From positions 13,793 to 77,792 of the forward strand of contig JBFLYZ010000008.1 of assembly GCA_040756415.1 (NCBI GenBank): a DNA stretch of 64,000 nt, in the 5' to 3' direction. This DNA comes from Bacteroidota bacterium (GTDB lineage Bacteria; Bacteroidota; Bacteroidia; JADZBD01). Shown here one piece after another: positions 1-64,000 of this stretch (position 1 is the first letter of the stretch; each line of letters opens with the position of its first letter). The notes beneath the pieces were generated by a model. That model did not search any database. It had not been told where the DNA came from and was given only the letters and a program-made list of their open reading frames with translations. Both the position numbers and the translations under genes were made by a program.

Positions 1-699
1 TACGGGTGAGCACCATTTAAATATACCGGTAACGGGATCGATAGAAACCCCGCTGGGGATAAAATAGAACGGCACATTATTACCTCCCGCGCCCAGGCAG
101 GCGCTCAGGCTGAACGAAAGGCTGTCACCGTCAGGATCATAGGGCGCGGCATCGTGATAAAAGCATTGCCCGAAGCAGGCCTCATCGATGGGAGGGTTAT
201 TGAGCTGAACCGAGCTGTTGGGTGGGTTTATGAAAGGATTGATGTTCAGCCAGGCTTCCAGGCGAAAGGCAGCGGTGCCCGAGTTGGGGATGTTGACTAT
301 CCCCGCGTTACGGGCGTAGCTTTCCATATAAACCAGGTAATTGCTGGGCGCATTATAGGTGTGCTCCGTGTAATAAATGTTCTTCTTGATACAGGCTGCC
401 ACCATTTCGCCCATTCGCTGCGGAGCAATGCAGTCATCGTTCGGCCCGGGCAAAGGGCCGTTGATCCGGGGCGCCATGGCTGAACTGGCAGGGCCGTCAC
501 CGAAGAACAGCTCCTGTTCGCAATCATCGGTATTCGTGCTGCAAGTATTGGTATATATAATTATGTAAAAGCCGTACTTATACTGGCCGGGCCCGGGGGA
601 GCCCAGGTAAACATAGGTGATCTCTCCCGCCCTGAAGTGGGACGCAAGAGACGGTACAGCGACCGCGAAAAGAAAAATAATTGCGATCAGTTTTTTCAC
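1..699 (-). CDS. Secreted protein, N-terminal part of a large T9SS / gliding-associated family protein. It is partial: the GTG start is at 699 and the gene runs off the window start.
   Basis: Reverse translation from 699 gives VKKLIAIIFLFAVAVPSLASHFRAGEITYVYLGSPGPGQYKYGFYIIIYTNTC.... The signal peptide plus a H-x-x-GEITY motif is typical of Bacteroidota T9SS type-B / CHU_C-type large surface proteins. The ORF is open to the window edge. The + strand ORF 154..483 overlaps it and is rejected. Confidence 0.5.
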   Translation of the reverse strand, partial: MKKLIAIIFLFAVAVPSLASHFRAGEITYVYLGSPGPGQYKYGFYIIIYTNTCSTNTDDCEQELFFGDGPASSAMAPRINGPLPGPNDDCIAPQRMGEMVAACIKKNIYYTEHTYNAPSNYLVYMESYARNAGIVNIPNSGTAAFRLEAWLNINPFINPPNSSVQLNNPPIDEACFGQCFYHDAAPYDPDGDSLSFSLSACLGAGGNNVPFYFIPSGVSIDPVTGIFKWCSPV

Positions 700-859
700 G
701 CGGGGGTAAAATCGATATGTAAATGTACTCGAATACCTAAAAATAAACAAACACCGGCTTTGACCGCGGCAAACGCAAAAGGTTGCATTTTATTGCCGCT
801 CCCCTCGCTTTCTGGGGCCTATACCCACGGGAACGTCAGCGGATAATGACTATCTTTGT

Positions 860-1936
860 ATGATGAGCGTGAAACAGGATATCCGCAAGCTTTCATTGGA
901 GGAGCTGAAGGCCTTTTTCCTCGAAAAAGGGGAAAAGGCCTTTCGGGCCGCGCAGGTGTACGAATGGCTGTGGAAGCGGTCCGCGCGTTCATTCGATGCG
1001 ATGACCAACCTGAGCAAAGATACCCGCGCCCTGCTCGACTCCTGTTTTGTGATCAACGCCATAGGCATAGACAGCTTTCAGAAGAGCAATGACCGCACCA
1101 TCAAATACGCCTTCCGGCTCTATGACGGCAACATCGTGGAAGGCGTGCTCATTCCCACGGAAACGCGGATGACGGCCTGCGTCAGCTCGCAGGTGGGTTG
1201 CTCGCTCACCTGTAAGTTCTGCGCTACGGGCAGGCTGGAGCGCCTACGCAACCTGGATGCGGCCGAGATATATGATCAGGTAGCGATCATACGCGAAGAG
1301 GCGGTAAAGCAGTACGGCATTCCCCTGACCAACATCGTGTACATGGGAATGGGCGAGCCCCTGCTGAACTATAAGGACACGCTCCACTCCATCGAAATGA
1401 TCACCTCTCCCGCGGGGTTGGGCATGTCGCCCCAGCGTATCACCGTTTCCACTGCGGGTATAGCCAAAATGATACGCAGGCTGGGCGATGACGGGGTGAA
1501 GTTCAGCCTGGCCCTCTCGCTGCACGCGGCCAACGATGAGAAACGCAGCCGCATCATGCCCATCAACGAGCAAAACTCGCTCGATGCCCTGGCCGATGCC
1601 CTGAACTACTTCACGGAGAAGACCGGTGAGCGGGTAACCTTCGAGTATATTATTTTCAAAGACTTCAACGATACCGAGGATGACGCGCGTGAACTGGCTG
1701 CGTACTGCAGGCGGGTGAAGGCCAAAGTGAACATCATTGAATACAATCCCATTGAAGGCGGGGAGTTCAGGCAAACGCTGCCCGAGCGGCTGAGGCGCTT
1801 CGTTGATCACCTGGAAAGGAACCGCATTATCGTGAACGTGCGCAGAAGCCGGGGCAAGGATATTGACGCGGCCTGCGGGCAGCTCGCCAACCGTAATAAG
1901 TCGGGATTAGGTAAACGCAAACTGAAAGCTGCGTGA
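860..1936 (+). CDS. rlmN: 23S rRNA (adenine2503-C2)-methyltransferase, radical SAM (RlmN)
   Basis: 358 aa. Radical-SAM CxxxCxxC motif (CSLTCKFCATG). N-terminal MSVKQDIRKLSLEELKAFF and C-terminal CGQL are typical of RlmN. Its stop overlaps the next gene's start. Confidence 0.9.
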   Translation: MMSVKQDIRKLSLEELKAFFLEKGEKAFRAAQVYEWLWKRSARSFDAMTNLSKDTRALLDSCFVINAIGIDSFQKSNDRTIKYAFRLYDGNIVEGVLIPTETRMTACVSSQVGCSLTCKFCATGRLERLRNLDAAEIYDQVAIIREEAVKQYGIPLTNIVYMGMGEPLLNYKDTLHSIEMITSPAGLGMSPQRITVSTAGIAKMIRRLGDDGVKFSLALSLHAANDEKRSRIMPINEQNSLDALADALNYFTEKTGERVTFEYIIFKDFNDTEDDARELAAYCRRVKAKVNIIEYNPIEGGEFRQTLPERLRRFVDHLERNRIIVNVRRSRGKDIDAACGQLANRNKSGLGKRKLKAA

Positions 1937-2907
1937 GCAGGATAGACGAGATAAAAGCCCCGATAGCCGCTGAAATGGATGAGTTCGAGGTCCGTTTCAG
2001 GCAAAGCATGAAGAGCGATGTGCCCCTGCTCGATAAGATCACACACTACATCATCAAGCGAAAGGGTAAGCAGATACGCCCCATGTTCGTTTTCCTTTCC
2101 GCCAAATTGTGCGGTGGCGTTTCTGATTCGGCCTATCATGCGGCCTCGCTGATCGAGCTGCTGCATACCGCCACGCTCGTGCATGACGATGTGGTGGACG
2201 ACAGCAACGAGCGCAGGGGGTTCTTTTCCGTGAACGCCTTATGGAAGAATAAGATCGCGGTGCTGGTGGGTGATTACCTCCTTTCGCGCGGGCTGCTGCT
2301 GGCGGTAGATAATAAGGAGCACCGCCTGCTGGGCATCGTTTCGAACGCGGTGCGCGAGATGAGCGAGGGCGAGCTGCTGCAGATCGAGAAGGCCCGCAGG
2401 CTGGACATAGAAGAGAAAGTATATTTCGATATCATCCGTCAAAAGACAGCGGTGCTCATCGCTTCGTGCTGCGCCTGCGGTGCGGTAGCGGCCAGCGCTG
2501 ACGATGCCACGGTGCAGAAGATGCGCCTGTTCGGTGAGTACGTAGGCATAGCTTTCCAGATCAAAGACGACCTGTTCGATTACGGCAATGCCGAGGAGAT
2601 CGGGAAGCCCACCGGCATCGATATCAAGGAAAAGAAAATGACCCTGCCGCTCATTTATGCCCTGGCAAAATCAGGCTGGCCGGAAAAAAGAAAGATCATC
2701 AATATCATCAAGAACCATAACGATGATCCTGAAATGGTGAGGCAGGTGGTGGAGTATGTCCTGGGTAGCGGGGGCATTCAGTATGCCCAGGAGAAAATGG
2801 AAGATTATAAAGCCCGTTCGCTACAGCTCCTGTCTGAATTCGAGAACAACCCGGCCCGCGATTCGCTGGAGCAACTGGTCAGGTATACCACAGAAAGAAA
2901 GAACTGA
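1933..2907 (+). CDS. ispB: Polyprenyl diphosphate synthase (IspB/octaprenyl-diphosphate synthase-like)
   Basis: 324 aa. Two DDxxD motifs (LVHDDVVDD and IKDDLFDY). Typical trans-isoprenyl diphosphate synthase length. Overlaps rlmN at a TGA/ATG junction. Confidence 0.85.
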   Translation: MSRIDEIKAPIAAEMDEFEVRFRQSMKSDVPLLDKITHYIIKRKGKQIRPMFVFLSAKLCGGVSDSAYHAASLIELLHTATLVHDDVVDDSNERRGFFSVNALWKNKIAVLVGDYLLSRGLLLAVDNKEHRLLGIVSNAVREMSEGELLQIEKARRLDIEEKVYFDIIRQKTAVLIASCCACGAVAASADDATVQKMRLFGEYVGIAFQIKDDLFDYGNAEEIGKPTGIDIKEKKMTLPLIYALAKSGWPEKRKIINIIKNHNDDPEMVRQVVEYVLGSGGIQYAQEKMEDYKARSLQLLSEFENNPARDSLEQLVRYTTERKN

Positions 2908-3773
2908 TGCGCTTGCTCGCCTGCATACTCCTCGGACTCCTTGCGGTTCCTGCTGGTGCGCAGTGGCAGAAATTCTATTACGAGCACGGCATCATCAAAA
3001 GCGAGGGCATGTTCGTGAACGGGATCATGCATGGCGAGTGGACCTTTTACCGCGAAAACGCCCGGGTGCGCAGCCACGGATATTACAAGAATGGCGTGGC
3101 CGACAGCTTCTGGATATTCTACGATGAGAACGAGTGCCTGACCAAGGCCGGCTATTTCAAAGGAGGGAAGTTCGAGGGGCTGTGGACCTTTTACAGCCAG
3201 GAGGGCAAGGTGCGGGCTACCGGATATTATGCCAGGGGTATGCTGAACGGGCTGTGGACGGAATATTACCCCGATGGACAGAAAAAGTACGAAGGCTATT
3301 TCGTAAACGAGACCAAGCAGGGCAAGTTCGTGCATTGGCATTACGAGGGGTATAAAGTGGCCGAAGAGGAATATAAGGATGGCGTGCTGCACGGAAAACA
3401 CACCGAGTATTACAAAAACGGCATTGTGAAAAGCGAGATGCACTACAAAATGGGCAAGCTGCACGGTGCCTGGATGCTCTGGTACGAGGATGGCAAGCTT
3501 CGCACGCAGGGTACGATGAAGAATAACATGAAGGAAGGCGAATGGAAGTTCTGGGGAGATAACGGCAAGCTGCTGGTGAAAGGAAATTACCGGCATAACC
3601 AGTATAACGGGAAATGGACGGAGTATGACGGCAAGGGCCAGAAAGTAAGCGAGGGAAAATTCTACGAGAACAAGAAAAAAGGCAAATGGATCTATTATAA
3701 TGAGTACGGGCTGATCTATAAAGTGGAGATCTTCAGGAACGGTAAAGCAATCAAAGAAATAAACTATGGCTAG
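2907..3773 (+). CDS. MORN-repeat (YwqK-family) protein with signal peptide
   Basis: Signal peptide MRLLACILLGLLAVPAGAQ. About 10 tandem copies of G-x-W-x-x-Y-Y-x-N-G-x-x-K-x-E-G-x-Y MORN-variant repeats. Confidence 0.7.
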   Translation: MRLLACILLGLLAVPAGAQWQKFYYEHGIIKSEGMFVNGIMHGEWTFYRENARVRSHGYYKNGVADSFWIFYDENECLTKAGYFKGGKFEGLWTFYSQEGKVRATGYYARGMLNGLWTEYYPDGQKKYEGYFVNETKQGKFVHWHYEGYKVAEEEYKDGVLHGKHTEYYKNGIVKSEMHYKMGKLHGAWMLWYEDGKLRTQGTMKNNMKEGEWKFWGDNGKLLVKGNYRHNQYNGKWTEYDGKGQKVSEGKFYENKKKGKWIYYNEYGLIYKVEIFRNGKAIKEINYG

Positions 3774-4212
3774 GAACATCTTAAACATGATCATTGTCGG
3801 GTGCACGCTCGCTTTATTCTCCTGTTCCTCGGAGAACACGGGCCGCGGGGATGCCGGCAGGAGCGGAACCGGTGGGGACGAAGCGGAGGACCTGGTGCTG
3901 GCTGTTGCACCGGATACATCCGTTATCAGGAACAACGGAGAATACGAAGAGTTCTATCCCAATGGCATACGCAAGACCAAGGGGTTTTACCTCAATGGCA
4001 AGCGGAACGGGCAATGGTTCTTCTGGTACGAGAACGGCAAAATGTGGAGCGTGGGCTTTTATAAGGATGGCGTGCGTGACGGACGTACCTCGGTCTATTA
4101 TGAGAACGGCCAGTTGCGTTACGATGGCCAGTATAAGGACGGCAAGCGTTCGGGCAAATGGAAGTTCTATGATGAGGCCGGTAAGCTGCTGAAAGAGGAG
4201 CAGTTCGACTGA
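3766..4212 (+). CDS. MORN-repeat (YwqK-family) lipoprotein
   Basis: Lipobox LALFSC. The same repeat as the upstream gene (EEFYPNGIRKTKGFYLNGKRNGQWFFWYENGK...). Overlaps the upstream gene by 8 nt. Confidence 0.65.
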   Translation: MARNILNMIIVGCTLALFSCSSENTGRGDAGRSGTGGDEAEDLVLAVAPDTSVIRNNGEYEEFYPNGIRKTKGFYLNGKRNGQWFFWYENGKMWSVGFYKDGVRDGRTSVYYENGQLRYDGQYKDGKRSGKWKFYDEAGKLLKEEQFD

Positions 4213-4323
4213 CGCGTGCCCGGGCTCAAATCCTTAACATGTTTTTGTTGAAAAGATCATCTCCCGCGGCTGGTGGCTGAACCGGTCTATCGCCTATATT
4301 TGTTTCAGTCTATTTTACCAGTT

Positions 4324-4593
4324 ATGAGCCAAGCTACCAACCACTATTTACGCCAGGCCGGGATCGATACGGGAGGAGTAAGCATCAACGACCTGCGCGA
4401 AAGGGAATTCAACGGCAAAAGCCTTTCGGAACAGGAGAAAACAGCCCTGGCTAACTTTGACAGGTTCCGTATTGCCGAGCTGAACAAGCAGCCTGACGAT
4501 CTTTCTTTTCATAGGCGTTACCGCGAGCTGCAGGTTATGGCCAACCTGGGCAATTACGAGGAATTTCTCAAAGAAAAGTATAACACGATCTGA
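4324..4593 (+). CDS. Hypothetical small protein
   Basis: ORF 4273..4593. Start taken at the internal MSQATNHY (4324), which sits after a TAnnTTT-like box. No recognisable motif. Confidence 0.35.
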   Translation: MSQATNHYLRQAGIDTGGVSINDLREREFNGKSLSEQEKTALANFDRFRIAELNKQPDDLSFHRRYRELQVMANLGNYEEFLKEKYNTI

Positions 4594-4617
4594 GCGCGCA
4601 TAACCTGTGCCCGTAAA

Positions 4618-4652
4618 GCCAACCCCGTCAACCCAGGCGGGGCTTTTTATTT
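4618..4652 (+). terminator. Putative intrinsic terminator
   Basis: Short GC stem (ccccg...cgggg) followed by cttttta ttt. Confidence 0.45.
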
Positions 4653-4766
4653 GTACCAATGCAGGAGTCTGCTAACCAGGCTTTTAGCATTCCTGGTACG
4701 GATCAAGTCATCCCAGCCATTCGCTTAAGAAGCCAAAAAAGCCTAACTTTAAACACTATCTTTCCT

Positions 4767-7487
4767 ATGGAAAAGCAATCTTACCTGGGCAATGGGGAAA
4801 TATCGGCCATTGAGCACCTTTATGAACAGTATTTAAAGGACGAGCATGCTGTTGAAAGCGACTGGCGTAAGTTCTTCGAGGGCTTTGAGTTCGCCCGCAA
4901 GCATTACGAAGAGGCGGTAGCTACAGGCCTGCCCGACCATGTAAGAAAGGAATTCGCGGTTATCAACCTGATCAACCTGTACCGTTCCACCGGTCACCTG
5001 TTCACGCGCACCAACCCGGTCAGGGAAAGAAGAAAGTACAAGCCCACGCTGGATGAGATCGAGCTGATCGGTCTTTCACAGGCCGACATGGATACCGTTT
5101 TTCATGCCGGATCGGAGATCGGTCTGGGTGACGCCACCCTGCGCGATATCATCGCTTTTCTGAAGCAGACCTATTGTAACAGCATAGGTGCCGAGTTCAT
5201 GTATATCCGCAACCAGAAGATCAAGAACTGGCTCAAGGAGAAGCTGGAGCGCGGCCGCAATACGCCCCGCTATACGCCTGAGGAGAAAAAGCGCCTGCTC
5301 AATAAGCTGACCAAAGCGGTGGTGTTCGAGAGCTTTTTGCAGACCAAGTTCCCCGGGGAGAAGCGCTTCTCGCTCGAAGGGGCCGAGGCGCTTGTGCCCG
5401 CCCTGGATATGGTGATAGAGAAGGGCGCATCGCTGGGAATAGAGGAGTTCGTGATGGGTATGGCGCACAGGGGCCGGCTCAACGTGCTGGCCAATATCAT
5501 GGGCAAGACCTATGAAGATATTTTCTCCGAGTTTGAAGGAAAGGAATTCGAGGAATCGCTCTTCGATGGAGATGTGAAATACCACCAGGGCTATTCGGCC
5601 AATATCGTTACCAGCGAGGGCCGCAAGGTGCACCTGAGCCTTACGCCCAACCCCTCGCATCTCGAAACGGTCGATGGTATCGCGGAAGGGATATCGAGGG
5701 CGAAGATCGATCGTACGCACAAGGGAGACCTCGGTAAATTATGCCCCATTCTCATTCATGGCGATGCGGCCGTTGCAGCGCAGGGTATCGTTTATGAGGT
5801 AATACAGATGTCGAACCTGGACGCCTACCGTACCGGGGGCACCATACACCTGGTCATCAATAACCAGGTGGGGTTCACGACCAATTACCTCGATGCGCGC
5901 TCTTCCACCTATTGCACAGATATCGCCAAAGTGATCCTCTCGCCCGTGTTTCACGTGAATGGCGATGATATCGAGGCGGTGGTGCATACCGTGCAACTGG
6001 CCATGGAATTCAGGCAGACCTTCCAGCGCGATGTCTTCATCGATATCCTCTGCTATCGTAAATACGGGCACAACGAAGGCGATGAGCCCCGTTTCACGCA
6101 GCCCCTGCTGTACAAGGCCATTGCATCGCATCCCAACCCGAGGCAGATCTATATCGAAAAGCTCGAGAAAGAGAATATCATCACCGGTGAGGATGCCCGG
6201 CAGATCGAGAAAGAGTTCCGCGATACCCTGAACGAACGGCTGAACGAGGCCAAGCAGATCCGCAAGACCAGGGTCACCTCCTTTCTGGAAGGATCCTGGA
6301 AGGGATTGCGCCTTGCCCGCGAGGAGGATTTTGAGGCGTCTCCCGATACTTCGGTCGACAAAAAGACCCTCTTATCCATAGGCCGGAAAATTACCGAAGT
6401 GCCGAAGGACAAAAAGTTCTTCAACAAAATGGAAAAGTTGTTCAATGACCGCAGGGCCATGCTCGAAGGCGAAGGCCGCCTGGATTGGGCTATGGCCGAG
6501 CTGCTGGCCTATGGCACTTTGCTGCAGGAAGGGCACCCGGTGCGCTTCAGCGGCCAGGACGTGGAGCGCGGCACTTTTTCGCACCGCCACGCGGTCATTA
6601 AGCTGGAGGACAGCGAAGAGGAATATATACCCCTGGCGCAACTGGAGCAGGGCGATGCCCGGTTCATGATCTATAACTCGCATTTGTCAGAATACGGTGT
6701 GCTCGCCTTCGAATACGGATATGCCATGGCCTCTCCCCAGTCGCTGGTGATCTGGGAGGCGCAGTTCGGAGACTTTGGCAACTGCGCCCAGGTGGTGATC
6801 GACCAGTATATCAGCGCGGCTGAGGACAAATGGAGGCGTATGAACGGCATCTGTCTTTTTCTGCCGCACGGATACGAAGGCCAGGGCGCTGAACATTCCA
6901 GCGGACGCATGGAGCGTTTCCTCACCTTATGCGCGGAGAACAATATGTATGTGATCAATGCCACCACACCGGCCAATTTTTTTCACGCTATACGCAGGCA
7001 GTTGAAGGTGCCGTTCAGGAAACCCCTGATCGCGTTCACGCCCAAGAGCCTGCTCCGGCACCCGCAATGCGTTTCGCGATGGGATGAGTTCGCAGCGGGA
7101 GGCTTCAGCGAGGTATACGATGATCTGTCCGCTGACCCGTCCAGGGTGAGCCGCCTGGTGTTCTGCAACGGCAAGATCTATTATGAGCTGATGGCTAAAA
7201 AGCAGGAATTAAAGAACGGATCGGTGGCCATTGTAAGGATAGAGCAGTTGTACCCCTTTCCGGCAAAGAAGATAAAAGCCATACTGGCCCGGTACAGGAA
7301 GGCAAAAGAATACCTCTGGGTGCAGGAAGAGCCCGAGAACATGGGCGCCTGGAGCTACCTGCTGCGCACCTTCCGCGATGTGCCCTTGCGCTGCATAGCG
7401 CGCCCCGAAAGCGCCAGCCCGGCCACCGGCTCGAAGAAGCAGAGCGAGAAGCAGCAAAAGGAGATCGTGGATAAAACATTTTCATAA
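4767..7487 (+). CDS. sucA: 2-oxoglutarate dehydrogenase E1 component
   Basis: ORF 4659..7487. The likely start is [23 protein letters not shown] at 4767, preceded by a TAnnTTT box. About 900 aa TPP-dependent E1 (…[14 protein letters not shown]…, …[18 protein letters not shown]…). The E2 gene follows directly. Confidence 0.9.
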
Positions 7488-7498
7488 AAATACCGCCC

Positions 7499-8719
7499 AT
7501 GGCACTGATCGAGATAAAAGTTCCCAGCCCGGGAGAATCCATTACCGAGGTTACCATATCGCGCTGGCTGAAGCAGGATGGCGATTACGTGGAAAAGGAC
7601 GAGGAGATCGCGGAGATCGACTCGGACAAAGCCACCCTGACCATTTCCGCTGAGGCTTCGGGTGCGCTGAAGATACACGCCAGGGAAGGCGAAGTGGTAA
7701 AGGTGGGCAGTGTTGCCTGCAGTATTGACACGGCTGTAAAGGGAGAGAAAAAAGCGGGGCCCGAGAAGAAGGCGGAGCCCAGGGCCCAGAAGAAAGAAGA
7801 GGTGAAGGCGGAGGTGAAGACGGCCCCTGCCGAAAGCGTTCATGCTACTCCGCTGGCCAAAAAGATCATGGAGGAAAATAAGATCGCGCAGAAGATCAAC
7901 GGAACCGGTGAAGGCGGCAAGATCACCAAATCGGACGTGCTGAAGGCGATGAGCAAAGGTTTTGGTGGCGAGAAAGGCTTCGGAGGAACGCGCGATACCG
8001 AGCGGCAGAAAATGTCGGCCCTGCGCAAAAAGCTTTCACAAAGGCTGGTGGCGGTAAAGAACCAAACGGCCATGCTGACGACCTTTAACGAGATCGACAT
8101 GAGCCGCATCTATGAGCTGCGCGCCAGGTATAACCCGGTGATGGAAAAGAAGTTCGGCACCAAGCTGGGCTTTATGAGCTTTTTCACCAAGGCGGTGTGC
8201 GAGGCGCTCCAGCTTTTTCCCGCTGTCAATGCCATGATTGACGGGGAAGAGGTCGTGTATCACAGGTATTGCGATATAGGGATTGCCGTAAGCGCGCCCA
8301 AGGGCCTGGTGGTGCCCGTGGTGCGTAACGCGGAGACGCTGGGATTGGCGGAGATCGAGATGCGGATAAAAGAGCTGGCGGTGAAGGCGCGTGAGAATAA
8401 GATCACGCTCGAGGACATGGAGGGCGGCACCTTTACGATCACGAACGGTGGTGTTTTCGGGTCGATGATGTCCACGCCCATCATCAACCCGCCTCAAAGC
8501 GCCATACTGGGCATGCATAACGTGATCGAGCGCCCGGTTGCGCATAACGGGCAGGTGCTTATCCGGCCTATGATGTATGTGGCGCTTTCGTACGATCACC
8601 GCATCATCGATGGCCGCGAGTCGGTGGGCTTTTTGGTCAAGGTTAAAGAGATGTGCGAGCAGCCGGAAAAAATGCTTTTTGGCGGGAAAGATCCCCAGGA
8701 AGTGCTGCTGGGATTATAA
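7499..8719 (+). CDS. sucB: Dihydrolipoyllysine-residue succinyltransferase (E2 of the 2-oxoglutarate dehydrogenase complex)
   Basis: N-terminal lipoyl domain ([11 protein letters not shown]). Ala/Pro/Lys-rich linker. C-terminal catalytic motif DHRIIDGRE. Confidence 0.9.
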
Positions 8720-9826
8720 ATGGGAAATACGCTTCACATACTTCCGCTTCAGAGCTGGCTTCCGCACGGCCGTCCGCTCATTATCAGCGGCCCCTGCGGT
8801 GCCGAAAGCGAACGGCAGGTAATGGAAACGGCCGAAGGTATCGCACGGTCGGGGCGGGTAACGGTATTCCGTTCGGGCATCTGGAAACCGCGGACGCGTC
8901 CCAACTCCTTCGAGGGTGTTGGTGAAAAAGGCCTGGCCTGGCTGCAGCGGGTCAAAAAGGAATTCGGGCTGCTGACCACGGTGGAGGTAGCCAATGCCGA
9001 GCATGTTGAGCTGGCTCTCCGCTATGGCATAGATATACTTTGGATAGGCGCGCGCACCACGGTCAACCCCTTCTCCGTGCAGGAGATCGCAGACGCGCTG
9101 AAAGGGCGGGATGTGCCTGTTATGGTGAAGAACCCTCTCCATCCTGACCTGCAGTTGTGGCTGGGCGCGCTGGAGCGTATCCATCATGCCGGCATCAGGC
9201 GGCTTATTGCCGTTCACCGCGGATTCTACTCTCCCTCGTCAGCTCAATACCGCAATGCCCCGCTATGGGAAATACCCATCGAGCTGAAGACCCTTCAGCC
9301 GGAGCTGCCCCTGGTTTGCGATCCCAGCCATATCTGCGGCCGTACCGACCTGCTTCAGCAGGTGGCTCAGAAAGCGCTCGACCTGAACATGGATGGGCTG
9401 ATGATAGAATCGCATATTCACCCCGGGCAGGCGCTGAGCGATGCGCGGCAGCAGGTCACACCGGTGCAGTTGACCGAACTGCTCGGAAAGCTGATCGTGC
9501 GTGAGGCGAGCTCCGATGATGTCGCTTTCGCCAACCAGCTCCAGCTTTTACGTGGCATGATCGATGGCATTGATGAAGACCTGCTGAACATTCTGCAAAA
9601 GCGCATGGAAGTGATCGAAAAGATAGGGGAGTACAAGCGCGACAACCACGTGACGATCTTCCAGCTCGAACGCTGGCAGGAGATCCTGCGCACGCGCACG
9701 GCCTCGGGACTGCTGAAAGGCATGAGCAGCGATTTCATTGAGAAGATATGCGTGCTGCTGCACAAGGAATCGATCAGGAGGCAAACCGAGGTGATGAATA
9801 CGGCCACCGAGAAGAAAAAGCCTTAG
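8720..9826 (+). CDS. Bifunctional 3-deoxy-7-phosphoheptulonate (DAHP) synthase / chorismate mutase
   Basis: N-terminal KDO8P/DAHP-synthase-like TIM barrel (LIISGPCGAESERQ, …DPSHICGR…). C-terminal AroQ-type chorismate mutase segment (LLRGMIDGIDEDLLNILQKRMEVIEKIGEYKRD). Its start is directly adjacent to the sucB stop (TAAATG). Confidence 0.85.
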   Translation: MGNTLHILPLQSWLPHGRPLIISGPCGAESERQVMETAEGIARSGRVTVFRSGIWKPRTRPNSFEGVGEKGLAWLQRVKKEFGLLTTVEVANAEHVELALRYGIDILWIGARTTVNPFSVQEIADALKGRDVPVMVKNPLHPDLQLWLGALERIHHAGIRRLIAVHRGFYSPSSAQYRNAPLWEIPIELKTLQPELPLVCDPSHICGRTDLLQQVAQKALDLNMDGLMIESHIHPGQALSDARQQVTPVQLTELLGKLIVREASSDDVAFANQLQLLRGMIDGIDEDLLNILQKRMEVIEKIGEYKRDNHVTIFQLERWQEILRTRTASGLLKGMSSDFIEKICVLLHKESIRRQTEVMNTATEKKKP

Positions 9827-11916
9827 CCGGCCTTCATGATCCGCCTGGTGATCACAGTGCCGCCCGAGGTGATCTTCAGCAGGTACATGCCTTCGGGCAG
9901 CGCATAGCCGTCCAGATCAACCCCAATAACCTGCTCCCCCGCGCCATACGCTTTTGCCGGGACCATCGCTACCAGTTCACCGAGGGCGTTCAGGACCTCT
10001 ATCCTGATCTCCGCTCCGCGGTCAAGGAAGAGCTCAATGATAATCGAAGAGCCGAACGGATTGGGGTAAACACTGACCTGGTTGGCTGCAACGGGCCCTG
10101 ATTCGGGCATGCCGATACTGTAGCAGTTGCCCGGTATGTTCGCGTCCAGCCAGTTCCAGCGGCTGGTGATCCATTGCTTCAGGTTGTTGATTTCGCCCTG
10201 GTAGGTGGCCGGAGTGGCCGGATTCGGCCATACGTAAGTGCCCAGTATGGGCCATTGAACGAAGTTGCGCTGCTGGCCCTCGCCCAGGTACGCGGCCATC
10301 GAGTCGATATAGCCGTGCAGCGCAGAAATGCTCAGCATATTCGTCTTGAAGTACTCCCACTGGCAACGCAGCTTATTGGTAAAATTGCTATCCTGGAGCA
10401 GGCGGTCCCACCAGAAGGGCACCTGCCAGTTATCGCCCGGGCATACCGCTCCAAAATCATAAGCCCATCCGCTGGGGTTGCTTCCACCGCAATAATTGGC
10501 GTTATACCAGGCAATATCGTAATCCCATACGGGGCCGATCTTCAGCTTGCCACCGCTGCTGGCCTTGTTCTTATGCAGGTAAGTGCTGATGCGGTAGCCG
10601 TCCACGTTTTTGGAAAGCTCGTTGACCAGGAAATAATCGATGAAGGAGTAGGTACTGATGTATTTGCGGTATCCTGTGGCGGTGTCGGTAAAATTAGGGC
10701 CGGCCAGCACGTCTTCAAAACTGTCTACATAGGCCTGGATGTAATTCTTCTGCTGGGCGGTGATGAGCAGGTCGCTGGGGTAATCGTATAAGAAATCGAT
10801 GGAAGCGCTGGTGTTATAAGGCGGTGGGTAAGGCGAGCTCCAGTACCCGTTGCCGTTGCCGGTGAACTTGTCGATCTTGATGATATACCCACCGGTGAGC
10901 GAATCGCCCGCGTTATCGTTTGTGTCGAGCCGCGATATATTCACCCGGTTGTTATCGCGCTTGATCTTTTCCATAAGAATATAAACGCCCTTATACTGCC
11001 CGTTGATCACCAGCTCCACATGCTGCGTGCGCGCTGCATAATGGTTCATGTTGTTCGAGATCCAGTATGAAAGCGTATTGCGCAACAGGGTCTTATCGGT
11101 ATAGTTGGCGTTCAGTATCCAGTCGTGCTCCCTGGGCATGCCCAGCAGGGAAGAGTCGATCTGCATGCCGGTACTGTCAACGGTTTCGAAACCGTAGGAT
11201 TTTTTCGGGAACATCTGCGAGCTGCTGCCGCGTATCTCGATGGCTATCTTGCCGTTGTAATGATTGAAAGGGTCGCTCACGTAATTGCGCACATTGGGGC
11301 CGTTGTAGATGATGCCCATGTCGCATACGATCTTCGGCTCATCGGGTATGGCCTGGCTGTTGGTATTGATGACCACGATAGGCAGGTTGGACGAGGTGAA
11401 GAGCAGAAGGGGCACCGCGGGATTGTTCCCGAACGTAATGTTCCAGTTGATCAGGTTGCCCTGGTCAGCGAAAGGGTACGTGTCCAGGATGTGCAGCCTC
11501 CAGGTTCCGTTGCCGTTCTGGCCGTTATTGATCAGCCCGATATCGCCCATGGGCTTGAACGTACCGGTGAAGGGAGGGCTGCCCGATGTGATGGATGAAG
11601 TGGCGTTGTTCCTGAAGCAGGTGTTGGTGAAGTCGTCTCCTCCGCCACCCGCGGCTGATACGAGCAGGATCTCGGTGCCGTCAGGCGCAACAAGGGAAAT
11701 ATCCAGGTCCGAGTCCCAGGTATGCGTGGCGTTGATGCAGACCGATTCCAGCCCGAAATTGGCGGTGTCCAAGGGCGAGGTAAGGCCCGATACGTTGATG
11801 TTGAAATAAACATCGTTTCCGTCATCCGGGATGCTGCCGCCCGTACCGCTGAAGGTTTGCGTGAAGCAGGCAGGGCTCATGAGCAGCAGGCCGGTAAAAG
11901 CAGTGAAGAATCTCAT
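9823..11916 (-). CDS. CotH kinase-family protein with N-terminal proprotein-convertase P-like domain and T9SS C-terminal sorting domain
   Basis: 697 aa. Signal peptide. P-domain-like region (DLDISLVAPDGTEILLVS…GTWRLHILD). CotH-like core (HYAARTQHVELVINGQYKGVYILMEKIKRD…). C-terminal T9SS CTD (VSVYPNPFGSSIIIELF…GMYLLKITSGG). Confidence 0.8.
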   Translation of the reverse strand: MRFFTAFTGLLLMSPACFTQTFSGTGGSIPDDGNDVYFNINVSGLTSPLDTANFGLESVCINATHTWDSDLDISLVAPDGTEILLVSAAGGGGDDFTNTCFRNNATSSITSGSPPFTGTFKPMGDIGLINNGQNGNGTWRLHILDTYPFADQGNLINWNITFGNNPAVPLLLFTSSNLPIVVINTNSQAIPDEPKIVCDMGIIYNGPNVRNYVSDPFNHYNGKIAIEIRGSSSQMFPKKSYGFETVDSTGMQIDSSLLGMPREHDWILNANYTDKTLLRNTLSYWISNNMNHYAARTQHVELVINGQYKGVYILMEKIKRDNNRVNISRLDTNDNAGDSLTGGYIIKIDKFTGNGNGYWSSPYPPPYNTSASIDFLYDYPSDLLITAQQKNYIQAYVDSFEDVLAGPNFTDTATGYRKYISTYSFIDYFLVNELSKNVDGYRISTYLHKNKASSGGKLKIGPVWDYDIAWYNANYCGGSNPSGWAYDFGAVCPGDNWQVPFWWDRLLQDSNFTNKLRCQWEYFKTNMLSISALHGYIDSMAAYLGEGQQRNFVQWPILGTYVWPNPATPATYQGEINNLKQWITSRWNWLDANIPGNCYSIGMPESGPVAANQVSVYPNPFGSSIIIELFLDRGAEIRIEVLNALGELVAMVPAKAYGAGEQVIGVDLDGYALPEGMYLLKITSGGTVITRRIMKAG

Positions 11917-11971
11917 TGGGGTGGTATTGCCTGAGTAAAATTACTAAATACTTAACAGGAAACCGCGAAAT

Positions 11972-12004
11972 AAAAAAGCTCCTGTGAAACAGGAGCTTTT
12001 TTAA
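11972..12004 (-). terminator. Intrinsic terminator (bidirectional hairpin)
   Basis: aaaaaAGCTCCTGtgaaaCAGGAGCTttttt: a perfect 8-bp stem flanked by A/T runs, between the stop of the T9SS cargo gene and the cotH start. Confidence 0.8.
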
Positions 12005-12017
12005 AAATGATCGCAGA

Positions 12018-12962
12018 TCAATGCCCGACCGTAAATGTTCCTCCGGCCAGCACCTGCCCGTTCTTATCGGTAACAGAGTAAAAATAATTCCCCAGCTTGA
12101 AAGAAGAAACAGGGATAAGCGCCTTTTTATCGTTCATGGGATAAACGCCTGCGGTGCGGCCGATACCGTCATAAATGATCACGCGGGCAGCATTCTCTGT
12201 TTCGGCTGTTATGCTTATGCTCTCCAAGGCGGGGTTCGGAAATGCGCTGACCAGCGTTTGTATGCCGCTCGCATCCTGGATGCCGGTCCAGCCGGTAAGC
12301 GCCACCTGGTCGGCCCACAGCGTGCTGCCGGGCTGGGGGGCATACAGGCTGCTCGAAGAGAAGGAAAGATGCATGCTGTCGGGGAACATGTTCATGAACG
12401 CGGGGTAATAGAAAATAGGCACCCCGAAGTTTTGATACGAAGTGGAAGCCGGAATAGGTATAGCCATATCACCGATGATATCGCGGGACGAGCCGTTCCA
12501 CCTGGTCAGTTCGATGTAGCACCATGCGGTATCTACTCCCGAAGGCGTATACTTTGCCGCAAAGCTGATATTGGATGGGCGGCCGGTAAAAGGTATCCGG
12601 TCCTTAAGCGAAATGCTGGGCGTGGTGACGATCGATCCCTGGAAAGCGAAACCCAGCGTATTAGGGATAGAGCTGGTATCCGGGTTATAGGCCAGGGTTA
12701 CCGTAACGAGCCGCAGCGAATAAGTGCCTGCATAGTTATCAGGTGTAGGGGCCTTGAAGGCCGAAGTGGGGTTCGGGTTGGGGTTCGGAAAGGTAAGTAC
12801 TGGCGAGGCGAAGGTGTTTGCCGTGATCCAGGTGGTGGGTTCTTCGGGCTGCTGCAGGGTAGGGTTTACGGCCCAGGTTTCAAATCCCGCGTTGGTCTGC
12901 GCGGCAGCAGGAGCTGCCCATGTGCCTGCGATCAATAGTACGCCAAGTAGATTCTTTTTCAT
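12018..12962 (-). CDS. Hypothetical secreted protein with T9SS C-terminal sorting domain
   Basis: ORF 12018..13031. Start taken at MKKNLLGVLLIAGTWAAPAAAQ (signal peptide). C-terminal …SAFPNPALESISITAETENAARVIIYDGIGR…FYSVTDKNGQ is typical of a T9SS CTD. Confidence 0.7.
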   Translation of the reverse strand: MKKNLLGVLLIAGTWAAPAAAQTNAGFETWAVNPTLQQPEEPTTWITANTFASPVLTFPNPNPNPTSAFKAPTPDNYAGTYSLRLVTVTLAYNPDTSSIPNTLGFAFQGSIVTTPSISLKDRIPFTGRPSNISFAAKYTPSGVDTAWCYIELTRWNGSSRDIIGDMAIPIPASTSYQNFGVPIFYYPAFMNMFPDSMHLSFSSSSLYAPQPGSTLWADQVALTGWTGIQDASGIQTLVSAFPNPALESISITAETENAARVIIYDGIGRTAGVYPMNDKKALIPVSSFKLGNYFYSVTDKNGQVLAGGTFTVGH

Positions 12963-13054
12963 AAATATCAGGGTTTGGTTTAAGCTTGGTTTAACACAGT
13001 CAAAATTGCTATAAATCTCGCAACCGGCCAAATTTAATTTGAAGGATTCTTACG

Positions 13055-13094
13055 CGCACAAAATGAAGAACGCCCTTCCGGGGGAAGGGCGTTC
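13055..13094 (-). terminator. Intrinsic terminator
   Basis: GAACGCCCTTCC-ggg-GGAAGGGCGTTC hairpin, followed on the minus strand by TTCATTTTGTG. Confidence 0.7.
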
Positions 13095-13113
13095 TCAATG
13101 TAAAATGAATAGC

Positions 13114-14166
13114 TTAGTGCGCCACGCTGAACCTGCCCATGCCAAGGAAAGCACCGCTGGCAGCGCTCACGCGGAAGAAATAGATCCCTGCCGACAGCGT
13201 GGAAACATCGGCAGAAAGCAGGTCGCCAGTTACGCTGAGTGCAGCCACCACCTGGCCGGCAGCGTCAAGTATCTCCACTTTTTCGGCCTCCACTTTCGAG
13301 AGGTCGAAACGCACCTGGCCGCTGGCCGGGTTGGGAAACACAATGATGTTGTTGTAAACAGCCGGCTCGGAATAACCCCCCGGTGCAGGCGTGGCCTGCA
13401 GCCAGTTTACACCGTCAATGGTTCCGTCCAGGGCGCTGTCCATTTCAACAAGCGGAAAGCCTACCCCGTCAGCCCACCAGGCGAAATGATAGTTCGTGTC
13501 GGCATTTGCCTGCAGCATCTGCCATCCCGGAGGGAAGATGGCGTGCGCCCAGATGGTGTCGTATGTTCTCCGGTAATCTTTCTGGCGCAGGGACGGGAAC
13601 ATGCCCAGGGGAGTGGTAACATTGCCCCAGCCGTCTACCATGCAGGTTTTAATGGTCGTGCTCTTGATGCGGATGGAGTCGGCTCCCGGTATCTGGGTAA
13701 AGGGCATGGTGATGGTCACCACTGACGTGTTGTTGTACGTTGTATTGTAGGTGCTCGGGAACGCGATCATCTGGTCATCGGGATTAAACTCCGCGGCCAT
13801 TGGTCCCAGGCCGAAATCACCGTACTGACCCATGGCAAACAGGCCGTTGCTTTGATTGTTCAGGTAAGCGTAGGCGTTCTGCGATCCGAATTGAACGGCC
13901 AGGTTAGCCCCGGGGAAGGACGATCCGTATGGGGTCCAGTTCGGATTGGTGAAGAGCAGCGTGTCGACCACGTGTTGCTGCATAGCGGCCAGGTTCCAGC
14001 TTACATTGGCTCCAGAAGGGCCCGGGCCCACGGTAGGATTGGTGTCAGCGGCCTGCCTGATCACGGTATTCACTCCGGCAACATCCCACTGGTCGACCGT
14101 GATCTGGGCGAAGGAGGAGGCTCCGGCAAAAAGCATTGCGCTTAAAGTCAGTAAATGTTTTTTCAT
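13114..14166 (-). CDS. Hypothetical secreted protein with T9SS C-terminal sorting domain
   Basis: Signal peptide MKKHLLTLSAMLFAGASSFAQ. C-terminal …IIVFPNPASGQVRFDLS…AGIYFFRV… T9SS CTD. Confidence 0.7.
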   Translation of the reverse strand: MKKHLLTLSAMLFAGASSFAQITVDQWDVAGVNTVIRQAADTNPTVGPGPSGANVSWNLAAMQQHVVDTLLFTNPNWTPYGSSFPGANLAVQFGSQNAYAYLNNQSNGLFAMGQYGDFGLGPMAAEFNPDDQMIAFPSTYNTTYNNTSVVTITMPFTQIPGADSIRIKSTTIKTCMVDGWGNVTTPLGMFPSLRQKDYRRTYDTIWAHAIFPPGWQMLQANADTNYHFAWWADGVGFPLVEMDSALDGTIDGVNWLQATPAPGGYSEPAVYNNIIVFPNPASGQVRFDLSKVEAEKVEILDAAGQVVAALSVTGDLLSADVSTLSAGIYFFRVSAASGAFLGMGRFSVAH

Positions 14167-14225
14167 GAAGTGTAGTTTTGGTTTTTAGGGATGGCAAAGG
14201 TAGGAAATATTCGTTTCACGGCCAA

Positions 14226-16073
14226 TTACACGAAGGCCTGCATATCGTACAGTTTCCTGTAGGTGCCGTTGGCTGCAAGCAGGTTCGCGTGGGTACCCCG
14301 CTCAATGATCTCGCCCCGCTGCATGACGATGATCTCATCGGCATGCTGGATGGTGGACAGGCGGTGGGCGATAACGACCGATGTGCGGTTCTTCATCAGC
14401 TTGTTCAGCGCGTCCTGTACCAGGCGCTCGGATTCCGTATCGAGGGCCGAGGTGGCCTCGTCAAGTATGAGTATGGGAGGGTTCTTGAGCACAGCCCGTG
14501 CGATGCTGATGCGCTGCCGCTGCCCGCCCGACATCTTGCTGCCGCGGTCGCCTATATTGGTCTGGTAGCCCTGCGGCATCTGTGAAATGAACTCGTGGGC
14601 ATTAGCCACTTTGGCGGCCGCGATCACGTCAGCCTCCTTCACCCCGCTCATGCCGAAGGCGATGTTGTTGAAAACGGTATCGTTGAAGAGTATGGATTCC
14701 TGGGTAACGATGCCCATCAGGCAACGGAGCTGGTGAAGGGAAACCTCGCGGATGTTGGTCCCATCGATCAGCACCTCGCCTGCCGTGGGGTCGTAAAAGC
14801 GCGGCAGCATATCGGCCAGGGTGGTCTTGCCCGACCCCGACTGGCCGACCAGCGCGATGGTCTTCCCTTTCTCGATGCGCAGGTTGATATGCTTCAGCAC
14901 ATGACCCGCGTCACCCCGGTTATAGGCAAAAGCAACGTTACGGTATTCGATGGCCCGGTCGAAGGAAGCGATGATCTTCGGGTGCTCAGGATCGCGGATA
15001 GATTCTTCCGCCTCCGTGATCTTGCGTATGCGCTCGAGCGAGGCATCGCCCTTTTGCACGTTGAAATAGGCCGTGGTGATGGCCTTGGCAGGAGGGATGA
15101 GCTGTGAGAAGATGGCGATGTAGGTGAGGAATACCGATGCCGAAAGCGCGCTGTCGTGGTTCAGCACCAGCACTCCCCCGAAGTAGGTGATCACGGCCAG
15201 TATGGCTACACCGATGAACTCGCTCAGCGGGGAGGAGAGGTCGCCCAGCCGGTAGGTCCGTATCATGTATGAAGTGTACTCATCATTGGTCTGCCTGAAT
15301 TTGCCGCCAATGTTCTTTTCCGCGTTAAATCCTTTGATGATCTTCAGGCCCGACAGCATTTCCTCCATCTGCGAAAGCAGGGCGCCCATCAGCGTTTTCT
15401 CCCTGAGCGTGGTCTTGCGCAGGGTTTTCCCAAGGCGCGCGATCAGGAGACCGGCCACGGGAAGCAGGATAAAGATAAAAAGCGTGAGCTGCGGGCTCAG
15501 CCAGGTCAGAAAACACAGGAATACCAGGATGTTCAGCGGGTCGCGGAAGATCATTTCGAGCGATTGCATGGTGCTCCATTCCACCTCCTTCACATCGCTG
15601 GTCATGCGGGCCATGATATCGCCTTTGCGCTCATCCGAATAATAGGATAGGGGCAGTACCAGGGCCTTACCGAAGAGCCGGTTGCGCAGGTCGCGCGCCA
15701 CCCCGTTGCGCACGGGCGCTATAAAGTACATGGCCATGTAGCGGGTCAGGTTCTTCATGAAGACCATCACCACCATGAACACGCAGATGAACACCAGCAC
15801 GCGTATCTTGCCTCCTTCCATGATCTCGCGGCTGAGGTGATAGTTCAGCATGTTCATCAGCGATTCCTGCGACAGGCCGGGGGCCGGCTCTCCCTGCGCG
15901 AGTATGTTGCGGTAGAATTCGTCCGTTTGCCTGAACAGCAGCTCCAGCAGGGGTATGAGCATGACAAGCGAGAAAAGGGAAAAGAGTACGGTGAGGAAAT
16001 TGAAGAAGATGTTCAGGGCCGCGTAACGCCAGTAGCCTTTGATGAATTTCAGTACCCCGAAGAGTTTTCTCAT
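14226..16073 (-). CDS. ABC transporter ATP-binding/permease protein (MsbA-like exporter)
   Basis: ORF 14226..16190. Start taken at the internal MRKLFGVLKF (16073), directly after a TATCTTTG box. Six TM helices, then Walker A (GQSGSGKTT), ABC signature (LSGGQRQR) and Walker B (ILILDEATSALD). Confidence 0.9.
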   Translation of the reverse strand: MRKLFGVLKFIKGYWRYAALNIFFNFLTVLFSLFSLVMLIPLLELLFRQTDEFYRNILAQGEPAPGLSQESLMNMLNYHLSREIMEGGKIRVLVFICVFMVVMVFMKNLTRYMAMYFIAPVRNGVARDLRNRLFGKALVLPLSYYSDERKGDIMARMTSDVKEVEWSTMQSLEMIFRDPLNILVFLCFLTWLSPQLTLFIFILLPVAGLLIARLGKTLRKTTLREKTLMGALLSQMEEMLSGLKIIKGFNAEKNIGGKFRQTNDEYTSYMIRTYRLGDLSSPLSEFIGVAILAVITYFGGVLVLNHDSALSASVFLTYIAIFSQLIPPAKAITTAYFNVQKGDASLERIRKITEAEESIRDPEHPKIIASFDRAIEYRNVAFAYNRGDAGHVLKHINLRIEKGKTIALVGQSGSGKTTLADMLPRFYDPTAGEVLIDGTNIREVSLHQLRCLMGIVTQESILFNDTVFNNIAFGMSGVKEADVIAAAKVANAHEFISQMPQGYQTNIGDRGSKMSGGQRQRISIARAVLKNPPILILDEATSALDTESERLVQDALNKLMKNRTSVVIAHRLSTIQHADEIIVMQRGEIIERGTHANLLAANGTYRKLYDMQAFV

Positions 16074-16078
16074 GAAAG

Positions 16079-16108
16079 ACAAAGATAGGAATAGTATGTA
16101 GTCGTGGT
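16079..16108 (-). promoter_or_regulatory. Promoter region with TATCTTTG -7 box and an upstream ATAGTATGTAGTCGTGG element
   Basis: The minus-strand reading is CCACGACTACATACTATTCCTATCTTTGTCTTTC-ATG. A near-identical element lies upstream of the lipoprotein gene at 23769..23800. Confidence 0.5.
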
Positions 16109-16258
16109 TTGCAACCGGTAGTAAACGTATTCCCGCGAACTTTATTTCGGTCGTACCGATTCCGGCTACAAACTGCATGCTCCCCGCCACCTACTTCTAA
16201 CTAATTTTTACCTTTGCCGCCCCAACGTGCCATAAGCGGCACGGCAGGGGAGCATACC

Positions 16259-16597
16259 ATGGAAAGCACCCGCCAGCAGAAAGTAGCCCGCCTCCTTCAG
16301 AAGGAGCTGGCCGATATTTTCCAGAAGCGGAACCATGAGCTGGGCGCGGGAGCCCTGATCACCGTTACCGTGGTGCGCGTGAGCCCCGATCTGTCCTTCG
16401 CCAGGGTTTACCTGAGCATTTTTCCCGTTCATCATAAAGAGGTGTTCCTCCAGCGGATCAGGGATCGGGTAAAAGAGATACGGAGAGACCTCGGGCTTAA
16501 GGTCAGGAACCAATTGCGCATCGTTCCCGAGCTGGCCTTTTACATTGACGATTCGCTGGATTATGCCGATAAGATCGATAAACTGCTGAAGAAATAA
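16259..16597 (+). CDS. rbfA: Ribosome-binding factor A
   Basis: ORF 16214..16597. Start taken at MESTRQQKVARLLQKELADIF. About 113 aa with the typical RbfA N-terminus. Confidence 0.85.
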   Translation: MESTRQQKVARLLQKELADIFQKRNHELGAGALITVTVVRVSPDLSFARVYLSIFPVHHKEVFLQRIRDRVKEIRRDLGLKVRNQLRIVPELAFYIDDSLDYADKIDKLLKK

Positions 16598-16600
16598 GCC

Positions 16601-17410
16601 ATGCATTACGACCCGATCAAACGTTCGCTGGGCAATGTATTCAACCGCTCGCCCTGGCTGCGCAAGCTGTTCTACGGCCTTCTCGACCTGCTGCTGCTGC
16701 GCGCCTGGCATGTGCACCGGGAGCTGAGGCAATGGGCCAAGGGCGCAAAGCGTGAAGTGAACATTTTTGATGCGGGTGCCGGTTTCGGACAGTATTCCTA
16801 CTGGCTCTCCAGGTTCAGTCCGGGATGGAAGATACTGGCCGTGGATGTAAAGGAAGAACAGGTGGAGGATTGCAATAAGTTCTTCAGGCAGATCGGGAAG
16901 GGAGAGCAGGTCAGGTTCGAAGTGGCCGACCTGACCAGGTACGTTAAAACGGAAACGTTCGATCTGGCGCTTTCGGTGGACGTGATGGAGCATATCCTGG
17001 AGGACGTGCAGGTCTTCAGGAACATACATGCTTCGCTCAGGCCGGGCGGCATGCTGCTCATCTCCACGCCATCCGACCAGGGAGGCAGCGATGTGCACGG
17101 GGATGAGGACAGCTCGTTCATTGAAGAGCACGTGCGTGACGGTTATAACATCAGCGAGATTCAGGAAAAGCTGCGCTCGGCAGGCTTTTCGAGGACCGAG
17201 GCGCGCTACTCCTATGGCGCACCCGGTAAAATAGCCTGGCGCCTGTCCATGAAATATCCCATCCTTATGCTGGGGGCATCGAAACTTTTTTTCATCATTC
17301 TGCCTTTTTACTATCTCGTTACGTACCCTTTCGCGTTTATCCTGAATTACCTAGATACCTATTCAACGCATAAGACCGGTACCGGCCTGATCGTTAAAGC
17401 CTGGAAATGA
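16601..17410 (+). CDS. Class I SAM-dependent methyltransferase with C-terminal hydrophobic tail
   Basis: Motif I (VNIFDAGAGFGQYS). VDVMEHI post-I region. C-terminal TM-like segment. Confidence 0.75.
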   Translation: MHYDPIKRSLGNVFNRSPWLRKLFYGLLDLLLLRAWHVHRELRQWAKGAKREVNIFDAGAGFGQYSYWLSRFSPGWKILAVDVKEEQVEDCNKFFRQIGKGEQVRFEVADLTRYVKTETFDLALSVDVMEHILEDVQVFRNIHASLRPGGMLLISTPSDQGGSDVHGDEDSSFIEEHVRDGYNISEIQEKLRSAGFSRTEARYSYGAPGKIAWRLSMKYPILMLGASKLFFIILPFYYLVTYPFAFILNYLDTYSTHKTGTGLIVKAWK

Positions 17411-17412
17411 AA

Positions 17413-18009
17413 TTAAGTTCTCGCAAATTCAATCAGCGGTTTTAATTCTCCGTTATCGGCTTGCCTGACTGCTTTCAGGTACTTATCCCGCGCCTCGCCT
17501 TTTTTATTGATACTTGTTCCGCCCCAGGAAAAAACCTGCTTTCCGAAAATATGGTTGATAATGACGTCACCCATCAGGCGTGAGTGACGTCCATTACCGT
17601 TTGAAAAGCAATGAATACTTACTATTTGGTGCTTATACCTGATCGCAAGTTCTTCTTCAGGATAAGTCCTCTTTTCGAACCAATAAGCGGCATCGCCATT
17701 TAGTTGTTTCAAGGATGTGCCGATTTTATGCCAATCGCAACCGAGGTTTTTGTTCGAGCGCCTGAACTGCCCTGCCCATTTCCAAACATCGCCAAACATT
17801 TTCCGGTGAAGCCCGCAAACGAACTCCTCCGTAAATATTTTTTCCGGCTTGAATCTTTTCGCTATGGTCCATTCAATCGCCTTTTCGATGTTCTGCTGCT
17901 CAAACTCATCCAGCTCGCCACGAGTGGTGATCGTTTTAATCAGCAACCCTTCTTTTTCCTCCTCGTCAAGCGGAGTTTGCCCCGGTAAATATTCGAGTTC
18001 TAATCCCAT
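17413..18009 (-). CDS. Mobile mystery protein B (Fic/Doc family)
   Basis: The Fic motif HCFSNGNGRHSRL is present, matching HxFx(D/E)GNGRxxR. About 198 aa. Overlaps the upstream HTH gene by 10 nt. Noticeably lower GC than the flanking genes. Confidence 0.85.
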   Translation of the reverse strand: MGLELEYLPGQTPLDEEEKEGLLIKTITTRGELDEFEQQNIEKAIEWTIAKRFKPEKIFTEEFVCGLHRKMFGDVWKWAGQFRRSNKNLGCDWHKIGTSLKQLNGDAAYWFEKRTYPEEELAIRYKHQIVSIHCFSNGNGRHSRLMGDVIINHIFGKQVFSWGGTSINKKGEARDKYLKAVRQADNGELKPLIEFART

Positions 18010-18464
18010 AAATACTTGGGCATTTTATTTTTTATTTCCTCCGCTTTGCTCTTGATGGCTTTATCAATACGCTCCTGAGAATTTTCCTGGTCTTCCAGCT
18101 TCATTGTGTTGGAAGTGCGCAATACAATCTCACGAGCTTTTTCGTTAGCCCTTTTCTCAATCATACTCTCAATACTTTCGCCTTTCGGAACGAATCCGTA
18201 AACGAGTTTCAGGTCGAATGCCTTTGCAACCTCCCGTAAGGTTTTGATTGTGATGGAACCATTCGCTTCCCTTTTTTCAAGCTCATCAACGCTTTGGGCC
18301 GACATTTTTAATCGGGCAGCTAACTGCCGGAGCGACATTTTAAGAGCGGTGCGAATAGCATACACCCATCCCCTCTGCGGAGGAGAAACGTTTTCAACCG
18401 ATTTAAACAGGAAGAGTTTTTTATCTACCTGCTCGATAAGGAGTCTTTGTTTTTGTAAGTTCAT
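18000..18464 (-). CDS. Mobile mystery protein A (HTH-XRE DNA-binding protein)
   Basis: 154 aa. HTH segment (LKMSLRQLAARLKMSAQSVDELEKREANGSITIKTLREVAKAF). This is the classic partner of the Fic-family mystery protein B. Confidence 0.8.
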   Translation of the reverse strand: MNLQKQRLLIEQVDKKLFLFKSVENVSPPQRGWVYAIRTALKMSLRQLAARLKMSAQSVDELEKREANGSITIKTLREVAKAFDLKLVYGFVPKGESIESMIEKRANEKAREIVLRTSNTMKLEDQENSQERIDKAIKSKAEEIKNKMPKYLWD

Positions 18465-18626
18465 CAGGTTATAGCCTTAAAATTACAATACAAATTTAAG
18501 GTTATTACCTGATATAATAAAATTAATTTTCAGGTTATATCCTGAAAACTATATACAAGTTTTCAGGTAAAGCCTTGAAAAAAGTCAAAAATGGCAATAA
18601 TACCCTGAAAATACGAGGTTTATACG
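18465..18626 (-). promoter_or_regulatory. AT-rich promoter/operator region with 3-4 copies of an 18-20-nt palindromic repeat, upstream of the HTH/Fic operon
   Basis: CAGGTTATAGCCTTAAAA (18465), TTCAGGTTATATCCTGAAAA (18529, a perfect TTCAGG-N6-CCTGAA palindrome), TTCAGGTAAAGCCTTGAAAA (18562), and the partial CCCTGAAAATACGAGGTTTATACG (18603). There is also AGGTtattACCT at 18499. Confidence 0.6.
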
Positions 18627-18684
18627 TAGCTTAACCTTCGCGAATTCGTTATTCGTATATTCGTACAAATTCGCATTTCGCAGC

Positions 18685-19896
18685 TTGAATTTAGCAGCCT
18701 TCATAGCCAGGCGTTACCTCGTTTCGAAGAAATCGTACAACGCCATCAATATCATTTCCATTATTTCGGTAGTGGGGATTGCCGTGGGTACCATGGCGCT
18801 GGTGATCGTGCTCTCCGCGCTGAACGGAATTACCGGGCTGGTGTTTTCGCTGTATAACGTTTTCGATCCGGATGTGAAAATCCTTCCGAAAGAAGGAAAA
18901 GTAGTGGCGGTGAGCGGGCAGATGATCTCCGCGCTGGAGGGATATAACTATTCTTTCGTGATGGAGGAGAAGGCCCTGCTGCGGCATGGCGATAAACAGA
19001 CCATTGCCACGATCAAAGGGGTGGATGAGAACTTTGTGAAGCTGGCGCGCTTCGATACGGTGGTCTATCCCGGCAGTTTCAGGCTGGAGTCCGACAGCGT
19101 GACCTATTCCGTGCTGGGCTGCGGCATAGCCGATAAGCTGGGCATTTATGTTGGCGAAGGCGGGAGCTTCAGCATGCCCCTGCAGATCTATTTTCCGAAA
19201 AAGGAAAATACCGCTGTGCTGAACCCGGAAGACGCTTTCAGCACGGGTATTGTCTACCCTTCCGGAACCTTCTCCCTCAATGACGATTTTGATTTTACCT
19301 ATGTGTTGCTGCCCCTCGATTATGTGAGGGAGCTCCTGCAGGCAGGCGAAAAGGAGGTGAGTGCGGTGGAGATCACGGCTCCGGCCGGGAAAACGCCCGA
19401 TGAGCTGGCTGAGGACCTGAAGCAAAAACTGGGCGATGGCTTTAAGGTGAAAACCCGCTACGAACTGAACGAAGTGTTGTTCCGCACCATGAAGTCAGAA
19501 AAGTGGTGGACCTTCCTGATCCTTGCCTTTATCCTGGTCATCGGCACCTTCAACGTGATCGGCTCGCTCACCATGCTGATCATTGAGAAGAAAAAGGATA
19601 TTGGCATTCTCAGCACCATGGGGGCAGACGAAAGCCTTATCCGGAAGATATTTATGACCGAGGGTTTTTACATCACGCTCATCGGTGCGGTGGCCGGGCT
19701 GGCCCTGGGCCTGCTGATCTGTTTCTTGCAGATACGCTTCAAGCTGGTTCCGTTCAACGAGGGATTTGTGATCGATGCCTATCCCATTACCATTATACCC
19801 ATGGATATCCTGTACATTTTCCTTACTGTAATGGCCATCGGATTTTTCGCCTCCTGGTACCCTGTGCGGCTCTTTACCCGCAGGTATTTCGGCTGA
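18685..19896 (+). CDS. Lipoprotein-releasing system permease (LolC/LolE, FtsX family)
   Basis: 403 aa. N-terminal TM, a large periplasmic domain, then three C-terminal TM helices of the FtsX type (…GILSTMGADESLIRKIFMTEG…). Confidence 0.85.
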   Translation: MNLAAFIARRYLVSKKSYNAINIISIISVVGIAVGTMALVIVLSALNGITGLVFSLYNVFDPDVKILPKEGKVVAVSGQMISALEGYNYSFVMEEKALLRHGDKQTIATIKGVDENFVKLARFDTVVYPGSFRLESDSVTYSVLGCGIADKLGIYVGEGGSFSMPLQIYFPKKENTAVLNPEDAFSTGIVYPSGTFSLNDDFDFTYVLLPLDYVRELLQAGEKEVSAVEITAPAGKTPDELAEDLKQKLGDGFKVKTRYELNEVLFRTMKSEKWWTFLILAFILVIGTFNVIGSLTMLIIEKKKDIGILSTMGADESLIRKIFMTEGFYITLIGAVAGLALGLLICFLQIRFKLVPFNEGFVIDAYPITIIPMDILYIFLTVMAIGFFASWYPVRLFTRRYFG

Positions 19897-19938
19897 AACT
19901 GATATAATTCAGCCCGCATTGTAATTATAAAAGTAATT

Positions 19939-21603
19939 TTGCCCCCTATGTTCGTTCCTAAGCTCTTTGTTACGCTCAGGGGTTACGGTAAGGAGCAGTT
20001 TTACAGGGACCTGATCGCGGGTATCGTTGTAGGAATTGTGGCTCTTCCCCTTTGCATCGCTTTTGCCATCGCATCGGGGGTGTCGCCAGAAAGAGGCCTG
20101 ATCACCGGTATCATCGGGGGTTTTATCATTTCCTTCCTGGGAGGGAGCAGAGTGCAGATCGGTGGCCCTACCGGTGCTTTTATCGTCATTATTTACGGCA
20201 TAGTTCAGGAGTACGGAATAGACGGGCTGATCTACGCCACATTTATGGCCGGTATCCTGCTGCTGATCATGGGCTTTGCACGCATGGGCTCCGTGATCAA
20301 GTTCATTCCCCATCCGCTGATCGTGGGATTTACCAGCGGCATAGCGCTGATCATTTTTTCTTCGCAGGTCAAGGATTTTTTCGGTTTGCAGATGGGTACG
20401 GTACCTGCCGATTTCCTGCAGAAGTGGGGCGCGTACCTTGCCCATTTTTCTTCGGTCAATAAATGGGCGGTGCTGATCGCGGCCGGAACCGTGCTGGTTT
20501 CCGTGCTGTTCTCCAGGATAACAAAAAAGATCCCCGGCTCGCTGGTCGCTATTCTGCTGTCGTCCCTTGCCGTGCACTATTTCCAGATCAACGTGGATAC
20601 CATCGGTTCGCGGTTCGGTGAGATACCATCGCAGTTTCCCGCCCCGCGATTCCCCGAGTTCAATTTTTCCACTATACAGGAGCTCATATCGCCCGCTTTT
20701 GCCATTGCCTTATTGGGAGGCATTGAGTCTTTGCTTTCAGCGGTAGTGGCTGATGGCATGATAGGCGGTAACCACAAATCCAATATGGAGCTGGTGGCGC
20801 AGGGTGCCGCCAATATTTTTTCTGCCCTTTTCGGAGGCATACCGGCTACCGGTGCGCTGGCCCGTACGGCAACAAACGTAAAGAGCGGTGGAAGAACGCC
20901 TGTAGCCGGCATGATACACGCTGCCATATTGTTGCTTATTATGCTGTTCGTGGGAAGCTGGGCGAAACTCATCCCGCTTAGCTGCCTGGCAGGCATCCTT
21001 GTGGTGGTAGCGTATAACATGAGCGAATGGCGATCTTTTATCGCGGTCAGCCGTACATCCAAAAGCGATGCCGCGGTATTGCTGGCCACCTTTTTACTTA
21101 CGCTGTTTGCCGATCTTACCGTAGCCATCGAGATCGGAATGGTGCTGGCCGCTTTCCTGTTTATGCGCAGAATGACCCAGATCAGCAAGGTGGATCTGGT
21201 GACGCGGGAGATCAATGAGGCGGATGATGAAAAGGCCATCAGCCGTTACAAAGTGCCGGAAGGGGTGGAGGTGTTCGAAGTGACCGGCCCCATGTTTTTC
21301 GGTGCGGCCTACAAGTTCAAGGAAGCGCTTAAGCTGCTGCGCAGGCCCCCCCTTGTCCTTATTATACGTATGCGCTCTGTGCCCCTGGTCGATGAGACCG
21401 GATTGCATACGCTGGAAGAGGTGTTCAGGCAGGCAAAGGCCCAGGGCACCCGCCTGGTCCTTTCCGGTGTTCAGGGTGATATCCTTCAGCAGCTATCCCG
21501 TTCCGAACTGTATGCCCTGGTCGGAGCCGAGAACATCTGCCCCGATATAGATGCAGCCCTGGAAAGGGCCCGCCAGGCAATGAATAGCAGCGGGGGGCCT
21601 TAA
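19939..21603 (+). CDS. SulP-family inorganic anion (sulfate) permease with C-terminal STAS domain
   Basis: 554 aa. About 11 TM helices. SulP signature region (…GIIGGFIISFLGGSRVQIGGPTGAF…). C-terminal STAS (…VFEVTGPMFFGAAYKFKEAL…). Confidence 0.9.
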   Translation: MPPMFVPKLFVTLRGYGKEQFYRDLIAGIVVGIVALPLCIAFAIASGVSPERGLITGIIGGFIISFLGGSRVQIGGPTGAFIVIIYGIVQEYGIDGLIYATFMAGILLLIMGFARMGSVIKFIPHPLIVGFTSGIALIIFSSQVKDFFGLQMGTVPADFLQKWGAYLAHFSSVNKWAVLIAAGTVLVSVLFSRITKKIPGSLVAILLSSLAVHYFQINVDTIGSRFGEIPSQFPAPRFPEFNFSTIQELISPAFAIALLGGIESLLSAVVADGMIGGNHKSNMELVAQGAANIFSALFGGIPATGALARTATNVKSGGRTPVAGMIHAAILLLIMLFVGSWAKLIPLSCLAGILVVVAYNMSEWRSFIAVSRTSKSDAAVLLATFLLTLFADLTVAIEIGMVLAAFLFMRRMTQISKVDLVTREINEADDEKAISRYKVPEGVEVFEVTGPMFFGAAYKFKEALKLLRRPPLVLIIRMRSVPLVDETGLHTLEEVFRQAKAQGTRLVLSGVQGDILQQLSRSELYALVGAENICPDIDAALERARQAMNSSGGP

Positions 21604-21668
21604 AATGCGATTTTGCGTCTACAGCGTTTCACTTTTTTTGACTTAAGTTTGCACCGTGTGTGATAAGT

Positions 21669-21715
21669 GCCCCGGCCGGCTAAGCATAGGATAGTTTGCC
21701 GGGGCTATTTTTTGC
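21669..21715 (+). terminator. Intrinsic terminator after the SulP gene
   Basis: GCCCCGGC…GCCGGGGC stem followed by TATTTTTT. Confidence 0.7.
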
Positions 21716-21834
21716 CCTCTTCCTGAAAAAATATAATTCTTCTTCCGCGGGCTTTACCGATTCTTTGTCAGCGTCTGCCGAATTTTCCTGGGTTTTTCTG
21801 CTTTTAGGCCTACATTAATTGCGCACTGAGCACA

Positions 21835-22221
21835 ATGGAGCCGCCTGTAAATACAGCGCTGTACGAAACAGCTTTATCAGTTTGTTGGTTCGACCGTGAC
21901 GGCATACTCTGCTGCCTGCCGAAGGGTGTGGCGCTGGACCGCGACACGGTAAAAGGATCGCAGCAAACGCTGCTAGAACTGATCAACGACCGCAAAGTAT
22001 GCGTACTGATGGATGTTACCCATGCCTGGCCCCTGGATGTGCAGCAGCAGGGATATGTTATTCCGGGAATGAGCGCGTATAAGGCCCTGGCCCTGGTCTC
22101 CGGCTCCCCACTGGGAAGAAAGGCCATCGACCGGTTCATCCGGTCGAATGATCAGGGCAGCCCGGTCAAAATGTTCCCGAGCGAGAAAGAGGCCCGGCAG
22201 TGGCTTAAGCAGTATTTATAG
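21835..22221 (+). CDS. Hypothetical small cytoplasmic protein (possible STAS/SpoIIAA-like fold)
   Basis: 128 aa, no signal peptide, mixed alpha/beta composition. The STAS-like assignment is a guess from its size and its position after a STAS-containing transporter. Confidence 0.4.
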   Translation: MEPPVNTALYETALSVCWFDRDGILCCLPKGVALDRDTVKGSQQTLLELINDRKVCVLMDVTHAWPLDVQQQGYVIPGMSAYKALALVSGSPLGRKAIDRFIRSNDQGSPVKMFPSEKEARQWLKQYL

Positions 22222-22235
22222 GCTGATAAAAACAA

Positions 22236-22268
22236 AAACGGGACCCCACGGGGTCCCGTTTTTTTGTT
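22236..22268. terminator. Strong bidirectional intrinsic terminator
   Basis: aaaaaCGGGACCCCacgGGGGTCCCGttttttt, between two convergent genes. Confidence 0.9.
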
Positions 22269-22279
22269 CAGGAATTTTT

Positions 22280-22720
22280 TTATTTATCCGGTTTGAAACC
22301 TATCATCACGCTCACGCATCCGCTGGGTACGATCTGGTTATCCGCATCGGTCTTGGGCACTTCCACCTCAATGGTGATCTGCTGCGTGGTCTCTGCTTTA
22401 AAGTCCCAGATATTGGTATCGTCATGCGCCTTGCTGTCGAAGAGCAGGTTGCCGCTGGCATCCTTCAGCCTGAAGCTTACGGTGCCCAGCACCGGCTGAG
22501 AGCATACCAGCACGCGGTAGGTTTGCCCGCTGTAAAAAGTAAGGTTCATTTCCGCCTTATCGCCCGCAAGGAGGGCGGCCGTATTGCTAGTGCCGTTGCT
22601 TACAAAAGGCGTAAGCATGGGAAGACAGGTCTTTTTTACAAAACCTTTGCATTGCGCATATACCGATAAAGGGATATTCACTATGCCTGCAAGCATGAGA
22701 ACAATGATCAGCTTTTTCAT
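22280..22720 (-). CDS. Hypothetical secreted protein (146 aa, 4 Cys)
   Basis: Signal peptide MKKLIIVLMLAGIVNIPLSVYAQ. No recognisable motif. Confidence 0.55.
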   Translation of the reverse strand: MKKLIIVLMLAGIVNIPLSVYAQCKGFVKKTCLPMLTPFVSNGTSNTAALLAGDKAEMNLTFYSGQTYRVLVCSQPVLGTVSFRLKDASGNLLFDSKAHDDTNIWDFKAETTQQITIEVEVPKTDADNQIVPSGCVSVMIGFKPDK

Positions 22721-22843
22721 GATGGGGTGGTTATTGGACCTGTTTTTACGTTTTCTCGCAGCAAAAGTTGCGTTTTCAACAACTTTTAAACAAAGCCTGT
22801 GCCATACTTGGCCTGTGTGGAAGACCTACTAATACGCTAACAA

Positions 22844-23743
22844 TCAGGGTTTTATTATTCTATTGCGCAGGCTTGCCGCTTTATCCGTGATCTGGGCCAA
22901 CTGCTCGGGCGTCAGGGTCATCTGGTTGCCTCCGCCAAGGGTGGTGATCTTGTTCTTTTCGTCCGTGCTCTTTACCTCTGCCGTTTTATTATCGCCCACG
23001 CCATCGTAAACCGCCTTTATGCCTTTCAGGTCCTCGATGAGCTGAGGCACGCCTTCTGTATCTTTGTTCTCTTCCAGCAGGGCGATCAGGTTTTCAAGCG
23101 AGCCTTTGAGCTCGGCTATGCGTTTCACGATCTCCGCGTTGTTCTTGGAGGTCTGGCAAAGCTGCGTACCTATATATAAGGCTTCGATCCAGCCACCGGC
23201 CACCACCAGGGCCGAAACACCGCTTCTTCCGCCTTCGCTCAGCAGGTCATCCGTATTATTATAGGTATCTGTTACGATGTTGAGCATGGAATCGCTGTTG
23301 CCCTTATTGTCGTTCATCCGGTTGATGGTCTGGTCATCAAAGGCGCTGCCGGCACCAATGCCGCCCGCAAGGGCCTGGGCGCACTGTATGTACAACATGC
23401 TTTCCTGGGTCTGGTCGAAAATGCTGGCATAGCTCAGGTCGGCACCGTAAACACCCAGGTTGAGGGCCTTGGCGGTGGTGCTTACATACTTGGATTTATT
23501 GTTCACGTCATTCAGCAGTTTGAAATCATAGCTGGCTCCGGCCTGCTTGATGAGCGAGGTGAGCTCGGCAGGCGAAGGGATAGACTTAAACACCAGCGAG
23601 GCGTTCTTCCTGCTGTTATCCTGGCTGACGGTGGCGGTATCGTCACCGCTGCCGTCATTGTTTTCGGTACCCGAGCCGCATGAGGTGAGGACGGTGGCGC
23701 TTACGGCAAGCCCGAGGAGAAGGATAAAGGATCTTTTATTCAT
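22844..23743 (-). CDS. Hypothetical lipoprotein
   Basis: Lipobox VLTSCGS. Asn/Asp/Gly-rich mature region. It is preceded by a TATCTTTG box and a tandem TAGTNNG element. Confidence 0.6.
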   Translation of the reverse strand: MNKRSFILLLGLAVSATVLTSCGSGTENNDGSGDDTATVSQDNSRKNASLVFKSIPSPAELTSLIKQAGASYDFKLLNDVNNKSKYVSTTAKALNLGVYGADLSYASIFDQTQESMLYIQCAQALAGGIGAGSAFDDQTINRMNDNKGNSDSMLNIVTDTYNNTDDLLSEGGRSGVSALVVAGGWIEALYIGTQLCQTSKNNAEIVKRIAELKGSLENLIALLEENKDTEGVPQLIEDLKGIKAVYDGVGDNKTAEVKSTDEKNKITTLGGGNQMTLTPEQLAQITDKAASLRNRIIKP

Positions 23744-23768
23744 GTGTGAACGGTTTGTTTAGATGCAG

Positions 23769-23818
23769 CCAAAGATAGAAAAATAGTTTGTAGTCTGTAG
23801 TGGGTAGTGTGTAGTGCA
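23769..23818 (-). promoter_or_regulatory. Promoter with TATCTTTG box plus five tandem TAGTNNG heptads
   Basis: On the + strand: CAAAGATAGAAAAATAG TTTGTAG TCTGTAG TGGGTAG TGTGTAG TGCA. It shares about 26 nt of near-identity with the element at 16079..16108. Confidence 0.5.
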
Positions 23819-23837
23819 GCACCTGCTACCTACCCGT

Positions 23838-26660
23838 TCAGTGCGCCTCCAGCCAGTTTCTGCCGGTTCCTATTCCCACCTCCATGGGCACGCTCATGGG
23901 AATAGCGTGCTTCATGCGTTCTTCGATGATGGGTTTTACCGCATCGATCTCGTCTGTATGCACATCAAAAACCAGTTCGTCATGCACCTGCAGCAGCATC
24001 CTCGATCTCATTTTCTTTGCGGCCAGGTCCCTGTGGATATGGATCATGGCCACCTTGATCATATCGGCCGCGCTGCCCTGAATGGGCGCGTTGATGGCGT
24101 TGCGCTCGGCAAAGCTGCGAACGGTGTGGTTGGCCGAATTGATGTCGCGCAGGTTCCTTCTTCTTCCCAATATGGTTTCCACATAGCCCCTTTTCCTGGC
24201 CTTTTCAATGCTTTCGTCCATATAATCCTTAATGCGCGAGTATTTCTGAAAATAGTTCTCGATGATGGAGGCGGCCTCTTTGCGCGGTATGTTCAGGCGC
24301 TCGGCCAGGCCGAATGCGGAAATGCCGTAGATGATGCCGAAGTTGACCATTTTGGCGTTTCGCCTCATGTCGCTGGTCACCTGGTCGAGGGCAACGCCAT
24401 ACACCTTGGCGGCCGTGGCGGCATGGATGTCCTGCCCGCTCTGAAAGGCTTCGATCATAGCGGGGTCCTTGCTCAGCTCGGCCATGATACGCAGCTCGAT
24501 CTGCGAATAGTCGGCCGAGAGCAGCACGAAATTCTCATCGCGCGGAATGAAAGCTTTGCGGATCTCCCTTCCTTTATCGGTACGTATGGGAATGTTCTGC
24601 AGGTTGGGATTATCGGAGCTCAGCCTTCCGGTAACGGCCACCACCTGGTTATAGGTGGTATGTATGCGGCCCGTTTTGGGATTCACCAGCTCGGGCAGCG
24701 TATCCACATAGGTGTTCTTGAGCTTGACCAGCTCGCGGTAATCGAGTATCTTCGGAACAATGGGATGCTTGTTCACCAGTTTGGCCAGTATATCTTCGCT
24801 GGTGGCGTACTGCCCGGTCTTGGTCTTCTTCACGTTGTCAGATATTTTCAGCACTTCGAACAGGATGACGCCTACCTGCCTGGGGGAAGAGGTGTTGAAG
24901 GGCGTACCGGCCAGCTCCTGTATCTCTTTTTCCGTTTTAACGATCTCTTTCTCCAGCCCGGCCGAATAATCTTTCAGCGCGGCAATGTCGAGCCGTATGC
25001 CCTCCATTTCCATAGCGGCCAGCACGGGTACCAGCGGCACCTCCACTTCCTCAAACAGTTTCTTCATGCTGTCTTTGAGCATGGGCGCGAACTTATCCTT
25101 CAACTGCCAGGTCACGTCAGCGTCCTCGGCCGCGTACTCCTTGATCTGCTCCACAGGCACATCACGCATGCTGAGCTGGTTCTTGCCTTTCTTACCGATC
25201 AGCGTTTCGATCGATACGGGGGAGTAGCCCAGGTAGGTTTCGGAAAGCACGTCCATATTGTGGCGCATCTCGGGCTGGATGAGAAAATGCGCGATCATGG
25301 TATCGAACAGGGTGCCTTTCAGCTCCACTCCGTAGGCCTTCAGCACGCTCAGGTCGTACTTGATGTTTTGCCCGGTTTTGGAGATATGCTCGTTTTCAAA
25401 AAAAGGCCTGAACTCGTCCACGATCTGCTGCGCATCCCCGCGATGGGCGGGCACGGGCACATAATACCCCTCATGCGCTTTCCAGGAGAACGACATGCCC
25501 ACCAGCTCTGCATTGTGCGCGTCAAGCCCCGTGGTCTCCGTGTCGAAGGCTACCGCTTTCTGCTTCTGCAGCTCGATCATCAGGTTGGCGCGCTTATCGG
25601 CCGTATCCACCAGCTCGTAGTTATGCGCCACATCGGAGATGGTCTTATAGGTGGTGGTCACCTCTATCTTTTCCTCCACCACCAGGTCGGATGCATGCCC
25701 GAACATGTCCATCTGGCCTTCTACGGTTTTTTCCACCACCACGCTGGGCTGCGCGGCCCCCTGTGCAGCGGTTACGGCCGCCTCTCCCAGTATCTGCTCG
25801 GCAAGCCTGCGGAACTCCAGCTCAGCGAACAGCTCGCGGAGGGCTTCCCGGTTAGGCTCCTCCATTGCCAGCTTATCCTCTTCAAATTCCACCGGCACAT
25901 CGGTCATGATGGTGGCCAGCTTCTTCGACTGGAAGGCGATCTCCCGGTTGTTCTCTACTTTTTCCTTCAGCTTGCCCTTCAGCTTATCGGTATTGGCATA
26001 CAGGTTTTCCATAGACCCGAAGTCCTTCACCAGTTGCATGGCCGTTTTTTCGCCCACGCCCGGTATGCCGGGTATATTATCCACGCTGTCGCCCATCATG
26101 CCCAGTATGTCGATCACCTGGCTCACATTTTTGATCTGCCATTTTTCGCACACCTCCTTTACGCCCAGTATCTCGGCCCCTCCGCCCGCGCGGGCCGGCT
26201 TGTAAATGAAAATGTTTTCTGACACCAGTTGACCGTAATCCTTGTCAGGCGTCATCATGTAGGTAATATAGCCTTTCTCCTCCGCTTTTTTCGCCAGCGT
26301 GCCGATAATGTCGTCAGCCTCATAGCCGTCCGATTCGATGACCGGTATGTTCAGCGCTTCGATCAGGCGCTTGATATACGGAATGGATTTGGCCAGGTCT
26401 TCGGGCATTTCCTCGCGGTGGGCCTTGTAATCCGCAAAATCGGTATGGCGCTGGGTAGGCGCTGCCGTGTCGAACACCACCGCGATGTGGGAGGGTTTTT
26501 CTTTTTTCAGCACCTCCAGCAGCGTATTGGTAAAGCCGAACACGGCCGAGGTGTTCAGCCCCTTGGAATTAACGCGGTGGTTGTTGCTGAAAGCGAAATA
26601 GGCGCGGTAGATAAGCGCGAAGGCGTCCAGTAAGAATAGTTTTTTGCGGTTCTCCGACAT
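23838..26660 (-). CDS. polA: DNA polymerase I
   Basis: 940 aa. N-terminal 5'-3' exonuclease, a 3'-5' exonuclease-like domain, and the polymerase motifs (…DYSQIELRIMAELS…, …RRNAKMVNFGIIYG…, …QVHDELVFD…). Confidence 0.95.
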   Translation of the reverse strand: MSENRKKLFLLDAFALIYRAYFAFSNNHRVNSKGLNTSAVFGFTNTLLEVLKKEKPSHIAVVFDTAAPTQRHTDFADYKAHREEMPEDLAKSIPYIKRLIEALNIPVIESDGYEADDIIGTLAKKAEEKGYITYMMTPDKDYGQLVSENIFIYKPARAGGGAEILGVKEVCEKWQIKNVSQVIDILGMMGDSVDNIPGIPGVGEKTAMQLVKDFGSMENLYANTDKLKGKLKEKVENNREIAFQSKKLATIMTDVPVEFEEDKLAMEEPNREALRELFAELEFRRLAEQILGEAAVTAAQGAAQPSVVVEKTVEGQMDMFGHASDLVVEEKIEVTTTYKTISDVAHNYELVDTADKRANLMIELQKQKAVAFDTETTGLDAHNAELVGMSFSWKAHEGYYVPVPAHRGDAQQIVDEFRPFFENEHISKTGQNIKYDLSVLKAYGVELKGTLFDTMIAHFLIQPEMRHNMDVLSETYLGYSPVSIETLIGKKGKNQLSMRDVPVEQIKEYAAEDADVTWQLKDKFAPMLKDSMKKLFEEVEVPLVPVLAAMEMEGIRLDIAALKDYSAGLEKEIVKTEKEIQELAGTPFNTSSPRQVGVILFEVLKISDNVKKTKTGQYATSEDILAKLVNKHPIVPKILDYRELVKLKNTYVDTLPELVNPKTGRIHTTYNQVVAVTGRLSSDNPNLQNIPIRTDKGREIRKAFIPRDENFVLLSADYSQIELRIMAELSKDPAMIEAFQSGQDIHAATAAKVYGVALDQVTSDMRRNAKMVNFGIIYGISAFGLAERLNIPRKEAASIIENYFQKYSRIKDYMDESIEKARKRGYVETILGRRRNLRDINSANHTVRSFAERNAINAPIQGSAADMIKVAMIHIHRDLAAKKMRSRMLLQVHDELVFDVHTDEIDAVKPIIEERMKHAIPMSVPMEVGIGTGRNWLEAH

Positions 26661-26790
26661 TTTCCCTGAAAAATTTGAACCTTAAAAATACGCATTTTTC
26701 GCCTTGGTTTCGTGTTTTTGGCGCCCGTAAAAAGATTTTTGTAAGAGACAGGTTCAATTTTGTACTTTCGTTGAAACGCTGAATAGCCCT

Positions 26791-29124
26791 ATGCGTACGA
26801 CCCTTATATTCCTTTTTTTTGCCTTTGCCTGCACCGCATTTTCACAGAACACCGTGGTGATCGGACGCGTTACCGATGCTCAGGGCGAAGGGATATCCGG
26901 AGCGCTGGTGAAGCCGGACAGCGGGCAGGCCGCGATCACTGACCTCCAGGGCGGATATGAGCTGAAGCTCTGGCCGGGGAAATACATCGTTACCATTTCT
27001 TCGCTGGGGTATAAGCCCGCGAGCTTTCCTCTTACGGTGGGGGATTCAACACCTGTCCTTATGAAGGTGATACGCCTTGAAGAAGAGGTGACCGAGATCG
27101 GCACCGTAGTGGTCACGGCCGGCAAGTTCGAGCAGAAGATAGAGGAGGTGACCATCAGCATGGAAGTGATCAAGCCCAGGCTGGTGGAGAGCAAGAACAC
27201 GATGAACATGGAGCACCTGGTCGACCAGGTGCCCGGTGTAAGCATGATGGACGGGCAGATCAACATACGCTGCGGCAGCGGGTTCAGCTATGGCGCTGGC
27301 AGCCGGGTGCTTTTGCTGGTTGACGATCTGCCCATGCTCAGCGCTGACGCGGGCGATGTAAAATGGAATTTCATCGCCATCGAGAACATCGAGCAGATCG
27401 AAGTGATCAAGGGGGCCTCTTCCGCGCTCTTCGGATCGTCCGCGCTGAATGGGGTAGTGAACGTGCGCACGGCTTACCCGCGCGATGAGCCCCAGACCAC
27501 TATCAATATCTCATCGGGCATGTACGGCAAGCCCGGGAGAAAAGATCTGGCCTGGTGGGACAAGCGCAATCCCGTTTTCACCAATGCCAGCCTGCTGCAT
27601 TCACGCAAGATCGGCAACCTCGACCTGGTGGTAGGCGGTAACGTGTTCTCGGATGAAGGGTACCGTTTTTTGGAAAAAGAGCAGCGCTACCGATTCAACT
27701 ACAACCTGCGCTACCGCTCCAGGAAGATCGAAGGGCTTTCTTTCGGGGTGAACGGTAATTACATGAAGGTGGAGGGCGGCCTGTTCATCCTCTGGCATAA
27801 TGCGGATTCGGCATATTACCCGCAGGGGCTCACGATTCAGAACTACAGCAACAGCCGTGTGACCATCGATCCCTTCGTGACGTATTTTGACGGCAAAGGC
27901 AACCGCCATTCGCTTCGTACGCGTTATTACCAGACCAGGAACACGAACGATACCCAGCAGGAATCCACGGCCGACCTTTATTACGGGGAGTACCAGTATC
28001 AAAAACGATTTGAAAAGGAGCTTACGCTTACCTCGGGGCTGGCCTTCACGTATTCGGAAGTGAGCAGCGATTCGCTTTATGGCGATCATTTCAGTTCCAA
28101 CCTGGGTATTTTCGTGCAGGCGGATAAGAAGTGGAAAAAGTTCACTTTTTCTTTTGGCGGCCGCGCGGAGTACTTCAAGGTGGATACAGCGGAAACGCGG
28201 TTCAATATACCGCTGGGGAAGGATACATTGCAGTCGCCACTCTACCCGGTCTTCCGCACAGGGGTGAACTACCAGTTGCTGAAATACACCTTCCTTCGGG
28301 CCTCTTTCGGGCAGGGCTACCGTTTTCCGGCCATTGCGGAGAAGTACATTAAAACGAAAGTAAGCGGCCTCACCATCCTTCCCAACCCATCCGTACAGCC
28401 GGAGACCGGATGGAGCACGGAGCTGGGCCTCAAGCAGGCCGTTAAAATAAAAGAATGGAAGGGCTACATCGATGTGTCGGCCTTCTGGATGGAGTACCGC
28501 AACATGATCGAGTTCAACTTCGATTATTATTTTCCTGAGTGGCTCACCAATCCCACCTTTGTGGATTACCTGGTCTATTTCGGGGCCAAGTCCATCAACC
28601 TGGGCCGCACGCGTATCACCGGGGCCGAGCTTACCGTAGCCGGATCGGGAAAGATAGGGCCGGTGGAGATGAACATACTGGCCGGCTATACTTACACCAA
28701 GCCCATTAACCTGAACCGCGACAGCGCTTATGTGGAAACCGGCACAGACGATTCGACCGGCATATTGAAATACCGCTACCGGCACAATACCAAGTTCGAT
28801 GTGGAGTTCGGGTATAAAAAGGTGTCGCTGGGCTTCAGCCTTCGCTATAACAGCTTTATGGAGAACATCGACAAGCGTTTCGTGGAAACGCTCATGTACG
28901 ACCAGAACACTTATCCTTTATATATACTGCCCGGCCTGAAGGACTACCGCAGGGAGCATAATAAGGGCGACCTGGTCATGGACGGGCGTATGGCCGTGCA
29001 GGTGAGCAAGGAGGCCAGGCTCTCGCTGATCTGCAACAATCTGCTCAATGCCGAATATTCCAGCCGCCCGGGCGATGTGCAGCCCCCGCGTAATTTCTCC
29101 TTACAGGTGCTGGTGAAGTTCTAG
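26791..29124 (+). CDS. TonB-dependent outer-membrane receptor with N-terminal carboxypeptidase-regulatory-like domain
   Basis: Signal peptide. CarbopepD-reg-like beta-sandwich. Plug (…VVVTAGKFEQKIEEVTISMEVI…). C-terminal beta-barrel ending in an aromatic residue (…LQVLVKF). Confidence 0.85.
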   Translation: MRTTLIFLFFAFACTAFSQNTVVIGRVTDAQGEGISGALVKPDSGQAAITDLQGGYELKLWPGKYIVTISSLGYKPASFPLTVGDSTPVLMKVIRLEEEVTEIGTVVVTAGKFEQKIEEVTISMEVIKPRLVESKNTMNMEHLVDQVPGVSMMDGQINIRCGSGFSYGAGSRVLLLVDDLPMLSADAGDVKWNFIAIENIEQIEVIKGASSALFGSSALNGVVNVRTAYPRDEPQTTINISSGMYGKPGRKDLAWWDKRNPVFTNASLLHSRKIGNLDLVVGGNVFSDEGYRFLEKEQRYRFNYNLRYRSRKIEGLSFGVNGNYMKVEGGLFILWHNADSAYYPQGLTIQNYSNSRVTIDPFVTYFDGKGNRHSLRTRYYQTRNTNDTQQESTADLYYGEYQYQKRFEKELTLTSGLAFTYSEVSSDSLYGDHFSSNLGIFVQADKKWKKFTFSFGGRAEYFKVDTAETRFNIPLGKDTLQSPLYPVFRTGVNYQLLKYTFLRASFGQGYRFPAIAEKYIKTKVSGLTILPNPSVQPETGWSTELGLKQAVKIKEWKGYIDVSAFWMEYRNMIEFNFDYYFPEWLTNPTFVDYLVYFGAKSINLGRTRITGAELTVAGSGKIGPVEMNILAGYTYTKPINLNRDSAYVETGTDDSTGILKYRYRHNTKFDVEFGYKKVSLGFSLRYNSFMENIDKRFVETLMYDQNTYPLYILPGLKDYRREHNKGDLVMDGRMAVQVSKEARLSLICNNLLNAEYSSRPGDVQPPRNFSLQVLVKF

Positions 29125-29147
29125 CTTCTCTGTAAGGGAAATGCTTT

Positions 29148-30152
29148 CTAATTCGTTTCAACTGCTGAATAAAATTCCACGATCTCCTCAAAGGTCTGCA
29201 GGATCTCTTCTTTGGAATCGCTCAGCACGAGCCTGCTCCTGAAATTTCTGAAATCAGGCAGCCCCCGGAAATAGTTGGCATAATGCGTGCGCGTTTCGAT
29301 GATGCCCAGGCGCTCGCCCTTCCATTCCATAGCCTTTTGCAGGTGGGTGCGGCAGGTGTTTACGCGGTCTTCAACGCTGGGCTGGGGCAGGTGAGCGCCA
29401 TGCTGCATGAAGTGTTTGATCTGTTCGAATATCCAGGGGTTGCCGATGGATGCGCGGCCTATCATCACCCCATCCACGCCATAGCGGGCCTTCATCTCTA
29501 AAGCCTTTTCAGGCGTGTTCACGTCACCGTTGCCGAAAACGGGGATCTTCATGCGCGGGTTGTTCTTAATTTCACCGATCAGCGTCCAGTCGGCCGGGCC
29601 TTTGTACATCTGCGAACGGGTGCGGCCGTGCACGGAGATGGCCTGTATGCCTATATCCTGCAGCCGTTCCGCCACCTCCACCACATTCTTCGTTTTATCG
29701 TCCCATCCCAGGCGGGTCTTCACCGTAACCGGCAGCTTCACCGCGTTCACCACTTCTTTGGTCATAGCCACCATCTTGGGGATGTCCTGAAGCAGGGCCG
29801 CCCCCGCTCCTCTGCAGGCTACGGCTTTCACCGGGCAGCCGTAATTAATGTCGATCAGGTCGGGTCCGGCCTTTTCGGAAATGAGGGCCGCCTCGCGCAT
29901 GCTGTCCACATTGCCGCCAAACAGTTGAATGCCGATGGGCCGCTCGTAGTCGAACACATCCAGCTTCTTCATGCTCTTGGCCGCATCGCGGATAAGCCCT
30001 TCGGAAGAAATGAACTCGGTATACATCAGGTCGGCTCCCTTCTGCTTGCACACAAAACGGAAGGGCGGATCGCTCACGTCCTCCATGGGAGCGAGTAATA
30101 AAGGGAATTCTCCCAATTCTATTTTTCCTATTCTGACCATTCCTCCGTGCAC
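29148..30152 (-). CDS. dusB: tRNA-dihydrouridine synthase
   Basis: Dus-family TIM barrel (…LLAPMEDVSDPPFR…, …DINYGCPV…, …VSVHGRTR…). Confidence 0.85.
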   Translation of the reverse strand: MHGGMVRIGKIELGEFPLLLAPMEDVSDPPFRFVCKQKGADLMYTEFISSEGLIRDAAKSMKKLDVFDYERPIGIQLFGGNVDSMREAALISEKAGPDLIDINYGCPVKAVACRGAGAALLQDIPKMVAMTKEVVNAVKLPVTVKTRLGWDDKTKNVVEVAERLQDIGIQAISVHGRTRSQMYKGPADWTLIGEIKNNPRMKIPVFGNGDVNTPEKALEMKARYGVDGVMIGRASIGNPWIFEQIKHFMQHGAHLPQPSVEDRVNTCRTHLQKAMEWKGERLGIIETRTHYANYFRGLPDFRNFRSRLVLSDSKEEILQTFEEIVEFYSAVETN

Positions 30153-30187
30153 CCTCCGTGTTCTCTATGCCCTCCGCGGTAAATTTT

Positions 30188-30267
30188 TTACTACAGACTA
30201 CACACCCGCCTGCCGTCAGGCGGGGAGGTACATAGAGAAGTTCTTTTTTATCTTTACAAAGATAATC
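30188..30267. promoter_or_regulatory. Divergent promoter region for dusB and the CPBP gene: CTACAGACTACACAC element, perfect 8-bp inverted repeat, and palindromic -7 box
   Basis: CTACAGACTACACAC at 30191-30205. Hairpin CCCGCCTG-ccgt-CAGGCGGG at 30205-30224. TATCTTT-AC-AAAGATA at 30247-30262, which reads as a TATCTTTG/TATCTTTA box on both strands. Confidence 0.5.
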
Positions 30268-30279
30268 AATCAGCTCCGA

Positions 30280-31167
30280 ATGGTCCGCGACCTCCACCCC
30301 TGGCTTAAAGTGATCATATTGGTCGGCTACCTGGCCGGGCTGGGCCTGCTTACCATCATGGGCTCGGATGCGGAGCTGAACATGGCCTTCACGCCCGGCT
30401 ACATTCTTGTGCTCAAGATATTGCAGGTGATTGGCGTGGTTCTTCTCTTCATTATGCCTTCCCTGCTTTTTTCTTACCTGTTCACCGCGCATAAGCTGAA
30501 ATACCCGCAGTTTCATGTGCCGCCCCGGCTCAGCCAGTTCATACTGGGCGCCATCGCTTTTCTGGCCGCATTGCCTTTCATTGCCTGGATGGATGAGCTG
30601 AACAAGAGCATGACGCTGCCCGAAGCGTTGGCAGGCGTAGAAGGCTGGATGCGCAAAAGCGAGGAATCGCTCAAGCAGGTAACCGAAGCCTTCCTGGCCG
30701 ACACATCGGCAGGCGGCATGATACTTAACCTCTTCGTGATCGCTTTTATGGCTGCCGTCAGCGAGGAGCTCTTTTTCCGGGGCGTATTGCAGAAGGCTTT
30801 TACGGAAGCCACCCGCAACATTCATATAGCCGTATGGGTCTCGGCCATACTTTTCAGCGCCTTTCACATGCAGTTCTTCGGTTTCTTCCCCCGCATGATC
30901 ATGGGTGTGGCCCTGGGCTATCTCTTCGCCTGGAGCGGCTCGCTCTGGGTGCCTGTATTCGCGCACTTCGTGAATAATGGCACTGCCGTGGTCTTATCCT
31001 GGATGGTGAACAATAAGATGATAGCCGAGGACCCCTCCGTGCTGGCCGATGGGGAGAGCGGGTTTTTGCCGGGGATGGCCAGCCTGGCGGTAACGATAGC
31101 ATTGATGTTGCTGGTCTACAAGCTTCGCCCCCAACCAGCCGATATTGACGTTGGGACTAAGTTGTAA
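30280..31167 (+). CDS. CPBP-family intramembrane metalloprotease (CAAX protease-like)
   Basis: ORF 29971..31167. Start taken at MVRDLHPWLK (30280), after a TATCTTTA box. Motifs EELFFRG, FSAFHMQF and AHFVNN are present, corresponding to CPBP motifs 1-3. Confidence 0.8.
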   Translation: MVRDLHPWLKVIILVGYLAGLGLLTIMGSDAELNMAFTPGYILVLKILQVIGVVLLFIMPSLLFSYLFTAHKLKYPQFHVPPRLSQFILGAIAFLAALPFIAWMDELNKSMTLPEALAGVEGWMRKSEESLKQVTEAFLADTSAGGMILNLFVIAFMAAVSEELFFRGVLQKAFTEATRNIHIAVWVSAILFSAFHMQFFGFFPRMIMGVALGYLFAWSGSLWVPVFAHFVNNGTAVVLSWMVNNKMIAEDPSVLADGESGFLPGMASLAVTIALMLLVYKLRPQPADIDVGTKL

Positions 31168-31281
31168 TGGCATGGGCTTACCTGCCTGCTCACAGCCAAA
31201 TTCGTTTTGGCTTCCCAAGAACCTCCAATTTTGACTTGGCGGCCAGGTCTTTTTTTCCGAGGATAGTTAAGATGAGGCGAT

Positions 31282-32601
31282 TCAGCGTTTCGTTAGCCTG
31301 TCGAGGCTGCGCTGTATGTATTTCTCCGTGGGCAGCAGGGATTGCTGTATCCGCCTGGCGTAATGTATGCTGTCGGTAATGGCCTCGTTCTTGGCCTCTA
31401 TGATCTGCTTTTGCAGGAGGATCTCCGCATTGGCCCTCTTCTTCTGCTGTAATCCGCGGTAAATGAAAAAGGCCAGCGCCAGCATGGATAAGGCTACAAA
31501 ACTGACGGAGTAGATGACCGCTTGCTGGCGCCTGCCGCTCAGCTCCTCGATTTCCAGGTTCTTTTTCAGCAGCTCGTTCTCCTTATCCTTCTTTTCCGTG
31601 TCGAAGCGGGTCTGCATCATGGCAATGTTCTCGTTGGCGTGCAGATCGTACAGGGTGTCTTTCAGGTCGAGGGCCAGTTTGCCATACCTGCTCGCCTTTT
31701 CGTAGTCCTTAAGTCCGCGGTAACCGTTGAACAGGTAGCTGTAGCACGACAGTATCTGATCCTTATCGCCAATGTTTTGAGCGATCTCCAGCGAGCGAAG
31801 GGCGTTCTTTACCGTTTCATGGTAATTGCCCAGGATATCAAATGTGTTGGCGATATTACCCAAACACAGGGCCATGCCGGAGCTGTCAGCAAGCTCTACA
31901 GCCACCGCCAGCGCTTCCCGGTAATGGGCCAGGGCCTTGTCAAACTGCTTCAGCTCAAAATAAGCGCTGCCTACATTATTGATCATATTCACCAGGTGCG
32001 GTTTCTCTCCCGTTTGCCGGTACAGCGCAAGGGCCGACTGGTAATGTTCCAGCGCTTTCTCATAATCGCCTTCACCGTAATACACTCCCGCCAGGTTGTT
32101 CAGGTCTGCCGAGAGCATGTGCTGGCTGCCCAGCTTCTCCGACATGGCCATGGATTGCAGGTAGTACTTTTTAGCCAGGGGATAATTTCTCAGCTCCCTG
32201 TAAATCATGCCAAGACGGGCGCAAACCGAGCTGATGCGTTTAGGATCGCCCACCTTTTCATGAAAGGAGTAGGATTTCAGGTAATTCTCAAGCGCCATAT
32301 CCTTCTGGAACCTTTCCTCGTAATACTTTCCCAGGTGATAATAGGTCCTTCCGGAAAGCAGATCATCAGGTGACTTATCCAGCACCGCCAGGGCTTCCTG
32401 CAAATATTCCAGAAGGGAATCCGGGATCATACCTGTTTTGTCGATCTCCGCGGCCAGGTCGTTCAGGGTTTTGATCCTGTCTTTGCCATTTGCCTGGCTC
32501 AAGGCAGCCGAAAGGGAATCGATGCGGGGGCTGTTTTGGGCAAAGCAGGTCAGGGAGAATGCCGAGAAGGCGAGAATAAGCAGGTGTGTGAAGGGCTTCA
32601 T
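31282..32601 (-). CDS. TPR-repeat protein with signal peptide, single TM helix and short tail. This is a truncated paralog of the TPR/SpoIIE phosphatase at 47698..49851 and lacks the PP2C domain.
   Basis: Signal peptide and about 8 TPR repeats. TM AVIYSVSFVALSMLALAFFIY. The tail …ITDSIHYARRIQQSLLP… aligns with …ITDSIRYAKRIQDAILP… of the full-length paralog, but the ORF stops 20 aa later, 115 nt before the neighbouring gene. Confidence 0.7.
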   Translation of the reverse strand: MKPFTHLLILAFSAFSLTCFAQNSPRIDSLSAALSQANGKDRIKTLNDLAAEIDKTGMIPDSLLEYLQEALAVLDKSPDDLLSGRTYYHLGKYYEERFQKDMALENYLKSYSFHEKVGDPKRISSVCARLGMIYRELRNYPLAKKYYLQSMAMSEKLGSQHMLSADLNNLAGVYYGEGDYEKALEHYQSALALYRQTGEKPHLVNMINNVGSAYFELKQFDKALAHYREALAVAVELADSSGMALCLGNIANTFDILGNYHETVKNALRSLEIAQNIGDKDQILSCYSYLFNGYRGLKDYEKASRYGKLALDLKDTLYDLHANENIAMMQTRFDTEKKDKENELLKKNLEIEELSGRRQQAVIYSVSFVALSMLALAFFIYRGLQQKKRANAEILLQKQIIEAKNEAITDSIHYARRIQQSLLPTEKYIQRSLDRLTKR

Positions 32602-32709
32602 ACGCGTGACAATAACCGCAAATTAAACAATATATCCTGTAGATGCTGGCGAAATTGACCGGAAGTTTTGTTGTGGTAGCGGTAACAAAAAAGATCGTGA
32701 AGCAGCAGG

Positions 32710-33822
32710 CTATTGCTGCAGCAGATCCATCCCGCAAACCTTGCATTTGCCCGGGCCATCGCTGCCTCCCCCGGGGCATTTCATGGGGCATTGCCAGGCT
32801 TCTCCCGGTACCGGATCGCAATCCGGGTTCTTTTTGCTGAAGAAGCGGTAGGAAAGACCAAAAACGTATTGAGTCCTGGTGGCTATCTGCGCGCCATTTA
32901 CATATTCATAGACGGGGACCTCGGTCAGCGCGAAAATGGTCAATGCGTTACGGCTGAAGCTGAGCTGGGGCGAAAAGCTGATCCTCTTGCTGCCGGTGGA
33001 GGCGGTATCCACATTATAAAAGGCCTGAAGGTCCATGTTCTCGGCCGCCTTCATCTTGCCCGTTTGCTCGGCCCTGAGCTGCAGGGTGAGCCCTAAGCTG
33101 CCAAAGCTCCTGCTGCCGAACAGGCTGAGCGCGCCATAGTCGCCAAATTTCTCCCCTAAAGGATTCCATCCCTTTCGTATGTACATCAGGCTGCTGAACA
33201 GCTTCAGCTTGTGCTTGGGGAAACCCCTCAGAAAGAAAGCGTAGGCGATCAGGTCCTGCGAGCCCGTGGTGGGCTGCACGATGGGCGGAGAAATGGTGTA
33301 GTACTGCTGCCCGCTGTTGGGATCAGTATAGACCAGGGTGGAGTCCTTGTATTTTCCCAGCGGGATCTTGTATCCCAGGCCCAGCGTCAGCTCCACCTGC
33401 CGGGATGAATCGCTGCGGGTAAAGACGTTATAACGCGGGAAAATAATAAGGTCTGCGATACCGGAAGATTCGATCACATCCGAGCGGAGCAACACCGAAT
33501 CGTACAGGCCTACCTGTGTTTTGTTCAGGTAGTAGCCCATCTCGACCGATAAGGTAAAATTCTTCGTAATGCCGTATCCCAGCCTGGAGTAAATATAATT
33601 GCTCTTGAAATGATCGAAGAGCTGCGCGGTATCGCGATCCTGTACCTTAAAACGGTCGCTGCGCAGGTATTGAAGGCTGGAGGCCAGCTCCATCTGCCCG
33701 GCCGGCAGAACGCCTTGCGAAGCCCCTCCGGTGATCGGGCTTCCGCTGCCGCCCGAGCAGCAGCCTTGCCCGCGGACCTGGGCGGCCGCTATCAGCGCAA
33801 GCAGGAAAAAGAAGGCGCGCAT
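32710..33822 (-). CDS. Outer-membrane beta-barrel protein with C-terminal heavy-metal-binding domain
   Basis: Signal peptide MRAFFFLLALIAAAQVRGQ. CC motif near the mature N-terminus. Alternating hydrophobic beta-strands. C-terminal CPMKCPGGGSDGPGKCKVCGMDL resembles the HMBD/YHYH-type motif found at the N-termini of CusB/CzcB proteins. Confidence 0.65.
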   Translation of the reverse strand: MRAFFFLLALIAAAQVRGQGCCSGGSGSPITGGASQGVLPAGQMELASSLQYLRSDRFKVQDRDTAQLFDHFKSNYIYSRLGYGITKNFTLSVEMGYYLNKTQVGLYDSVLLRSDVIESSGIADLIIFPRYNVFTRSDSSRQVELTLGLGYKIPLGKYKDSTLVYTDPNSGQQYYTISPPIVQPTTGSQDLIAYAFFLRGFPKHKLKLFSSLMYIRKGWNPLGEKFGDYGALSLFGSRSFGSLGLTLQLRAEQTGKMKAAENMDLQAFYNVDTASTGSKRISFSPQLSFSRNALTIFALTEVPVYEYVNGAQIATRTQYVFGLSYRFFSKKNPDCDPVPGEAWQCPMKCPGGGSDGPGKCKVCGMDLLQQ

Positions 33823-33829
33823 GATGCGA

Positions 33830-34600
33830 TCAGCGCGATACGGTGAGCTTAACGGTTTCCACCGCTTCGCCTGCGCGCAGCTTTATAAAATAGACACCGG
33901 GGCTGAGCGATGAAAGGTCGAGCGTATGCTCGTACTTGCCGGGCGCCTGCTCACCGATGATGGTATGGCTCACCTTTTCGCCCAGGATATTGATCAGCTC
34001 GAAGCTTACTTCAGACTGCCGGGTTAAGGTATAGCTAAGCGCGGCCACAGCGGCAGTGGCGGGATTCGGAAAAATGCCGGCTCCGGTTACGATCGCATTC
34101 GTTTCGGGGACACCCGTACAAGGGGTCAGGGCATTGTTGATGGCGGTTTGCAAAGCGTTTTGGGTAATGCTGCCGTTCACATTGAAGAATACGGTGTGGC
34201 AGGTTCCCCCTCCCAGCACTACGGTCTTGGGCATGCCGGCCGTTCCATAGTCGGTCATGTCGATGGCCGTGCTGGTGAACTTGGCCGTAGCGTTGATGCC
34301 GTTGGTGCTGGCCCAGCTGTTCAGCGAGGCGCAATTCGTATTACCGTAATCATCCACCAGGTAGAACACCACGTTGGGATTACCCATGCCGTTGACGGTG
34401 TTAGCGGCAGTTAGGGAGGGCGCAATGCAGGCCCCGCAGGGCATGACCCAGGTAATGACCACCACCTTGCCGGCATCCAGCTCGCTGAAGAGGGTATGCG
34501 GGTTGCCCGTACAGTCGTTCACGGTCCAGTTCGTTGCGGTTTGGGCGCTGAAATGGCCCGCAGCGGCAACAGTACACAAAAGGAGCAATATCTTTTTCAT
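33830..34600 (-). CDS. T9SS-secreted thioredoxin-fold (TlpA-like) protein
   Basis: Signal peptide. GKVVVITWVMPCGACI resembles a CxxC thioredoxin active site. C-terminal T9SS CTD (…GIFPNPATAAV…GVYFIKLRAGE…). Confidence 0.6.
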   Translation of the reverse strand: MKKILLLLCTVAAAGHFSAQTATNWTVNDCTGNPHTLFSELDAGKVVVITWVMPCGACIAPSLTAANTVNGMGNPNVVFYLVDDYGNTNCASLNSWASTNGINATAKFTSTAIDMTDYGTAGMPKTVVLGGGTCHTVFFNVNGSITQNALQTAINNALTPCTGVPETNAIVTGAGIFPNPATAAVAALSYTLTRQSEVSFELINILGEKVSHTIIGEQAPGKYEHTLDLSSLSPGVYFIKLRAGEAVETVKLTVSR

Positions 34601-34729
34601 AGTATTAAAGTGCTTGTAACAAAGTTAATTCAAAAAAGTCAAACCCAAATATGATTTTTCTCATATTGCCGGGCTTAAACGGGTCTTGCTCTTCGGCTTC
34701 ATTCTCACTCTGCCTTCGGTCGGTTCGGA

Positions 34730-34758
34730 GCTAAAAATCCCCCGCCCGCGGGCGGAGG
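34730..34758 (-). terminator. Terminator after tRNA-Ser
   Basis: CCGCCCGCGGGCGG palindrome, followed on the minus strand by GGGATTTTTAG. Confidence 0.6.
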
Positions 34759-34766
34759 ATCTGTTG

Positions 34767-34854
34767 CGGAGACTGAGAGATTCGAACTCTCGATACCCTT
34801 TTGGGGTATACACACTTTCCAGGCGTGCTCCTTAAACCACTCGGACAAGTCTCC
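34767..34854 (-). tRNA. tRNA-Ser (anticodon GGA)
   Basis: GGAGACTTGTCCGAGTGGTTTAAGGAGCACGCCTGGAAAGTGTGTATACCCCAAAAGGGTATCGAGAGTTCGAATCTCTCAGTCTCCG. 7-bp acceptor stem, long variable arm, GTTCGAATC T-loop, and CT-GGA-AA anticodon loop. Confidence 0.85.
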
Positions 34855-34964
34855 GGAAAAGGATTGCAAATTTAAAATTTTTTGGCGGGTAATTACAGAA
34901 AGAAATAGGTTCTTGACCGTATGGTTTTAATTCGGTAGATTCGCTTGATCCAAAAACCCTCGTC

Positions 34965-35357
34965 ATGCGTATCTTCAATATCGTTTTCGCATTGCTGTTT
35001 GTCATTTTCGCGGCCCTTCAGTACAACGATCCCGATCCCTGGCTGTGGATGCCCGTCTACCTGTATGGCGCCCTGCTCTGCTGGCTGGGTTTTAAAGGAA
35101 AATACTATCCGTTTCTGCTCTGGCCGGGACTGGGCGTATACACCGTTTATGCCGTTTACCTCTTCCTGGGCCGGGATGGTGTATGGGCCTGGCTCACCGA
35201 GCACCAGGCGGAGGATATTGCCGCCACCATGCAGGCCGACAAGCCCTGGATCGAGGCCAGCCGCGAGTTTCTCGGGCTGATGATACTGGACATCGCGCTG
35301 CTCGCCAATGTGGCCTGGTTCGCCAGGATGAATCGGGTGCTCACAACGGAAAAGTGA
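34965..35357 (+). CDS. Small integral membrane protein (4 TM)
   Basis: 130 aa, hydrophobic, Trp-rich (…PDPWLWMPVYLYGALLCWLGF…). Its stop overlaps the next start by 1 nt (TGATG). Confidence 0.5.
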   Translation: MRIFNIVFALLFVIFAALQYNDPDPWLWMPVYLYGALLCWLGFKGKYYPFLLWPGLGVYTVYAVYLFLGRDGVWAWLTEHQAEDIAATMQADKPWIEASREFLGLMILDIALLANVAWFARMNRVLTTEK

Positions 35358-37687
35358 TGCCGGTACGCTTAACAGTCTGTTTTCTTTTCTGCCTGCATCA
35401 CATTGGCCTGGCCCAGGATGTCTACCAGGACGTAAGGGGCGTAGTGCGCGACAAGGCCGGCCTGGCGCTGACGGGCGCGCATGTTTATTTGTCGGATACC
35501 TCGGTAAGTGAAGTTGTCACGGATGAAAAAGGCGGGTTCAGGTTAGCCAACATCAGCCCGGGCTGGTATGTGCTTAATGTGAAGCACGGGGGATATGAGC
35601 CGGTGGCCATTCCCATTGTAGTGGAAGCGGGAAAGGAGCTGGTAATGGAGATCGGTCTCAGCGAAAGCCCTTTCGAGCTGCAGGAGATACAGGTAAGCGG
35701 CCAAAGCCTGCCGCAGATCGGGGCTCACCGTTTTACCGTTGAGGAAACAGAACGTTATGCGGCTACTTTTTATGATCCGGCCAGGTTAGTAAGTTCCCTC
35801 CCGGGCGTCATTGGCGATAACGACCAGGCGAACAATATCGTAATACGCGGTAATTCGCCTAACGGCCTGCTCTGGAGGCTGGAAGGCGCGGATATACTTA
35901 ATCCCAACCACCTGGAGAACGCGGGCACTTTCAGCGACCGCGCCACGCAGAACGGGGGCGGGGTGAACATACTCAGCGCGCAACTGCTCGGCAATTCAGC
36001 CTTCATTAAGGGAGGATACGGTGCCGGATACGGCAACCTGGTCTCAGGGGTCTTTGATATGAAACTGAGAAAAGGGAATAACGAGCGCTTTGAGCTCACC
36101 GGCCAGCTCAGCCTGCTGGGCACAGAGCTCGCCTCAGAGGGCCCGCTCGGTAAAAAGGGCTCTTCCTACCTGGTCAACTACCGTTATTCCACGATCGGCC
36201 TGCTTTCGCTCATGGGCGTGGATTTCGGAAATGAAAAGACCAGCTTCCAGGATGTTTCCTTCCATCTTTCTTTTCCCGGCCGGAGGGGAGAGCTCAGCGT
36301 ATTCGGTTTTGCGGGGCTGAGCGATACCCGCCTCGAGCCGCAGCGCGATCCGGCTTTGTGGGAGCTGGGCCGTGATAAGTATGAAACGGATTTCAGCTCG
36401 GCCACCTCGGTAATGGGACTGCGCTCGCATCTTACCGTCAGCAACCGAATGCTGCTCAAATCCTCGGCCGCTTTCTCATACAAGGAAACCGGCCGCAGGG
36501 CATTTTTCCTGGATACCGCTTTGGTGAGCCGCCTGATGCAGGAAGACGCCAGCCGGCTGCAGAAATTGGCCGTACATAACAGCCTCTCCTTTTTTATCAA
36601 TGCCCGGCATACCCTTACCGCAGGCCACCACTCGGCCCTGCTGTTCTTCGATGTGTATTTTGCTGATGGCGCGGAAAAGAGGCCCCTGCAGGTGGTGGTG
36701 AACGCTGCGGGCGATCAACTGCTGGTGCAACCGTACGTGGAATGGAAGATGGCCCTGGGCCGCAGGATAACATGGGTTGCCGGGCTGCACGGTATGCTGA
36801 CAGAAAATGAGAATAGATGGGAACCCCGCCTGGCGGCTGCTTTAGATCTTGGCCGGCAGCACAGGCTTTCGCTGGCCTTTGACCAGACCAGTCAGGTTCA
36901 GCCACTGCACATCAGCTATGTTACGGTGCCAGGGGCTGATGGAACCGGGACCTACCCGAACCGATCGTTGGGCTTAAGCAAATACACGCACTATTCAGCA
37001 GCCTTCAGCGGTATGCTTTCCCAATACGGCTACCGGATCGAGGCGTATTACCAGCAATTGCGGGGCATACCGGTTTCAACGAATGCCGGCACCACTTTTT
37101 CCGCTCTCAATTCGCTCGAACAGATCATTCATGATTCACTGGTGAACGGGGGCAGTGGCAGAAACTACGGGGTGGAGCTGAGCCTGGAGAAGCCCCTGCC
37201 GGGCGAATATTATTTTCTGTTCAGCAGCGCGCTTTACCGCTCGCTGTACACGGCCGCTGACGGGCTGGAGCGCAGTTCGCGCTATGACGGTAAATACGCG
37301 CTCAGCCTCACCTGCGGCAGAGAGGCCGTTCGCAGCGGAAACCGTTCGTTCGGCATTCACGCCAGGATATTGTATCGCGGAGGATACCTCGAAACACCGA
37401 TCGATGAGGCTTTGTCGGCCCGGAACGGAGAAACGGTATATATGGACGAATGGCCCTTTACCCGGAAACTGGATGATTATTTCAGGGTGGACCTGCGCAT
37501 AAGCAGCAAAAAAGAAAAGCCCTCCTATACCCGTATCGTGGCCATAGATATCCAGAACCTGACGAACAGGAAGAATATTGCGTATCGCTATTACGATACG
37601 GTGACCGGCCGTATAGAAACAAAGTATCAGCTAGGATTGATACCCGTGCTAAGCCTGCGAATCGAATTTTCCGCAGCAAAAAAATGA
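35357..37687 (+). CDS. TonB-dependent receptor-like outer-membrane protein with carboxypeptidase-regulatory-like N-domain
   Basis: ORF 35183..37687. Start taken at MPVRLTVCFLFCLHHIGLAQ (35357). CarbopepD-reg-like domain (VRGVVRDKAGLALTGAHVYL…GGFRL). Plug-like segment. Beta-barrel ending …LRIEFSAAKK. Confidence 0.7.
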   Translation: MPVRLTVCFLFCLHHIGLAQDVYQDVRGVVRDKAGLALTGAHVYLSDTSVSEVVTDEKGGFRLANISPGWYVLNVKHGGYEPVAIPIVVEAGKELVMEIGLSESPFELQEIQVSGQSLPQIGAHRFTVEETERYAATFYDPARLVSSLPGVIGDNDQANNIVIRGNSPNGLLWRLEGADILNPNHLENAGTFSDRATQNGGGVNILSAQLLGNSAFIKGGYGAGYGNLVSGVFDMKLRKGNNERFELTGQLSLLGTELASEGPLGKKGSSYLVNYRYSTIGLLSLMGVDFGNEKTSFQDVSFHLSFPGRRGELSVFGFAGLSDTRLEPQRDPALWELGRDKYETDFSSATSVMGLRSHLTVSNRMLLKSSAAFSYKETGRRAFFLDTALVSRLMQEDASRLQKLAVHNSLSFFINARHTLTAGHHSALLFFDVYFADGAEKRPLQVVVNAAGDQLLVQPYVEWKMALGRRITWVAGLHGMLTENENRWEPRLAAALDLGRQHRLSLAFDQTSQVQPLHISYVTVPGADGTGTYPNRSLGLSKYTHYSAAFSGMLSQYGYRIEAYYQQLRGIPVSTNAGTTFSALNSLEQIIHDSLVNGGSGRNYGVELSLEKPLPGEYYFLFSSALYRSLYTAADGLERSSRYDGKYALSLTCGREAVRSGNRSFGIHARILYRGGYLETPIDEALSARNGETVYMDEWPFTRKLDDYFRVDLRISSKKEKPSYTRIVAIDIQNLTNRKNIAYRYYDTVTGRIETKYQLGLIPVLSLRIEFSAAKK

Positions 37688-38332
37688 TCAGACGATGGCG
37701 CCCCTGTAGGTGAGAGCCGGGTAGGGACAGCGTGCCAGGGCGCTGGCGGCTGCCGTTTCTTTTTTCATGAACCACACCTTCAGGTTGTGTTCGCTGTTCT
37801 CGGCATAATCATATACCTCGAAGCCCAAGCGTTCAAAGAGCAGTTTGTTCCGCTCGATGGTGGTCTCTGCATAAACCGGCAGGTGTTCCGCTCGGGCCAG
37901 GTCGAAAATGTGATCGCGTATCTCCCGGGCAGCCGTTCGGGCGCGCCCAGCGGTCTTTACCCCAAGAAACCAGAAGTACAGGTATTCGCCTTCGGCCGGC
38001 CGTTTAGATTTGAGCAGGCCTTCGTGGCGGATGATATCCGGCAGCCGCGACAGCTCGAACGAGGACAGGGCCAGGCGAAGGCTGTTCAGGTGATCGGTGA
38101 ATGATTCGGGCACCTGGTTGTATTTGTAAACGATGGCCGCCCCAGTGTTATCCGAGCTGATAAAAACCCCATTACGCCTCAATCCGTAATCAAAAGCGTA
38201 GGCGGCCAGCTTACGGATGTGCTTTTCGCGGTTGCTCTTCCTGAGCAGAAAATCGAAATGCGGGTTTTCCTGAAATGCTTCACTGATTATGTCGATCACG
38301 AGCTGCTTGTCGTGCGGGGCGGCTTTGCGCAT
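37688..38332 (-). CDS. Putative GNAT-family N-acetyltransferase
   Basis: ORF 37688..38419. Start taken at the internal MRKAAPHD. The GNAT assignment is weak and rests only on size and a motif-A-like …FLGVKTAGRARTAAREI…. Confidence 0.45.
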   Translation of the reverse strand: MRKAAPHDKQLVIDIISEAFQENPHFDFLLRKSNREKHIRKLAAYAFDYGLRRNGVFISSDNTGAAIVYKYNQVPESFTDHLNSLRLALSSFELSRLPDIIRHEGLLKSKRPAEGEYLYFWFLGVKTAGRARTAAREIRDHIFDLARAEHLPVYAETTIERNKLLFERLGFEVYDYAENSEHNLKVWFMKKETAAASALARCPYPALTYRGAIV

Positions 38333-38458
38333 ACCGGGCAAAATGCAAAAAGCATTCCCCTCTGCTTTCAGCAGGCGCACCGGGAAACCGTTTAACAAAA
38401 CTGTTGAATCTCCTCGCACGACTGAGGAATTAATTACCCAGGCAGAGATCTCTCCCTC

Positions 38459-40393
38459 TTACTTCCCACCGCCCAGTTGGCGGGCCCGGGCGAAGTATTC
38501 TTTTGCCTTCAGCGAATCGCCCATATTGCCGTACAGGCTGCCCAGGTTCGACCAGGTTTGCGGGTTGTCGGGTTTGATGCGAAGCACTTTTTCCATCGTG
38601 GCAACAGCCTCGGGGTAATTCTTGTTCATGGCATAGGCAATGCCCAGGTTCTCGAGCGCGCCCAGGTCGTTGGGATTATACTGAACGGCTTTCTGCAGGT
38701 GAAAAATGGCTTTAGGCAGGTCATTCTTGAGCTTGCCGTATACCGAACCCAGCAGTCCCTGTGTATTGATGTGCTGCGGCTGCAGCTCGAGCACTTTGTT
38801 CAGTACGTAGATGGCTGAATCGGCCTGGCCGAATTCGTTATAGATCAATCCCAGGTTATACCAGCTCCAGTGGAATTGGGGATAGATGGCGATGGCCTTC
38901 CGGAACTCTGTTTTGGCATCGAGCAGGAATTTGTTCCGTTCGGGTTTCGTTTTATCGTTCAGCACCGAGGTCAGCATCGTATTGCCGTAGTAGTAATGGA
39001 TCTTGGCGCTGTTCGGAACGGTCTGCACATCCTTCGCAAACAAGGTCAGGTTATCTTTCCAGTCGCGGTTGCGGGTAATGGTCTTGTAAGCTGAAAGCAA
39101 CACGATCAGCCCGAGCAGCAGGGCGAAGCTACCCTGCAGCTTGACTTCGCTGTGCAGCCGGGTCCTGAAGCCAAGGAAGAACAAGGCGGTGAGGGCGATG
39201 CAGAAGCCCAGGGAGGGAAGAAACAGGAAACGCTCGCCCATGGGCGCGCCTATATTGAAAAATATATTCGTGACGATGGATAATGTGGCCAGGTAGAAGA
39301 GGGTGCCGAAGGCGATCAGTTGCATGAGACCGGTCTGCTCTGCTTTTCGCGCCCGCGCGAGCCTAAACACGGAAAAAACGCCCAGGCCGGCATAGACCAG
39401 CAGGGGCACCAGGGCGTGCGGGTCTCCCGGGTTCACGATGGGGATCTGGTTATAGGAATAATCGCATGAAAGGGGATGGGGAAAGATCAGCAGCAGCAGG
39501 TAGAGCCCCATGATGCGGAAGGCGGTGGCCAGCTTTTCAGGAAAGGAAATGCCGAAGAAGGGGTTTTCCATCAGGTCGGTGCTTTCCTTTATCCGGGAGG
39601 TGTCGAGCAGGCCGGCACGTATGGCCAGGTACAGCACCGCGATACCCGCGTAGGGAGCAGTAAGCAGGAATACACGCCTGATCTCAATGCGCGTGAAGAT
39701 GAACAGGGCCGCGGGGATCACCGCCAGAAAGGTAATCCCGTTCTCCTTCGAGAAAAGGGAAAGAAAGTAGAAAACGCAACTGAGCGTAAAATGCTTTTTG
39801 CTGGCCGAGCCGATATAGGAAAAGAGGTAGTAGAGCGAAAGCATCAGGAAGAGAAAGCACAGTATCTCGTCCCGGCTCTTGATGTTGGCCACCACCTCGG
39901 TATGAATGGGATGGACCGTGAAAACAAGCGATACGATGAAGGCGAAGAGCGGCCATTCGGGAAAGATCTTACGCAGGGTCATGAACAGTACCACTGCGCA
40001 GAGCGCGTACAGCAGCACATTGATGAAATGGCTCACGCCCGGGTTCTCACCGAACAACTGGTACTCGATCGCATGCGTAACAAGCGTGAGCGGGCGGTAA
40101 CGGCCGCCCGTCAGCTCGAGCGATTGCCCGTAAATACCCGCAAACAGGTCCTTGCTCACCAGGTCGGGTATGCCGGCAAAGCCTTTCTTGGTGAACTGGT
40201 TCTCGGTGATGACCACCGAATCGTCAAACGCATATTCATTGGTCAGCGTATTCCCGTATAACAGGAAAGCGAGGAGGGCCAAAGCGATGGAATAATTCCT
40301 GTAGCTCTTTTTAATTCCTTTGGCAGCGGGCGCGCGCTTCTCCGTTGTGCCGGCCGCTGCCTGTTCCGCTTTCTTTTTTTTCTTTTTACTCAT
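38459..40393 (-). CDS. Multi-pass membrane protein with C-terminal TPR repeats (TMTC/PMT-like, possible GT-C glycosyltransferase)
   Basis: Lys-rich N-terminus. About 10-11 TM helices. C-terminal TPR block (…AIAIYPQFHWSWYNLGLIY…KAVQYNPNDLGALENLGIAY…RIKPDNPQTWSNLGSLY…). Its start overlaps the ansA stop. Confidence 0.65.
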   Translation of the reverse strand: MSKKKKKKAEQAAAGTTEKRAPAAKGIKKSYRNYSIALALLAFLLYGNTLTNEYAFDDSVVITENQFTKKGFAGIPDLVSKDLFAGIYGQSLELTGGRYRPLTLVTHAIEYQLFGENPGVSHFINVLLYALCAVVLFMTLRKIFPEWPLFAFIVSLVFTVHPIHTEVVANIKSRDEILCFLFLMLSLYYLFSYIGSASKKHFTLSCVFYFLSLFSKENGITFLAVIPAALFIFTRIEIRRVFLLTAPYAGIAVLYLAIRAGLLDTSRIKESTDLMENPFFGISFPEKLATAFRIMGLYLLLLIFPHPLSCDYSYNQIPIVNPGDPHALVPLLVYAGLGVFSVFRLARARKAEQTGLMQLIAFGTLFYLATLSIVTNIFFNIGAPMGERFLFLPSLGFCIALTALFFLGFRTRLHSEVKLQGSFALLLGLIVLLSAYKTITRNRDWKDNLTLFAKDVQTVPNSAKIHYYYGNTMLTSVLNDKTKPERNKFLLDAKTEFRKAIAIYPQFHWSWYNLGLIYNEFGQADSAIYVLNKVLELQPQHINTQGLLGSVYGKLKNDLPKAIFHLQKAVQYNPNDLGALENLGIAYAMNKNYPEAVATMEKVLRIKPDNPQTWSNLGSLYGNMGDSLKAKEYFARARQLGGGK

Positions 40394-41427
40394 GCTTTTT
40401 CGCTCAGCTCACCGCGCAGGGAGCGCTGCAGTTGTTTTTCGATCGCCTTGCGCGAAAGTTTTTGGCCCAGCAGGAACATGAGCTTGGTTACGGCCGCCTC
40501 GGTAGTGATGTCGGTACCGCTGATCACGCCTATCCTGGCCAGCCCCGCGCTGGTCTCGTATTTGCCCTGTTCCACAGCGCCCGCGTTGCATTGGGTCACA
40601 TTATAGATGATAATGCCTTTCCGTATCGCCTGCCTGAGCTCGGTAATGAACCAATCCTGCGTGGTGGCATTGCCCGCCCCGAAGCTTTCGAGAACCACGG
40701 CTTTCAGATTTTTCGCGTTCAGCACCGCGCGCACCACGTTGCGGTTGATGCCCGGAAATATTTTCAGGATGGCAATATCCGTGTTCAGTTGGGTGTGCAC
40801 GCGAAGCATCCGGCCCGAAGGTTTAAGTATGGAGCGCTGGTCGAACCTCAGATGCACTCCTGCCTCGGCCAGCTCGGGGAAGTTGGCCGACTGGAACGCG
40901 TTGAACTGCTCGGCATTGTATTTATGCGTGCGGTTGCCACGGTACAGTTTGTACTCGAAATAGACGCATACTTCCGGCACTACGGGCCGGCCGTTCTTTT
41001 TCGCGGCCGCTATCTCGATGGCCGTGACCAGGTTCTCTTTACCATCCGTGCGAATGATCCCGATAGGCAGTTGGGAGCCGGTAAGAATAACGGGCCTGGA
41101 CAGGTTCTCCAGCATAAAACTCAGCGCGGAAGCGGTAAAGGACATGGTATCGCTGCCATGCAGGATCACGAAGCCGTCATACTTTTTATAATTATCGCGG
41201 ATGATCTCCGCCATCGCTACCCACTTGTCGGGCTGCATATCGGACGAATCGATGGGCTTATCGAAAGAGATGGTCGCGATGCTGATGTCGAACTTCCTGA
41301 GCTCGGGAACATGATCGTACAAATGGTTAAAGTCGAAAGGGCGCAGCCGTTTCGTTTTGGGGTCCTGCACCATGCCAATGGTTCCGCCAGTATAAATGAG
41401 TAAAACAGCCGTTCTTTTCCTGTTCAT
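40390..41427 (-). CDS. ansA: L-asparaginase, type I
   Basis: N-terminal LLIYTGGTIGM (the TGGTI active-site motif). 345 aa. Confidence 0.9.
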   Translation of the reverse strand: MNRKRTAVLLIYTGGTIGMVQDPKTKRLRPFDFNHLYDHVPELRKFDISIATISFDKPIDSSDMQPDKWVAMAEIIRDNYKKYDGFVILHGSDTMSFTASALSFMLENLSRPVILTGSQLPIGIIRTDGKENLVTAIEIAAAKKNGRPVVPEVCVYFEYKLYRGNRTHKYNAEQFNAFQSANFPELAEAGVHLRFDQRSILKPSGRMLRVHTQLNTDIAILKIFPGINRNVVRAVLNAKNLKAVVLESFGAGNATTQDWFITELRQAIRKGIIIYNVTQCNAGAVEQGKYETSAGLARIGVISGTDITTEAAVTKLMFLLGQKLSRKAIEKQLQRSLRGELSEKA

Positions 41428-41428
41428 G

Positions 41429-42193
41429 TTATCCGAATATTTCCAGTGCGTTGCGGGTCGTGATCTCGGCCACCTCCTCCACAGGCAGTTGCTTTACCTG
41501 GGCCAGCTTTTCGGCCACCAGCCTGATATACGCGCTTTGGTTGCGTTTGCCCCGGTGCGGTACGGGCGCCAGGTAAGGCGAGTCGGTTTCCAGCACCAGG
41601 TGCCGCATATCGATCTGCTGAACGGTCTTGTCCAGCCCCGAATTCTTAAAAGTAATCACACCGCCTATCCCCATTTTAAATCCTCCCAGCAGGATGACCC
41701 GGGCCGCATCTTCAGGGGTGCCCGTGAAGCAGTGGAAGATGCCGCGAAGGCTGCTGTCGTTTAACTCCTGCACGATCTCATAAGCTTCGTTGAACGAGTT
41801 TCGGGTATGGATCACGATGGGAAGATCGTATTTTTTTGCCAGCAGCACCTGCTGCCTGAATGCATCTTTCTGCTGGTTGAGGTACGTAAGGTCCCAGTAC
41901 AGGTCTATGCCGATCTCGCCTACGGCATGAAACTTCATTTTGCCGAGCCAGTGCTCCACGATGCGCAGCTCGTCCCCGTACCGCGAATTGACCGAGCAGG
42001 GATGAAGCCCCATCATGGGAAAACAGTGGGCCGGATGCTCATTGCACAGGCTGAACAGCGAGGCGACCGAGCTGCTGTCGATATTGGGTATGTACATACG
42101 GCCTACCCCCTGCCTGACCGCTTCCTCTATAACCTGCCTGCGGTCGCTGTCAAATTCCGATGCGTACAAATGGGTATGGGTGTCGACCAGCAT
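41429..42193 (-). CDS. tatD: TatD-family metal-dependent hydrolase/DNase
   Basis: MLVDTHTHLY…, …IGEIGIDLYWD…, …LVLETDSPYL. Confidence 0.9.
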   Translation of the reverse strand: MLVDTHTHLYASEFDSDRRQVIEEAVRQGVGRMYIPNIDSSSVASLFSLCNEHPAHCFPMMGLHPCSVNSRYGDELRIVEHWLGKMKFHAVGEIGIDLYWDLTYLNQQKDAFRQQVLLAKKYDLPIVIHTRNSFNEAYEIVQELNDSSLRGIFHCFTGTPEDAARVILLGGFKMGIGGVITFKNSGLDKTVQQIDMRHLVLETDSPYLAPVPHRGKRNQSAYIRLVAEKLAQVKQLPVEEVAEITTRNALEIFG

Positions 42194-42372
42194 ACCGCAA
42201 AAATATATAAATTGATGAATTACAAGTAATTATGAGCCTGTGATCCGGATCAAATCCGGTAAGCCAAAAAAAACGTATTTACTTATTGTCATGCACCTGA
42301 TTTTTATACCTTTGCCTGCCAATTTGAACATGGCTTGAGAAACCGAAATTAAAAACCAAAACCCAAACAAAA

Positions 42373-42975
42373 ATGAAGAATTCAGTTAAATTAGCAGCAT
42401 TAGCTTTAGTTATTGCCGCAACTTCTTTTTCAGGTTGTAAGAAGGGTGAGAACGACCCCTTTGTTTCACTGAAATCGCGCAAGTCGAGAGTTGCGGGCTC
42501 ATGGAAGATCACCAAAGGCGAAGGTAAGGACGTTAACGGCAGCACCACCACTACCTGGACCTATGACGGAACCACCTGGACCCAAACCACCGGATCTACC
42601 ACTACCACGCTGACCGTTGAGCAGACCTATACTTTCGAGAAAGACGGAACCTGGAAGGGTCACTACATGGAAAGCACCACCGGCTATTCCAACACCGTTG
42701 ACCAGACCGGAACCTGGAACTTTACAAGCGGAGTAGGTGAAATGAAGAACAAGTCGCAGATCGTTCTGATGGTACTGACCGATAACAGCACTACCGTCAT
42801 CGGCACCAGCACGTCTACTTCCAGCACTACCTATACCGGATCTAACGCTCCCACCATGATCTATGACATCGATCAACTGAAGAGCAAGGAAATGGTATGG
42901 AAGTGGAAAGGCTCTACCGCCAGCGGAAGCGCTACTTCTTCTGACGAAGGCATGATGACTGCTACTGCGCAGTAA
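42373..42975 (+). CDS. Hypothetical lipoprotein (Thr/Ser-rich), paralog of the next gene
   Basis: Lipobox SFSGC. N-terminal motif DPFVSLKSRKSRVAGSWKI. Confidence 0.6.
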   Translation: MKNSVKLAALALVIAATSFSGCKKGENDPFVSLKSRKSRVAGSWKITKGEGKDVNGSTTTTWTYDGTTWTQTTGSTTTTLTVEQTYTFEKDGTWKGHYMESTTGYSNTVDQTGTWNFTSGVGEMKNKSQIVLMVLTDNSTTVIGTSTSTSSTTYTGSNAPTMIYDIDQLKSKEMVWKWKGSTASGSATSSDEGMMTATAQ

Positions 42976-42996
42976 TATCGCAAAATTGATGATCGC

Positions 42997-43031
42997 AAAA
43001 CCCGGGCTTCATGCCCGGGTTTTGTATTTTT
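42997..43031 (+). terminator. Intrinsic terminator
   Basis: AAAACCCGGGCttcatGCCCGGGTTTTgtatttttg. Confidence 0.8.
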
Positions 43032-43037
43032 GTACGT

Positions 43038-43469
43038 ATGAAAAAGAGCTTTCCCTTTATCCTGCCTGCGTTGTTCCTCCTGTTTCTGCCTTCCTGTAAA
43101 AAGTATGAGGATGGCCCCTTGTTCAGTCTGCGGAGCAAAAAGGCCCGCGTGTCTAATGTCTGGAAAGTGGATTACTATTCGGAGAACGATGTGGATAAAA
43201 CGCAGCAGTACAACAACCTCTATCAGCAAAACCAGTTGGTGATAGAGAAGAGCGGGGCCTACCTGATCCATTACCTGTACCAGGGTAACCTGGATTATAC
43301 CGAATCGGGAAACTGGAAGTTCAACGATAACAAGACCGCTATTATTTTTTACAGGACCACTCCCGGTACCGATACGAGCGATCTGCGCATCCTGCGCCTG
43401 AAGGAGAATGAGCTGTGGCTGCTGGACGGGGATAGTGTCCGTAAGGAATACCGCCTGGTGCCTTTTTAA
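43038..43469 (+). CDS. Hypothetical lipoprotein, paralog of 42373..42975
   Basis: ORF 43011..43469. Start taken at MKKSFPF. Lipobox LPSC. N-terminal GPLFSLRSKKARVSNVWKV closely matches the upstream gene. Confidence 0.6.
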   Translation: MKKSFPFILPALFLLFLPSCKKYEDGPLFSLRSKKARVSNVWKVDYYSENDVDKTQQYNNLYQQNQLVIEKSGAYLIHYLYQGNLDYTESGNWKFNDNKTAIIFYRTTPGTDTSDLRILRLKENELWLLDGDSVRKEYRLVPF

Positions 43470-43523
43470 TTTTACCATAGCCCCGATTTATTTAAATTTG
43501 ATTTCGCAAGCAGGGGAGACCAT

Positions 43524-44498
43524 TTGAAAAAGATCCTGATCATACGTTTTAGCTCTATCGGGGATATTGTGCTGACCACACCGGTCATCCGTGCCATCAG
43601 GAAACAACTGGATGCCGAAGTGCACTTTCTTACCAAGGAGGCTTTTGCCCCGGTACTTTCCGCCAACCCCTATATTCACCGCCTTCACCTGATCAAAAAG
43701 GATGTAGGAGAGGTCAGCGCGCGGCTCAGGCGTGAACGGTTCGATTTTATTGTTGACCTTCATCACAACCTGCGTTCAGCGCAGGTCAAGGCGGCAGTCA
43801 GGCGGCCATCGGCATCGTTCCGCAAGCTGAACATCGAAAAGTGGATGCTGGTCAATATGGGCATCAACCGACTGCCCGATGTGCATATTGTTGACCGCTA
43901 TTTCGACACGGTCAGCGCGCTGGGCGTAAAGAACGACCTGCAGGGGCTTGATTATTTTATTCCCGCATCTGACGAGGTGGCCCTTTCCTCCCTGCCGCAG
44001 GGTTTTGCCGAAGGCTATACCGGGTTCGTGATAGGGGCTAAGTTCATGACCAAGCAGCTTCCGGCTGAAAAGATCGCCTCCGTCATCGGCAGGCTGGAGG
44101 GGCCGGTGATAATGCTGGGCGGGTCCGAAGACAAGGCCAAGGGAGAAACGGTAACAGCGCTTCTTAGGCCTGGACAGGCGCAGCGGGTATATAATGCCTG
44201 CGGAAAGTATAACCTCAACCAATCCGCCTCGCTGGTCAGGCAGGCGCAGCGCATCATTACGCACGATACCGGGCTGATGCATATCGCGGCCGCCTTCAAA
44301 AAGGACATTACTTCGGTGTGGGGAAATACGGTTCCGGCCTTTGGCATGTATCCCTACCTTCCGGGCAGGGGCTCGAAGATCATCGAGGTAAAAGGGCTTT
44401 CATGCAGGCCCTGTTCCAAACTGGGCCACGCCCAATGCCCTAAAGGGCATTTCCGGTGTATGATGGAGATCAACGAGGCTGAGATAGCCCGCAGTTAA
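43524..44498 (+). CDS. Glycosyltransferase family 9 (LPS heptosyltransferase-like)
   Basis: MKKILIIRFSSIGDIVLTTPVIRAIR…, …LGGSEDK…, …HDTGLMHIAAA…. Confidence 0.8.
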   Translation: MKKILIIRFSSIGDIVLTTPVIRAIRKQLDAEVHFLTKEAFAPVLSANPYIHRLHLIKKDVGEVSARLRRERFDFIVDLHHNLRSAQVKAAVRRPSASFRKLNIEKWMLVNMGINRLPDVHIVDRYFDTVSALGVKNDLQGLDYFIPASDEVALSSLPQGFAEGYTGFVIGAKFMTKQLPAEKIASVIGRLEGPVIMLGGSEDKAKGETVTALLRPGQAQRVYNACGKYNLNQSASLVRQAQRIITHDTGLMHIAAAFKKDITSVWGNTVPAFGMYPYLPGRGSKIIEVKGLSCRPCSKLGHAQCPKGHFRCMMEINEAEIARS

Positions 44499-44504
44499 GA
44501 AGAT

Positions 44505-45017
44505 CTATTTAACGAACAAGGCCTTCAGCTCGGTAGCGTCTTCGGGTTTCATTTTGCCCGCCAGTATCAGGCTGAGCTGTCTTCTGCGCAGGGCGCTGTC
44601 GTAGCGTTTTTTTTCTTCTTCGGTCTCGGGGATCACCTGAGGAACAGGCAGCGGGGCCCCGTTCTGATCTACCGCTACGAAAGTATAGATGGCCTCATTA
44701 TGCTTTTTCTTTTCACCCGTCACCCGGTCTTCCACCCACACATCGATGAAGACCTCCATCGATGAATTGAAGGCGCGCGATACCTTGGCTTCAAGCGTAA
44801 CAATGCTTCCCAGCTTGATCGGGTCCTGGAAAGAAACATTGTTTACCGCAGCGGTCACCACCACGCGTTTGCAGAGCCGGTGTGCCGAGATCGCGGATAC
44901 GATATCCATCCAGTGCAATAGGCGCCCTCCCGCAAGGTTGCCCAGCGCATTGGTATCGTTGGGCAGCACGAAGTTCGAAGTGATGGCATAGGTCTCGCTG
45001 GCGATTTTGGATTTCAT
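44505..45017 (-). CDS. Acyl-CoA thioesterase (hotdog fold)
   Basis: 170 aa. …VLPNDTNALGNLAGGRLLHWMD… core region. Confidence 0.8.
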   Translation of the reverse strand: MKSKIASETYAITSNFVLPNDTNALGNLAGGRLLHWMDIVSAISAHRLCKRVVVTAAVNNVSFQDPIKLGSIVTLEAKVSRAFNSSMEVFIDVWVEDRVTGEKKKHNEAIYTFVAVDQNGAPLPVPQVIPETEEEKKRYDSALRRRQLSLILAGKMKPEDATELKALFVK

Positions 45018-45169
45018 AGGAATGGATTTTGGGGCAAAGATATACTTAATCGGCCAGAGGCCCGGGGAGCCGGCCGCATGCGTCTTTTCTGTCAGAAGAA
45101 TTTATCCCTGAAGGCTGCCGCAGGATTGCTTAATTGCGGCCAAGAATTAACTTTACCTAAAATTCGGGA

Positions 45170-45730
45170 ATGACCTACTATTACATCCTTGCGCTGCACA
45201 TCATTTTCATCGTTACCTGGTTTGCGGGCCTGTTCTACATCGTCAGGCTGTTCGTCTACCATACGGAGGCCAACAGCCTGAAAGAGCCTGACCGGGGCAT
45301 CCTGCAGAACCAGTACCGGATCATGATGCGCAGGCTATGGTACGGCATCACCTGGCCCAGCATGATAGCCACCCTGGTGTTCGGCCCCTGGCTGGTGGTG
45401 CTGAACCCTGCTTTGTTGTCGCAGGCCTATTTTATAGTAAAGCTTTGTTTCGTTGGCGGGCTGGTACTCTATCACGTGCAGTGCCACGCTATTTACCTCG
45501 AGCTCCGGAAGAACATCTTCCGCAGATCTTCGTTCGCGCTGCGACTGTGGAACGAAGTGGCGACCGTCTTCCTGGTGGCTATCGTTTTCATCATCGTGCT
45601 GAAGAACAATGAAGGGTTTATCTGGGGATTGCTGGGCCTGATCATTTTTTCGGCTGCCCTATTCGGGGCGGCATACCTGTACAGGCGCTCGCGCGAGAAC
45701 GGGAGAAAGAACAAGGACGGGGATCAGTAG
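45170..45730 (+). CDS. hemJ: Protoporphyrinogen IX oxidase HemJ (CopD/UPF0093 family)
   Basis: N-terminus …ILALHIIFIVTWFAGLFYIVRLFVYH… matches the conserved HemJ opening. 4-5 TM helices. Confidence 0.75.
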   Translation: MTYYYILALHIIFIVTWFAGLFYIVRLFVYHTEANSLKEPDRGILQNQYRIMMRRLWYGITWPSMIATLVFGPWLVVLNPALLSQAYFIVKLCFVGGLVLYHVQCHAIYLELRKNIFRRSSFALRLWNEVATVFLVAIVFIIVLKNNEGFIWGLLGLIIFSAALFGAAYLYRRSRENGRKNKDGDQ

Positions 45731-46764
45731 GCCAGCAGCCAGGCATTGGGGTCGGTACCGGCCTGTATCTTTTCCAGCTCCTTCAGCGCTTCTTCCCTGC
45801 TGTTAAAGGAAGAGTAACAGACGGGCGATAACCTTCCCAGGCCTTTTTCCAGGATGATGCCGGAGTATCCTTTCTGCTTCATGCTGCTGGCAAAACGCAG
45901 CGCGTTGTCGAATACTTCAAAACATCCGCCCACGATGTAAAAAGTGCCTTTGCTCAGCGATTGTACCTGGGATTGAACCGTACTGTTCTTCACCTCCGTG
46001 GCGTCAGGCCGGGCGGTGCTTTCACGAACAACGATAATGCGATCAGGGCTGAGCTGCAGAATGCCCGCCTTTTTTGCAAAGGCCTCAGCAGTGAGCAGCG
46101 GAAGCGTTTCGGCCGCTGGCTTATAAAGAGGGGTCTCTTTGCCGGCAAAAGGGTTGAGCGCGCTGAAATTCACGTTCTTCAGCAGGTCGGTCTTCAGAGG
46201 TATCCAGATGGATACGAAGATCAGCGGTACGAGCACTGCGGCAGCAACGATCCTGCGCACCCGTACACGGCCCGGTACAGGATCCTTCACCGGCCTGATA
46301 ACGCGGTCTTTGAACTCTTTTTCTATGCGTTGGCTTACCCCTTCGCGCTGTATGGCCTGCGAGCGGAAGCTTCCCAGCCCGAACGAATCGGTCAGGTAGT
46401 TCACCGAACTGTCGGGCTCGAACTGTATGTTGCGCTCCACGTCCAGGAACAAGGTGCCTACTTCTTCGATCACGACCTTGCGGCCTTTGTTGAGCTCGCT
46501 GTCGGTGTTGCGAACGAACTGTTTGATATACAGGCTTGCTTCTGCAAAAGTACGCTTCTCGGTCCGGGCAATGTGATTGGCCAGCAGGCCATCGTTGTTC
46601 TTCAGGTTGCCGTTAAAGGTAACCTGCTTAGAGGGTGGCGAAAAAGTGTGCTGCACCGGGTGAACCTTGGCCGGAGAATAATTACATACAAAACCGCCCA
46701 GTTCGGGTACGATCACGCAGTCGTAATCATAGAGCAGGGCGCTGATATGCTTGTCCATTTTCAC
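45724..46764 (-). CDS. HU-like / SPOR-domain protein (peptidoglycan-binding)
   Basis: N-terminal HU-CCDC81-like region. Central TM. C-terminal SPOR-like domain (…GTFYIVGGCFEVFDNALRFASSMKQKGYSGIIL…). Confidence 0.65.
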   Translation of the reverse strand: MKMDKHISALLYDYDCVIVPELGGFVCNYSPAKVHPVQHTFSPPSKQVTFNGNLKNNDGLLANHIARTEKRTFAEASLYIKQFVRNTDSELNKGRKVVIEEVGTLFLDVERNIQFEPDSSVNYLTDSFGLGSFRSQAIQREGVSQRIEKEFKDRVIRPVKDPVPGRVRVRRIVAAAVLVPLIFVSIWIPLKTDLLKNVNFSALNPFAGKETPLYKPAAETLPLLTAEAFAKKAGILQLSPDRIIVVRESTARPDATEVKNSTVQSQVQSLSKGTFYIVGGCFEVFDNALRFASSMKQKGYSGIILEKGLGRLSPVCYSSFNSREEALKELEKIQAGTDPNAWLLAY

Positions 46765-46838
46765 CGGAATAAAATTAGCATTATTTCATTTCAGGCCGGC
46801 AGGATTTTTTGCACAAGCCTGTTCCGGAAAGACAAAAG

Positions 46839-47552
46839 CTATTTTACTTTTTTGAGGTCCTCGGGGCTGTCGATGGAAAAGGTTTCCAGGCTGGTGAGGT
46901 TAATACGGATGGAATACCCGTTCTCCAGCCAGCGCAACTGCTCGAGCGATTCGGCCAGCTCGAGCGGGGTGGGTTTGAGGCGGGTAAGGCGCTGCAGCAC
47001 GTCTGCGCGGTAGGCGTAAATGCCGATATGCTTGTGATAGGTAACGCGCGATGCGGTGCGGTTGAAAGGGATGGGCAAACGGCTGAAATAGATGGCTTTC
47101 CTGTTCTTATCAAAGATCACTTTGATGGTATTGGGGCTGTGCAGCTCCTGCACATCGTCCAGCTTTTTTGCCAAGGTAGCGATCTGCACCTTTTTATCGC
47201 TGAAGCATTCTGCCACCTTGTCGATCTGCCGGGGGTCAATGAAAGGCTCATCGCCTTGTATATTGATGACCACGGCCGGCTTAATTGTTTTGATCTTCCT
47301 GGCCGCCTCGGCACAGCGATCGGTGCCGCAGGGATGCCGGGAGGAGGTCATCATCACTGTTCCGCCAAACGAACGCACGTGGTCGTAAATACGCTGATCG
47401 TCCGTGGCCACGGTTACTTCGTCAAGGCTTTTTGCTTTCATGGCCTGCTCATATACGCGCTGTATCATGGTCTTGCCTTTGATCAGGACGAGCGGCTTAC
47501 CCGGGAAGCGGGTAGAAGCGTAGCGGGCGGGGATGACTCCCAGAATTTTCAT
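46839..47552 (-). CDS. kdsB: 3-deoxy-manno-octulosonate cytidylyltransferase
   Basis: MKILGVIPARYASTRFPGKPL…, …NIQGDEPF…. Confidence 0.9.
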   Translation of the reverse strand: MKILGVIPARYASTRFPGKPLVLIKGKTMIQRVYEQAMKAKSLDEVTVATDDQRIYDHVRSFGGTVMMTSSRHPCGTDRCAEAARKIKTIKPAVVINIQGDEPFIDPRQIDKVAECFSDKKVQIATLAKKLDDVQELHSPNTIKVIFDKNRKAIYFSRLPIPFNRTASRVTYHKHIGIYAYRADVLQRLTRLKPTPLELAESLEQLRWLENGYSIRINLTSLETFSIDSPEDLKKVK

Positions 47553-47585
47553 GAGGCCAAAATTACATTAATCTTCCATAGCCCT

Positions 47586-47625
47586 GCCTGTTCGCGAACA
47601 GGCAGGGCGGGGGCTTTTATCCGCC
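47586..47625 (-). terminator. Stem-loop between kdsB and the phosphatase gene (possible terminator)
   Basis: Perfect CCCTGCCTGTTCG/CGAACAGGCAGGG hairpin. The flanking T-run is weak. Confidence 0.45.
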
Positions 47626-47697
47626 CGAAAGATCATAAAACCGCTGGGCATAGGGATGGCCGAATTAGACTTGAAGAATGCATATCATAGCGAATGT

Positions 47698-49851
47698 TCA
47701 GAATCGCGCCCCCATCACGCATACGTCATCGATCTGTTCCAGCCTGCCTTTCCAGCTTTCGAATGTTGCTTCCAGGCTCTGCTTTTGCTCGCGAAGCGGC
47801 AGAGCGGCAATGGAAGCCAGGCTTTCGCGGAGCCGCCTGCTCTTGAACTTTTTACCGTCCTCTCCACCGAATTGATCGGCATAACCGTCAGAAAAGACAT
47901 ATACGCAATCGCCAGGCTTGAGCTGCACCTCGCGGTGCGAGAAGAGCTTCAGCTCTCCTTCCGTGAAATGGCCAACAGGCTGCTTATCGCCTTGTATTTC
48001 CAGCACTTCCCTGCTTTCTTTCCCAACGATCCAGACGGGATTATAAGCTCCGGCAAACTCCAGCAGCAGGGTTTTCCTGTCAATAGCGCACAGGGCGATG
48101 TCCATGCCGTCACGAACTTTCGCGTCAGGGCGCTGTTTCAGTATACGGGAGAGTTTCTTGTTCATGGCATTCAGGATCAGTGCGGGCCGGTCTATGCCCT
48201 GCTCCAGAAGGGCTTCGTTCAGCAGGTTATGGGCCACTATGCTCATGAATGCGCCCGGCACCCCGTGGCCGGTACAATCTACAGCAGCGAAAAAAACCTT
48301 ATTGCCCCATTGCTCCACCCAATACAGGTCACCGCTTACAATGTCTTTTGGCTTATACAACACAAAACAATCGGGCAGCAGGGCGCGTATGCTCTCTTCC
48401 GAAGGCAGGATGGCGTCCTGGATTCGTTTGGCGTAGCGAATGCTGTCAGTGATATCCTTGTTCTTTTCATCTACGATCAGTTTTTGTTTTTCAATGATGG
48501 CCTTCTGGCGTTGCGTAATGCGGAATCGCTTGAAAAGCAGAAAAGAGAAGCCCGACAGCAGGCATAATCCCCCAATGACCGAATAGATGACCAGTTTTTG
48601 TTTTTCTGATTCGGCCCGATGGGCCAGGTCTTTTTTTTCCTGCGCAGCTCTTGCCTCGGCCTCTTTCATTTCGTATTCATGCCTGATCTGCTGCCTGATT
48701 GCCGATTTGCGGCTCTGTTCATTGCTCATGCTGTCGCGCATCAGTATATACAGATCGTACATTTCTAGGGCCTGTTTGTGTTTTCCCCATCCAGTATAGA
48801 TGTTCTTAAGCGTTTCGGCCGCATTCCGTATCCACTCGGGGTTCTTCACCTCGCGCGCCACCTTCAGGCCTTTCAGGCTGTAGCTTTCGCCAAGTGCATA
48901 ACGGCCCAATTTCCCGTAACAACTGCCGATGTTGTTCAGCATAATGGCGATAAAGCTCTTTTCCCTGACCGCCTCGGCCAGCTCATACGCTTTCCTGTAA
49001 TATTCGAGCGCCTTCTCCACCGAATCCTGGAGGCTATACACATTACCCATGTTGTTCCATACCTGCGCGATGCCCCGCTTGTTGCCCGTTTCCTCGTGCA
49101 GCTTCATGCATTGGGTGTAAAGATCGAGCGCATCACTGTATTTTTTTTGCTTTTTATAAATAGTCGCAATGTTGTTCAGCGCGGTAGCCATGTTTCTTTT
49201 GTTCTTCTGTCGTGCGCTGATCTCCAGGTGCTGGCGATAATTCATGAGGGCCTGGTCCAGTTCGCCATTGTTTTCGAGGATGATACCGATGTTGTTGAGC
49301 GTATTGGCGATGCCGGCCGAGTCGTTCAACTGACGCTTTATCTCCAGGCTCTTTTCGTAATGGTTCAGCGCCTCGGTCACGTTTCCCAGCAGCTTATAGG
49401 CGTATCCCATATTGTTAAAGGTGCGGGCCACCTGCTTCAGGTCATTTATGGCCATGCTCAGTTCGAGGCTTTGTTTGTACAAAGGGATGCTGTTCTTGCT
49501 GTCGCCTTTATAGTCAAGCATGGCACCCAGGTTGTTGAGCGCCTGCGCTCTTTCGCGGAAGCAGAATGTTTTCAGCGCGCCTGTAGCCCCGGCAAGGTAC
49601 TTATCCGTGAGCTGCACCACCAGCGAACACAACTGTAATGCGCTGTCGACCTCAGAACTGTAAATTTCCTCGCACAGGTCGTTGTAGGCTTTGATCAGCA
49701 CGGTATCGTGTCCTGCGTCAGCAATGACCCCGGCCAGCGAATCGGCCTTTGTCCCGGCCCATAACCACCAGGAAGAGCAGAGCAGAAGAATCGGGATGAG
49801 TGCAATGGGCCTGTTCACGGCCCAAATATAGTCAGGCCGGCAAATAAACAA
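47698..49851 (-). CDS. TPR-repeat / SpoIIE (PP2C-family) serine phosphatase, RsbU-like architecture
   Basis: N-terminal signal/TM. About 9 TPR repeats. TM. Coiled coil. PP2C/SpoIIE domain (…VSGDLYWVEQ…FFAAVDCTGHGVPGAFMS…). Confidence 0.8.
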   Translation of the reverse strand: MFICRPDYIWAVNRPIALIPILLLCSSWWLWAGTKADSLAGVIADAGHDTVLIKAYNDLCEEIYSSEVDSALQLCSLVVQLTDKYLAGATGALKTFCFRERAQALNNLGAMLDYKGDSKNSIPLYKQSLELSMAINDLKQVARTFNNMGYAYKLLGNVTEALNHYEKSLEIKRQLNDSAGIANTLNNIGIILENNGELDQALMNYRQHLEISARQKNKRNMATALNNIATIYKKQKKYSDALDLYTQCMKLHEETGNKRGIAQVWNNMGNVYSLQDSVEKALEYYRKAYELAEAVREKSFIAIMLNNIGSCYGKLGRYALGESYSLKGLKVAREVKNPEWIRNAAETLKNIYTGWGKHKQALEMYDLYILMRDSMSNEQSRKSAIRQQIRHEYEMKEAEARAAQEKKDLAHRAESEKQKLVIYSVIGGLCLLSGFSFLLFKRFRITQRQKAIIEKQKLIVDEKNKDITDSIRYAKRIQDAILPSEESIRALLPDCFVLYKPKDIVSGDLYWVEQWGNKVFFAAVDCTGHGVPGAFMSIVAHNLLNEALLEQGIDRPALILNAMNKKLSRILKQRPDAKVRDGMDIALCAIDRKTLLLEFAGAYNPVWIVGKESREVLEIQGDKQPVGHFTEGELKLFSHREVQLKPGDCVYVFSDGYADQFGGEDGKKFKSRRLRESLASIAALPLREQKQSLEATFESWKGRLEQIDDVCVMGARF

Positions 49852-49866
49852 GAAGGTCAGTGGTTT

Positions 49867-51192
49867 TTAGTCGAGCTTAAGAAACCGTGCCGGGACGCAC
49901 TTGCCCTCTGCATCGTAAACGCGCAGAAGGTAATACCCTTCAGCCAGCGGGCCGATATCGGCTTGCGTGTCTGGAGTACGGAGCAGTATCTTGCCGGTGA
50001 GGTCGGCAATCTCGATGCGGGCAATGCCGAAATCTGCCCTTACGGTCAGTTGATCGCTGGCCGGCACCGGATATATGCTGATCGTTCCGGGCGCACCGTA
50101 CAGCTCATTCGTGCCGGCCATGCTTGTAAATCCATAAAAGGTCTTCATGTACGAGTTCGAAAAATTATTCTGGTTCCTGAAGCCTACCACGGCATTGGCG
50201 TTATTGGGCACGGTATCGGTATAGAAATAAAAGTGAAAGACCTGCGTATCCAATGGCGCTATGGCGATAGTCACCGTATCGGTAGAGGTGCTGTAGCATA
50301 CGCTGGCGCACATGGAGCTGGCCCATCCGGGCGCCATGTTGTTCTGCAGGCGGCCCAGCTTAACGAGCACCGTGCCGGTAGCGCTGGTGTTGATGAGCTC
50401 CGCATCCACGGCAAGGGTGGCCCCGGGCTGACCGAACGCGGTATCCGAGGAGGTCATATTCAGGATGAACGAGCCATTGTAGTTGGGCGGATTGCAGTTG
50501 CCCGGAAGGCCGAGCAGCGAATCGATATCGCAGATGATGTTATCGGGGTAGCTGTCGTACCATCCGTGCTTGGAGAAGACGATGCCGCTGGTGTCGATCA
50601 GGTAGGCGTTGTTGGGCGCTGGCCCGTAATACAGCCACCAGTTGTTGCAGGGGCCATCTATGTAAACCGGGGCCTGCAGCGCGGTGTTGTTTTGCAGGTC
50701 GTTCACCACCTGCTTGCGCTGGCCGTAGGTGGCGGGCTGCTGGTACAGGATGCCGGCCGATTGGTTCGCTGACGTAATATTTACATAACCGAAATAGGGG
50801 CTGGTGTCGGTAGGGTGCGCTTCAACACAATAGATCACGGCTACCGTTACCTGCGATCCGTACGTATTAATCACATTATTGATCGAGCTGATCTTATTGC
50901 GGAACACGGGGCAGGTATAGCTTCCAGATACAAGCAATACCGGCTTGCCCTGCGACAGGGCATTGCCCAGGTTGAAGGCGTTCCCGCTATAGTCGTAGAG
51001 CGTAAAATCGGCAGCGGTATCGCCCGGCTGCAACCCGCTGCTGTAAAAGCTGCCCAGGTACCATGGAATGGGGCAGATGGAGGTGGAGTCGGCCGGCAGG
51101 CTGCCTATGCCTATGCTGGGCAGGAGGACCTGCGCGGTAAGGGGGAAAGGGGCGGTAGCCAGAAAAAAAAGCGGCAGTAGAATCCTGTTCAT
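49867..51192 (-). CDS. T9SS-secreted protein with putative thioredoxin-like N-domain
   Basis: Signal peptide. GKPVLLVSGSYTCPVF… resembles a thioredoxin-fold beta-strand plus Cys. C-terminal T9SS CTD (…ISIYPVPASDQLTVR…GYYLLRVYDAEGK…). Confidence 0.65.
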   Translation of the reverse strand: MNRILLPLFFLATAPFPLTAQVLLPSIGIGSLPADSTSICPIPWYLGSFYSSGLQPGDTAADFTLYDYSGNAFNLGNALSQGKPVLLVSGSYTCPVFRNKISSINNVINTYGSQVTVAVIYCVEAHPTDTSPYFGYVNITSANQSAGILYQQPATYGQRKQVVNDLQNNTALQAPVYIDGPCNNWWLYYGPAPNNAYLIDTSGIVFSKHGWYDSYPDNIICDIDSLLGLPGNCNPPNYNGSFILNMTSSDTAFGQPGATLAVDAELINTSATGTVLVKLGRLQNNMAPGWASSMCASVCYSTSTDTVTIAIAPLDTQVFHFYFYTDTVPNNANAVVGFRNQNNFSNSYMKTFYGFTSMAGTNELYGAPGTISIYPVPASDQLTVRADFGIARIEIADLTGKILLRTPDTQADIGPLAEGYYLLRVYDAEGKCVPARFLKLD

Positions 51193-51255
51193 GGTTGTGC
51201 GATATGGTGTTTGACCGAATAAAAGCCTCAGCGTTTAACGAAGTTACGAAATTGA

Positions 51256-52704
51256 TCACGATCCGGCAGCAGAAGCCTTGAGCTCAGCGATCTTCTCCTG
51301 CAGCCATTCCTTATGAATGGCGGTGGATGGGGCAAGGCTTTCTTCCAGCTTTCGCAGCTCAATGACATCGGGCCTGATGCGTATCGCGAGCAGTTTCTTT
51401 ACGCCATTCAGGAATGCCTTTTGGGCCCGCCTGGCCTCGGCCGAAACGGTATCGGTGTTCTTCAGCGCACGGCCGTAGGCATCCATCAGGTGATAGATGG
51501 CCTCATCCTCACCGGTTTCGTAAAACACCTTCAGCGTCCAGGCCTTGATATTCAGCTCCCTGGTCTGCGAGCCGTTGTGCGACTTGCTGAGATGGCGCAG
51601 CGCATCGCGGTAGTTCTTTTGCTCAAAGCAGAGCTGGGCGGTGCAGTAGCTTAACGTGCTTTCCCTCAGGTGAGGCTGAAGGTAGACCTGGTACCTGCTC
51701 ATGAAGCCGTCTATCCAATGGGTCTGCCCGCAAAGGATGCTGTGCACGACAACGTTGGTAAAGAAAATATGGGATATCACACCGTTCTGAAGGTAAATAT
51801 CGCGATGGAGCAGGGTGCGGTAAATATCGAGCGCATGAGCGGCAAAGGAGCGGTCACCGCTCGAGATCCGGTCCGAGCAATAATTGCTCATCACGATCAG
51901 GAACCCTTTCTGCTCCTCGGGGGCAATGCCGCTGAAGTTCTTATCGCAGAGGATGGTCTTAAGCCGGAAAAAGTACTCTTTTCCTTTTGTCATCATCATC
52001 TTGAGCGAAAGAAAATAAAGGTCGATGGGGATTGCCGGCCCGAGCAGTTTTTCCTTGAGGGCAACCAGGGTGGATTCGGCCTTCTCAAAATCGGTACGCT
52101 GGTTGAACTTCTGGGCCGTGTTCTCCCAGGATGCGTAGGCCGCCAGTACCTCGTACAGGTAAAAAGCGGTGAGAGACCGGATGATGTCCGAGCTGCGGTA
52201 ATGCCGTATCAACTGCTTGTCGTCACCAAAGTATTTATGGGTCAGGAAGCTGATCTCGCTCCGGTCCTGTACGAACTTTTCGTAGTGATAATTATCGCTG
52301 AAGGAGGTTGCTTCCAGGAGCCGCTTAGCCTCTTTCAGGCGCATGCTGTAAAGGCGGTGAAGCCCCCTTTTGTCCAGCTCGTCCAGCAGCCTGTTCTTTT
52401 TGAAAAGCTCTTTAGGTTCCAGCGAGGCCATCACCAGGTATTCCTCGGCCAGCGAAAGGGTCATGGAGGTAAGATCGCGTATGCGCTGTCCGTTGTAGGA
52501 TCGGCCCGGGAACAGGGCCGCAAATACTTTTTGCGGCTCCAGGCCGGCATGTTGGTATTTGGGATGGTACTTTTTCAGGTAAGCGGCAAATCTGCGCACG
52601 TTCAGGTTCTTGTTAAAGTAGGGCGAGTTCACCAGCTCGCAGAACCTGCGTATATCCCTGGCGGAAAAGGTCTTCAGGACCTGTACGAGCTTAGAAGATT
52701 GCAT
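51256..52704 (-). CDS. Hypothetical cytoplasmic alpha-helical protein (482 aa)
   Basis: No signal peptide, no recognisable catalytic motif, helical composition. Divergently oriented from the giant adhesin gene. Confidence 0.5.
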   Translation of the reverse strand: MQSSKLVQVLKTFSARDIRRFCELVNSPYFNKNLNVRRFAAYLKKYHPKYQHAGLEPQKVFAALFPGRSYNGQRIRDLTSMTLSLAEEYLVMASLEPKELFKKNRLLDELDKRGLHRLYSMRLKEAKRLLEATSFSDNYHYEKFVQDRSEISFLTHKYFGDDKQLIRHYRSSDIIRSLTAFYLYEVLAAYASWENTAQKFNQRTDFEKAESTLVALKEKLLGPAIPIDLYFLSLKMMMTKGKEYFFRLKTILCDKNFSGIAPEEQKGFLIVMSNYCSDRISSGDRSFAAHALDIYRTLLHRDIYLQNGVISHIFFTNVVVHSILCGQTHWIDGFMSRYQVYLQPHLRESTLSYCTAQLCFEQKNYRDALRHLSKSHNGSQTRELNIKAWTLKVFYETGEDEAIYHLMDAYGRALKNTDTVSAEARRAQKAFLNGVKKLLAIRIRPDVIELRKLEESLAPSTAIHKEWLQEKIAELKASAAGS

Positions 52705-52953
52705 TTAAAAAATATCCACAAATAATATTGCTATTGAAAAATATCTGTAAATGTAACTTATACAGTATCGGATTGAAAAGACTTAAAAATCATCCACAAA
52801 TGTAACTTTTTTTCTTTGCCTTTCTGTTGCCTTATACCTTCCTTTACCTGGCTGCCCGGCCGTGCTGAAAAAGTTGATAAAAGCCGGTGCCGCCCTGGTG
52901 ATCTTCACTGTAATTTTTTATAATATTGCGTTTCGTTAATAACCCCCTGTATC
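52705..52953. promoter_or_regulatory. AT-rich divergent intergenic region with direct repeats
   Basis: AAAAAT(C)ATCCACAAAT occurs twice (52707, 52785). AAATGTAACTT occurs twice (52749, 52798). Confidence 0.45.
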
Positions 52954-55900
52954 ATGAACAAACACATTCTCTTTTTTGCCGGCCTGCTTGGTCTTCTTTT
53001 CAGCGTGAACATGAAGGCGCAGACGCCCACCATCGGGGCATCCAATATCCAGTTCACTTCCATCGGCACCACTTCGCTGGGACTTACCTGGACAAGAGGC
53101 AATGGCCAGTATTGCCTGGTCGTGTGCCGGCCCAGTACCAGCGGGGCCGCCCTGCCGTCCAACGGCTCCAACTACGCGGCCAGCTCCACCTTCGGCTCGG
53201 GCAGCAACCTGGGTTCCAGCAATTACGTGGTGTATGAGGGAACAGGGGCCTCCATGACCATTTTCGGGCTGACCTCGTATGTTCAGTATACGGTAACGAT
53301 CTTCGAATTCAATATCGATGGCTTCGGCTTCGAATGGTATAAGACCAATGTCTATCCCTCGGCCAGCCATTATACCCTTGCGGCTTCGCCTACTACGGCC
53401 CCTTCGGGTCTTACGGCATACAGCTTCGGTTCCAACTACGCTTATTTTTCCTGGACACCGGGCAACGGCACCTATTCCATCCTTGGAATGCGCCAATCCA
53501 CCGCCCTGTCAGGTTCGCCCGCTGACGGTACGGATTACGCCTATTCCGGCTGCCACGGTTCCGGGGGATCCTGGGGCACCGCCTCACCGTATACCTACGA
53601 TGTTTATGACGGCACCGGCTCGACCGGCATCTATACCTACTGCCTGAGCCCGCAAACCAACTACGCTGTTTCAGTTTATACCTTCAACGGGCTTTATGGC
53701 GGAAATAATTATTATTCCATTCCGGCCTCGGAGTATTTCACTACGCTCTCCACCGAACCCACTTCTGCCTGCAATTGGCTTTATATTACGGATATTACGG
53801 ATAACGCGTTTACCATCAACTGGATGAAACCATCCGGGTCGGGCTCCAACTCGCTGGTAACCGTAAAGGCCGGCAGCACCAATACCAACCTGCCAAGCGA
53901 CATGAGCGTGTATACCGCCAACAGCGTCTTCGGAAGCGGTTCGCAGATCGGTTCCGGTGCCTATGTGGTCTACAATTCGAGCGGGAACTCAGTGCGTGTA
54001 ACAGGTCTTACCACCGGAACGGTGTATACTGTTGCCGTGTTCGAATGGAACGGCATTGTAGGCACTTTCAACAATACGCATAATTACCTGACCTCTTCTT
54101 ACCAGACCCAAACCACGCAGACCAACGATCCCGAGCCGACCACCATACCTTCAGGTCTTACGCTCACACCTTCGTCCACCTCCGTTACGGCCACCTGGAC
54201 CAACGGCAACGGCAACAAGCGTATTGCGCTGGTCAAGCCCACCCGTGTCAGGACCGCCATGGCATTCGATGGCACGAACGATTATGTTTCGGTTCCGTAC
54301 AATTCCCTTCTGCAACCCCCGAGCTATGTGACGGTAGAGGCTTGGGCCTATAAGAGCAACTGGGCTTCCTCGGTAGGCTGGCAAACCATTGCAGGCAACC
54401 AGGAGGGCACTGGCGGGTATCAGCTTTTCCTCTTTAATAACTATGCTTACGGGTACGCTTATCGCAACGGCTCTTCGGGCGCGGTGTACAACGATATTTC
54501 CTACCTGACCCCCGGCTGGCATCATTTTGCCCTGGTGTTCGATGGCCGGTATACCTACCTGTATGTGGACGGGGCGCGTAAGGATGAATACGATTCGGGA
54601 GCCAACTACTCCATGCAATACGCCTATGCCAACAGTTTCATCATTGGCGCTGATGCGGGTACAGGCACAACGCCTACCGGCAATTATTTCAATGGTTATC
54701 TCGATGAGGTACGCGTGTGGAACACGGCCAGGACCTATTCGGAGATCCGGAGCAATATGTATACCTCCCTTTATGGAAATGAAACGGGCCTGATCGCTGA
54801 ATGGAAAATGGATGAGGGCTATGCAAGCACTTCCACGGTGGCAAACAATTCGATCAATTATACCCTGCTGAACGGCACCATGAACAATATGACGACCACG
54901 GCCGCCAGTTCGTTTACCGGAACGAGCGGGTGGATCCTTTCGGGCTCGGGTGTGAACGAACCGGTGGATTTTACGATGTATGGCGCCAATTCGGTATTCA
55001 TGAACGGGGCGCAAGTGGGCAACCAGTATTATGCCGTTTACAACAGCACGGGCACCTCGGTGACCGTTACCGGCCTGACCCCAGGCACTTATTACAATTT
55101 CGCGCTCTTTGAGTTCAACTCTACGCTGTACAATAATTTCAAGACAGACGATTACCTCACCCAGGATTTCCAGACCATAGCAGCTCCCATACCTACCATT
55201 ACCTCGTTCTCGCCACTCAATGGCGGGCTGGGTACGGTGGTAACCATAACCGGTACCAACTTTGACGGGACCACACCATCCAATAATATTGTTTATTTCG
55301 GCACCGAGCGGGCCACGGTAGTGGCTTCTACGGCTACAACGGTAACGGCTATTGTACCTTATTGTACGAACAATCCACCTATTTCGGTTACGGTGAATTC
55401 CCTCACTGCTTACAGCAACAAGCCCTTTGTTGTCACCTCATCATGCAACTCGGCTATTTCAACAGGCTCGTTCACTGCGGGAACCACTACTGGCGGCAGT
55501 TCGCGGCAGGGAACCGCATCGGCCGATATGGACCTTGACGGCAAGGCCGACCTGCTGTTCACCGACCCCGGTTTCGGAGCGTTCTACATTACCAAGAATA
55601 CGAGCACCAACGGTACGCTCACCTGGGGCACCACCTCCGGGTGGGCGGTCAGCAACCCGTGCGAGATCGAAGTGGCCGACCTGGACGGGGACAACAAGCT
55701 GGACCCAATTATCGTTTCATCGCTCAACGACCGTATAACAACCTACCGCAACATCAGCACCAGCTCGTTCAACATGTCGGGCAAGCTGGATTTCGCCACC
55801 CTTGCAGGCCCCAGTGATATTTCGGTGGCCGATATAGATAAGGACGGCAAGCCGGATATTCTGGTGTCCTATTCATCGGGCACCAGCTTCACGGTATTCC

Positions 55901-58900
55901 GCAATACCAGCTCTATCGGCTATATCAGTTTCGCCCGGGTGGATATTTCGGGCGTGAACAGCCCCCGCTCGGTCAGGGCGGCCGATATTGACGGTGACGG
56001 TAAGGCCGATGTTATAGTGGGTAACGGAGGAGCCAGCAATTTTACCGCTTTCCGTAACCTGAGCACGCCTGGCAATATCTCGTTCGCGGCAGGGGTGAAC
56101 GTGACCACTTCCGCGAGCGTCAATGACATATCGCTTGCCGATATGGATAACGATGGCAAGGTGGATGTGATCGCAGGCCTTACCACTACCACCATCAGCG
56201 TGATACGTAACAACAACGTATCGGGCAATATCAGCTCCGGCCTGTTCACTACTTCGGCCAATGTGACCGCGCTTTACAGCTCGCCCTATACCGAAGTATA
56301 TGACCTGGATGGAGATACCCGCCACGATATTGTAGCGGGCTATATGGCCTATCCGACCATTTCGGTGTTCGAACACACCTCTAATTTTGTTTTTGCCGCG
56401 CGCGTTGACCTTACCGGCAGCAGCTCCGGATCGGCCTGGCTGAGCATCAATGACTTCAGCCTTGACGGCAAATCCGATATCGTAGCGGCTACAGGCGGCA
56501 CCACCATCAGCACGCTTAATAACGTGATGACCCCGCTCGACCTGGAGCCGACCACGCAGGCCAGCAACATTACTTTTTCAGCCATTACCCAAACCTCCAT
56601 GACGGTTAACTTTACCGCGGGCAGCGGTTCCGACCGGATCGTGATCGCGCGGCAGGGCTCACCGGTCACCTTTGTTCCTTTTGACGGGGTGAACTATGTG
56701 CCTAACTCCTCGTTCGGCTCGGGAGCCGACCTGGGTGGCGGACAATACGTAGTGTTCAACTCCAACACTTCTTCAGCCCCCGTAACCAACCTGTTATCCA
56801 ACACACAGTATTATTTCGCTATTTATGAGTATAACGGCAGTAGTTGCGATTACAATTACCTGACCACCACGGTGGCCTCCAATAGCGCCACTACGCTCAA
56901 CACCCCGCCTACGCTGGCCGCCATCAGCAATCCCGCGGCCATTTGCCAGAACGCAGGACAGCAGACCGTTAACCTGACCGGCATAGGCAGCGGGGCTGTT
57001 AACGAAGTGCAAACGCTGAGCGTAACGGCCACTTCCAACAACCAGACACTTATCCCGAACGGCAACATCTCGGTGACCTACACCAGCCCCAGCACCACGG
57101 GCAGCGTTTCGTATACTCCTGCCAACGGGCAGTCGGGTACTGCTATCATTACCGTGACCGTAAACGATAACGCATCAAACAATAACACCAGCCAGCAAAC
57201 CTTTACGGTGACGGTGAATGCTCCGCCTACAACCGCAGCGGCCGGGCCTAACCAGAACATCTGCCTTTCATCCACCGCACTGGCTGCCAACACCCCAGCG
57301 GTAGGAACAGGCACATGGTCCTTTATTTATACTTCGAACGGTGCCATCACCATCGCCAATGTGAATTCTCCTACCTCAGCCATCAGCAACTTCAACGTGG
57401 GCGATTCGGTACGGCTGCAATGGACCATCAGCAACGCGCCCTGCGCCAGTTCCACTTCGCAGGTGAGCATCAAACGAGGCAACTGCCCGCTCGATGCCAA
57501 CTTCTCGGCTAACCAGACCAGCTTCTGCGGCACTTCGGCCAATGTTACATTTACCGATGCCTCCACCGCCCAGTCGACCACCATTACACAGTGGTCGTGG
57601 TCCTTCCCGGGCGGAACACCGGCAACGGTGGTAAATGCCACCAACGCCCCAGTGAATGTAAGCTATACCGCCCCCGGGTCGTATCATGCGTACCTTACCA
57701 TTACGGATAACACGGCTTCTACCAACACTGAAACGCGGCTTAATTACATCAACATCACGGCCCTGCCATCCAATCCCGGCAATAATATCAGCGGCAGCGC
57801 CAGCGTTTGCCAGGGCCAGACCAGCGTGAACTATTCGGTGACCGCCATCACTGGTGCCACCAGCTATTCGTGGGCTGTGCCTTCGGGAGCAACGATCACT
57901 TCCGGGCAGGGCACCCAGAATATCGTAGTGGATTATGGACCTACGGCCACTACCGGCAACGTAACCGTAGTGGGTGTGAACAGTTGCGGAAACAGCCTAA
58001 ACACCAGCTTCTTTATCGTAACGGTGAACCCGCTGCCCGGAAGCACCCCAGTCATCACCGGCCCGTCAAGCGTTTGCCAGGGGCAGAACAACGTGAGCTT
58101 CTCGGTAGCTTCCATCAGCAACGCCACGGGATACAGTTGGGTGGTGCCGCCTGGCGCAACCATCATCAGCGGCAACAATACCAACTCCATTACGGTGAAC
58201 TTCTCCGGCTCAGCCGTGAGCGGAACGGTGAATGTGTTCGGCACCAACAGTTGCGGAACAGGAAGCTCGGCTAACGGGTATACGCTTACGGTCAACCCCC
58301 TGCCGGATGCGGCAGGAGCAATTACCGGAAGCGTTGCGGTTTGCCAGGGCGATACGGTGGTGTACAGCATCACGCAATTGGGCAATACCAGTTCTTATAA
58401 CTGGAGCGTTCCTACCGGAGCCACCATCATATCGGGTAATAATACCAATAGCGTTACCGTTTCCTTCGGTCTCAGTGCCGTATCCGGTACTATCAGCGTG
58501 AATGGCGTGAATGCCTGCGGTAACGGAGCTTCTTCATCTGTATCGGTAACTGTAAATCCGCTTCCCGGCAATGCCACCAGCATAGTAGGCTCAACTACCG
58601 TTTGCGCGGGCGATAACAGCGAGATCTACTTTGTTTCGGCCATTACGAACGCGGTTAACTACAGTTGGACCCTGCCCCCGGGCTTCAGCATTGTGACCGG
58701 TAATAACACGAATGCCGTACAGATCAGCATCTCGCCCGTTGCCCAGTCAGGTACGATCAGCGTTTACGGCTCCAACTCCTGCGGTGACGGGGCTTCGTCC
58801 AGCATAAGCGTTACGGTCAACCCGCTGCCCGATTCGGCAGGCGTGATCACCGGTGCCGACACGGTGTGCCAGGGCCAGACGGGAGTTATCTATACCGTTC

Positions 58901-60246
58901 CCGTAATTGCCAATGCCACGGGTTACAACTGGAACCTGCCTCCGGGTGCGAGCATCGTAGCAGGCAGCAATACCAACAGCATTACGGTCGATTACTCTAT
59001 CACCGCCCAGTCGGGCTATGTTACGGTTACGGGCACCAACACTTGCGGTGACGGATTGACCACCGACAGCCTGGCCATACTGGTCAATCCGCTGCCCGGG
59101 GCCGCGGGCGTGATCGTGGGCGACAGCTCCATACAGATCTGCCCGATGCAGACCGGGGTGATCTACACTATTCCCGCTGTGGCTAACGCCACATCCTATA
59201 GCTGGACCCTGCCCAGTGGTGCCAGCATCGTAAGCGGCAACAATACGAATACGATCACCGTGGATTACCAGACCGGTGCGCAATCGGGCCCCATTACCGT
59301 TACACCCGTGAACGGCTGCGGAACAGGCGCTACCTCCACTTCTTTTATCAGCGTGGATTCGGTACAGGGCGTAAGCGTGTGCATGGTTACGGTGGATTCG
59401 GCTTCGGCCTATAACCGCGTGGTGTGGGATAAGCCGGTGACCACGCAGATCGATTCATTCCGCATTTACCGCGAAATATCCAGCAACTTTGTGCAGATCG
59501 ATGCGGTGCCTTACAGCGCCTACAGCGTTTATGTAGATTCCGTCTATACGCCACTGGCCAATCCCAACAATACGAACTACCGGTACAAGATATCGGCTGT
59601 CGATGCCTGCGGCAACGAAAGCGTGCTGAGCGAATACCACCGCACCATCTTCCTGCAGGCCAACCAGGGAGTTGGAAACGTGGTCAACCTGAGCTGGATC
59701 ACCTACGAGGGTAATACCGTTAACCAGTATTACATTTACCGCGATACCACCGGCACCGGCAACCTCGACCTGATCGATTCCGTTCCGGGAAGCAATACGG
59801 TGTTCACCGACAACAATCCTTCGCAGAACATGACCACGCTGCGTTATGTGCTGGGTGTCGACTGGACCGTGAACTGCAATCCTACGCTGAAAGTGATAGA
59901 GGACAATAATATCCTGGCCGCGATCAACACCTCGCATTCCAATATCAAGAACCTGGTCTACGTGCCCAGCGGGGTAGGCGATGCCGGGGCGGCTTACGGC
60001 CTGAGCATTTACCCGAACCCGAACAGCGGCTTGTTTACTATTACACTCAAAGACCTGAACGTGACCGGTTGCGCGGTGACTGTTTACGATGAGCTGGGCC
60101 AGTTGGTATACGCAGAGAACCTTTCTGACGGGCAGAACGGCTGGATCAGCTCTACGCTTGACCTTACGCGTCTGGCCAAAGGAGTTTACAGCGTGCGCGT
60201 GGAGATCGATGGCAGGCAGGCGGTAAGAAAGCTGGTCATACAGTAG
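52954..60246 (+). CDS. Giant T9SS-secreted multi-domain adhesin-like protein (FN3-like, LamG, IPT/TIG, FG-GAP, PKD and PKD-like repeats, T9SS CTD)
   Basis: 2430 aa. Signal peptide. FN3-like modules. LamG/ConA-like (…FDGTNDYVSVPYNSL…FDGRYTYLYVDGARKDEY…). IPT (…PTITSFSPLNGGLGTVVTITGTNF…). About 7 FG-GAP repeats (DLDGKADLLF, DIDGDGKADVIVG, DMDNDGKVDVIAG). PKD. At least 6 repeats of about 85 aa (…VCQGQ…YSW…P.GA.I.SGNNTN.ITV…CG.G). C-terminal T9SS CTD (…LSIYPNPNSGLFTITL…GVYSVRVEIDGRQ…). Confidence 0.85.
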   Translation: MNKHILFFAGLLGLLFSVNMKAQTPTIGASNIQFTSIGTTSLGLTWTRGNGQYCLVVCRPSTSGAALPSNGSNYAASSTFGSGSNLGSSNYVVYEGTGASMTIFGLTSYVQYTVTIFEFNIDGFGFEWYKTNVYPSASHYTLAASPTTAPSGLTAYSFGSNYAYFSWTPGNGTYSILGMRQSTALSGSPADGTDYAYSGCHGSGGSWGTASPYTYDVYDGTGSTGIYTYCLSPQTNYAVSVYTFNGLYGGNNYYSIPASEYFTTLSTEPTSACNWLYITDITDNAFTINWMKPSGSGSNSLVTVKAGSTNTNLPSDMSVYTANSVFGSGSQIGSGAYVVYNSSGNSVRVTGLTTGTVYTVAVFEWNGIVGTFNNTHNYLTSSYQTQTTQTNDPEPTTIPSGLTLTPSSTSVTATWTNGNGNKRIALVKPTRVRTAMAFDGTNDYVSVPYNSLLQPPSYVTVEAWAYKSNWASSVGWQTIAGNQEGTGGYQLFLFNNYAYGYAYRNGSSGAVYNDISYLTPGWHHFALVFDGRYTYLYVDGARKDEYDSGANYSMQYAYANSFIIGADAGTGTTPTGNYFNGYLDEVRVWNTARTYSEIRSNMYTSLYGNETGLIAEWKMDEGYASTSTVANNSINYTLLNGTMNNMTTTAASSFTGTSGWILSGSGVNEPVDFTMYGANSVFMNGAQVGNQYYAVYNSTGTSVTVTGLTPGTYYNFALFEFNSTLYNNFKTDDYLTQDFQTIAAPIPTITSFSPLNGGLGTVVTITGTNFDGTTPSNNIVYFGTERATVVASTATTVTAIVPYCTNNPPISVTVNSLTAYSNKPFVVTSSCNSAISTGSFTAGTTTGGSSRQGTASADMDLDGKADLLFTDPGFGAFYITKNTSTNGTLTWGTTSGWAVSNPCEIEVADLDGDNKLDPIIVSSLNDRITTYRNISTSSFNMSGKLDFATLAGPSDISVADIDKDGKPDILVSYSSGTSFTVFRNTSSIGYISFARVDISGVNSPRSVRAADIDGDGKADVIVGNGGASNFTAFRNLSTPGNISFAAGVNVTTSASVNDISLADMDNDGKVDVIAGLTTTTISVIRNNNVSGNISSGLFTTSANVTALYSSPYTEVYDLDGDTRHDIVAGYMAYPTISVFEHTSNFVFAARVDLTGSSSGSAWLSINDFSLDGKSDIVAATGGTTISTLNNVMTPLDLEPTTQASNITFSAITQTSMTVNFTAGSGSDRIVIARQGSPVTFVPFDGVNYVPNSSFGSGADLGGGQYVVFNSNTSSAPVTNLLSNTQYYFAIYEYNGSSCDYNYLTTTVASNSATTLNTPPTLAAISNPAAICQNAGQQTVNLTGIGSGAVNEVQTLSVTATSNNQTLIPNGNISVTYTSPSTTGSVSYTPANGQSGTAIITVTVNDNASNNNTSQQTFTVTVNAPPTTAAAGPNQNICLSSTALAANTPAVGTGTWSFIYTSNGAITIANVNSPTSAISNFNVGDSVRLQWTISNAPCASSTSQVSIKRGNCPLDANFSANQTSFCGTSANVTFTDASTAQSTTITQWSWSFPGGTPATVVNATNAPVNVSYTAPGSYHAYLTITDNTASTNTETRLNYINITALPSNPGNNISGSASVCQGQTSVNYSVTAITGATSYSWAVPSGATITSGQGTQNIVVDYGPTATTGNVTVVGVNSCGNSLNTSFFIVTVNPLPGSTPVITGPSSVCQGQNNVSFSVASISNATGYSWVVPPGATIISGNNTNSITVNFSGSAVSGTVNVFGTNSCGTGSSANGYTLTVNPLPDAAGAITGSVAVCQGDTVVYSITQLGNTSSYNWSVPTGATIISGNNTNSVTVSFGLSAVSGTISVNGVNACGNGASSSVSVTVNPLPGNATSIVGSTTVCAGDNSEIYFVSAITNAVNYSWTLPPGFSIVTGNNTNAVQISISPVAQSGTISVYGSNSCGDGASSSISVTVNPLPDSAGVITGADTVCQGQTGVIYTVPVIANATGYNWNLPPGASIVAGSNTNSITVDYSITAQSGYVTVTGTNTCGDGLTTDSLAILVNPLPGAAGVIVGDSSIQICPMQTGVIYTIPAVANATSYSWTLPSGASIVSGNNTNTITVDYQTGAQSGPITVTPVNGCGTGATSTSFISVDSVQGVSVCMVTVDSASAYNRVVWDKPVTTQIDSFRIYREISSNFVQIDAVPYSAYSVYVDSVYTPLANPNNTNYRYKISAVDACGNESVLSEYHRTIFLQANQGVGNVVNLSWITYEGNTVNQYYIYRDTTGTGNLDLIDSVPGSNTVFTDNNPSQNMTTLRYVLGVDWTVNCNPTLKVIEDNNILAAINTSHSNIKNLVYVPSGVGDAGAAYGLSIYPNPNSGLFTITLKDLNVTGCAVTVYDELGQLVYAENLSDGQNGWISSTLDLTRLAKGVYSVRVEIDGRQAVRKLVIQ
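57750..59350 (+). repeat. Tandem ~255-270-nt coding repeats (PKD-like 85-aa modules) inside the giant gene
   Basis: Units begin near 57751, 58027, 58283, 58543, 58816 and 59082, each with AACCCGCTGCCCGG-like starts. Confidence 0.7.
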
Positions 60247-60268
60247 AATATCCGCATTGGTGTTACAA

Positions 60269-60300
60269 GGAAGCCCCGGTACGGGGCTTCTTTTTTTTCT
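60269..60300 (+). terminator. Intrinsic terminator after the giant gene
   Basis: GAAGCCCCGgtacGGGGCTTCttttttttt. Confidence 0.85.
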
Positions 60301-60342
60301 AGAATTATATCCCTACTTTTGGTATCACTTTAAAACACCCCT

Positions 60343-63300
60343 ATGAAACATCTCTACTCCCTTGCGGCCATTGGATTGTTCGCCTGCAACACTTTGCTTT
60401 TCGGACAGGTCAGCGTCAGCCCCCAAAACTCTTCCGGCTGCGCACCGCATATGGTTAACTTCTTATGCACGGCACCCGGGGCCACCTATTACATCTGGTA
60501 TTTTGATGATGGCCCTCAAACCGGGTTCACCACCAATAACGTGATGCCCCATACGTTTGGCCCGCGCATGGTGCCCTATAACGGATGGGTATCAGCTTAC
60601 GATGCTTCCTACATGTTCCTGGGACAGGCTGCTTTTTTTATTAATGTGAACGGTGCGGAGGATTCGCTGACCACCACTAACTACAATCCCTGCCCTGGCG
60701 ATATGGTGGTTTTTGATATTGGCGGAACAACCAATCCATCGAATATCGACTGGGATTTCGGGGACGGATCGCAGCTTAACAATGTTCCTTATTATGGCGT
60801 ACAGCACATTTATACATCACCGGGCACCTATTATCCCCGTGCCGTGGTGACAACCGGCTGCGGAACCGATACGCTGTGGCAGGTGGTTAACGTAAGCACT
60901 TCAGGGGTATTCCCCCCCTTTGTAAACACCTATATTCCTGTAGACAGCCTTTGCCCTGGCGACCCATTTACCGTCTATCCCCATTATATGTATCCCAATT
61001 ATGTGATCGATTGGGGGGATGGTAATTTTTCCACAGCACAAAACGCCCATGTGTACAATGCCCCGGGCAGTTACCTGGTCAAGGTAACTTACATCAACGG
61101 CTGCGGAAATACGCTTACGCAATCGGGAATAGCCACGGTGGCCAACAACCTGCCCATCAGCACTGTCCCCTTCATCGATATCTATCCCGATTCGGCCTGC
61201 ATCAATAGCAACGTGACCTTTTATCCGTACCCCGAGGCCTACGCCAGCTTCTCGTGGAATTTCGGGCCCAATGATAATGCGCTTACCAAAGTGGCCATTC
61301 GGCAGTTCACCAGTACAGGCGATAAGCCGGTAACGCTAACCGTCACCAATGGATGCGGCTATTCGGCAACAGCATATGATACGGTACGTATCGTGAGCAA
61401 TATTCCCATACCTCCCGGAGGACTGAACGTGTTCCCGCCTACTATTTGCCCGGGCGGTGCGGTGATGACCGAAGGCAATGTAAGCATGGGTGATGACAGG
61501 GACTACCTGTTTAGCTGGGATTACGGTGACGGCAATACCGGCACCGGCCGGCAGACCACGCACAGCTACGCTTCCGCGGGGTCATATACGATCACGCTCA
61601 CCATATCCAATGCCTGCGGCAACGCCCAAACGTATACAGCCCCCGTTACCGTGGCCACTAACGTTCAGCCCGATTCTGCGCAGTTCCTGTTCGGGCCCGT
61701 GCCATTCCAGCAGGCTTCTGTGCCGGGTTGTATTGGCGACAGCATGGTGTTCATCTTTGCTCCCGTCAGCTCTGCGGATTCCGTCATCTGGGATTTCGGT
61801 GATATGAGCAGCGGCATTGCAACGCAGGAGATCACCGTGGAAGGCGGCACCTACCGCATCATCAAGCATATGTATACCTCCAATGGAACGTTCTATCCGC
61901 GGGTTACATATAAGAATACCTGCGGCAATTCGTTCACAGCCTATCCGCCCAACTCGGTCACCATAGGCAGCAATTATTCTATCGAAGAGACCAACATATT
62001 CTTTGATGAGGCTGCCTACCATTGCCAGGGCAAAGATGTGACCTTTTATTCCTACGGAGGCAGCTATTACATCTGGAACTTCGGTGACGGAACGGGCGAT
62101 TTCATCAGCTATAATACGCTCGTGCCCATGAACCATGCCTTTCAGAACGCAGGGCAGTATACGGTCACCTGCAGGGTAACCAACGGGTGCGGCTATTCGG
62201 TTACCGACAGCGTGATGATCACCATTCCGGTCTCTGAGATCAACATCAATACCAACACGGTAAGCGCTTCCTGTGGCGTGAACAACGGCACGGCCATCGC
62301 GATCGGTAACGGGGGAGCGACCCCTTATACCTATCAATGGTCGAACGGTAACAGTACGTTCATGGCCGATAGCCTGGCATCGGGTATTTATGTGGTTACC
62401 ATCACCGATGTGCATGGCTGCTCGAACTTTGCCATCGCTACGGTAAGCGACCAGCAGGCCCCGGCCATCGCGGTAAGTACCGTGATCGATGTATCGTGTT
62501 ATGGAGGTAACAACGGAGCCATTGATATTAATCCCATAGGCAGCAGCGCTCCCTATACTTACCTCTGGTCGAACGGGGCCACCACGCAGGATATCAACCA
62601 ACTGGTAGCCGGCCCTTACGAGGTAGAGGTGACTGATGCCAACGGTTGCAAGTCCACGAAAAGCGTTATGGTGGGCCAGCCGCCCGAAGTGGTGCTGTCT
62701 ACCCTGAGCGGACTGGCCACCTGCGGAAACAGCGATGGCAGCGCTGGTGTTGCTGTTGGCGGTACCACGGGCCCGTATAATTATATCTGGTCGAATGGCG
62801 CAACTACACAAACCATTTATGGCCTGCAGGCGGGCATCTATACCGTAACCGTGGTCGATAACAACGGATGCATCTATTCGCAGAATGTGGCGGTCAATAA
62901 CCAGAATGCGCCCATTATCGTTGTCGACTCCATTACCGGAACGGGCTGCTCCAACAGCCTGGCAAGTGTGTATGTGCGTACGATCAACGGCGCCAACCCG
63001 CTTTCTTATTCCTGGTCGAATGGGGCAACCACCCAGGACCTGCTGAACGTGCCTGTAGGCATGTATACGCTTAAGGTGACCGATGCCAACGGCTGCAAAT
63101 CGTTCAGGCAGGTCACCATCGCCAAGGATGAGCCGGCCGGCACTGCCCTTTGTATAGTTACCGTGGATACGGTGACCGGGTTCAATAAAGTAGTGTGGAA
63201 CGAGGATACAAGCGCTACCGATATTGCCGGGTTCAACATTTACAAGGAAAGCACGCTCAGCGGCTTGTATTACCAGGTGGGATATGTGGATTTCGACAGC

Positions 63301-64000
63301 GCCAGCATATGGGTCGACAGCCTTTCTGATTCGCGTGTGCGTTCGTGGAGGTATAAAGTGGCCGTAGTGGACAATTGCGGCAACGAGTCGGCATGGAGCG
63401 GTGAGCACAAGACCATACACCTGAACGTGAACGTAGGGATCAACAACTCGTACAACCTGATCTGGGACCATTACGAAGGGTTCAGCTTCAGCACCTATGA
63501 GATCTATCGTTACTCCCAGGCCAACGGCTGGCAGTACCTAGGCAACGTTCCCAGCAATATTATGTCGTATACGGACCTCAATCCGCCCGTGAACACCATT
63601 GCCTACATGGTTGACGCGGTGCCTTCGTTCACCTGTAATGATAATGCCCGCTATGCAAGCGGAGCTGGAGTGCTGGCTGCAATCAACACCTCGCATTCCA
63701 ATATCAAGAACCTGGTAGCTACGGGACCTGGCGGGGAGGAAGAAAGCATCGTGGCCACAGATTTCAACCTGTATCCCAATCCTTCTTCCGGCAGTGTCGG
63801 TCTGTCTTATCCCTCAAGCGATGACGGGTATACGATCACGGTCTATAACGCCATAGGCGAGATCATATTCAGCTCGGTGATCGCTCCGGGCGATGCGCGC
63901 ATGGCGATCAACCAGAAGACCATCGACCTGAAGGGCCTGGCCAAAGGCATCTATACCATAGGCATTTCCAATAAGAACGGCAGCGTGTACAAAAAGCTCG
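60343..64000 (+). CDS. Second giant T9SS-secreted protein (PKD domains x~7, SprB repeats x~5, FN3-like, C-terminal module). It is partial and continues beyond the window.
   Basis: Signal peptide MKHLYSLAAIGLFA. Repeated …WDFGDG… PKD motifs. SprB-type repeats (…GIYVVTITDVHGC…, …GPYEVEVTDANGCKS…, …GIYTVTVVDNNGC…, …GMYTLKVTDANGCKS…). C-terminal …AINTSHSNIKNLV…LYPNPSSG… matches the preceding gene. The ORF is open at 64000. Confidence 0.8.
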   Translation, partial: MKHLYSLAAIGLFACNTLLFGQVSVSPQNSSGCAPHMVNFLCTAPGATYYIWYFDDGPQTGFTTNNVMPHTFGPRMVPYNGWVSAYDASYMFLGQAAFFINVNGAEDSLTTTNYNPCPGDMVVFDIGGTTNPSNIDWDFGDGSQLNNVPYYGVQHIYTSPGTYYPRAVVTTGCGTDTLWQVVNVSTSGVFPPFVNTYIPVDSLCPGDPFTVYPHYMYPNYVIDWGDGNFSTAQNAHVYNAPGSYLVKVTYINGCGNTLTQSGIATVANNLPISTVPFIDIYPDSACINSNVTFYPYPEAYASFSWNFGPNDNALTKVAIRQFTSTGDKPVTLTVTNGCGYSATAYDTVRIVSNIPIPPGGLNVFPPTICPGGAVMTEGNVSMGDDRDYLFSWDYGDGNTGTGRQTTHSYASAGSYTITLTISNACGNAQTYTAPVTVATNVQPDSAQFLFGPVPFQQASVPGCIGDSMVFIFAPVSSADSVIWDFGDMSSGIATQEITVEGGTYRIIKHMYTSNGTFYPRVTYKNTCGNSFTAYPPNSVTIGSNYSIEETNIFFDEAAYHCQGKDVTFYSYGGSYYIWNFGDGTGDFISYNTLVPMNHAFQNAGQYTVTCRVTNGCGYSVTDSVMITIPVSEININTNTVSASCGVNNGTAIAIGNGGATPYTYQWSNGNSTFMADSLASGIYVVTITDVHGCSNFAIATVSDQQAPAIAVSTVIDVSCYGGNNGAIDINPIGSSAPYTYLWSNGATTQDINQLVAGPYEVEVTDANGCKSTKSVMVGQPPEVVLSTLSGLATCGNSDGSAGVAVGGTTGPYNYIWSNGATTQTIYGLQAGIYTVTVVDNNGCIYSQNVAVNNQNAPIIVVDSITGTGCSNSLASVYVRTINGANPLSYSWSNGATTQDLLNVPVGMYTLKVTDANGCKSFRQVTIAKDEPAGTALCIVTVDTVTGFNKVVWNEDTSATDIAGFNIYKESTLSGLYYQVGYVDFDSASIWVDSLSDSRVRSWRYKVAVVDNCGNESAWSGEHKTIHLNVNVGINNSYNLIWDHYEGFSFSTYEIYRYSQANGWQYLGNVPSNIMSYTDLNPPVNTIAYMVDAVPSFTCNDNARYASGAGVLAAINTSHSNIKNLVATGPGGEEESIVATDFNLYPNPSSGSVGLSYPSSDDGYTITVYNAIGEIIFSSVIAPGDARMAINQKTIDLKGLAKGIYTIGISNKNGSVYKKL
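62230..63130 (+). repeat. Tandem SprB-type coding repeats (~258 nt each)
   Basis: Repeated Y(T/N)Y.WSNG.(T/S)TQ…Y.V.V.D.NGC protein modules. Confidence 0.65.

Follow-up and report, generated by a model that had tools for sequence, protein, structure and literature searches.

A giant T9SS surface protein with a predicted calcium-binding head and a stalk of conserved repeat number in an uncultured lineage of Bacteroidia

The giant gene and its neighbours

The gene described here occupies positions 52954-60246 of a 64,000-nucleotide stretch of Bacteroidota DNA (the window), where a single intact, ATG-initiated open reading frame on the forward strand encodes a protein of 2,430 aa. The product has a mass of approximately 242 kDa and a very acidic composition in which Thr, Ser, Asn, and Gly are abundant. 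Its Sec-type signal peptide reads MNKHILFFAGLLGLLFSVNMKAQ / TP in the translation and is poorly conserved among orthologues. A lipoprotein anchor was rejected because this signal peptide contains no Cys, and a pseudogene was likewise rejected in view of the intact frame and of orthologues of full length. Overall, the protein is not enriched in the Bacteroidota O-glycosylation sequon D[ST][AILVMT] (10 observed against 10.3 expected). The domains of the giant protein and the adjoining features are listed in Table 1.

Table 1. Features of the giant gene and of the sequence downstream of it, in window coordinates
Feature	Residues (aa)	Position	Strand	Basis
Sec signal peptide, no lipobox Cys	1-22	52954..53019	+	Read directly from translation
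Three long FN3-like domains	23-145, 146-268, 269-392	53020..54129	+	Pfam fn3; mutual alignment
Fourth FN3-like domain, with LamG/ConA-like jelly roll (436-665) inserted in a loop (simplest reading)	393-435 + 666-740	54130..55173	+	
IPT/TIG domain	741-830	55174..55443	+	Pfam TIG, 48 bits vs cut-off 20.9
FG-GAP/VCBS beta-propeller, predicted seven-bladed	831-1214	55444..56595	+	FG-GAP_3, FG-GAP, seven DxDxDGxxD motifs
Stalk start: fifth long FN3-like domain, Big_9-like Ig, unassigned Ig-like module, PKD	1215-1335, 1336-1424, 1425-1512, 1513-1604	56596..57765	+	
Six PKD_6 modules (87-91 aa, 261-273 nt each)	1605-2137	57766..59364	+	PKD_6, 359 bits in 6 stretches
Two FN3-fold domains plus linker, no Pfam match	2138-2320, 2321-2351	59365..60006	+	AF2, Foldseek
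Type A T9SS C-terminal sorting domain plus stop codon	2352-2430	60007..60246	+	Por_Secre_tail, TIGR04183
Intrinsic-terminator-like hairpin followed by T run		60267..60293	+	12-pair stem, 7 GC pairs, then TTTTTT
Partner gene: PKD/SprB-repeat T9SS protein, continues beyond window	at least 1,219	60343..64000	+	Translation

The partner gene ends in the same tail of two FN3 domains and a sorting domain as the giant protein, and over its C-terminal 300 aa, sorting domain included, the giant protein shares 35% identity with the C-terminal end of the partner. In L001, L004, and L025 the gene next to the giant one is 47-52% identical to this partner, and on the P0003 contig both genes are found in the same order. 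From the gene order on that contig and in L025, a Reg_prop/Y_Y_Y-SpoIIE gene of about 1,060 aa would be expected immediately downstream of the partner. Other flanks of the giant gene are occupied by a 482-aa protein without a Pfam match, a thioredoxin-like CTD protein, and a TPR-SpoIIE protein. No PorP/OmpA-type match was found among the flanking genes in a scan that was not exhaustive for small ORFs, and no T6SS genes were found among the window ORFs scanned.

Assignment of the C-terminal sorting domain to type A is supported by two profiles, Por_Secre_tail (PF18962; 46.3 bits against a cut-off of 27, aa 2352-2429) and TIGR04183 (44.4 bits against a cut-off of 23, at the extreme C-terminus). 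For a type B domain, by comparison, CHU_C (PF13585) reached 18 bits, which is under its cut-off of 27, and no type B NCBIfam model matched. Five other ORFs within the 64-kb window carry a CTD, which implies a working T9SS; genes for the T9SS machinery itself were not seen within the window.

Domain architecture of the head and stalk

Almost every domain call made in an earlier note on this DNA, which described a multidomain T9SS substrate, holds in the order given there when examined with Pfam, TIGR04183, and AF2/Foldseek. The exception lies near the N-terminus, where the note had listed four FN3-like domains, a LamG domain, and one further FN3. The first three of these FN3-like domains stand: each contains the conserved loop Y.A.S.FG.GS..G...YVVY.G.G, and Pfam fn3 scores for units 1, 2, and 3 are 26.2, 19.5, and 25.4 bits, respectively, of which those of units 1 and 3 (about 25-30) are above the curated cut-off. 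The fourth FN3 and the one placed after LamG appear instead to be the two parts of a single domain. Once the LamG block is removed, the 43 aa before it (aa 393-435) and the 75 aa after it (aa 666-740) join into 118 aa whose alignment with the 121-124-aa units spans their full length. Since the halves flanking LamG align to complete FN3-like units, the simplest reading, indicated by alignment, predicted secondary structure, and model pTM, is one FN3-like domain with a LamG insertion.

The inserted LamG domain is itself well supported (Laminin_G_3, 69-74 bits, cut-off 27.6), as the earlier note had proposed. An AF2 model of the LamG-containing segment (pLDDT 85.7, pTM 0.81) places strands on both sides of the LamG block, and in Foldseek searches the predicted structure resembles lectin-type and ligand-binding jelly rolls, including the PAPP-A LG domain, pentraxins, and BoNT Hcn (E 1e-7 to 1e-9), as well as BACOVA_03559 (E 5.5e-11).

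The TIG domain is followed by the FG-GAP region, for which the same note had counted about seven blades. Both FG-GAP_3 (96-115 bits in six stretches) and FG-GAP (58-83 bits in four stretches) score above their Pfam cut-offs, and seven DxDxDGxxD calcium-loop motifs start at aa 858, 909, 960, 1011, 1063, 1117, and 1167. Their spacing of 50-54 aa fits seven propeller blades, so that a seven-bladed propeller is predicted from repeats and motif spacing; many of the Asp positions in these motifs are invariant across 34 aligned orthologues. Failure of domain searches to back the FG-GAP or LamG calls, which the note had named as a refuting outcome, did not occur.

When the head (aa 393-1214) was used as a query, 5,300 cluster representatives were reached at E<=1e-30, and nearly all of the best 150 match it over the TIG-propeller portion, a unit that recurs across thousands of giant bacterial proteins. 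Of these 150, only 4 match the head collinearly over its whole length, and they belong to this family or to close variants of it. The earlier description of the protein as an unusually rich mosaic is only partly supported. The architecture is not a recent mosaic, being collinear in 34 aligned orthologues with identity down to 44%, and its parts are commonplace.

The C-terminal half may be described as a spacer of twelve beta-sandwich domains, comprising one FN3, two Ig-like domains, one PKD, six PKD_6 modules, and two further FN3 domains. At its start the fn3 and Big_9 matches are weak and the PKD/PKD_4 match (36 bits) is above cut-off, and aa 1336-1424 constitute the most conserved segment of the protein, with a mean orthologue identity to the reference of 69%. 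The PKD_6 array (PF19408) scores 359 bits in six stretches, above the curated Pfam cut-off. Two Cys are present in every PKD_6 module, and most of these are invariant across 34 orthologues. The following Pfam-silent region (aa 2136-2351) is modelled by AF2 as tandem FN3 folds at a pLDDT of 82, and its top Foldseek matches are the FN3 arrays of contactin, fibronectin, and gp130.

Repeat number in the PKD_6 array

The location and the period of the repeat region proposed in the earlier note are accurate. The modules had, however, also been called near-identical, nucleotide-level tandem repeats and a substrate for length variation, and neither of these claims survives comparison of the units. Unit boundaries and identities were obtained by explicit unit extraction and pairwise comparison, which gave 40-60% aa identity and 47-61% nt identity between modules, with a longest exact DNA word common to the units of 14 nt; Tandem Repeats Finder at default score reported no array in 52000-61000.

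Conservation across the family is consistent with this divergence. All 21 full-length orthologues (46-100% identity) carry six PKD_6 modules, at total lengths of 2,421-2,462 aa. In a sister clade there are four modules in 13 members and three in one more; the difference corresponds to two gaps, each as long as one unit (86-87 aa). Individual units share 55-59% identity with their positional counterparts in other species versus 45-52% with their neighbours in the same protein, and therefore show no concerted evolution; no internal pair of units exceeds 65% identity in any family member. Within most 90% clusters the full-length members are equal in length, with no difference of the size of a repeat unit. 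The one cluster member that is 164 aa shorter is truncated at its N-terminus and aligns over 2,262 residues at 94% identity with 0 gaps. All carriers of the family are metagenome-assembled genomes. An assembly artefact, which the note had named as a refuting condition, was rejected for the repeats because the units are diverged and independent assemblies give an equal count.

An adhesin of variable length, in which the PKD-like array expands and contracts between isolates by slippage or recombination, would be suggested by six tandem units of similar length and by the gain or loss of whole units over deep time, as seen in the sister clade and its three-unit member. Against this stand the low DNA identity between units, the absence of long exact words common to them and of a TRF array, the invariant count among the orthologues, the positional orthology of the units, a top within-protein identity of 65% family-wide, and 90% clusters whose members either are of equal length or differ by amounts that are not repeat-unit-sized. 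At the resolution of these comparisons such variation is contradicted, and we consider it extremely improbable. As judged from sequence comparison, the six PKD_6 modules are ancient, diverged, and individually conserved structural units rather than a variable tract, and the collinear architecture, together with the fixed length across 21 orthologues, suggests that selection has acted on overall geometry. The family thereby offers a clean case of repeat number kept constant over deep divergence in a surface protein, the opposite of what is usually expected of adhesin tandem repeats.

Proposed function and comparison with known systems

Giant T9SS surface proteins govern attachment, gliding, and aggregation in Bacteroidota, and prey capture in Aureispira, and very few of them have been studied. 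In the protein described here, all the domains that could be assigned are folds used for binding or as spacers; Pfam and NCBIfam profiles identified no catalytic family, and an enzymatic cargo was rejected on this basis. We think it probable, if by no means certain, that the protein presents a non-enzymatic, calcium-binding head on a stalk of fixed length at the cell surface. The N-terminal half, with its four long FN3-like domains (one bearing the lectin-fold LamG insert), TIG domain, and calcium-loop propeller, would form the ligand-binding head, and the stalk would keep it at a fixed distance from the membrane. Adhesion is the function that this arrangement suggests, presumably in a calcium-dependent manner, and the ligand may be a glycan, or else some structure on the surface of another cell or of a particle. 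By analogy with studied species, in which proteins with a type A sorting domain are linked covalently to anionic LPS (PMC9143113), anchoring at the surface would follow removal of the sorting domain and proceed through the same kind of attachment. A literature search on T9SS with FG-GAP, adhesin, or PKD returned nothing relevant. The result leaves current understanding unchanged; it mainly corrects the idea of a variable repeat and refines the annotation.

Several other readings share part of this evidence. The protein could be shed after T9SS export and act in soluble form, either contributing to the matrix of a biofilm or aggregate or scavenging substrates by binding them. Its very acidic, Thr/Ser/Asn/Gly-rich composition, like that of many extracellular matrix proteins, is in keeping with release, and some type A cargo is indeed released to the medium instead of being anchored (PMC10202324). 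A long spacer of conserved length, however, is easiest to understand in a protein tethered to the cell at one end, and type A sorting domains are the class known to be linked to surface anionic LPS (PMC9143113), which makes release unlikely. A different possibility is a miniature appendage resembling GhpA of Aureispira sp. CCB-QB1 (PDB 9flp), in which copies of the protein would stand side by side through their PKD_6 stalks as a rigid fibre of fixed length with a multivalent propeller/LamG tip that captures other cells or particles, perhaps jointly with the PKD/SprB partner. Among sequence relatives GhpA alone has been solved; it matches through its stalk repeats (E 1.2e-88), and its hooks are uniform in length on a stem of disulfide-bearing Ig-like repeats; the strictly conserved repeat number and total length seen here, the two mostly invariant Cys per unit, and a co-inherited partner gene with the same C-terminal module could be read in the same way. 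This appendage is nonetheless quite doubtful, given six stem modules against 52, the lack of a significant match to the GhpA hook region, a type A sorting domain with no PorP/PorE-like neighbour where GhpA adjoins ghpB/ghpC, and the absence of T6SS genes among the window ORFs scanned.

An extended version of the appendage, which we offer as speculation and to which we give little credence, would make the giant protein the shaft and tip of a hitherto unseen surface structure of fixed length in an uncultured lineage of soil and groundwater Bacteroidia. Related to the Aureispira grappling hook but short, this structure would bear a propeller/LamG tip that is integrin-like and calcium-dependent. 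It would be assembled with or beside the PKD/SprB partner and deployed under the control of a Y_Y_Y-SpoIIE sensor phosphatase, the gene of which stays linked to the giant gene through several gene-order rearrangements. Linkage to the partner T9SS protein and to the sensor phosphatase yields a testable regulatory hypothesis; a search of the literature on partner-switching by Bacteroidetes PP2C/Y_Y_Y proteins found nothing relevant. A mobile adhesin of the SprB/RemA type, moved over the cell surface by the gliding apparatus, would likewise be a large T9SS substrate of Ig-like repeats, and both the SprB-type repeats of the neighbouring gene and the repeat types common to GhpA, SprB, and the giant protein could be cited for it. 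It is highly improbable, however, as the sorting domain passes the type A and fails the type B profiles, no PorP/SprF-like gene is adjacent, and the protein is far smaller than SprB (2,430 aa versus about 6,500 aa).

Type A CTD cargo includes surface-anchored proteins of Porphyromonas gingivalis and RemA-like lectin adhesins of Flavobacterium. The giant protein resembles this class in its N-terminal signal peptide, modular beta-sandwich body, and TIGR04183/PF18962 domain at the extreme C-terminus, and differs from it in a domain set and order which, among the matches listed, are found by sequence only in this uncultured lineage. It is an ordinary kind of T9SS surface protein, assembled from commonplace parts. 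With the head of integrin alpha-subunits and with bacterial FG-GAP (VCBS) beta-propeller proteins it has in common seven FG-GAP repeats with DxDxDGxxD calcium-loop motifs. The likeness to an integrin goes no further than the repeat family: an I-domain insert, the thigh and calf legs, a beta-subunit partner, and a transmembrane segment are all absent. SprB of Flavobacterium johnsoniae is similarly a giant T9SS substrate of Ig-like repeats, of a type that the neighbour of the giant gene also carries. In SprB the sorting domain is of type B, and SprF serves as its PorP-like partner, features in which the giant protein and its surroundings do not follow it.

GhpA and the giant protein each begin with a Sec signal peptide and a binding head, continue through a stem of PKD_6-type Ig-like repeats (approximately 85-90 aa, Cys conserved), and end in a T9SS sorting domain. 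In a phmmer comparison the whole-protein E-value of 1.2e-88 is accompanied by a best stretch of 62 bits, and aa 1551-2137 of the query match GhpA residues 1150-4754 in multiple stretches. In the GhpA hook module (residues 26-1402), stem-repeat matches set in from about residue 1150; otherwise this region contains only negative-scoring, non-significant stretches, none of which involves the query head, and the hook does not match the FN3/LamG/TIG/propeller head. GhpA is, moreover, a protein of 5,898 aa that forms heptamers and adjoins PorP/PorE homologues, unlike anything found beside the giant gene. The repeats of GhpA form a rigid, disulfide-braced stem of about 240 nm from about 52 repeats (10.1101/2024.01.29.577165), of which the giant protein falls well short, with six PKD_6 modules and about 12 beta-sandwich domains in its whole stalk. 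Homology to the solved GhpA provides a structural template for that stalk.

Reading frame and domain layout of the giant protein

The giant gene is a single, uninterrupted ORF on the plus strand (52954-60246) that starts with ATG and encodes 2,430 aa. Its translation opens with MNKHILFFAGLLGLLFSVNMKAQ, a typical Sec signal peptide without a lipobox cysteine, and closes with a T9SS sorting domain; the mature protein has a computed mass of ~242 kDa and a pI of 4.3. These two ends, the terminal hairpin, a GC content near that of the window (55% versus 54%), the shadow ORFs and an identical protein in NCBI (MEW6467999.1, [quoted passage not shown]) show that the gene is complete and real, and the earlier note was mostly correct about it. 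The many 88-287-aa ORFs on the minus strand inside it (52905-59937, e.g. 54151-55014) are in all likelihood shadow ORFs rather than genes, the giant gene being long and moderately high in GC.

Features of the giant gene, its protein and their surroundings (nt, window positions; aa, giant-protein positions)
Feature	Position	Strand	Score or remark
Por_Secre_tail ORF	nt 9823-11916	-	
Por_Secre_tail ORF	nt 12018-13031	-	
Por_Secre_tail ORF	nt 13114-14166	-	
TPR-SpoIIE protein	nt 47698-49851	-	nearest SpoIIE in window; three genes upstream of giant gene
Por_Secre_tail ORF	nt 49867-51192	-	
482-aa ORF, no Pfam family	nt 51256-52704	-	directly upstream of giant gene, divergent
GC-rich 12-bp hairpin + T run	nt 60267-60293		3' of giant gene
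Partner gene, PKD/SprB-repeat T9SS protein	nt 60343 to beyond 64000	+	at least 1,219 aa; runs past window end
fn3	aa 23-145 and 269-392		above cut-off
fn3-like	aa 146-268		weak match
Putative LamG-in-FN3 composite region	nt 54130-55173	+	
Laminin_G_3	aa 439-598		69-74 bits
TIG + FG-GAP-propeller block	nt 55174-56595 (aa 741-1214)		very common supermodule
TIG	aa ~747-825		48 bits
FG-GAP_3 / FG-GAP	aa 831-1214		115 / 83 bits
Big_9	aa 1349-1420		weak match
PKD / PKD_4	aa 1527-1594		36 bits
PKD_6, six stretches	aa 1605-2137		359 bits
Por_Secre_tail / TIGR04183 (type A)	aa 2352-2430		46 / 44 bits

The whole protein and ten of its sub-segments were scanned against Pfam and NCBIfam; these scans, together with motifs and Foldseek matches, bear out essentially all of the domains listed in the earlier note, including FG-GAP and LamG, for which a domain search had been named beforehand as the refuting test. 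Seven DxDxDGxxD motifs (aa 858, 909, 960, 1011, 1063, 1117 and 1167), 50-54 aa apart, fit in number and spacing a predicted seven-bladed calcium-binding propeller. The type B sorting-domain model CHU_C scored 18 bits on the protein, under its cut-off of 27. The sole stretch without a Pfam match, aa 2136-2351, was modelled together with the sorting domain (pLDDT 82; alignment of 19 sequences) and matched tandem FN3 arrays of contactin, fibronectin and gp130 in Foldseek.

The order proposed for the N-terminal half (four FN3, LamG, FN3) has the right domains but needs revision around LamG. An FN3-like unit of this protein spans 121-124 aa, more than either flank of LamG provides (43 aa at aa 393-435, 75 aa at aa 666-740). 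Placed together, the flanks total 118 aa and can be aligned over their full length with the other four long FN3-like units. For aa 393-745, AF2 gave a model (pLDDT 85.7, pTM 0.81; 18 aligned sequences) that runs from three strands through a jelly roll to four further strands, the jelly roll matching the PAPP-A LG domain, pentraxins, botulinum Hcn and a Bacteroides putative carbohydrate-binding protein in Foldseek. Together, the high pTM, the alignment and the secondary structure suggest that LamG is inserted in one of the loops of the fourth FN3-like domain, the two short flanks being one domain split by it. The variant proteins P0037-P0039 carry two tandem copies of the composite unit (aa 249-589 and 611-961 in P0038). 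Bacteroidales "LamG-like jellyroll" proteins of ~1,860 aa carry a block of LamG and the FN3 C-half at their N-terminus.

Age of the assembly and constancy of the repeats

This architecture is no recent mosaic: 34 orthologues can be aligned collinearly, with few gaps, and every domain is 41-69% identical to the window protein. The carriers, of which about twenty turned up when each GTDB species was scanned through one genome, are all MAGs labelled Bacteroidia or Bacteroidota, with no cultured isolate among them. At E<=1e-30, an exhaustive HMMER search with the head (aa 393-1214) yielded 5,300 50%-cluster representatives. Among the best 150, almost all matched over the TIG and propeller block, many of them proteins of 2,000-7,400 aa that matched in many separate stretches; only four of these 150, all from the giant-protein family or close variants, matched the entire head collinearly. 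The parts are thus commonplace, and their specific assembly is confined to one lineage.

The earlier note was also right about the location and period of the tandem repeats, which form six units at 57766-59364 with a period of 261-273 nt, and took them to be near-identical and a substrate for length variation by recombination or slippage. Pairwise, however, the units reach a protein identity of only 40-60% and a DNA identity of 47-61%, no two of them have an exact DNA word longer than 14 nt in common, and Tandem Repeats Finder reported nothing on the repeat region. Each unit holds two cysteines 58-59 residues apart, most of them invariant across the aligned orthologues.

Length variation by recombination or slippage is contradicted at every available resolution. 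A database search returned 20 further full-length orthologues (46-66% identity, 99-100% coverage), and all 21 proteins of this six-repeat clade are 2,421-2,462 aa long, with exactly six units in 21 of 21 when counted with an HMM built from the window protein's units. Members of the sister clade (~2,257-2,286 aa) have four units in 13 cases and three in one more, and the difference from the six-repeat clade consists of two gaps, each as long as a unit (86-87 aa); whole units have therefore been gained or lost, though only over deep evolutionary time. Units at the same position are 55-59% identical across species, compared with 44-50% for other positions and 45-52% for neighbours within a protein, so there is no concerted evolution. 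No internal pair in any family member exceeds 65%. Within clusters at >=90% identity, full-length members are equal or nearly equal in length (two of 2431 aa; 2444, 2443, 2444 and 2444; six of 2267; two each of 2440, 2263 and 2266). A single cluster member falls short by 164 aa because it is truncated at the N-terminus (0 gaps over 2,262 residues, 94% identity), and length gaps of 34 and 8 aa in two other such clusters are not of repeat-unit size. The possibility that the repeats are an assembly artefact is excluded by the comparative data.

The Bacteroidota O-glycosylation sequon D[ST][AILVMT] matches at ten sites, every one of them in the stalk half (57400-59780, aa 1484-2275) and none in the head; their total is not above expectation, and the sequon at aa 2275-2277 is kept across orthologues.

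A partner gene and a sensor phosphatase

The partner gene, next after the giant gene, codes for a protein with PKD-like repeats and "YxWSNG" repeats of the SprB type. The last 300 aa of this protein, made up of two FN3 folds, a linker with the motif LAAINTSHSNIKNL and a sorting domain, share 35% identity with the giant protein's tail. Partner orthologues (47-52% identity) adjoin the giant gene in four other loci (L001, L004, L025 and the P0003 contig). A ~1,060-aa sensor phosphatase (Reg_prop/Y_Y_Y + SpoIIE) lies near the giant gene in most adequately flanked loci of the six-repeat clade (nine counted): directly upstream and divergent in L002/L003, L005, L006, L008 and L009, directly downstream in L004, two genes downstream in L001, and behind the partner gene in both L025 and the P0003 contig. 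Since the window has the giant gene followed by the partner gene, such a phosphatase is predicted just past position 64000. Linkage is much weaker in the four-repeat clade, with a full-length phosphatase within 10 kb in one of ~10 loci and, in two, partial matches to Y_Y_Y close to the end of the locus. The arrangement hints at a possible functional coupling of the giant gene with partner and phosphatase.

Remaining neighbours vary from locus to locus. The 482-aa ORF has a relative (31% identity) in L021, upstream of the 66%-identical giant-gene orthologue and oriented like that giant gene, and is unrelated to the ~520-aa proteins without Pfam match upstream in L001 and L004. Four more Por_Secre_tail ORFs, among them a CotH-kinase and proprotein-convertase P-domain protein and a thioredoxin/deiodinase-like protein, make the 64-kb window dense in T9SS cargo.

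Proposed function and comparison with GhpA

The giant protein combines a Sec signal and a type A sorting domain with binding or spacer folds only and a strictly conserved geometry, and its description as a multidomain T9SS adhesin-like protein stands. Type A T9SS cargo in studied species has its sorting domain removed and is fixed to the surface (PMC9143113). By analogy, the giant protein would be exported, lose its sorting domain and become fixed to the cell surface. Its N-terminal FN3/LamG/TIG/propeller half may then bind a ligand, with calcium probably held in the seven propeller loops. An Ig-like domain typically measures ~4 nm, so the twelve beta-sandwich domains of aa 1215-2320 could form a fixed-length spacer of roughly 50 nm. 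The lectin-like LamG and the free-living origin of the carriers (soil, groundwater and freshwater, as MAG names suggest) point to glycans, or surfaces of other cells or particles, as candidate ligands. The protein is an uncharacterised but conventional member of a large T9SS surface-protein family, noteworthy for its fixed repeat number, LamG apparently inserted in an FN3-like domain, GhpA-homologous stalk and conserved partner and sensor neighbourhood.

The only strong match in a sequence search of the entire PDB was the Aureispira grappling-hook protein GhpA (9flp; 5,898 aa; E 1.2e-88), many stretches of aa 1551-2137 aligning to its stem (~1150-4754) and aa 1388-1575 matching its base more weakly. 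In GhpA, a Sec signal peptide and an N-terminal adhesin-like hook are combined with a stem of 52 Ig-like repeats that is disulfide-braced and O-glycan-decorated, and with a T9SS sorting domain; its hooks are heptameric and a uniform 240 nm, and its gene adjoins PorP and PorE homologues (10.1101/2024.01.29.577165). Both proteins combine a head, a repeat stalk of the same family and a T9SS signal. The giant protein differs in its head, in having six repeats as against 52 and in its type A sorting domain, and its gene is without a PorP/PorE-type neighbour in the window, whereas ghpA has both. In its overall logic the giant protein resembles a short version of GhpA's protein class; it is not a GhpA orthologue.
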